From NCBI GenBank assembly GCA_021432655.1, contig MU271298.1:62104-95269 (forward strand): a stretch of DNA of 33,166 nt. The letters run 5' to 3'. The position numbers and the translations under genes are program-made. This stretch comes from Atractiella rhizophila (lineage: Eukaryota). Shown in pieces: positions 1-33,166 of this stretch. The notes under the pieces are model-generated. The model did no database searches. It was given only the letters and a program-made list of their open reading frames with translations, and was not told the DNA's origin. Numbering within the stretch: the stretch's first letter is position 1; every line of letters starts with the position of its first letter.

Positions 1-309
1 TGGCATGGTGTGAGACGATCTCACCATACCTGCTGTTACTGTCAAGCATCAAAAGGTACTTCTCATGGTCTCACAGGATCCTAACTGACATACAAGCCTC
101 AATGACAGCAACGATGCATGTGCAGAGCATGGCCTTGAAGGGTTGGATGATACAAGGTGTTTCTATTCCTGAATCACATTGGGCTGATTTGGAGGCACAG
201 ATGGGATGGAATAATTACATTGTTTCTACCTGGTATTGTATTGAGGTGTGCTGATCTCCATTATATTCGGGGTTCTGTTATTGTTCTCCATCAATTGATG
301 CTTTGGAAA

Positions 310-486
310 CAAAGGCACTGTGATGATAATGTGATATAATCATTAAAAAATAATGCATTACCTTTATCTTAAAGACAAGTTTTTTTTTTTGAATGTAATG
401 GCATTACGGTATACTGTGCCAAAAGAGCATTATTTTGCACTAAAAAAGTGATTATTGACATTATAATGGTAATGTGCTCAGCCCTG
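310..486. mobile_element. Possible right terminus of a hAT-like DNA transposon/MITE extending left of the window
   Basis: AT-rich stretch with recurring AATG/CATT(A) motifs ending in ...GTAATGTGCTCAGCCCTG (reverse complement CAGGGCTGAGCAC..., a hAT-like CAGGG start). The partner end is not visible. Confidence 0.25.
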
Positions 487-846
487 CACAAAGAGGCTGA
501 CAAATGATAACGGAGCAGAGAAAAGGTTAGGATTAGGATTCAAGAATAAAAGTGCCATTGACCTCAACAACTTAAGCTCTTTCGATTTCTTCGCCTTCAT
601 CTTTCGACAATTCACCAAGGAAGAGTAGGCGTCTTTCTGACAATGGACGAGCCTCGTACAGTATATTGCCCTCCTCCTTATCAGACTCCTTGAATTCCAT
701 CAGTTCCAAAGCAGAGTATCTCGAATCATCTCCGACTCCGTCGTTATGCTGTAATGTCGGGGCGAGGAGCTCAAATACTGGCGAGGACATATTGGTTTGT
801 ACCTATTCCAATTCGTCGGTGATCCCCATATCCGCTGATCTTCACG

Positions 847-925
847 CCCTGTCAAAAATGGATTGGTCACTTTTTGGCACTTTTGTCACTTGCTGGTCGG
901 AATTGGGCATTTTTGGGCATTTTTC
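847..925 (+). repeat. Left TIR plus subterminal repeats of the CACTA-type element
   Basis: CCCTGTCAAAA followed by TTGGTCAC / TTGGCAC / TTGTCAC / TTGGGCAT variants. Confidence 0.8.
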
Positions 926-1312
926 GCCGCTCCACCTCTCGGTCGCTTTCTCTCGGTTGAGGAACGTTGGTCGCCCCGAGGGTTTTTGCGCTCAATCAAT
1001 TCTGAGGAGATTTGCGCCGCATCACAAAAGTGGTCAACCTCTCGAACTGGAATATGCTTGAATGCAAAATGTAATAATGATTAACAATTCATCTTGAATA
1101 CAATTTAGGCTGATCCAGTGTCTATGAATGCAATGTGTCTGTCTCTGAAGCAAACAATAAAATAATATAAAAGATATCGGTACGTGGAAACTTGAAATGT
1201 GATCACACCTTCTGACATCAATACCCAATGTGTTTTCCTTTTAAGTAGCTTGAACGTATGTATGTGATGCTGGTGTTGCCATGTATAACATTAATAACAA
1301 TGAGTGAACATT

Positions 1313-1970
1313 CAAAAAAGCGGAGCAAAAAATACTCACCTTCATATATCCAAAAATACAATTTGCTATTACTTCACCATTATTCATCGTATTTTAGACG
1401 TAAGCAGCACGAATGGGAGACCTGAGATGTAGCTTTGACGACGTATAACGTGTATTGAGAATGAGCAAATATTTAAAAAAGCGGAGGACAAAATACGCAC
1501 CTCAAAGACATCAAACACGCAATTCCCAATTGCTTCACCATTATTCATCGTATTTTAGACGTAAGCGGCGCGAATGGGAGACCTGAGATGTAGCTTTGAC
1601 GACGTATAATGTGTATTGAGAATGAGCAAAAGATTTAAAAAAGCGGAGGATAAGATACGCACCTTCATATATGCCAAAGAACACAAGGTTGATAGGATTG
1701 AAAGGCAAACATTAGACATCGATATGGAATCACGTAAGCAGTCACCTGAATGGCAGACCTGAAAGGGAGAATCCAGTGACGTATAATGTGTATTGAGAAT
1801 GAAGCAAAGATTTGAAAAGGGAGGATAACAATACGCACCTTCATATATCCAAAAACACAATTTGCCACTACTTAACCAATATTCATCGTACCTTAGACAT
1901 AAGCACCACGAATCTAGACCTCCACATGCACCACTCTCGCGTATACTGTGTATTGGAATGAGCAAGATTT
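1313..1970. repeat. Degenerate tandem array, about four units of ~160-175 bp, inside the CACTA element
   Basis: Recurring blocks AAAAAAGCGGAG..ATAC(G/T)CACCT, ATTCATCGTATTTTAGACGTAAGC and GTGTATTGAGAATGAGCAAA at ~1313, 1475, 1637, 1813. Confidence 0.85.
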
Positions 1971-2822
1971 ACAATACAATCTATCATGAAGTTGGACGCA
2001 CCTGGTCATGATAACCAGAGCCAGAAAAGATATTACTCACCATCTGTTCATCAGTCAGTTCTAGAGAAGTAGCACGAAGCCACACCATATTGTCGCTCTG
2101 ATTACGTTAGTCTGTATTAGAATGATCACAGATTGAGGAAACTTAGTCTTATTAAGAGGGTTGAAATTTCAAAAAATTGTAATTTTCAAATAAATTGTAA
2201 AATGCAATAGGAATGTAGAAATACAGTCACTGAGCTTGTAGCCGCAAATTCTGTTCTTGCTGTGGTTGCTGTGGACTGAGGGAGAGCTGTTTGAAGTCAT
2301 GGAATTTTGAGGGGGAACATAAATTACGTGCGGCACTTTGTGGGAACGACATTCACCATCCACATGCCATCAAGTCCAACTACAACTAAGTCAGGGAGGC
2401 GTTGCAAGCCCCCCAATACCTATTCTCATGAGTACTATTCTCTCTGTTGTATGGTTACTAAAGTTTGACAGCTTCTCATGTCAAGAATATCCTCCTCTTC
2501 TATACAACTTTCGAGTATGTTGACGGTGGAGCTTCTAGCAGGGGCTTGAGAGCTAAATAGTAGTCCGTGCAGGGTGGTAGAGAGCATTGGCGAAGGCGTT
2601 TTGGTTGACGCTGGGTTGACGTTGTGGACACTACAGGGAGAACTACTGCACAACTACAGCCGGATGCTGCAAGGCTGCTATATCTTCCTTGATATCCACT
2701 CAATCGGCCTCAGAATCACTTTACAGACATCCAGGGAGCCTCAAATACCTATTAGGATATAGAAGATTATGTGTTACAATTTTTGAATTTCCGACTCTGA
2801 AAAAAGTCAAATTTTGAATTTC

Positions 2823-5798
2823 CTAACCCCCTCTATTGTGACTATTGACAATAGCTCCTCGATACTTGATCTGACGACTGACACGGACTGAATTGGGTTG
2901 ACATTGTGATTCTTTCCATAATGTGCGTACACTTTCACCATTCGGGAGTTGCAGTCGTACCCATTTGTGAACATAGCAGTCCCACTCCGCAACGTCATAT
3001 CCATTCTTCATTAGATATTGCTGAATTGCCTTTTTCTCATTGCCGTCTATCTTGCACCACTCTCTGGCAGGTAGGAGAGCCTTGTCCCCTGGAAGAGGGA
3101 GTCCTCCACATGGTAAGTTGTTGACTCGCTTGTTGTGTAGAAGAGATGGATCAATTGTGCGGAGGGCTTGACATTGGGCCTGCCGTATTGACTGTTGTGA
3201 GAGATTTTCATAGGGCTTCGAAGGTTGCTTGATACGAGAAGCAAGAATACCTATTGTTCGTTCCAGGGTCCACTGAGTGATATAGATAAAAGGTCCGAGG
3301 CGGCGAGCTTGTGGAGCATGGTGAAGCATCTTGTGAAGAGAGGGACGGCAAAAGTGAACCTGTTCAATATCATTCTGGTAATAAAGCTGCTCAAATTCTT
3401 CGACATATTCAATAATATGTTTCTCAGCTAAATCGAGCTCCACAGAGGAGATATCACGCTTTCGAAGAATCCGGATTGCAGAGACAATCTTGAGTTAATT
3501 TGTGTAGTATGGCTCTGGTACAACTCCTTCCAACAGTCCAGGCGCAACTCCATAGAAGTAAGTCTCCCATTCTTTTGCTTTATAGGCAGAAAACTTAATA
3601 TCAATATTTCGAAGATATTTATCCCATGAAGCTGGAAGATATGTCCGTGTTGCCTCAACACGTGTTCCATGTTCCTCCCAAATCCTGCCCCAAAGAACTT
3701 GCCAGGGAGAAAATCATGGTCGGCCATACCTTCAGGTAGTGGATTACCATCATCACCACGTTTTCGTTTCCCCTTCTTATGACTTGCTGCCTGCCAATCC
3801 GGCCGGACTGTACCACGCCATAAGCCGATGATGAGCTGAGGAAAGTTGAGGTTTGGATGATGCATCCCATCCACAACAAAGCAATAAGGAACACCTCCAC
3901 CTAGAGTAACAAGCTCAGAGAAGAGAGAATCGCGGACAATGCCGTATTCGGTTGATAACTCTTTCGCTCGAGTTTGATTTCCAGTGGCAGCAGCAGACAT
4001 GATATCGTTAAGGTGCTTTCGATACTGTGATGGAGACTCTCTTGGCAGGTTCCGAGGATCATAGTTGGGCCGTAGTGCTTCAGATTCACGATAGTCATCA
4101 GGACGATGAAGAGGACAGTAATAAGTTGAAGCGCCAGGTTTGTGCACTCCTATAGCTGTACATCCCTGAATGTGACAACCCCGTCGTCCATTATGCCCCA
4201 CTTCGCCAGCCAGTTCAGTTGCACATATGGTATCAAAAAGGCCTAGACCCAGGAATGGTCGTGAACGAAACCATGTCTTTGTTTGAGCATCAAATATTGG
4301 AAATCCAGTCTGTGACAGTTGTTTGAGCCGTTCGAATATGGGATAGAGATATGAATTGAGATCCCATGGTTTATTTGGACCTGGTATTGTGCAGAGAGGT
4401 ATGACAAACTGCTGAAGATAGCGAAGATGAGGAGGAAGATTATAGTCGATCATGATGACAAAGACTGCATCAGACGGTTTCTTGTTGGTGAATAATTGGG
4501 CTCCATCAACCGAGAGAAACACCATTGAATCTGATGAGCGAATGATGTTATCACGAGCTGCCTGGAGATAGTCTGAGCCACAATAAACATCATCAAACCG
4601 TCTGGGCAGATTGCCAGTTTGAGGGCATTGTTGCAGAAGCTCTTTTGTACGCCTGGCACGATGTTTGGATGATGAGGCTCCTTGTGGTGTTGACCAACGT
4701 GCTTGAATCGCCACTTCAAAGGGGACAATAAAGTATCTTTGCTTGGATCTCTTTGCTTCTCTTCCCCTGCACTTGAAGATATCATAGCGAGCAGCTCCAC
4801 ATTTTGGACAGTGTGTCTTTTCCTTTCGTGGACCGGTGAAAGCTACACAGGAGAGAGCAGGACACATATCAAAACCTTGAGGAATCAGTCGACTCTTCTT
4901 TTCAATTAATCGCTTGACACAAAAGAGGGAGAGAACAGTTTGGTTTGAGCGTGCTGAGATGATAGTGCGTAGATCCTTATACAGTTCATCAGAGGCTCGA
5001 CCATTACAGGCCATGAAAAGCTCGACAGAGAAGAGCTCGTCTTCGGATAGCGGTGTATAGTGGTACTTCTCAGAGTCTGGGATCATGCTGAACATTACAT
5101 CCTTCTCCCTGAGTTCCTTGAGCATTTCTCGATAGTGATGATCACTTGACAAGAAGTCTTCAAGATGATGTGCTATCACATATGTTTAGGTTATATTCAG
5201 ACTGTTTCAAAGTGGCAGCATTTCTCGATAGTGATGATCACTTGACAAGAAGTCTTCAAGATGATGTGCTATCACATATGTTTAGGTTATATTCAGACTG
5301 TTTCAAAGTGGCATACTAGTCAAGAGATTAGGATCTACCTCAGAACTGGCAAGTTCTTCTTCTTCCTCCTCACTGGAAGAGGAACTTGAGCTGCTGGAGG
5401 ATTCGTCCGCAGAACTTGGCTGAGGAGTATCTGTTATATAGGACCGAGGTTGGTCATTTCTAGGGGAAGCAGGACGCCCAACACTGACATCATCAATCTC
5501 CATCTGGTTTGGGCCATCTGACTATATACGTTCCCATTTACATAAATGCCCAAATATAGAAAATAATGCTGACATGACTTTCTCCATTACTATTAGAATC
5601 TTCTGTGTCATCCTGACTGTAGATCATATCGTCATCTAATGAAGTCTCCATCATAGGCCCTTTATCTTGCTGATCGACATGATGTTTTCGAAACGTATGA
5701 CGATGTACCCATTTCCCACCGTGGGAATTCTTCCTGCATCTATTACAAGTACACCATCGATAGTTCTTAGAAAGGCGCATTGGTCTACTCTCCATCAT
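2823..5798 (-). pseudogene. CACTA/EnSpm Tnp2-family DDE transposase, disrupted
   Basis: N-terminal CTCNRC motif; introns 5573-5522 and 5316-5269/5173. Motifs CPKCGAARY, SVDGAQLF, NLPPHLRY, IPGPNKP, VGHNGRRGC, DGMH and YITQWTLERTIG. A frameshift near 3705 switches to the homologous frame PWQVLWGRIWEEHG...YKAKEW; in-frame TAA at 3497-3495. Confidence 0.85.
5121..5313. repeat. Perfect 96-bp tandem duplication spanning an intron 3' end and exon start of the transposase
   Basis: 5121-5216 is identical to 5217-5312 (AGCATTTCTCGATAG...CAAAGTGGC). Confidence 0.95.
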
Positions 5799-6104
5799 AA
5801 TGGTCCTCTATCTCTGTTTCTGAGCTGTTACCGACAATATAACCAAATACATCCAACTAACTTCTCAGTTAAGTATATTCCACATAAACAATAACCTCTT
5901 TAAATCACATTTCTCTTTCTCAAACTGAAGCTGTAATGGTTTCTGAAGATTATCCATCAGATGATCAGGAAAGCGAGCATTCACAGGAGGATTTGGATTT
6001 TGCACTTGGAAATAGCAACGGGATAGAAGCTCCTTTCAGTGAGCGCGAAAGTAGTGTTGATTTTGCAGCTGGTCCGTTCTTTCTTGTTCTTGTTTCGCTG
6101 TGAA

Positions 6105-7826
6105 ATGGGTATTAAAGGCATTGATTTAGGTGTGCTGCCACCAAACTTCGACTTCCTCACTCGTTCAAGCAACATCTCATCGCGTACCCCAACCTCTCGA
6201 CTATCTACCCCATCCAGGGATTCACCAGAACCATCCCATCCTTCTCAACTCTGGAATCGTCATCTCAACCTCAACACTGTAGAGGGTAGAGGTCGTTCAC
6301 GCCTAGGCTCGCCGATATCGCCTCGCCATAATCTAGCCCTTTCAGAGCCCCCAAATCTTCGGCAAATCTTGGCCAGTGTCACGACAACTGATCTTCTTGC
6401 TTTCAGTCCTGTGTATCGACGAGCACATGACGAGAATATAGCTCTGCAGACCGAGATTAGGGTTCTCAGGTCCGTTCTCCCATCCGCACTTATTAGTACA
6501 CATTATGATGCATATGCAATGGGCATGTTAGATCACTATACGACAGCTTTAAAGATTACAATCGCACACCACCTCCAGCTCAGCCACTGCCTCATCCTCA
6601 TGAATCCTCCAGATCGTCATTTAGTCTCCCGGAACCATACCGACGCAGTTCTGATGCTACCGCGATTCCAAGATTCAACCGAGTCGATTTCCCCATGATA
6701 ACCTGCTGGACAAGTGCGGAATTCAAGGCTTGGAATGACGCTTACAAGAAGCTCGGAAAAGATGAGCGGAAAGGAACGACACAGGACTTCATTCAGGGTG
6801 AAGACGGCCAACCAATCTCACCTATCCAAACTGAGCAGATCAGGGAATGGATCGGTACAGCCTGGAAAGAGTGCTTCGGTGCGAAAGCGAACGATCAGCG
6901 GTTTCTTGGAAAGAACTACAGCCAAATAGACTCCACGTATACCAATCAACTCTTACACGCCTTCATCGAACGTTTCCCTCTCCTCGGCTATTGTGATGGT
7001 TATTTCAAAGCTCTCTATTTTCTCAATACTGCAAGCTATACTAGGAAACGGAGTATTGTACTTACGGAGAAGAAAGCGCAGATCAAGACTGAACTGAAGG
7101 ATTCCCAGCCCATCTTGAAGAATACCGGACGTCCCCTGGAAGTGAATTCCAAAGAGAGGAAGACAAGTAAAAAGCGCAAGGAATCAGGAGATGATGATAT
7201 TTATTTGAGGAAGAAAAAGAAAGCGACTGCTGCCGAAGATAGTCCCTCTATAAAAGTGTGAGGTCTTCATTTGAGAGAGAACGCAGCTGATTGGTTATGT
7301 AGAGCTGAGAATCTCGATGTCGAGACAAACGTCCCCTCCCCAGATTACACGAATCAGCAGCCTCAGCCTCCTCTCCAACCGTATACCTTCACCGAACCTC
7401 CCCTCCGCTCTCAAACGTGTGACTCCCAATCTGTCACTTCTCCATCCACATTCATTCCTCCTGGAACTGAGTGTACTGCGATTACTATGACAATGGAGGC
7501 GGCTGAACTTGTGCCAGGGGGATTGACCAATCGGGCGGGAAGTGGTGACGACGGTGTTCAGGAACCTATTAAGGATCTTGTGGACGATATTTCTACTGGC
7601 ACAGGGTTTGATGCAGGTAGTTACATCCCTCCCGCTGCAGCAGATCCATTGGCAGGTGCACGCTCTGTTGTTACCCGTTTGCGCTGATCTTACTTACGGT
7701 GCAGGTGCATCGTCCCTCCTCCTCCTCGCTAACAGTGCGTTCTCCGACCTACCCGCCGTCCTAATTCTCACCTTGCCCCAGCTGTTCACGCTTCAACCAG
7801 CGCTCAGCATCCCAGGCCAATCATAG
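6105..7826 (+). CDS. Second (accessory, ORF2-like) gene of the CACTA element, divergent from the transposase; multi-exon, ends uncertain
   Basis: Introns 6470-6531 and 7258-7302 join ORFs 6039, 6695 and 7271 in frame. The core RVDFPMITCW..W...FIQGEDG...RFPLLGYCDGYFKA resembles, from recall, a basidiomycete transposon-associated helical protein family. Lys-rich NLS-like tract and Pro/Ser-rich tail. Confidence 0.55.
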
Positions 7827-8199
7827 GACAGACAACTTTTGAAACAGAAGGTTGTCTTTTCGCACTTCTTTTGCCTTGACTGATATTTGCTTATAGCGTC
7901 ACACACTCACGCTTCTCAGAAAACTGCATGGCCCAGCTCTCGTCTCCAGCCTGATATTCCTGCCGGTTCTCCGCTCAGTACGTCTGATGCTGCTCTGCAG
8001 AGCAGACAAGTCGGATATATTTCAACTGCAGGTCTGTCTGTCATCTCGTCAAATTAGCTGCTCTCCATGTAAGATAGAACATTCCACTCGAATCCCAACC
8101 AGCGAGCAACCACCTCCTGCCAGCCTCACCTCCCTAACCCAATTGCTCAATCTACCTCCCGGATCGATCCCACCTCCTACCCTCCCTTCTGTTGCGATT

Positions 8200-8897
8200 C
8201 CAAGAGTCCAGAAACCCACTGATGCGACCGCGATGTGTGGTAGAAGTGTGGGTGTGAGCAAAATTGGAAGTGATGGCAGAAGTGTGGGTGCGATTGCGAG
8301 TGGAGGCGGTGGCGGAGGTGTAGATACGACGAATGGTGCAGGTTCTGGACTTGGAACGGGAGGACGTGGTGAACGTGAAAGAGGGAAGAGAGCAGTGGAT
8401 GGCGGTGAAGATGTTTCTAGAGGCAGCGGTGTGTGTTCACATTCATCCTGAAATGGATCTGATGGCAGTGAATAGTCTCGAGGAGCATGAGGGAGATTAG
8501 TGGAAAGTCAGCCTTTTTCAGAATGGCTTTTACAGCGCAGTACCTGATAGCAGGATCAGATTAGCTTACGAGAATGCTCGTCATGCTTCGTGGGCAGCTA
8601 CGAACCCTGGAAAGTCAGCAAAAGAGGCACGCAGAGCTATCGGAGCAGAGTACTCTTTGCTAGGAGACCGGAGGCAGCAGGCAAGTCGATTTTCGCCTGC
8701 GCTCGAAACAGAACATGACACTGACCATCATACGTATTTATGCACGGCAGTTCTGGCGCAACGTTGGTAAAGGGCTGGAGCAAGTACCTCTGGACATTGT
8801 CTTCCCTTACCCGCCAGCTCTTGCTTAGAATTGACAGTAAGGACTTATCAGTACTTCCACTCTCGCTGATGCGGATTCCAAAGCAGGCACCATTCAT
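8200..8897 (-). CDS. Possible third internal gene (fragment) with proline-rich C-terminal part, starting near the right end
   Basis: ORF 8637-8897, splice-like signals near 8545-8620 and a Pro-rich minus-strand reading (SPRPPVPSPEPAPF..PPPPPP) down to ~8200. Confidence 0.3.
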
Positions 8898-9074
8898 GGT
8901 CTCACTTTCTACATATGTTCGTGCCTACATTTTACGGATCTCTCTTTTTATAATCTATGCATTGATTTGGATTAATCGTGTAAATACAAGACTTGGCTAA
9001 TCGCAACTAATTTTGACTAATACTGGCTGAGTAAAATTACGTTTGAGGAAAGCTAGAAAGCGACTAAGGAGTGA

Positions 9075-9246
9075 CTGAAAGTGGCCAAACGACGGGATTC
9101 GTAGGTTTCTGCTTTCTGAAAGTGACCAGAAGATTTGCCAAAGTGTACATTTTTTTGGCCACATTGGTCACGATTGGTCACCTTTTTGGTTAGCGACCGA
9201 AAACGACCAAAGTTGGCCAAAAGTGACCAAACAGCTTTTGACAGGG
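9075..9246 (-). repeat. Right TIR plus subterminal repeats of the CACTA-type element
   Basis: Repeated AAAGTG(A/G)CCA and TTGGTCAC motifs in both orientations, ending TTTTGACAGGG. Confidence 0.8.
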
Positions 9247-9446
9247 AGCTTCACGAGGGAAGACCTTTTGGAGAGCGTCAAGGTTTGGCTTTCTGTTCGT
9301 CCGCCCGACCGAGATCACATGATTGGCTTCGGACTGGCCGGCTTTCCTCCCGTTGGGATCGCTTAACGAGCGATGGGGTGTCCATCGACCGGGTGGCATC
9401 TCGGAGAGAAGTGGTTGGGTTCTTGCTTTCCTCTCGTCGGAATCGC

Positions 9447-10383
9447 TTAACGGCCGTGAAGGAGGAGGAAGGGAGAGGATGGAAAACTGCCTTTGCGGAG
9501 TGTTGATGACAGGGTGTGCCCATTGACCGGCTTGATCCTCAGGAAGAAGTGGTTGGGTGTGGACAGGTTCAGCTGGTGATATGTTTCATTGTCCAACTCG
9601 GGAAAAGGGTGATAAAACAGAGTACCTGGCAAAAGAGAGGGAGCGTTCTGAAACGCCGCTGATTTCGACCTATTCAATGGATGCAGTCTTGTCCGCATCA
9701 CCGCCTCTTCCTGGTTGGGATAAGGTTTTTGTCCCTGCCTAGTCTTCTTACGGCTCAGAGACCCTGTTGTCTCAAGGTGACCAGTCCTAGTCTGAACTGA
9801 TGGAAGTGACTCCACAGCTGTTAATCCGAGCATTGAACACTGGGCATGGGTCAAGATTCCTGGATCCCGCCTCTGTTTCTCCAAACGCTCCTCCTCAACG
9901 AAGGTTCCCTGTTGCGCTCTGGGTGAATAAATTTGCTGACGAAGTCCCACGAGCTCTCGACGTTGTTTCGTGAATTGAACCCATTGGTCGCAATACGCCT
10001 GGTGGGCCTGCTGTTCCATCAGGACGGAACCGATGTCCTTCTGTGCGTACCTCTATGTCACTGTGTAGTCCTTCCCAGACGCATCCGTCGTCCTGGTTCT
10101 TGCAGCTGAACACAACTTGAATTTGTTGACGTTACAAGAGAGATAAACGAACCTGAATCTCCTGCGCACCGTTGCGTGAGCGGGCATGTTCACTCTTAAT
10201 GTGGTCACCGCAATGCGAAGGATCGTCTTTGGAACGTGGACAGATCTGCCATGGGGAGTTCAGTGTACACCTCTTCTTGCTGCATGGATTCGCAGCTAGT
10301 TTAGGCTTGGAGAATGACCTTTTAGCTAAGAAGATGCTTTCGCAAGAGAGCTCTCTCAGTCGCACTCTTGACGGATGAGGCAA
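9447..10383 (-). CDS. Multi-exon hypothetical gene with a Cys/His-rich, TRAF-zinc-finger-like segment
   Basis: VFSCKNQDDGCVWEGLHSDIE resembles the V-x-C-x-N-x3-GC-x-W-x-G pattern; upstream Cys/His-rich ORF 10132-10383 and a downstream coiled-coil-like stretch. Exon structure unresolved. Confidence 0.35.
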
Positions 10384-10867
10384 CGGGGTTGGAGCCGAAC
10401 TATTTGCTGCTGAACTTTGTGGTTGGAAGGGAATGGAGAGTTGAGACGATTGTGACTTGACCTTTTAAGAAACGCAAAGAATGGACGAGAGCGGTGCGGT
10501 GTTCAGGTGGCACCTTGTGTTGAATGAATCCAATTGACTCGCATGAATGGAGGGTATCGGCGGGCAAGAAGGAAGGTGTATTCTCTGCCAGCGGAGGACG
10601 TAATGGAAATTGAACGAGATTCGCTCTCTCGCGCGAGTCGTTTGCGGGACGGAGCGCGGCCAGCCAGGGCTACTTCACAGAAGAAAGCACCACGGGAATG
10701 CAATTGTTGAAGTTGAAACCTGAAAACCGTTGGCATCTGCGTCATCGGCTTTGGTTCTTCTTCTGTCTGCAATGGTTTGAATATCGCACAAGCAGAAGCA
10801 ATTTAGCAGTATGCAGAGCTGTTCCAACTGCTCTTTGAAGCATTCCTAGAGTATGTGGAGTGCTGCG

Positions 10868-10997
10868 GCGCGAGAGTAGAGTTCTACTGGTAGCGTTCTA
10901 TCGCGCGAGAACAGAGTCTCAACTTGGAGCAGTTCTATCGCGCGAGAGCAGAGTTCTCTGCTTGGTAGGATTCTATCGCGCGAGAGCAAAGTTCTGT
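10868..10997. repeat. Short tandem array, about four 35-39-bp units with core TTCTATCGCGCGAGAGCAGAG
   Basis: Direct reading: GCGCGAGA recurs four times with short variable linkers. Confidence 0.85.
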
Positions 10998-11468
10998 CGA
11001 CGATCTCGCGTCCCGTCTCAATCCCCGCCTGCTTCACTCACACTGCTCGCCCGTTTCTCGCACTCTTCAAGAAGTTATGTACGATTCCACTCAGTCGGTG
11101 AATAACTTAAAACTCATCAGGTCATTCGACCTTGACTCGTGCTTAACTTGGAGGGACGTGAGAAACAAGCAATGGAGCCATCACAAGAAAGGTGGGAACC
11201 AAGCCGGGGGTTCCAACTCCTGATAAAGAAGCTCCAATCCCGCTGTTTCCGAACCATTGAAAAACCAAAAAATTCAAAACAGATCTGCTCAATCATATCA
11301 ATGACACTCTAACGCTCTAAACTTGGACTGCCATTCGAGACATGTTGGATGAGGGATGTTGCCGGACCACATCGTCAATACAATATCATCCAGAATCGAG
11401 AACCACTACTGTCCAGCATAAAAAGGACGGGTCATAATAGGTGAAAAATTGCCCCTGTCAATACCCGC

Positions 11469-12384
11469 TTGCTTGTCAGCCACGCATCAGTAGATATGGA
11501 CGGGAGTACTCAAGGCATCCCAATGCGCTATGACGAGGAAGATCAACTAGTCGCTCCCATCCTACCACGTTTGACAAAGCTTAAGCTCACCAGCGATTTC
11601 TTAGGGAACCTAGTCGATTCTTTCCCACACCTCCGCCTCTCATCATGGTTGGTGCGATTGAAGCTAAGAGGTTCCAATAATGGCGGCCGCACAAGATGCC
11701 CAAGCTCAAGAGTTCCAATGTCACTTTCGGCATTTGCAGAGATTGACCCTGCGTAGTAAAAATAAAGAGCTGACAGTCAAGCTCATGCAACCTTTGTTCA
11801 ACCCTGTCTTGCACCTCCACATCCTCATGCGACTGGACACAGATTCGACCACATTTGTGTCAGCAGCACAGCTCAAGTCTTTCCTCCAGATCTCGCAACC
11901 TCGAATTCTCGACATTTTCCTTGAGAGTTCCTTCGAGACTTTGGACTTTCTCCTCACATCAGGTCACACAATTCCTGGCATCCAAGACATGCGCCTCTCA
12001 GGCAGTTTCTCTGATCCTAATTCACGCTGGGGCGATTGTACTTATGATTCTTCAACTTTCAGCCGTGGTTCGTGTGCCGCCAAAAGTCTCACGTTCCGAT
12101 TTCATGTTGCTTTGCGTTCGCGTCACCACACGCCTTATATAACCAACGATACCTACGTCGGCGATGGAGGATATGCACCGTTGATTACGTTTTTTCCCGC
12201 CGCAACTTGGACTGATCAGCTGGAAAACCTCACGTTTCAACACCTGTCTCATGGAGTTCCAACTATTTACTTGACCCGAAAACAATGGTCCAACTATGAA
12301 AGCTTGAAGGAGCAACTTGGGGCAAGATTTGCGGTTATAGGATTGGAGTTCTTCAAGGCGAATGAGACCGATGTTGATACATGA
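11469..12384 (+). pseudogene. Hypothetical protein with LRR-like LxxLxL repeats (F-box/LRR-like C-terminus), frameshifted and apparently 5'-truncated
   Basis: LPRLTKLKL, LVRLKL (ORF 11469) overlap out of frame with FRHLQRLTL, IQDMRL, LENLTF (234-aa ORF 11680-12384). Confidence 0.4.
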
Positions 12385-12674
12385 TCACGACGAATTATCC
12401 AGGTCAACATGTAATATGGTTGACTATTTATGGGATTAAATGTCATGTAACGACATGCGACCAACCTTAAGAATCGAGTCATTGGTTAGCTTGTGGCATT
12501 TAAAATGTCACCATTACTTGTTGATAGAAGCAAGTTGGGCAGGAATGCCAGCCAACATTTTCATCAGGATCCTATTTTTGTGGGAGGCAGGGTTGAACGT
12601 TGATCCCTAAAGTACCGTTAGTAGTCCACTGTGTCCTTAGCCTCTGGGGGCCACGGTTTTGATCTCCAAGTTTC

Positions 12675-12766
12675 TAGGTCTCTTCACCGTCACCGCATGG
12701 ACGGTCGACGGGACGGACGGCGTCTCAGTACCAAACTTCGACGGTACGGGACGGTGAAGAGCCCTA
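12675..12766. mobile_element. 92-bp hAT-type MITE
   Basis: TIRs TAGGTCTCTTCACCGTC / GACGGTGAAGAGCCCTA (16/17); perfect 8-bp TSD CAAGTTTC at 12667-12674 and 12767-12774; internal ACGG/CCGT repeats. Confidence 0.92.
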
Positions 12767-13910
12767 CAAGTTTCTTATATGGCTACCAACTCCATGTCTT
12801 GTTTCGTCACCTTGCTGGATCCGACAGGTCTTACAGAGTGTTTGTGGATGGCAAGGTGCTTTTAAACCTCATTTAGCTCCTCATTTTGAATTATGGCCAT
12901 GACGTCCGGCCTCGTTTTTTATGGCTCTCAGCCTCCGGTGGACTCAGCCAGGCCTTTCGCAGCCAATTCAAGCCTCGACGAGGAGGAAGGACAGAGCAGA
13001 GGGACAGTCACTTTGGCAGCTGAGGTGCGTCGCCTGTTCAGGTAAAGGTAAGGGTTGTGGTCGTTGGGGCAAGGGCCAAAAGTGTGCCCATATTCTGTTA
13101 TTGCTATTGCACGGCACGCTTGCGCTATCTGAGCCTTTGCTCGGCCATCTTCCATTGTCAGGTTGACATTTATGGGGAATGAAATCCTTGCATGTGCGTA
13201 GTGGAAGATGCTGGCCTGGCGCGTCCTTAAACAGAAGGTTGCAGTTTTAAGGAGCAGCGCTGTCCGCCGCCAGCAACGGGCTCCAGAGGGCTAGTCTCGC
13301 CTCAGGGCCATGGATTGAGAATGGGGCAAGCCACAGCTTCCCGCTCGACCAATTCGGACGGGAATGCGCGCCTTTGTTCTGTTTCCACTTTCTCTACAAT
13401 CAATAGGTCAACGCTTGAATATCTTTCAGGAACCTATTGTAACGAATCAACAACGCAGGCTTTATGTTCAAATAATGGGACAATGCTGCCTTGTATGTAA
13501 GAAGGTTGGTATCACATGACACGCAAGATGGCCAGAGAAGCGGGACGGTAAAGCACGAAGAAGGAAGCTCGAAAGACGAATAAGAAGTTGGAAGCAAGGT
13601 TGAAGCCATTGAGGCCGATAAGGGTATAGTTCTTTACGTTGTATAAACAGTAAACCTGCTCTTCCAAACATTCAGAGAATTCTTCAGGAGTGAGTTGGTC
13701 CAAGTCTTGTGCAGAACAAGCAAGCAGATTATATTTACAGTAGACCATATGAGGAATGAGGAGAGGCTACTACACAAGAGAACACATGGATTAAACCAGA
13801 GATGTCCGTGGAATCGATGAAATGTCCACATTCAATCACTTCACACACATGAAGCCTCCTTGCCTCATCTTTCCTCTTTCCAGATGCACTTCCTGAAATG
13901 ACCTAACTTT

Positions 13911-15510
13911 TCAAGCCCTCTTTATCCCGACTACCCCGATCCACCTATCTACCGCATCACAGCTCTCAGTGGTCTCGCCTTTCATGCGCTCTAGTTCATT
14001 GCGGAGTGCTCGTTCGAGTGATTCTAGGCGAGATGGAGAGGTGCCGAGATGCTTTTGGAAAGGAAGCGATAGGGAATGAAAGTGAAGGAGGATGCTCTCC
14101 CTCATTGACGCAGCATTAGTCTCGCTCATTTGGGCTCCTTCGTCCTGTTCGAACCCTGATGAGCTGCTTGTAGAACCTGGAGTAAGTGTCGGTGGTGAAG
14201 AGCAGAGTGCTAAGGGTTGTGCGTATGGCGTTATAACGAAAGTTACAGTGAATGGAAAACGAACGAATGTCAACTATCCGAACTGCTCGTCACGTCAGTC
14301 TTCCTTCTAGTTGATTTTATTGAAACAATGGGAACATACCTGTGACCTCACGAATTCCCTTCAACAGCTCCACCTGATTTTGAAGTTTACGAGCCGTATT
14401 GCCGTGGCCGCTAATGGTGGAATGCAATACCTTCACAAGTTCGTTGAATTCGCTTAAGGACGTGTACAGGGTGGAAGACGGTGAAAAGAGGCCAGCGGGC
14501 TCCATAACGTGCAGAATTCCCCCATCGCGAAGCGAAAAAGCGCATTCTTCGAGCAGTTTTCCATACTCAGATATCTGAAAGATCACTCAAAGTCACGTCA
14601 GATGATGAGGAGTGATGTCGACCCACTCCCGAAGCTAGGTCTCTGCCCGTTATGATCAGTCACGTTCCTCCTAGTGCCGAAGGACAAACGCACCTAATGT
14701 AGATGAAATCAAAGGAATCCTGCTCGGATTTAGATGACATTCAGCATCCCCTCCGAGTTATGATCAGACGGAAACAAATCTCTTTGACTCACTGCTGGAT
14801 AATCCAAACCTAGCGATACGTCGTCGATCAAGAAGTGGCAGTTTGGAGGAACTTCTGTCGGGTAACTAGGTACGAGGTCGAAACTGCACATTCCAACAGA
14901 ACAGAATCAGCAAGTGCTCTGGGTGCGAGTTGTCTCAAAAGTGTAAGGGAATGAGAATGTGGAAGCCTACGCTGTCACTCGGGCGAGTGGGAACTCATCA
15001 GCCAGCTCGATAGCCACACACCCTGTACCACAACCTAGCCATTCGCATTAGCCACTCAACAGTCTAAAAATGGAGCAAATTTAGTACCAACGTCGAGAGC
15101 ACCTTTTGGGCCTTTCAGCGTCGTCGCTCCTATCTCGGGATCAATAACAAGGAGAGCATTAAGCCTGATCTCCAACATCCAATTGCTGCCATCTGTCAGC
15201 CACAGCAGTTGAGAAAGCACATAAATCTAATAAGGAAAGAATGCATGCTTAAACGAGATTTTATTGCCTAAGTCGAGTTTAGTTTACGACTAGGAAGTGG
15301 GAAGCAACAAACCTCGTGCAATATTTTTTGTCTGGCAACTCAGACTGTCACTCGAGCTGGATAGAGCCAGAAGAAAACAAACCGTCTATATTCGCCTTCA
15401 TCACAACTTCAAAGACCCCAAGTCACTTTTGTTAACAGAAGAAAGTGAGCACAAACGGGTAGACATAAGAAGCTCCTCCTTTCGCGTGGTAAGTTCTTCC
15501 AGCCTCATTT
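13911..15510 (-). CDS. LaeA-like class I SAM-dependent methyltransferase (many short exons; 5' end not identified; may be a pseudogene)
   Basis: Spliced reading gives GRTYHAKGGASYVYP|CDEGEYRR (exon 15510-15457), ALDVG|CGTG-CVAIELADEFP (intron 15087-15035), FDLVPSYPTEVPPNCHFLIDDV, DSFDFIYIR, LLEECAFSLRDGGILHVME and C-terminal LRNELE...WIGVVGIKRA. Confidence 0.78.
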
Positions 15511-15539
15511 CTGTAATATTGAGCAGTATTACTCAAAGT

Positions 15540-17795
15540 CGTGCTCGGAATCATTGTCTTGGTTCTCCTCCCTCAAGCCCCACTCGCATCGCATCCGCTC
15601 GTCCCACGGCGTCGTCACGCAAGCGATTGGCATCGGCACTGTCAAAGTGTTAACAAAAATCAAAGGAGTAGAAAGAGAAATTGAGATCACTGACACTCTC
15701 TATGACCCTGAAATCGACTGTGCCCTCCTCTCCACCGACAAGTTAAACACCCACGGCTTCGACATTGTGTTCTCGGCGAACAGGCAAGAGAAGGTGGTGA
15801 AGGGTGATGGTGCGGTGGTCGCTGAAATCGTTGCTGAAGGTGGACTGTGAAGATTGGATGCGTCAGTAATCATGAATGAAAGTACAAGCTCAAAACTCAC
15901 GAGCGCCGCAAAGCCGGCCTCTTCACATGTCTGGCACTGCCATTTAGGGCACATCAGGAGTGGGAGCCCCAAGCTGTTGCAAGAAAAGGGAATGGTCAGA
16001 GGACTAGAGATAGGAGATGAGCATCACCACTCACCGTGCGTGCACCGGATGCCTCCTTGGTCAACAACGCAAACTCCCATTCCCCTCCGGCTCCGCCGAA
16101 CGCACAAAGGAGAAGCTCGAATTGATCCACACCGATGTATGGGTCCTGCGCCCGTCAAATCACTCGGAGGATCTGAATACTGGCTCAGCTTCACGGACGA
16201 CGCAACGAGAAGAAAGTGGATTTACTTACTCAAGTATAAATCCAATGTCTTCTCCATGTTCAAGGAATTCAAAGCGAAAGTTGAACTCGAAACTGGCCTG
16301 AAGATCAAAAGAATGAGATCAGACAACAGTGGCGAATATACAAGGAACGAGTTCAAGACATACCTCAAATCCCACGGCATCAAACACAGGCACACAGCTG
16401 CCTACACACCTCAGCAGAATGGCGTTGCCGAACGCCTCAACCTAACAATCGCCGCCCTCATTCGCTCAACGCTACACACGTCGGACCTCCCCAAGAAGTT
16501 GTGAGGAGAACTCGCCATGGCCGCTATCCAAATCATCAACCGGCGCCCCTACCTCTGTGAGACTCTACTGTAAAAAGCGAGTTCCTTTAGCTCGACTAGA
16601 GCGAGAACTAAGAGGCTCAATCAATAAATGAGAGCTTAAACGAAAAGGAGAGACAGGAACCAGCTTATGCTAGCCACACTGAAGTGTAGGGCCTCTTATC
16701 AAGCTATTTGGTCTCAGAATAAAGACAATGGATCTTACAGGGGCGCTTCTACGGCCCGGGGGACTTACCTCGATTCTTACCGCACTTTCTGCTGTGACTG
16801 CGAAGTAAGGTGATGAGGAATAAGATGAATTTACATGAACAAGTGAGGCCTCTTTTAGAGGCCAATGAATCGGATAAAAGATCAGACAGCATCGCAGGAA
16901 CCCACAATACATGAGTAGATAGAAATATAGAATAATCGGAAAGCATGGAACGAAGAGGAAGCTGAAGGGAATCGAACGAGGCTCACCAGGGAATCGACGG
17001 ATCTTGCCTTCCAGTTTCTGGATAAGGCTAAGATACCATGCAGTTATCTTCCCTTCTTCTCCCGATCGATTGTACGCGCTTGGAGAGGTGTAGAGAGACG
17101 GGGGAGTTGGGAGGTATACAGTGGTCAATGTGACTTCCAAGTTAGGCAGGAGCCGCTTCCAGAATAGGAAGGTATTGCCGCATGTGAGCGGGTTGACCGT
17201 TGTATCTCACAACCTCCGCACTTGAAGGAAAGACTCCGTTCGAAGCCTGGACAGGAAAGATGCCGTCAGTGGATCACTTGCGAGTGTTGGGATGCAAGAC
17301 TCACAGTCTGATCCCTCCTGAGCCAAACCGACAGAAGCTTGATGTGCGCTCGATGGAGGGGAGGCTGGTGGGTTATGATTGGGAGAGCAAAACGTATAGG
17401 ATCTATAATCCCAAGAACGGATCAGTAACCAAGCACCTACATGTTCAATTCGACAAAACGTACCCCACAACACTCCTACAGCCTATGAAGTCCAAACGAG
17501 TGAACCAGCAGATCCCCCTGTTCCCGAAACAGAGTCAGCTCCAGTCGTAACAGGAAAACAACCGAATGAGGGGGAGAAACTTACCGAAGTGCCATCGAAA
17601 GCGAAACCAGAACCGCCAGCGCCTCGAGAATGCCTACAGCGCACACGGCGGATCCCCACCTGCAGAAGCTCAGAAAGAAAGCAGACCTAAGTACTTTGGT
17701 GACTCACCATTGTAAGATGCAGTAGCCCACATCACAGTAGCCTCCCACAACCTCACTCCGACTTATGAAGAGGTTATCACCGGTCCGAACGCCAC
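15540..17795 (+). mobile_element. Degenerate internal fragment of a Ty1/Copia LTR retrotransposon (protease C-part, GAG-pre-integrase, integrase); no LTRs or RT
   Basis: AIGIGTV, WHCHLGH, CTGCLLGQQRKLPF, LELIHTDV, FTDDATR, RSDNSGEY, TPQQNGVAERLN, LRVLGC and PTYEEVITGP. Stops at 15848-15850 and 16502-16504 plus several frameshifts. Confidence 0.9.
16556..17211. mobile_element. Solo LTR (656 bp) inserted in the Copia integrase
   Basis: Ends TGTGAGA...TCTCACA; 5-bp TSD ACCTC at 16551-16555 and 17212-17216; removal rejoins INRRP|TSALEGKTPFEAW (with a 1-nt slip). Confidence 0.9.
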
Positions 17796-19354
17796 CAGCG
17801 TGGGAGCGAGGCTGCAACGTGCGAGACCAACCAATGAGAATGTGGTCTCGCACTCGCAGGGCAATTCGCTTTTTTCAGAGAAAGGTGCTGAATAATGAGA
17901 AGGCGTAATTGGAAGTAAAAAGAAAACTTCAGCATACACCACGATATTGATACTAGGGGACGTGAATGCTCCCCGAAATTTAAAGTAGGAGGCGTAATTG
18001 CTCCGGTCACCTCACTTTCATCCGTTCTGTTCTTTCATGAAAATAACAGTTTGAACTCGTATGCGTTTGATCCATCTCACCCATCAAAATGACCGAGGAA
18101 GACCTCTTTGATCGTTTGATCCAAATTATTCTTTGAAATGGCCGGTCGCATGCGTGGTAACTACCAGATATGTCGGCACCTGAACTTTAACACGTTGTCC
18201 CTGTTACTTAATGACACCTCATTTTCTGCATCCAAACATAAAAATCTGCCTCCGATCTCTTCAATTTGGATCAAAATCCTAAATCCAACCCTTTCCTCAG
18301 TCATTTCCTGGATCGGTTCCATCAAAGCCCACCTCAGGTGCAACTTGCATCAACATCCTAAATCCACGTTCCGTCACAATTCGAATCAAATCTATTACAA
18401 ACCTTTACATCCATCAAATCGTGTTACACAGCAACTGTCAGAGTTTGGCACCGTTTTAAGCTGCATTCGTGCCACTGTCATTTGTGGCTCTAGTTTTCTC
18501 TCCCCTTTGCCGTTTCTCTCTTTTTGCCGAGTTCCTTAAGGTATAAAAAGTCCATTATAACTTCATTGTAATTCATTCCTTTCGACGCTTGGAATCAACA
18601 GCAACCACCCATCCCTTGGATCCGCCGAGACACAATCAAAATCCTAATCACTTCCTGTTGGAGATGTGTAAAATGTTAGTAATACTTTGTTCATGAACAT
18701 TCTGGAACTTTCTATTTGCCACAAGCTCTCATGTATATAAACACCTGTTCTTATGTTTCTGCTGCTCATGTGTTTGCAAGAGCTCAGCCAAACGTAATAC
18801 ATTTGTTTGAGGTTAACAAAGTAGCAGACAAAAACAACAATCTTTGCCAAGGTGCCGGGAGGATTCCTCTATCGCGACATGACCAACTTCACTTTCCCGC
18901 TTGAGACCTGATAAGCGGCTGCGACAGCGGGAGCTACAGAGGGACGACAACTACGGCAACGACGTTAGGCAGGCAGATGGAGGGCTGATTAGAAAGGGGC
19001 GGAGGGCTGGTGGAGGAAGAAGTGTAAGCGTCATGCAGCTACAGGGACTTACTCGAGTGCATACGACAGATGTTTTAGCAAGAAACACTCGACTGACGAC
19101 GGGTGCACAAGCGCAGCATTTGTAGGGGGCTGATTTCAGTCACTGAAGTAAAAAATGAGATTGCACCAACCCAACACCAGTCATAATCATATTCTATTCC
19201 CACAAAAGCACTCGGAGACACTGAACAAGGGCGATAAGCACACACTGTCGACTGCCTCGTTATGTGCATGAGAATGAGCATGATAATGGATAGGGGATTC
19301 GTTGAGGGAACAAAGCGAGATGCAACGCTTGAGGGCGGAATGAACGTTCCTCCC

Positions 19355-20521
19355 CAGGATGCACAACGGGACGTGGCGGGTCCAGAACCCGTACTTCGTT
19401 CCCGTCTTTTTTGGCGTGCGTAGAGCTCAGAAACACGTCTCAAACCGCACGCATTTTTGACGGGACGGGAAGACGTGCGGCAGACCTGAAGGAGTGTTCC
19501 CGTCTTCGTACGCCAACACGTCTCCTAACGTGGCTCCAGATTTCTATAGCTGTGCAATTTATGTAGGATCTTTTTAGTCAACCAGGCCAGGTCGGCTGGC
19601 TCATCAAGAACAAGAAGTCAGAGGTTCCTTTGTGCACTTGGTACCTGTCCAATGTAAGACCAGAATCTTCTTCTGACTAGTCTCGCCTCAGTCGCTCCAG
19701 TGCTCCATTCAAGTGTTGATCCCAAAGTGTCGATAGAAGGCAGCAAACCAAACCATCTTCCTCCGACAACTCTTGTTCCATCGCAGCTTGACAGTACAAA
19801 ACGGTAGCAACACTCTCGTATTCAGCAAAACTTACGCAGAAGGCTAATCAGCGTATGAAGGAGTTTCAAGAAGATGAGGACTTGCAACCAAATATCTGGT
19901 TTAGTCTCCCTGAGGATCCTCTGGAAATCTATCACACAGGTCGAAAACGGATTTGAAGGAGCGGTCTCAGATGGCAAGGGATATTCTGTCCATTCCTGGT
20001 TTGGGTTTCCTTCATTCGTCTTCTTATTCAATTCTGAGGCTGATTATTCATTTTTAGGCTGTTCGGTAGCTGTGGAATGCATCTTCAGCGGAGCACGAGA
20101 TACGATAGGGATCTGCCGCACACGCCTCAAGCCCAACACTATTCAGTCTCTCGTGGTTCTTAAGGCTCAGCTATGATTGGAGAGAGATCGAAAGGCAAAG
20201 AAACTAAAGGCAGGCCTGGCTGCCATTGCGAAAGGAACTTCAAGTTGAGCAGGTTGAAAAGTTCTTTATACATACATTCGCATCTTGACTTCTCAGCTTC
20301 ACTCAATGTGCTTTATTTTACATTATCTAGCCTAGTAATGTCAACATTGCATGTTATTACAAGACGTGAGGCTTTTGCCGGCTACAAACCCGTTACCGCA
20401 ACCTTTGACGTGCGACTCAGCGAGTGGAACACGTCTGCCCGTACCCGCCCGCATTCACTTGACGTGAAGAAGCTCACGTCGCCCCTACACACGCCACGCC
20501 ACGCCACGTTGTGCATCCCTA
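19355..20521 (+). mobile_element. Internally deleted hAT element
   Basis: Ends CAGGATGCACAACG.. and reverse complement TAGGGATGCACAACG..; subterminal ACGGGACG / CCACG repeats; contains a hAT dimerisation-domain remnant. No TSD visible. Confidence 0.65.
19965..20176 (+). pseudogene. hAT transposase C-terminal dimerisation domain remnant
   Basis: SQMARDILSIPG|intron ~19999-20057|CSVAVECIFSGARDTIGICRTRLKPNTIQSLVVLK. Confidence 0.85.
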
Positions 20522-20539
20522 GAAGGTTGTAGCCTTTGA

Positions 20540-21118
20540 ATCCCAGTCCCAGTCCCTTCGGTGCTTCCGGGCGGTACGAAAACTTAAACCGTCCCGTATC
20601 GTATCGTCCCACACAGGTTGCTGCCAGAGGACGGCCGCAAACGGTTATAGCCTGCATACTTCTGACGTAATCCGGGTTCCGGGCACCCCGCACAGCATTT
20701 TCACCAGAGATTGTGATGAGACATTATACGACTCATCAACCCATGGAGCAGGAAGTTGGATCATCGAGTGCTGGAACCTTCTCCTTTGCCACTTTGATTG
20801 TCGTTCCTCCTTTCTACTGTCGACCCCCGAGGGGACCTGTCCCGCTGCTCCAGACAACTGCAGAAGCATTTGAGGACTGATGCAAACTGATGTTTTAACA
20901 AGTGCGATGAAATTCATCACAAGGGAACAAGGAATCAATCCCCAAGTAGGGTCGAAGAAACAATAGTGTCGAGTTGGGTCATAACGGACGGGACGCGGAG
21001 CAAGCAAAGCCGTATTGTATCGGCCTTTCTCAAATGTGTTCAAAATCACAGACGGCCGGGTACGAAAGCACCGTGTCGGACCGTACGGCACAAAATTTCC
21101 GGACCGATAGCCATAGTG
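20540..21118. mobile_element. Degenerate hAT-like non-autonomous relic
   Basis: Two blocks rich in CCGTCCCGTATCGTATCG / ACGGACGGGACG; the right end reverse complement (..ATGGCTATCGG) resembles the end at 21705 (GATGGCTATCG). Confidence 0.4.
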
Positions 21119-21166
21119 AATAGATAGAGAAAAGAAATGCGACGGTGTTGTGGCTCCCAAAAAAAA

Positions 21167-21213
21167 CATGACTCCCATACGGAAGCAAATCATTTATCCG
21201 AATGGGAGTCATG
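21167..21213. repeat. Inverted repeat / hairpin, 17-bp arms
   Basis: CATGACTCCCATACGGA ... TCCGAATGGGAGTCATG (16/17). Confidence 0.8.
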
Positions 21214-21704
21214 GCGAGTCATCACTCCGCCTTCACTTGAAGTTTCTCTCACCACACGGAAAACAAGAACATCCCTTAAACTATGGGATTGACGTGTGTA
21301 GAGCAAATAATATGGTAATTCTGACAGAATCTAAAGTACCTGATCTCACCCTTTGACCGCAGTGAGCTTGAAATGCGACATCTCCAGGACCACCTCCCTT
21401 CCTCTCTATCAGCAAAGTATTTATCAGCGTATTGCGAATATCATAAGTTTATAAGTTTAACTGCTCAAGGTGAGCTAAGTTGCAAATACGTGCTCAAAAT
21501 CTGATCGACCTAGCCGGCCTGACCAGGCCGTGGCATGTTGCAGCAACACCACTCAGTCCAGAGATAGGCCCTGGCGGGAAACCCTACTGGTTTTGCGGCA
21601 TGGTAGCGAAAGATGATCCGGCGGCGGGAACCAGCGCGACGACGTCGGAAGAGGGGGGATTGTGGCGCGGGGAAAGGGGCATAGGGGCATAGAATACAAA
21701 TTGT

Positions 21705-23023
21705 GAGGGATGGCTATCGTACCGTATTATCGTCTCAGCGCCACTTCCGGACGGTACGTGACCCTGTTTCGGCTCGTATCCTGTCGTATCGTACCGTAAC
21801 AAATCTCCATTGTCAGATACGTACGAGTACGGCGGAAAACGGGAGAATCCGACGGATTACGGGTTATATGGCATATAGCAATTTCATCACGTCTTAGGTG
21901 TCACGTGTCACACTTTCGTCGCTTCTGACCGGCTCTGCAGCGTCATCCTCCAATGTCATCAGCTCCATTTGCAAACTCTGTAAGCTGAGATTTCCAAAGG
22001 AAGCGCGCAATGTGATCCTGAGCATGATAAGGTCGTGTATCTCAGTATCTAGGCAATGACAGCAAATACCTACGGTATCACGAGCACCAGGGAAGATGTG
22101 CTTGACTCCCACAGCTCAACATATAGCACTGAAAAACCTGAAAACAAGTGAGCACACTTTGGGGAGACACGTTCTGGAATAGCCAGACTATCTCGAGCCA
22201 GAAAAGACAAGTTGTGCAAGTTGTGCTTTGACTCTTACTTCCAAGTGGATCAGCTCCCAAGCCAGGGTTGACAAAATCGTACGCCTCCTCCTTTCGCCAC
22301 TTGCACACTTGCGCGTTTCCACTTTCGTCGAGCGTGTTCTGGAACTGTGGCAACTTCTCTTTTGCCACAGGGATCTTAGCTATAAAAGCCTTTCACCTGC
22401 AAGTGCGAGACTCACACTTATTTGTTATCTCGCACTTCGCAGGTAATGTAGTTCCCTTACATACTAAATGCAACACACTTATTTGTTATCTCGCACTTCG
22501 CAGTGCTCGCACATTTGTCAAGGGTTACATGCTTGAAGAGATGGTTAATTTCGTTCATTACTCTATTTTCATCCACTCCCGCCTTTGGACCATGACCGAT
22601 AGAAGCGAGATAATCGAGAATGGAGAGAGTCGAAGACGTTTATATGTTTGAGGAGAGGAAGGATGTGTTATCGGTGCGAGCGCTCGTCTTGTTTCATAAG
22701 CTGCAGCCTCAATGTGTCAGTTTTGAAGAATCTAAGAACGCTGCAAAGGAAGCACGGACCATGGATTGAGAGTATGCAACTGTGCCAAACCATCGCCTCC
22801 AATGTCCTCCGTTGTAACCCATTGCTCCAGCTGCAAATTGCCTTCCTCCACCGTAACCCGTAATACGACGGATTTTCTGGATGAAAACGGACGGGACGTG
22901 GAGGATGGCGTATCGTATCGTATCGTCCCGAAGAACAGTCAAGCAGGACGGACCGGTACGGTACACGTACCGGACACGTACGTCTGGGACGGTGCGATCC
23001 GATTGCCATCGATGCCATCCCTA
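21705..23023 (-). mobile_element. Internally deleted hAT element (~1.3 kb)
   Basis: Ends GAGGGATGGC and reverse complement TAGGGATGGC (Ac-like); inner inverted block AATCCG(A/T)CG(G/T)ATTACGGGTTA; ~165-bp ACGG/CGTAT-rich subterminal regions; minus-strand remnant LARDSLAIP ... VKHIFPGARDTVGI. Confidence 0.7.
22413..22503 (+). repeat. 30-bp perfect direct repeat
   Basis: CACACTTATTTGTTATCTCGCACTTCGCAG at 22413-22442 and 22474-22503. Confidence 0.9.
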
Positions 23024-23033
23024 ATATTATACA

Positions 23034-25926
23034 ATGGCTTCCAAGGAGGAGACTCACTTTTGGCAATTTCTCCCTACGCTCGTGGGAGCGATGACGAGTC
23101 CAGACGCGCACAAGAGGAGCGTAACAATAGTGAAGAGGAGGAAAACTTTGCGAATGAGAGGGACGTCGATGAAGTGGCTCAGGGTGAAGACAACCACGAC
23201 ATGGATGTGGACACAGCGGAACCGTTGGGGGAAGCGCCTAGCTCGGGAGATTTACTGTTGTTGTCGGAAGAGGAGTGTGAAGGTGGTTCTGACGAAGAGG
23301 AGGAAGAACGGATGGGCTCAGCTTGAAGAAGCAAGAAAAGTGTCACCCATCCGGACGAATACTGAAGCGCCGCAGGTCTCAGAAATCAGCTCGTTCGGAG
23401 AGGAAACGCCAGAAGCTGGACAACTCGGAAAGGGACCAGATTGCCAAGTCGAGGGGGTCGAAAGACTTTGCACAGGCGAAGGGGATATGTCAGAGGAACG
23501 GGAAGGCCGCGAAGATAAGGGACACCCCAAGAACCTGGAATTCGCTGAGAGACGATTCCTGGACATGTTTGCCGGCATTTCCACAGAGCATACGTTGTCA
23601 TGACTACACAGTTTTGTGTCCAGACTGAGGGATGCTGAATGGATGGAGTTGCCTGTATATGATACAGGTGATTCCGCTTTCGACCACATATGCGTCCTCG
23701 CGCACAGGATCTCCGACGTAACGAACGCGGAATCGTGGGTCGCTTTGACCAAGATGGTACAGACCATGAAATTTGCTATTGAGGTATATGAGTGCGTTTT
23801 CTCACCATTTGTTCAGAATTGATTACAGAGTAAATACACAGGTGGGAGATGGCCCGGCCGCGAGACCCGACGGCCAAGCGTCAGAGGTTCAATCGATCCA
23901 AGGCCCACCAACATCTGCTTAAGTTAATGGATAGTCTGGACTCTCGATGGAAAGAAAAGAGGAATACCGAATTGAAACTAATTCAAGACTTTCAGATGTT
24001 TGAATCAACTTTTGTTCTAGGCCTAAGACTATATCAAGCCTGTAGACATTGTAAATTTACCGTTTGGTTTTGCAGGACCGCAACTGATCGCACGGAGATG
24101 TAGTTTCACCTCATATCCTGCTCATTTTCAGTATGGAACCATCAAGCATCAAATCAATAGGGGATTTTGGAGAAAATTCATGGATGCAGGTGCAGCATGC
24201 CATTGCTCACCCCAACCTATACAACAGTGGCTTCGGTACCTACAAGGATGGCTGTACTTTGGCTCGTATGTGGATCTTGTCACTCGGACGGTCTGAATAC
24301 AAGGTCTTCAACAGAGCCTCACATAGCCATTGTCCAAGAAGAGATTATTCCGGTGCTGCATCAGCTACAGGATAATTTGACCATAACTTTTATGGATCGC
24401 GTCAACGGATTGGATACCATCAAGGATCAGAACTGGTGGCGTACGATTCGGATAGGAAGCCTGAGCCTCGGGACGTTGGACGACTTCGACAGCACCTAGA
24501 CGCCGCAGGCCCGTCCCGCAGTTGCAGGTATCCTTCGATGGCCTAACTTCGCTTGGAGGAAACAGGCCAGCCAAGGAAAAGCAGCCTCAACGCTCAGTGG
24601 TTCCCGAAACCGAGGTTGGAAGGTTCGGAACTCTTTACCATTCGCACCTCAGGCCTGAATCACAGGGATAGACATCGCAGTATTCAGCTTCGCTGTGTTA
24701 GATTGCGATTCATTGAGTTCGACGTTAACCAACATACGGTCGAACACATGCCCGGAGGACGAAGAGCGAAGTTGGAGAAAACTCAGGCATGTCGACTGGA
24801 TGCTCAACGCCGCAGCGTAGAACTAGACAAATGGGCTACAGTAGACAACATATTATCCAAGGATGATCAAGGAACATATCTAATAAGCGCCGATGCGCCG
24901 TATTTGCACTTTCGGGCGTCCTTATTTGAAGAGTAAGGGGATTTTACATTTCTCGTCTGCAGACAAAAAGAGGTCGTGGTTGCTACTGAGATTTGCTGGC
25001 GTTTAGGGCGGAAGCAATATTTACGGACCGAAGCAATGTCCCAGTTCTTCATCGATTTTGCAACTCCGTGCTCAGGCATGTGGGAAATCAGAAGATCAGT
25101 GAGTTACAATCATGACAGAGCTGTGCCAAGAGATGCTGATGGTAGGTGACAGGTCAACATACCAGAAGGATACTATTAGAAGTATAACCCTCACCACCAG
25201 AAGGGTCCAGCGAAATCGATCATCCTTTTTCTGCTTGTCACTTCCAGCTGTATCAACGCACGGGTATCAACCCAGATGAAATGGCTGAGGTCAGATACGA
25301 TCGCATGCTTATCAAGGGGGAACATCAGGTATAAGTCACCATGACATGGGAAGACTACTTAACGATTGTAATCTCAGATGGGCGTGTATGAGTCGCGCGA
25401 ATTGCAAGAATTGAAGGCTAGGTTTAGGGCTATGGTCCAGCACCTAGAACCTTGCTGGAGTGCTGTTGTCAGGAAGGTGAGCACATCACGTATTTGGTGA
25501 CAAGACTTGATGGTATCATATCCATCAGCTGGAAGAACACTTCCCGGAACAAACTGAATCCATGAGGGATCTATGGGATAATGTACCAGGGACCGTAGAA
25601 GGCTTAGGCCTAAGCGGCATATTCACCGGGGTGGTTCTCAACTACGGCGTCTCTACTTGGCTTCATGTGGACAAAAGGATCATAAGTTGTGCGTAGTCAT
25701 CCCCTTTCATGGTGGTGAACAGCTGGGAGGGTGGGAAGGTGGGGATCTTCTGCTGCCAGAGCAGCGTTTGAGATTAGAGCTGCTGGCTGGGCACCCGGTG
25801 ACGTTTGCCTCGACGAAGATGCTCCACTGTAATATGGAGGTCAAGGGGTGGAGAGGATCAATTGTCCTGCAGTGTGATTCATACTTGGAAAGGGAATTGG
25901 GAGTTGATCCCCAGGTGCATGACTGA
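23034..25926 (+). pseudogene. Large multi-exon gene ending in a TET/JBP-like 2OG-Fe(II) dioxygenase domain; frameshifted, start uncertain
   Basis: Introns 25329-25377 and 25477-25528 give FSACHFQLYQRTG..|MGVYESREL..|LEEHFPE..GIFTGVVLNYGVSTWLHVDK-(1-nt slip)-DHKLCVVIPF..GWEGGDLLL..G..V.F.S...HCN....WRGSIV. HxD at 25664-25672, distal His 25825-25827, Arg 25852-25854. Upstream acidic and basic low-complexity exons carry further lesions. Confidence 0.75.
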
Positions 25927-26133
25927 GGGTTATACTTTACTAGTAATGAACATTGAGTCCTTATATTCAACATCATCACCATAATCCAAAGTTACTGAAC
26001 CTTTGTTGTACATGAGCAGAAACTACTTGAGACAGCTAGGAAGTGGAGACCAAGGTAGTGGGGATTGTGTGGGTACCTGACGGGGGGGTTTAAGAATGGA
26101 TTGGCAGGAGATGAGTACGACTACTACTACAAG

Positions 26134-27720
26134 TTATCTGTGTAAAAAATCAGACCAAACAAGAAGTGTCTGATAGGCTATGGAGGAGAAAGCACTATTC
26201 CTAAGACCAATGATAGCATCTAAGAGAGAGGAGTTGGGAATAGAGGGAAGAGGCACTTTGGAAAAGAAAGAGAGATCCGTGAAGGGAGAACTAGCAGAAG
26301 AAAAGAAACCTAAGGATGAAATCAAACAGCTAACATGACCGCGAGAAAAAGGGAGACCACAAGAGCAAGGGCGGTTGAACCCGAAACGTCCCACCCTCCA
26401 CTTGATGACGAGCCTCCGCAAGGCATCATCAGGAATAAGGAGAATCCTGTCCACGAGAGAAGCCGTCCGCCGGAGAGGTGAGATGACGGAACCTAGAGTG
26501 CCAACAAGCTCAGATGAGCTCAGGAGGCGAAGCCATTCGCGACGAAGGAATGCCTGAAGTGTGAGAACGTAACCGTTGACCTCCTCGTTGGCCTGAGCAT
26601 TGAGAAAGCGAGCAAACAGTTCGCAAGACTGGATTTGTGGCACGATATCTGAGATAGTGGGAGCGGTTGGCCAGGGGGACACAACGAGGGGGAGGGCTGG
26701 GTTGAAGCGGGAAAGGGAGCGGAGGTGAGCTGTGAGACCAGCACCAAGCTGGCGGAAGCGCTCGCGAGGGGGAAGAAGGCCTGTGGCGGAGGATGCGAGT
26801 TTCCAGCGGTCAGTGGATACCCCGGCTATCCAGGAGACTGCGAGTTTGAAGTGCTGGGAGGCCGCCAGCATTCCGGGAGAGGAGGAGCGTCGACGCTCGT
26901 CGCAAACAATCCAGTAGTGAAAGAGTCCGTCCCCCATAGTCTGAAATGGGACGAACGAAGGTGCGGTAAATGACCAAGGGGACTAGTTCGTTCCAACTAT
27001 TCCCAACCACCTGGAGGCTCCCCAGGAAGCGGTCTTGCTTGTCCGACTTCTCCAAAAGCCAGGCCTCGAAGTCAATCCCGTTAGGACCCCGAGACATGCC
27101 GAGATACTTTGCGCTGCTGACCTGCTGAATTGGAGTGCCGTTGATACAAAGAGTGACGGGGAAGGGGGCAACAGCTTTACATTTGGGATATTGAGCTTCA
27201 TCCCGTTCTGATGAGACCACTTGCTAACTGTATCGAGCTGATGCTAGCCTTCATCGACAGTTTTGGGGATGCAGACAATGTCGTCGGCGAAGGAGGGAGC
27301 AGAGACAAGGGAAGAAGTATTTGGCGGGAGAGGAGAGGGCGACTGGGAGCTTGAGGGTGATGGCTGGGAGGCGAGGAGAGGAGAGGCAAGTGAGCGAGGG
27401 AGGAGCGTTAAGGAGGCAGACAAGTGGGTCAATGAAGAGATCAAAGAGCATGGGAATGATCGGACCACCCTGTGGGTAGCCGCGATGAATGGCAATGGGA
27501 AGTTGGCGCTCGCCGTTGACTACGATTGTTGCCATAGCATTATGAGTGCAAAGTTGCCAGACGAGCTCGCGTATAGCTGGTGGAGCACCTCGAGACTTGA
27601 AGTTGGCGTCGGCAATGTCGTGTCGAACTGACAGAAAGGCACGTTCGAAGTCCAGGAAGATCGCAATAATCCTCTCCCCCCCCTTCTTTATCCTCTGTTG
27701 TTGGCTCCTTGGGAGGATCC
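26134..27720 (-). mobile_element. 5'-truncated non-LTR retrotransposon (LINE): reverse transcriptase plus C-terminal Cys/His motif, frameshifted
   Basis: IFLDFERAF, GYPQGG..PMLFDLFIDPL, FADD, KYLG, YRTFVRP..DYG and WRVGRFGFNRPCSCG...RGHVSC across four overlapping ORFs; (GTA)n-like tract just after the stop. Confidence 0.88.
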
Positions 27721-29732
27721 GGTATCGGTATCGACAAGGAAGCTGATTCATTATGGCACAGCTTTGAGTTTGCACGAGCATTGCACGAGGTGACGTGGTT
27801 TTCACGAATTCAACCCAAGATCGATGGTTGATGGACTGCAGAACGACCACCTCTTCCTTTGATCTATTGCCATATTTCTGTTGTTACCATCAGCATATGC
27901 GGCTGTAACGATAAGGGACAAGGGATAAGTTCGAAATCAAGCTGTTCAGGATTCCTAATCATTAATCTTGCTTGTTGCCACAATTATTACATGACTGTAG
28001 GACAGAGGGAGAGGGTAGAGATCAGCCACTTTACGATGGATGGCGTGGTTTGTGCTTTATGGTTGGATTGACCGCTCTGATGCTGATCTATGCAGAAACC
28101 GATCGTAAATGAAATGGATGAGACGATGACTATTCAGATAGTCGACATCGTGAAAAAGGTGTCCGATTCTCGACCACAGACCAATGATTTCGATGTAAGT
28201 TTACTCGATTTCCAGCTTGTGGAGCTAATCCCTGCCTCAAGCTCTCTAGAGAAGTACGAATCAACATCGAAAACACTTATCCGGCCGACTCGTGGACTGT
28301 CATAATAGGCAGAGAATATGCCGTTTCTCATGGAGGCGCGTCTTCTCAGTAAAGTTATCCGATTGCTTATCTGCGTGCTCCCTGTAGCACAAGGACGAAC
28401 TCGTTTGCTTTGCGAGTACAAAGGAAAGATTTTCGTGAGATGCTTCATCCCATCTCCTCCACAATCTGACGAGTCGGCACTTGCATTTCAGGCAGTGCAT
28501 AGACAACCGAAAACATGATGATCAACTTGGATTGTTTCAGTAACTCAACTTCTTGGTCAATGTTTCTGATCAAGAAGGATCTCTTGATCCTTGAAATTTA
28601 GTCGACAATTAGAAAGAAGTCGTAAGCCTTGCACCAAATCAGATTGAGGGAGAATGAGGGAACCCAACAGAAGAATGGGATATCTCCCACTTCTTGCAGT
28701 GCTCCTTCCTGCCACAGCGTCTTTCAACACCGCCCAGACCGTTCCTTAGTCTCGAATCTAATCTTCGATGATGCTTGAAATAAAGAAATGCAGCGACTAA
28801 AGTAACAAATTCAGCGCTTGGGAGCGCGAAGAAGGCGAAAATGTTTCTTCTGTCGAAGGCTGGCAATAACATGGAGCTCATATCGCTTGCGATGAAAATG
28901 CAATGAAAACGAAGTTGAACTAAGCTTGGTAGTCTTGAGAAATGAGCCCTGTGTCTCTACTTTGGTGATTGCGAAGTGAGAACGAATCGTCGCTCTCAGG
29001 CTACATTCAACCGTGCTACTTGTTCCAGCGTTGTTTACTTCATCCCTCCACAAGCTAAAGCCCTTGCGCGTCCTCTCCTTCACCCTTCACCAGGGCGATA
29101 CTACTACTCCCTCCCTCATGCATACGTACCAACATGTGAACACTCCGTACCTAGGTTCGTACTCGCGCTAATTCAAGTGCTCCAGCAATCTGACGATTTC
29201 ACTTGGCCGAGAGCCTGCAGAACAGAAGAATTTAGACTGTCTTTGGACATTTGCCCCTTGTCCCTTGTCCCTGTAGGATTCAGAAATTTTCTAGTCGTGC
29301 CAGATATAGGGTTGCTTCTATCTGCAAGCAAACTTCAAGTCATTTAGCAACACGCAACAATTCAAACCTAGTGAAACGTACCCATCGTTGACTCTTCAGC
29401 GACACCTTACTCCCCTCTTATTTTCTTCCAATCAATCAAATATCCACTCATGATCAGATCATCCCACACTGCGACGGCATTGGTTGCTGTGAAATTTATC
29501 AATAAAACTAATCACGGGTATGTAAAAAGCAAAGACGCAAAGCTCCTACACAGTAGCAAAGCATACTTAGTTTAATTCACCACAGCGCTCGCACTGGCTG
29601 ACACTAAAACATTCACCCAGAAGAACAAGGGCTTGAAAACTTAGAATCACTCTTAAAAACCGACTAGATTTTAAAACGACCTGCCAACAGAACGGTAGTC
29701 AATCGAAGAATAAGAAGCTTTGGATTACAAAA

Positions 29733-30123
29733 TGTCAGGAACTAAAGAAAGGCAGGCAGATGAATAGAGGTGGGTTGCCGTCGGATCAGGGCGAGGCTCG
29801 AGGAGGCTAGGAGATCCATTGCTCGCCGTCAGGACCGACCTTCCTTAAAGCTTCAGAAAGGATCACAGCTTAACGAGAAGGATACAAGCCGACGGAGTTG
29901 ATGTCAGGCTTATGGAAAGGGTCAATGGCTGGGTGAATGGGGATTGGGTTCTGGGGAGGATGAGTTTCCGGAGCTCCGAGGTAATATGTGTTAGTTGTAG
30001 TGTGTTGTTTTGGTCATCTGCCTCGTATGACTCATATGAGTCATCACTATGTAGTTTAGTTCTGCCTAGGAGTGTTGGTGCTCATTATTGACCACCAACT
30101 ACTCCTAGCCTTAGATCCTTACA
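29733..30123 (+). mobile_element. Probable 5' LTR (~390 bp)
   Basis: TGTCAGGA ... TCCTTACA imperfect terminal inverted repeat (7/8), directly followed by a PBS; long hairpin at ~30064-30110. Left boundary inferred. Confidence 0.6.
30027..30044. promoter_or_regulatory. Two abutting Gcn4/AP-1 consensus sites forming an 18-bp palindrome in the LTR
   Basis: ATGACTCATATGAGTCAT = ATGACTCAT + ATGAGTCAT. Confidence 0.5.
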
Positions 30124-30135
30124 TGGTAGCGAGAG
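30124..30135 (+). other. Primer-binding site, initiator tRNA-Met type
   Basis: TGGTAGCGAGAG directly after ..ACA; TGGTAGC is complementary to the ..GCUACCA 3' end of fungal tRNA-iMet. Confidence 0.65.
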
Positions 30136-30723
30136 CTGGTGGCTAGGATTACACCCATCACCTTCCTCCTCCTCCAGACCACATTTTCACCCCTCCTGCA
30201 CTCAAATTTCGCTCAATTTCGATGATCAAGACAGATCTGTGATCCTCAGACCTTCCTTTACCACCTTAGAAGGTGTCTGCTTACTCAGGAATCAAAAAAT
30301 ATCGAAATCTATCACCTTACCACCCATCTCCTGCTTCAAAACGCACTTTGCCACCCTGGACTCAAACTTTGACGAATTTGGACGTTATAGGGCTTATTTT
30401 GATCGTGAAACACTGCGCTACAACTTTACTAGGAACCACTTTGGTCACAATAAGCGAAAATTTCGAGATAGCCACTCCATCACCTCCTTCACACCCCCAA
30501 AACGCATTTTTCGACTTTTTGAAGTCAGATCTGGTCTGATCTGGACAATTTTATCGCCATTGAATTCACAATAGGCTATTCTACTACCCTACAACAGATC
30601 ACCTTGATCAGAAGAGTCAAAATTTCGAAATTTGCCACCATCACATCATCATCACATCAGCCCCTATTACCCTTTCTGCATCACATCAGGGGATCTTAGG
30701 ACTCAACCACAGACTCTAGGAGG

Positions 30724-33166
30724 ATGTTTGGGATGGAAATGGCTCTTAATGGGTTGGAATTTGCTGGACTGAACAGTCTTGCTGCAGCAAATGATGTCAC
30801 TATGCCTCAAGCAAGCCTTGAGTGGATAGCAGACACTGGTGCAACTTCCCACATGTCTCCCCATCGCCATTGGTTCAGAACCTATCAGAAGAAGGTCATC
30901 CCTATCAGGGTAGCAAGTGGAGAAGTGATTTGGAGTGCTGGGATTGGGAGCTTGATCTTTGAAGCCAAGTTGGGGGAGAAGAAGACCACCACCATCACCA
31001 TCTCAGATGTCCTACATGTCCCCAAGCTCTGGAACAACCTCCTGTCAGTCTTCAGGCTCACCATCTACAAGGGAATGAGGGTCTCCATCAAGCACAACAA
31101 GGTTCTCTTCTTCCAGGGTCAAAAACTCTGCCTTACTGCTACTGTGGACTACAAGAATGGAAGCATGGCTGGGATACTTGATGGGAACACCCTTCCTGCT
31201 CCAGAATTTGCTGGAAATGCTTCTACACTGCCGATGGATGCCTCTCTGTGGCACAGAAGACTTGGACATCTTAATTATGAGGACATCAAGCGTCTGAAGA
31301 GGAAGGAACTTGTGAATGGGATGATTTTGGACCTGGAGGATGATCCAGACCCTATTTGCGAGCCATGCCTAGCTGGGAAGCAGCATAGGGTCTTCAACAA
31401 GTCAGCAGAGACCAAGGAGAAGGAAGTATTGGGTAGGATCAGCTCAGACCTGCATGGACCTCTTCCAGTCACTTCCAGAGAAGGATATCGATATTGGGTC
31501 ACCTTTATTGACGAAGCATCAAATCATTGCACAATTGCCTTCCTCAAGAAGAAATCAGAGGCCCCAGAACTCTTCAAGACCTTCAAGAATTGGGTAGAGA
31601 ATGTCACTGGAAAGAAGATCAAGAAGTTTAGAGAGGACAAAGAAGGCGCTTATTCCTCCAAAGAATTCGATCAATACCTCAAGGCCTGTGGTATCCAGCG
31701 CGAACAGACAATCAGGAACTCTCCTCACCAGAACGGCAGGGCAGAACGAGCCAATAGGACGATTCAGGAGACTATGGTTGCCATGTTTGAAGAATCTGGG
31801 CTTCCACTCTTTCTCTGGCCATCTATTGCTTCAGCGGTCGTCCACATTCGCAACAGATCTCCCTCAGCTTCGATCAACCATGCTATTCCCCACACAAAAC
31901 TCACTGGACTTACTCCAACCATCTCAAGATTCAGAATCATTGGATGCACTGCCTACGTTCAAGTTCAGAAGGATGAAAGGCCACACAGCTTAGGATCTCA
32001 TACTCGAAAATGCGCATTTATAGGCTATTCCCTTGCAGCGAAAGGGTAGGAGTTCTGGGATCCTGTTGGAAAGAAGGTCTACACTCGAGATGTTGCCAGA
32101 TTTGATGAGAGAGAGATGCTCTGCAAGGTCAGAAAGGAGAAGATTATGTTGGAAGAGCCACAAGGACCACTTGATGAGTGGAAGGAGCGTCAGGATCAGG
32201 TGGGAGATAGACAGAATAGTGCTCCAGCCGCTCCTCCAGCCAAGATTTCACTAGACGACGATGAAGAAGAAGAAGATGCATGGATTCAACAGCCGGGAGC
32301 ACCTCCTACACCTCGGGAACAACCCAGACCGCTTGGAATACAGTCTCCAAATCGATTTCAGCCCCTTCAGGTAGAAGAAGAAGAAGAAGAAGAAAGAGAG
32401 CCGTCTCCGGACCCACTACAGCTTGTGCCTGAACGCCCTAGGACACCACCACCTCGTCAGTACACCATGCAGAGAGATCCTTGGACAGGAGTTCACATGC
32501 CTAGATTCTCAGAGTCTCCAGACCCACTCCAGATCCACCCAACAACACCAGATCGACCTCCTCCAGCAGCTTCAACACCTCCCCCTGTCACCAGGCCTTC
32601 AAGAATTTATTCTACGAGTAGAGGACACCCTGTCGACAGATTTAGGACCCCAGAAGCGCCTCAAAGCAACGACGAAGGGTCAACAGACGAGCTTGGGATG
32701 TTGGTAAAGGAATGTGACATCCTCACTGAGCCAGAGGCAATGGAATATGGCTATATGCTTGTCACAGAGCATGCCATGAGTGCAGCAACAGGAGTAGAGG
32801 TCCCTCAGTCATATTCAAGAGCGATGGCAAGCCCTAATGCGAAGGAATGGCATGAAGCGACAGTGAAGGAGATTCAATCTCACTTGGACAACAAGAGTTG
32901 GATTCTGGTCAAACCGCCTAAAGGAGCAAAAATCGTTGGTTCTCGATGGGTGTTTGCGGTTAAGAAGAAGTCGGATGGTTCTATTGAGCGCTTCAAGGCC
33001 AGATTCGTCATCAAGGGGTTCTCTCAACGCCCTGGATTCGACTACTTTGATACTTTTGCATCTACGGTCAAATGGACGACACTTAGGACCATTCTTTCGC
33101 TCGCTTGTGTCTTGGACATGGAGTTGGAGTCAGTGGATATCTCTACGGCATTCCTTAAACGGCGAT
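30724..33166 (+). pseudogene. Ty1/Copia pol (protease, GAG-pre-integrase, integrase, start of RT), runs off the window
   Basis: WIADTGATSHM, LWHRRLGH, CEPCLAGKQ, SDLHGP, SPHQNGRAERAN. In-frame TAG at 32047-32049 (likely TGG); the same frame continues to SRWVFAVKKKSDGSIERFKARFVIKGFSQRPG and VDISTAFL. Extra A near 33157. Confidence 0.93.

Follow-up and report, generated by a model that had tools for sequence, protein, structure and literature searches.

The window analyzed here is a 33,166-nt stretch of contig MU271298.1 of the fungus Atractiella rhizophila, and it contains an element of 8,400 bp (positions 847-9246) bounded by inverted ends. The two arms of the terminal inverted repeats (TIRs; left, 847-885, plus strand; right, 9208-9246, minus strand) are 39 nt long and 79% complementary. 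Both ends open with CCCTGTCAAAA, and a common TTGGTCACTTTT block follows 5 nt further on; the right arm terminates with TTTTGACAGGG. The element is directly flanked by ATCTTCACG on the left (838-846) and by AGCTTCACG on the right (9247-9255), which lie flush with its ends and match at eight of nine positions. These are the TIRs and flanks, placed exactly at both ends, that the original prediction had described. We estimated how often such a match is expected by chance from 2,000,000 random position pairs in the same window: a match of at least 8/9 was obtained with a frequency of 1.4e-4, and identity of the last seven nucleotides with a frequency of 8e-5. No short duplication adjoins the ends (2-mers CG vs AG; 3-mers ACG vs AGC), again as predicted. 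Another copy of the end word at position 11453 (one mismatch) has neither a partner nor a similar context. The open frames across both flanks appear to be of low complexity.

Repeated words are found just inside both ends. The left subterminal region (847-1000) carries TGGTCAC at 864, TGGTCG at 894 and 968 and TGGGCATTTTT at 904 and 914, and the right one (9100-9207) carries TGGTCAC/GTGACCA at 9122, 9165 and 9175 together with TTGGCCA words. All five TGGTCAC words of the element are located within 17 nt of its left end or 125 nt of its right end. These words probably represent transposase-binding sites.

The element encodes a transposase on the minus strand. Its core (3797-5044) presents zinc-finger cysteines and the motifs SVDGAQL, FD, GC..C and DGMH, and the Pfam family PF02992 (Transposase_21, "tnp2") matches residues 222-336 of the open reading frame (ORF) 3428-5185(-) with 41 bits, relative to a cut-off of 28.6 (E = 1.6e-10). 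PF02992 was the sole Pfam match of the transposase at E-values up to 10, and the prediction of a Tnp2-type transposon was borne out. A second conserved block (2865-3704, minus strand) contains the motif KAKEW and an in-frame stop codon (3495-3497); it shows 32-40% identity to seven relatives (tblastn) and a weak DUF4218-like match (PF13960, 19 bits, under its cut-off of 27). SVDGAQL, FD, GC-x4-C, DGMH and KAKEW all align with near-invariant columns of the relatives, and the putative catalytic residues are those predicted from this conservation; the spacing of the cysteines is 4 here vs the published C(2)C. The segment 5538-5798 (minus strand), with an ATG at 5798 and a zinc-finger-like motif (C-x-C-x2-C ... 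H), probably constitutes the first exon of the transposase, and no Pfam match was obtained for it. Between this putative exon and the core, a perfect 96-bp tandem duplication (5121-5312) apparently spans an intron-exon boundary of the gene.

A second gene is transcribed divergently (6509-7687, plus strand). Its family was not matched in Pfam, and the nearest Atlas clusters of its product are hypothetical proteins of basidiomycetes (score 0.94, low recognition). It is interrupted by a stop codon at 7259-7261. With a stop codon in both genes, this copy has lost the capacity for autonomous transposition; it is decayed but complete-ended. EnSpm/CACTA elements are marked by repeated words in their subterminal regions and by a further gene next to that of the transposase, and both features are present here. 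The element also contains a 161-bp tandem array (1299-1913; 3.7 copies, 75% matches). The same 161-bp satellite adjoins telomere repeats in other contigs (loose ends at positions 1414 and 1626 of the window, among the 12 listed of 236).

We further analyzed the relationships of the transposase. The search yielded 1902 relatives at E ≤ 1e-3, with a best identity of 37%. Among 20 relatives that were looked up, those with a name are annotated as "Transposase family Tnp2" or as hypothetical proteins of Agaricomycetes, besides fragments from Atractiella rhizophila itself. The Agaricomycete relatives, at ~35% identity, include genes of Sparassis crispa, Botryobasidium botryosum and Trametes cinnabarina, and further related loci correspond to the accessions KAH8929422/KAH8929423, KAH8930726, KAH8922014 and KAH8923395. 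When 30 of the 150 listed relatives were scanned, PF02992 was found in 28 at E ≤ 1e-3 and exceeded its cut-off in 17, and none of the 30 matched a Plavaka or KDZ model at E ≤ 1e-3. We then compared the AlphaFold model of one relative, P0006 (pLDDT 83.6; ~35-39% identical to the protein of the window), with known structures. This model gave 43 matches in the PDB at E ≤ 1e-3, and all those listed down to rank 43 are RAG1 or RAG1-like, with HzTransib next. The alignments to RAG1 extend over ~660-715 columns with a sequence identity of 9-12%, and a profile search of PDB sequences returned nothing meaningful (best E = 0.55). The model thus shows a RAG1/Transib-like catalytic fold for this relative of the transposase. 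RAG1, ProtoRAG and Transib make 5-bp duplications. Overall, the enzyme belongs to the Tnp2 (Transposase_21) family, within the RAG1-fold "CMCT" clade that comprises EnSpm/CACTA, Mirage, Chapaev, Transib and Plavaka.

The sequence of the target before insertion was recovered from Logan contigs of two runs (X1 and X2) of one sample. In the single X2 contig, position 824 is joined to position 9249 with TCAT in between, and two X1 contigs begin with CCGCTGAT (identical to 832-839 of the window) immediately 5' of position 9249. The empty site therefore reads ...GAT CTTCACG AGGG, and in all three contigs it holds a single CTTCACG that is preceded by AT. Since CTTCACG is single in the empty site, 847-9246 is a true insertion for which at least 7 bp of the target were duplicated, and the long flanking repeat claimed in the original prediction is a genuine target duplication. 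The comparison also assigns the terminal CCC/GGG bases to the inserted DNA and excludes a 2-3-bp duplication for this copy. The X2 contig differs upstream of the junction, where TCAT replaces positions 825-839 of the window, and the empty-site contigs may represent paralogues rather than alleles. The insertion lies in a target sequence that occurs repeatedly in the genome.

The certain part of the duplication is CTTCACG (840-846 in the left copy), and the two flank copies differ at a single base: position 9248 is a G, vs a T in the left copy and in the empty site. Most likely, all nine bases of ATCTTCACG were duplicated, and the right copy later underwent a T>G change. A mutated copy of this kind is plausible: with a stop codon in each gene, this element has evidently been subject to point mutation. 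Alternatively, as the original prediction also proposed, it is possible that the same element and the same mechanism duplicated only the 7 bp CTTCACG, and that the AG at 9247-9248 represents an asymmetric right end or bases that were carried along or filled in. CTTCACG is the sole exactly repeated part of the flanks, 7 bp plus two extra bases fits them equally well, and the empty site cannot separate this arrangement from 9 bp with one change. Duplications of 7 bp are also known in fungi for Kyakuja and hAT7, which belong to other superfamilies (available text of PMC12730594). However, the extra base A is the base of the target at this position (AT in both forms of the empty site), and the inverted repeat stops at the ends of the element, the outward dinucleotides being CG on the left vs CT on the right (reverse-complemented). 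One change in 18 bp would not be unlikely by our rough estimate, and point changes are evident from the two stop codons. We therefore consider a 7-bp duplication unlikely.

A duplication of this length is atypical of the clade to which the enzyme belongs. According to the available text of Kojima (2025; PMC12730594), members of the CMCT clade present target-site duplications (TSDs) of 2-5 bp and "in most cases" 5'-CA..TG-3' termini. In this one insertion the duplication is at least 7 and probably 9 bp, and the termini are 5'-CC..GG-3' (CCCTG..CAGGG). Neither does the element correspond to EnSpm/CACTA in the strict sense, which this text defines by termini of CACTA or CAC..GTG together with a duplication of 3 bp (PMC12730594). 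The label "CACTA-type" that was originally given to the element holds for the family of its transposase but not for CAC..GTG or CA..TG termini, nor for TSDs of 2-5 bp (PMC12730594, in the same text). The length of 7 or 9 bp lies far outside the 2-5 bp of the clade, which indicates that the target was cut with a stagger unlike that known from the described relatives.

Several known systems resemble the element in part. EnSpm elements of Pucciniales (e.g., EnSpm-1_PGr) are likewise large, reside in a host of Pucciniomycotina and possess a Tnp2/EnSpm-like transposase and inverted ends (PMC12730594, available text). The EnSpm-1_PGr consensus presents TTTGGTC/TTTGGCC words near its start (Table S1 of PMC12730594, as available), and words of the TTGGTC/TTGGCC type are also found near the ends of our element; however, the termini of the Pucciniales elements are CAC..GTG with a 3-bp duplication, as opposed to CCCTG..CAGGG and 7-9 bp (PMC12730594, available text). 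The TRC elements of animals (SmTRC1 and those of Aedes and Tribolium) share the Transposase_21 domain and CCC-initial inverted ends, and the end of the Aedes TRC (CCCAGTCAAC) resembles that of our element (CCCTGTCAA), but they reside in animals and make 2-bp duplications, in contrast to the 7-9 bp of this fungal element (DeMarco et al. 2006, PMC1636069, available text). The same text describes fungal proteins as merely moderately similar to SmTRC1 (PMC1636069). Relative to Mirage-like/TRC elements, the CCC ends are present here but a 2-bp duplication is not (CG vs AG, and the empty site). Plavaka elements are also found in basidiomycetes and belong to the same broad clade, and the PlavakaA consensus starts with TGTCGGAAA, which is similar to positions 4-12 of the end of our element, TGTCAAAAA (PMC12730594, available text). 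However, the transposase had no Plavaka match at E-values up to 10, assuming that a Plavaka model is part of the Pfam set, and both the termini and the length of the duplication differ: in the available text, PlavakaA presents TGT..ACA ends with a 2-bp TSD and PlavakaB CATCA..TGATG ends with a 2-3-bp TSD (PMC12730594). Finally, among KDZ elements the duplications measure 7 bp in Kyakuja and 8 bp in Zisupton and Dileera, and no KDZ model matched the transposase or its 30 scanned relatives.

The CC..GG termini and the length of the duplication thus both depart from the features that define the clade (available text of PMC12730594), and ends from another superfamily would be expected to depart in the same way. 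The ends and the duplication could then derive from a Mutator-like element (9 bp) or from a P-, hAT7- or Kyakuja-like element (7 bp), with the Tnp2 gene as a passenger or as part of an old nested insertion and the whole moved in trans by a transposase encoded elsewhere. Summed contig depth is also uneven along the element, although the depth table gives no copy number. A duplication of ~9 bp is typical of Mutator-like elements, and the length observed here is compatible with them. However, neither a Mutator-type transposase nor any other second transposase family was identified among the 28 ORFs of at least 80 aa. We found no nested boundary and no convincing nested pair of inverted repeats around the gene: 206 inverted 12-mer pairs with up to two mismatches surround it, none of which extends beyond 18 nt, and the best inner candidate (a 12-mer with two mismatches, CATCA... 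at 2368 and 8275) coincides with no break in depth. Moreover, the ends are short and accompanied by subterminal words, unlike the long ends of Mutator elements. Similar CCC-initial ends are associated with Transposase_21 in animals (PMC1636069, available text), and a foreign origin of the ends appears improbable to us. We regard as the least probable explanation that duplications of 2-3 bp are the norm in this family and that 847-9246 is a one-off product of aberrant integration, or of repair-mediated capture into a staggered break: a single insertion was examined, the clade is reported at 2-5 bp (PMC12730594, available text) and SmTRC1 presents its expected 2-bp repeat in just 7 of 14 copies in the available account, such that irregular flanks do occur in the superfamily, but both ends are intact and directly abut the duplication, as in ordinary transposition, and the target shows neither filler nor deletion save the single base difference.

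We extended the search to further copies and to the literature. Metagenome contigs contained six loci matching the pattern of the ends (19 fixed bases), but we take these to be chance matches: they show no likeness past the pattern, no inverted partner and no encoded relative of Tnp2. Protein-guided scans of prokaryote genome contigs and of viral contigs yielded no relatives, and a word-index protein search returned one short Atractiella fragment as its sole find. In our literature search, we found no report of EnSpm elements with 9-bp TSDs, and the single paper found to mention a transposon along with Atractiella concerns another subject.

Taken together, we favor the interpretation that 847-9246 is a decayed, complete-ended, cut-and-paste Tnp2 transposon with a target duplication of 9 bp (minimum 7), which we consider fairly likely. 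A transposase of its own family presumably made the insertion. By analogy with the family, this enzyme would bind words of the TTGGTCAC type, which cluster at both ends, and excise the element at its CCCTG...CAGGG termini; the ends would then be joined to the target through staggered cleavage, and the direct duplication would arise when the resulting gaps are repaired. More tentatively, this element might represent a basidiomycete branch of RAG1-fold Tnp2 transposases characterized by CCCTG ends and a 9-nt target stagger. The evidence on the long duplication comes from one insertion, in which 9 bp is more probable than 7+2, and the length may be a trait of the lineage.

Target-duplication length serves as a near-diagnostic character for sorting DNA transposons into superfamilies, and it reflects the spacing of the two attacks that the active sites of the transposase complex make on the target. 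If our interpretation is correct, a RAG1-fold Tnp2 element with a duplication of 9 (or 7) bp would lie outside the 2-5 bp of the whole clade. The RAG1-like architecture would then leave the length of the duplication free to vary, making this length an unsafe diagnostic for the superfamily, and automated classifiers could label such elements as Mutator-like. Although it currently consists of one insertion, this case would then offer a natural comparison for understanding how the geometry of target capture shifts within the RAG1/Transib/CACTA lineage.

The element at 847-9246 (8,400 bp) ends in inverted repeat arms (847-885 and 9208-9246) that are 39 nt long, 79% complementary and separated by 8,322 nt. 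Both arms open with CCCTGTCAAAA, followed by five unlike bases and then by a common TTGGTCACTTTT. The two ends are directly abutted by ATCTTCACG (838-846) and AGCTTCACG (9247-9255), and a flank match of at least 8/9 has a chance frequency of 1.4e-4 (2,000,000 random position pairs, same window). The inverted ends and the 8/9 match flush with them were found where the original prediction had placed them. The word CTTCACG is itself not rare (6 matches in the window vs 4 expected), so its significance lies in its position at both ends of the element. No shorter repeat lies next to the ends (2-mers CG vs AG; 3-mers ACG vs AGC).

We analyzed Logan contigs from two public sequencing runs of one sample (X1 and X2), which contain about half of the sampled words from 300-9800. 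These contigs were placed on window positions 1-11000 at 85% likeness (12 of 236 loose ends listed). In one X2 contig, 824 is followed by TCAT and then directly by 9249, so that 8,424 bases are missing, and two X1 contigs among the loose ends listed start with the eight letters CCGCTGAT immediately 5' of 9249, identical to window 832-839. The element-free site reads ...CCGCTGAT CTTCACG AGGG..., with a single CTTCACG preceded by AT in both forms (X1 and X2). Because a repeat of 7-9 bases cannot yield such a join in a 31-mer assembly, some reads must carry the empty site. The X2 empty-site contig is unlike the window upstream and the flanks are covered by several contigs, so the target is itself a repeated sequence; the sites without the element may be paralogous loci or belong to the other haplotype. 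In either case, they define the inserted DNA as CCCTG...CAGGG together with AG and a single CTTCACG, and show that the element is a real insertion. This excludes a duplication of 2-3 bp for this copy, in line with the unlike adjacent 2- and 3-mers and as originally predicted; the empty site that the prediction had proposed to look for is present in this one sample.

The minus-strand ORF at 3428-5185 matched Pfam Transposase_21 ('tnp2', PF02992; 41 bits vs a cut-off of 28.6) and no other Pfam family at E up to 10, confirming the predicted Tnp2-type transposase. Seven relatives were aligned by tblastn in two minus-strand blocks in different frames, 5044-3797 (33-36% identity) and 3704-2865 (32-40%), and the 92 nt between them probably contain a short intron. 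A probable first exon, bearing a zinc-finger-like motif, begins with the ATG at 5798 (minus strand). In the 5' part of the gene, a perfect 96-bp tandem duplication (5121-5312) apparently copies the end of an intron together with 17 codons at the start of the following exon, and looks recent relative to the remainder of the copy. The second gene (6509-7687, plus strand), in the opposite direction, matched no known family. Each of the two genes is interrupted by a stop codon (transposase, 3495-3497; second gene, 7259-7261), and this Tnp2-type transposon is a decayed one.

An exhaustive HMMER search yielded 1902 relatives at E<=1e-3, of which 247 also pass E<=1e-30; among the best full-length sequences, identity is 33-38%. 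Among 20 looked up, the named relatives are from Agaricomycetes (Sparassis, Botryobasidium, Pholiota, Trametes, Peniophora, Hymenopellis, Rhodofomes, Pleurotus and Candolleomyces), some labelled 'Transposase family Tnp2 protein', and four are short Atractiella rhizophila sequences on four contigs, 52-65% identical to the element's gene. When 30 of the 150 listed relatives were scanned, PF02992 was matched by 28 at E<=1e-3 (17 above cut-off), the other two had no match at all, and none matched a Plavaka or KDZ (Kyakuja, Zisupton, Dileera) model. A sequence-profile search of the PDB found nothing. The AlphaFold model of one relative, P0006 (1019 aa; 44-row alignment; pLDDT 83.6; pTM 0.81), had 43 hits in the PDB at E<=1e-3, with all rows listed to rank 43 being RAG1 or amphioxus RAG1-like, and HzTransib came next after the RAG1 chains (E 5e-3 to 5e-2). 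From the Pfam matches, the relatives' names and the fold predicted for P0006, the enzyme family is thus Tnp2 with a RAG1/Transib-like fold, which is the CMCT clade of Kojima 2025 (including EnSpm/CACTA, Mirage, Chapaev, Transib and Plavaka).

The main alternative is that the ends and the long duplication belong to another superfamily and not to this enzyme. The target duplication of Mutator is usually nine bp, a length that would fit such a case. However, none of the 28 ORFs of at least 80 aa in 838-9255 matched another transposase family, and none of 206 candidate 12-mer pairs for inner ends exceeded 18 nt on extension. All five TGGTCAC words of the element sit close to its termini, no more than 17 nt from the left one or 125 nt from the right one, as expected for putative binding sites, and animal Transposase_21 elements also have ends starting with CCC (available text of PMC1636069). 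One inner candidate alone carries a known terminal motif, that of PlavakaB: an inverted CATCA... 12-mer with two mismatches (2368-2381 / 8262-8275), flanked by GC on both sides. It is the most suggestive of the pairs but weak, shows no depth break, and is probably due to chance.

In this one insertion, the only copy obtained with its flanks, the duplication is 7-9 bp long, and we infer that it is probably 9 bp. A 9-bp duplication of ATCTTCACG would have been followed by a T>G change in the right copy at 9248. Alternatively, it is possible that 7 bp (CTTCACG) were duplicated and that AG represents two additional bases. The empty site is equally compatible with both, so that the predicted 9-bp duplication stands as a true duplication longer than 2-3 bp but is not separated from 7+2. 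Nine bp is favoured because the A of AG matches the target base at the same position, the inverted repeat does not continue beyond the ends, and point changes such as the two stops have clearly accumulated in the copy. A pre-existing tandem 9-mer with the element inserted exactly at its junction appears far-fetched.

The flanks (1-846 and 9256-10600) are multi-copy, with several diverged contigs containing internal skips, and the element landed inside another repeat. The summed X1 contig depth over the transposase part (~700-1600 vs ~500-735 for error-free single contigs) hints at a low copy number, although contig depth is no measure of it. Summed X1 depth at ~2203-2936 is several-fold above neighbouring bins and six contigs diverge past 2614; this segment may represent an independent short repeat or be common to many other elements. 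A 161-bp tandem array (3.7 copies, 1299-1913) lies within the element, and X2 contigs run from this repeat into CCCTAA/TTAGGG telomere repeats (loose ends at 1414 and 1626), indicating that the satellite also adjoins chromosome ends. The entire window is transposon-rich. Its retrotransposon fragments are of Copia type at 15449-16504 and 30700-33165, with integrase, GAG-pre-integrase and RVT_2 matches, and include an RVT_1 reverse transcriptase fragment at 27251-27883. Differences between 1-11000 and related X1 contigs comprise C>T at 136 and G>A at 117 places (A>G, 92; T>C, 74), an excess that may reflect methylated-cytosine deamination or a RIP-like process in repeats.

Our literature search returned no report combining 'EnSpm' with '9 bp TSDs' and nothing relevant on Atractiella transposons. 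In the available text of PMC1636069, an Aedes Transposase_21 element has the terminal sequence CCCAGTCAAC, close to CCCTGTCAA of this element, but duplications of the animal elements, Aedes included, are 2 bp vs 7-9 bp here. In the accessible parts of PMC12730594, the Puccinia EnSpm-1_PGr consensus carries TTTGGTC/TTTGGCC words near its start that resemble this element, and the PlavakaA consensus start TGTCGGAAA resembles positions 4-12 of its end; both resemblances are short and soft. The same parts (Kojima 2025) give Kyakuja a 7 bp duplication and Zisupton and Dileera 8 bp. For the CMCT clade they give termini of mostly CA..TG and duplications of 2-5 bp: CAC..GTG and 3 bp in fungal EnSpm, TGT..ACA and 2 bp in PlavakaA, and CATCA..TGATG and 2-3 bp in PlavakaB. 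Against the clade as described there, the element has the same enzyme, but its termini and its duplication length are both different.

What the first reader, a model, noticed from the sequence alone, without database searches (positions are those of the whole stretch)
23034..25926. TET/JBP-like dioxygenase gene embedded among transposons, catalytic residues all present
Seen: after splicing and adding one A to the run at 25673-25676, the last exon has HxD..H..R(xS) in a double-stranded beta-helix pattern (HVDKKD, GGDL, LHCN, WRGS), fused to a long N-terminal region with acidic and basic tracts. Known: basidiomycete TET/JBP genes are expanded, often travel with KDZ or Plavaka transposons, and oxidise methylated DNA bases. 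Inference: this is transposon cargo acting against methylation silencing, with its 5' end abutting a hAT terminus and its 3' flank hit by a LINE. No partner transposase is visible next to it, so the carrier is unknown.
Basis: partly seen in the sequence, partly recalled or inferred. Interest (0 to 1): 0.72.

Follow-up and report, generated by a model that had tools for sequence, protein, structure and literature searches.

The report
Broken TET/JBP dioxygenase gene copy
This is a decayed copy of a multi-copy fungal gene for a TET/JBP-type DNA-base dioxygenase, sitting in a transposon-rich stretch of an Atractiella-like basidiomycete genome; the kind of gene is already known and this copy is most likely dead.

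Summary
HVD is at 25664-25672, GGDL at 25738-25749, the His of LHCN at 25825-25827 and the Arg/Ser of WRGS at 25852-25860. A one-base frame break at the A-run 25673-25676 separates HVD from the rest.

TET/JBP homology is real but indirect:
- The window pieces hit no Pfam family.
- The last exon finds 23 relatives among 1.84 billion proteins.
- 14 of these 23 match Pfam Tet_JBP.
- A profile of them hits human TET2 best in the PDB.
- A model of a 52%-identical relative is closest to CcTet, NgTet1 and CMD1.

This copy is not one repair away from intact. It has TGA at 23601 where all other laid copies read C. It changes frame against a paralogue near 24490, and a 1.33-kb hAT-like element sits just upstream of the ATG.

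The gene is multi-copy. Two Atractiella rhizophila proteins from other contigs are 90-97% identical, and contig depths are 361-821 against 142 for the unique flank.

I found no carrier transposase or flanking terminal repeats, so "transposon cargo" stays unshown. TET/JBP expansion with transposons in fungi is already published (PMC12730594), so this is an ordinary new member.

The parts
23034..25926 (+). Decayed TET/JBP-family dioxygenase gene copy (ATG 23034, stop TGA 25924-25926), read in all three frames
   Evidence: Three-frame translation. Paralogue proteins P0029 (246/273 identical over 7 pieces in 3 frames) and P0002 (116/120) map onto 24392-25794. Distant relatives match only 25526-25932.
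25532..25672 (+). First part of the last exon, ending in the Fe-binding H-x-D (H 25664-66, D 25670-72)
   Evidence: 47/47 residues identical to P0002 residues 35-81. Matches P0017 754-801 at E 1.9e-5.
25673..25677 (+). Frame break: one base fewer than in the paralogues, at a run of four A
   Evidence: P0002 reads ..HVDKQDHKLC.. across it. The end of P0029's gene model (..GQKGS, stop) also implies one more base there than the window has (inference). Sequence.
25678..25926 (+). Second part of the last exon: conserved Asp, GGDL, second Fe-binding His (LHCN), 2OG-binding Arg (WRGS), stop
   Evidence: phmmer gave 23 hits. Alignment A1 shows the nearly invariant D, GG, H, N, R and S columns, all kept in the window.
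23601..23603 (+). In-frame TGA inside an otherwise open, protein-like frame; other copies read CGA
   Evidence: At 23601 the window has T. All contigs laid there read C: X1 3 contigs, depth 1786.1 of 1786.1; X3 4 contigs, 86.2 of 86.2.
21702..23028 (-). hAT-like non-autonomous element inserted just upstream of the ATG; absent from other copies
   Evidence: Contigs join 21684 to 23029 or 23037 (X1 3 contigs, X3 1 contig). Termini are GAGGGATGGC.. and ..GCCATCCCTA. Subterminal inverted repeat 21843-21866 / 22854-22877. Flanking ATACAAAT / ATACAATG resemble an 8-bp duplication. The peptide remnant 21894-22115(-) is 46% identical over 37 aa to the hAT-like remnant of 19859-20173.
19356..20521 (+). 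Second hAT-derived deletion element, also absent from other copies
   Evidence: Inverted repeat 19357-19378 / 20497-20518, 91% complementary. Joint 19355->20522 in X1 and X3. ORF 19859-20173 gives Dimer_Tnp_hAT at E 0.19, below cut-off. 29 of 30 Atlas hits are hAT dimerisation clusters, score 0.91-0.93.
21410..21701 (+). Upstream flank that other copies carry directly in front of the ATG (the shared unit reaches at least here)
   Evidence: X3 contig 9 covers 21410-21684 and joins to 23029. An X1 joint has 84 letters on its shorter side.
26085..27883 (-). LINE-type retroelement fragment downstream of the gene
   Evidence: RVT_1 E 6.5e-10 on 27251-27883(-). High-depth repeat contigs start at 26085-26107. 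The unique single-copy contig starts at 27639.

Best explanation
Window 23034-25926 is a pseudogenised copy of a recently amplified, multi-copy gene of an Atractiella-like basidiomycete (Pucciniomycotina). Its last exon encodes the catalytic double-stranded beta-helix of a TET/JBP-family 2-oxoglutarate/Fe(II) dioxygenase. When intact, such a protein would bind Fe(II) with H-x-D plus a distal His and bind 2-oxoglutarate with the R-x-S arginine. It would oxidise a methylated base in DNA, most likely 5-methylcytosine. That activity is inferred from solved and assayed relatives and is not shown here. This copy cannot make the enzyme. One base is missing three codons after the H-x-D, there is a CGA-to-TGA change at 23601, and there is at least one further frame change. 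A hAT-like element has also been inserted between the upstream flank and the ATG. Shown: family, lesions, copy multiplicity and nested insertions. Inferred: substrate, and that the family once spread with or as part of mobile DNA.
For: Family:
- 23 hits at E<=1e-3 from the last exon.
- 14 of these 23 match Pfam PF12851 Tet_JBP at E<=0.01. One of them, P0017, is above the gathering cut-off at 41.2 against 34.9 bits, and UniRef names it a 2OGFeDO JBP1/TET oxygenase domain protein.
- The profile A1 against the PDB hits TET2 at E 4.3e-4, NgTet at 0.27-0.35 and CMD1 at 1.5.
- An AlphaFold model of relative P0003 (pLDDT 73.8, core above 85) has CcTet, NgTet1 and CMD1 at all ranks listed from 1 to 21, with E from 2.7e-6 to 4.4e-4.
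- The conserved D, GG, H, N, R and S columns are kept in the window.

Lesions:
- The frame break is shown by collinear two-frame matches and by P0002.
- TGA against C in all 7 contigs laid at 23601.
- A frame change against P0029 near 24490.
- A hAT-like insertion that other copies lack.

Multi-copy:
- P0002 and P0029 are Atractiella rhizophila proteins from contigs of 67,032 and 193,560 bases. They are 96.7% and 90.1% identical to the window pieces.
- X1 contigs on the gene with 0-3 differences have depths of 361-821. The unique 2314-base contig has 142.3.
- 1260 X1 contigs lie on the 11.5 kb, and 811 of them are below 99% alike.
- The two annotated paralogues are themselves truncated models of 123 and 288 aa. 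No protein of 201 aa or more with this C-terminus was found.
Against: The window's own pieces give no Pfam match (0 of 11 pieces hit Tet_JBP even at E<=1), so family membership is transitive.

9 of the 23 hits carry no Tet_JBP match. Two of those, P0001 and P0020, are tandem-repeat proteins and not relatives.

P0017 alone finds nothing in the PDB by sequence.

Contig depths are not copy numbers, as the tool itself cautions.

The missing base lies in a homopolymer and could be an assembly error. The rows shown (12 of 108 indel rows) do not cover it.

With liberal GT..AG introns an uninterrupted path through the locus can be drawn. Those paths delete conserved coding parts, including the H-x-D.

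No RNA data were available.
Confidence: 0.8

Rival explanations
1. The copy is, or was, cargo of a DNA transposon. On this view the locus is a fragment of a TET-carrying element whose transposase half and termini lie outside the shared stretch or were destroyed by the nested insertions.
For: The family is multi-copy and sits in a transposon graveyard. Published work shows TET/JBP genes inside 11 lineages of fungal DNA transposons, including Pucciniomycotina (PMC12730594: abstract and sections 3.1, 3.4 and 4.1 read). The window holds a complete-looking element with Transposase_21/DUF4218 and 39-nt terminal inverted repeats at 847-9246. A contig of run X3 shows the same type of terminus next to a TET copy at 25151.
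Against: No TET-like sequence lies inside 847-9246. No transposase domain was found in 18.5-26 kb apart from hAT remnants that other copies lack. There is no inverted repeat between the unit's two ends beyond chance: local score 17 against a shuffle mean of 18.3. The stretch shared with other copies seems to be little more than the gene. It starts somewhere between 21119 and 21410, and in X3 it ends at 25951.
Confidence: 0.3
2. It is a host gene family expanded by segmental duplication or ectopic recombination, not by transposition. This copy is then one of several decaying duplicates.
For: The shared unit holds no transposase and no termini. Upstream flank and gene show similar summed depths, roughly 900-3000 against 142. 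Kojima (PMC12730594, section 4.1, passage seen) argues that TET/JBP genes are not themselves transposons.
Against: Contig depths of 361-821 against 142 for the unique flank point to several near-identical copies, and many more contigs are diverged. That is unusual for a plain host gene. All annotated paralogues found are truncated.
Confidence: 0.2
3. The gene is intact and functional, and the apparent breaks are assembly errors or introns.
For: The frame break is in a homopolymer. All catalytic residues are kept. A stop-free path exists with liberal introns.
Against: The TGA at 23601 sits in continuous protein-like sequence, and every other copy laid there reads C. A frame change against P0029 has no room for an intron. 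The hAT-like insertion ends 5 bases from the ATG. The stop-free paths remove conserved coding sequence.
Confidence: 0.07
4. It is a 2OG-Fe(II) oxygenase of another branch (prolyl hydroxylase, AlkB-like or PiuC-like), not a DNA-base TET/JBP enzyme.
For: PiuC, ALKBH5/8 and PHD2 appear among weaker matches: profile E about 1, and Foldseek rank 22 and below with TM 0.22-0.34.
Against: All best sequence-profile and structure matches are TET-family.
Confidence: 0.03

Closest known systems
Fungal transposon-associated TET/JBP dioxygenases (Iyer et al. 2014, known to me only through citations; Kojima 2025, PMC12730594: PU, AG and PE types)
   Same: It is a basidiomycete, multi-copy TET/JBP catalytic domain at the C-terminus of a long, otherwise unassigned protein, and it lies in transposon-rich DNA. 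H-x-D (not H-x-E), the distal H and R-x-S are kept.
   Different: The host is an Atractiella-like fungus. 'Atractiella' and 'Atractiellomycetes' occur neither in the main text nor in the one held supplement of PMC12730594. No linked transposase or termini were found. I could not assign it to the PU, AG or PE type, because Figure 7 is not held. This copy is broken.
CcTet of Coprinopsis cinerea (PDB 7vpn, 7w5p, 8jkk)
   Same: It is the best structural match of the modelled relative P0003 (E 2.7e-6, TM 0.52-0.55 on the query). It is a fungal 5mC/6mA dioxygenase according to PMC12730594 section 3.4.
   Different: Identity is only 17-18%, and no sequence-level PDB hit was found. Three residues after the H-x-D aspartate this family has a nearly invariant Asp. 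CcTet has Gly331 there (position as quoted; equivalence inferred by counting, not by a structural alignment). Substrate preference may therefore differ.
Human TET2 and Naegleria NgTet1
   Same: TET2 is the best profile-to-sequence match in the PDB (E 4.3e-4), aligning the region up to and including H-x-D. NgTet1 aligns the C-terminal half and ranks 3-11 by structure.
   Different: There is no Cys-rich domain and no CXXC. The N-terminal 2 kb of the locus resembles nothing but Atractiella paralogues.
hAT7 TET-carrying transposons of Puccinia (PMC12730594 section 3.1.2)
   Same: A hAT-type element lies directly beside a TET/JBP gene in a member of the Pucciniomycotina.
   Different: Here the hAT-like element is a 1.33-kb deletion derivative with its own termini, in the opposite orientation, and other copies lack it. 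It is an insertion next to the gene, not its carrier.

Membership tests
TET/JBP dioxygenase (Pfam PF12851 Tet_JBP) | Direct match of the locus's own translation to the family profile | tested here: not met
   0 of 11 translated pieces of 23037-25923 hit Tet_JBP at E<=1. The catalytic domain is split over two frames, so each piece holds only part of the domain.
TET/JBP dioxygenase (Pfam PF12851 Tet_JBP) | Homology to proteins that match the family profile | tested here: met
   The last exon finds 23 proteins. 14 of these 23 hit Tet_JBP at E<=0.01, one above the gathering score. An Atlas lead points the same way: 13 of 30 hits are in clusters with PF12851 (11% of members in the one such cluster listed).
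TET/JBP dioxygenase (Pfam PF12851 Tet_JBP) | Fe(II) triad H-x-D ... H and the 2OG-binding Arg in R-x-S, in conserved alignment columns | tested here: met
   H 25664-66, D 25670-72, H 25825-27, R 25852-54 and S 25858-60 fall in the conserved columns of A1. The triad is split by the frame break.
TET/JBP dioxygenase (Pfam PF12851 Tet_JBP) | Double-stranded beta-helix fold closest to solved TET-family enzymes | tested here: met
   Tested on relative P0003 (52% identical to the last exon), not on the window protein itself. All ranks listed from 1 to 21 are CcTet, NgTet1 or CMD1.
TET/JBP dioxygenase (Pfam PF12851 Tet_JBP) | Oxidation of 5mC (or T, or 6mA) in DNA | not testable with these tools
   Needs an enzyme assay of an intact family member.
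TET-carrying DNA transposon (TET+ element in the sense of PMC12730594) | TET/JBP gene and a transposase gene between one pair of termini with target-site duplications | tested here: not met
   There is no transposase domain in the shared unit. No inverted repeat between its ends exceeds chance. The only complete transposase-bearing element (847-9246) holds no TET sequence. The whole genome was not available, so other copies could not be examined.
hAT superfamily (the 21702-23028 insertion) | Short terminal inverted repeats, 8-bp target-site duplication, hAT dimerisation domain | tested here: inconclusive
   Termini share 9 of 10 bases, (G/T)AGGGATGGC. The flanking octamers ATACAAAT / ATACAATG match at 6 of 8 but are offset by 2 and 5 bases from the repeats. 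Pfam Dimer_Tnp_hAT reaches only E 0.19 on the sister element. Atlas: 29 of 30 hits are hAT. The two remnants are homologous to each other (E 2e-7).

The most novel reading that the evidence does not exclude
Atractiellomycetes carry their own recently amplified TET/JBP subfamily, marked by an 8-residue insert before the GG-D-L strand and H-C-N in place of H-F-N. Its roughly 3.3-kb repeat unit is little more than the gene and a short upstream flank. If so, the gene spread without a linked transposase, for instance as a non-autonomous element mobilised in trans or by a still undescribed carrier. That would add a fourth fungal lineage and possibly a new mode of spread to the published picture.
Probability: 0.2. 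Interest if true: 0.45.

Novelty: new member of a known kind. Interest (0 to 1): 0.22.

Why it matters
The locus extends the known link between expanded TET/JBP genes and mobile DNA to a class of Pucciniomycotina. That class is not mentioned in the 2025 survey I read (main text and the one held supplement). It also gives a dated snapshot of how such copies die, through nested hAT insertion, a CpG-to-TpG nonsense change and a homopolymer frameshift. It does not change what is known about the enzymes. If the copies prove to spread without a transposase of their own, that would bear on how transposons acquire and exchange anti-silencing genes.

Tried and rejected
- Whole-genome search: none is held for this window, so paralogue neighbourhoods could not be examined.
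- The search for homologous proteins with the last exon. 'Longer' gave no hit among 406 candidates. 'Near' gave only P0002.
- Metagenome scan. The single-protein scan gave 2 loci whose 37-residue matches lie antisense to a 762-aa ORF, so they are spurious.
- Spliced-path search with GT..AG introns. Liberal settings give stop-free paths that delete conserved exons. A strict donor gives 4 lesions. Without a full-length reference this is uninformative.
- RNA evidence: no RNA holder listed. Runs X5 and X9 are only guessed to be RNA. X5 gave 11 short contigs and no joints on the gene.
- RIP or strong CpG loss: CpG o/e is 0.81 and TpA/ApT is 0.61 in the gene, like the window as a whole. Differences to other copies run about 2:1 transitions to transversions, with no one-directional C-to-T excess.
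- N-terminal homology to distant relatives: nothing below E 0.01 outside the last exon. The short look-alikes to P0017 (EHTL, W-x-E-x-P) that I saw by eye are not significant.
- P0017 against the PDB by sequence: 0 hits.
- Earlier findings of this scan: nothing.
- Iyer et al. 2014 (PMC3918813) is not held, and a phrase search did not find it.
- Candidate terminal repeats 18749-18771 / 26010-26032 (74%) and 20301-20315 / 25944-25958 were rejected as chance. They are among 27 such pairs in 8.8 kb, and the second lies inside the nested hAT.
Full report
**What is in the sequence**

On the + strand an ATG at 23034 opens a locus that ends with TGA at 25924-25926. L-H-V-D-K has H at 25664-66 and D at 25670-72. 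GGDL is at 25738-49. LHCN has its H at 25825-27. WRGS has R at 25852-54 and S at 25858-60.

The first motif is read in the frame of 25511-25696 and the other three in the frame of 25582-25926. The switch lies at the run of four A at 25673-25676. Distant relatives align collinearly across it. P0017 residues 754-801 match the first frame (E 1.9e-5) and residues 800-863 the second (E 5e-14). The closest protein, P0002, reads ..LHVDKQDHKLC.. without interruption.

The window therefore lacks one base there. P0002 suggests the ancestral codon was for Q rather than K. P0002 and P0029 also confirm the splice 25479|25532.

**Which family**

None of 11 translated pieces of the locus matches any relevant Pfam family, even at E<=1. 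Membership therefore had to be tested through relatives.

- A phmmer search of the 114-residue frame 25582-25923 against 1.84 billion representatives gave 23 proteins at E<=1e-3.
- Two of them, P0001 and P0020, are tandem-repeat proteins whose scores add up many weak stretches. They are not relatives.
- 14 of the 23 match Pfam PF12851 Tet_JBP at E<=0.01. One, P0017 of Punctularia strigosozonata, is above the gathering score and is named by UniRef as a 2OGFeDO JBP1/TET oxygenase domain protein.
- Nine carry no such match. Five of those (P0004, P0014, P0018, P0022, P0023) are fragments of 103-169 residues that align well with the others.
- In the alignment of 22 sequences the nearly invariant N, D, GG, E, G, F-x-S, H-x-N, G-x-R-x-S columns are all kept by the window piece.
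- A profile of this alignment hits human TET2 best in the PDB (E 4.3e-4, covering the region up to H-x-D). Naegleria Tet follows (0.27-0.35), with CMD1 at 1.5. PiuC-type hydroxylases appear at about 1.
- An AlphaFold model of P0003 (52% identical to the last exon; mean pLDDT 73.8, core blocks 84-96) finds CcTet, NgTet1 and CMD1 at every rank listed from 1 to 21 (E 2.7e-6 to 4.4e-4). The first other oxygenase is at rank 22.

**State of this copy**

It is not one base from intact.

1. In the frame that is open from the ATG, a TGA at 23601-23603 interrupts continuous protein-like sequence. At 23601 all three contigs of run X1 and all four of X3 read C, which gives CGA. This is a CpG-to-TpG change.
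2. Near 24487-24501 the window changes frame relative to paralogue P0029 (..LGTLDDF / ..PVPQLQVSFDG..), with no room for an intron.
3. Both overlap a third open frame, and the purine-rich composition keeps all three open. Which frame is ancestral cannot be told without an intact reference.
4. A path search shows that liberal GT..AG introns can always thread a stop-free path, but only by deleting conserved exons. With a stricter donor four lesions remain. This test is weak either way.

The paralogues found in protein databases are themselves truncated models. P0002 has 123 aa. P0029 has 288 aa and ends in a shifted frame just before the H-x-D. No protein of 201 aa or more carrying this C-terminus was found.

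**Copy number and host**

P0002 and P0029 are annotated in Atractiella rhizophila on contigs of 67,032 and 193,560 bases. They are 116/120 (96.7%) and 246/273 (90.1%) identical to the window pieces, so they are other loci of the same or a very close genome.

Run X1 holds 70% of the sampled words of the gene. A 2314-base contig covers the unique flank 27639-29952 without a difference at depth 142.3. Contigs matching the gene with 0-3 differences have depths of 361, 686 and 821. In all, 1260 contigs lie on the 11.5 kb, and 811 of them are below 99% alike.

Depths of contigs are not copy numbers. Together with the two named paralogues, they still show that the gene is not single-copy. No whole genome was available.

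**Surroundings**

The 5' end does abut a transposon terminus. The sequence ..GCCATCCCTA ends at 23023, and its inverted partner GAGGGATGGC.. starts at 21705. A subterminal inverted repeat lies at 21843-21866 / 22854-22877.

Contigs of X1 (3) and X3 (1) join 21684 directly to 23029 or 23037. The 1.33-kb element is therefore an insertion private to this copy or to few copies. It landed at ATACAATG, which includes the start codon, and the octamer ATACAAAT stands on its other side.

Its peptide remnant on the minus strand is 46% identical over 37 residues (E 2e-7) to that of a second nested element, 19356-20521. That element has 22-nt inverted repeats and is also skipped by other copies.

The second element's ORF gives only a sub-threshold Dimer_Tnp_hAT match (E 0.19). 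However, 29 of 30 Atlas hits are hAT dimerisation clusters. 'hAT-like' is thus reasonable but not proven.

Downstream, high-copy contigs begin at 26085-26107, and an RVT_1 reverse transcriptase lies on the minus strand at 27251-27883. This LINE-type fragment starts about 160-180 bases after the stop codon and does not truncate the coding sequence.

**Is it transposon cargo?**

The stretch shared with other copies reaches at least 21410 upstream (X3 contig 9). In X3 it ends at 25951, 25 bases after the stop. Between 21119 and 21410 the boundary is unknown. Further left lie more hAT-type fragments.

- Inside this unit of about 3.3 kb there is no transposase domain.
- Its ends share no inverted repeat beyond chance: local score 17 against a shuffle mean of 18.3 and a maximum of 26.
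- The only complete transposase-bearing element in the window is 847-9246. It has 39-nt terminal inverted repeats, CTTCA(CG) on both flanks, and Transposase_21 plus DUF4218 at 2823-5185 on the minus strand. It contains no TET sequence.

'Cargo' therefore remains an inference from other fungi. Kojima 2025 (PMC12730594; abstract, sections 3.1, 3.2.2, 3.4 and passages of 4.1-4.2 read) reconstructs TET-carrying elements of 11 transposon lineages in Pucciniomycetes, Agaricomycetes and Pezizomycetes. It argues that the TET genes are passed passively between them and are not transposons themselves.

'Atractiella' and 'Atractiellomycetes' occur neither in its main text nor in its one held supplement. 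None of the 15 library papers naming Atractiella rhizophila is, by its listed title (12 listed), about TET/JBP genes. Iyer et al. 2014 could not be read and is cited only through Kojima's text.

**How it would work**

By analogy with CcTet, NgTet1 and TET2, an intact family member would bind Fe(II) through H-x-D and the distal His and bind 2-oxoglutarate through the R-x-S arginine. It would hydroxylate the methyl group of 5mC in DNA.

Three residues after the H-x-D aspartate this family has a nearly invariant Asp. CcTet has Gly331 there, a residue tied to 6mA recognition according to the passage read. The equivalence rests on counting positions, not on a structural alignment. The substrate range may differ and needs an assay.

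Whether such enzymes protect mobile DNA from methylation silencing is a published hypothesis that this locus cannot test. The gene shows no RIP signature and only mild CpG depletion (o/e 0.81), like the rest of the window.

**Verdict**

The copy is a pseudogene of a recently amplified family. The hAT and LINE neighbours are later insertions beside it, and the carrier is unresolved. The phenomenon is already described for other basidiomycetes, so this is a new member of a known kind and of modest interest.

Noticed in passing
window 847-9246: Complete-looking 8.4-kb DNA transposon. It has 39-nt terminal inverted repeats (CCCTGTCAAAAATG..), with CTTCA(CG) on both flanks. A minus-strand ORF carries Transposase_21 (E 1.6e-10) and DUF4218. 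There are unassigned + strand ORFs at 6027-8451, 161-nt subterminal tandem repeats at 1279-1913 and an exact 96-nt tandem duplication at 5121-5312. It is EnSpm/Plavaka-like by domain, but its termini fit neither Plavaka type described in PMC12730594.
   Followed up: partly
window 25151 (run X3): A 453-base contig of organism B (depth 330.5) matches the TET gene at 24903-25151 and then runs into CCCTGTCAAAAATG... That is the same kind of terminus as the 847-9246 element. Such an element therefore sits inside, or beside, a TET copy in a related genome, at a depth far above that of other TET contigs of that run (9.8-95.8).
   Followed up: no
window 18500-18883: Very high-copy short repeat. Summed contig depth in X1 is 43,570 against 142 for unique sequence. 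Several loose ends and joints lie at 18601-18864.
   Followed up: no
window 15449-17550 and 30700-33165: Two Copia-type retroelement fragments on the + strand (Pol_BBD, gag_pre-integrs, rve, SH3_retrovirus, RVT_2). The second shows marked CpG depletion (o/e 0.41) compared with 0.77 for the window.
   Followed up: no
window 23218-23309: Some copies in X1 skip 90 bases (in frame) within the acidic tract. This is a length polymorphism of the purine-rich N-terminal region among paralogues.
   Followed up: no
window 10845-10992: Four tandem copies of a 35-38-nt unit ending in CGCGCGAGAG.AGAGT, in an unassigned stretch (9247-15448) with no Pfam match on any ORF of 85 aa or more.
   Followed up: no
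window 20522-21118: A further hAT-type terminal fragment. Its subterminal motifs (ACGGACGGGACG.., CGTATCGTATCGTCCC) resemble those of 21702-23028, and it ends in ..CGATAGCCAT at 21114. The region left of the TET unit is thus a stack of nested hAT pieces.
   Followed up: partly
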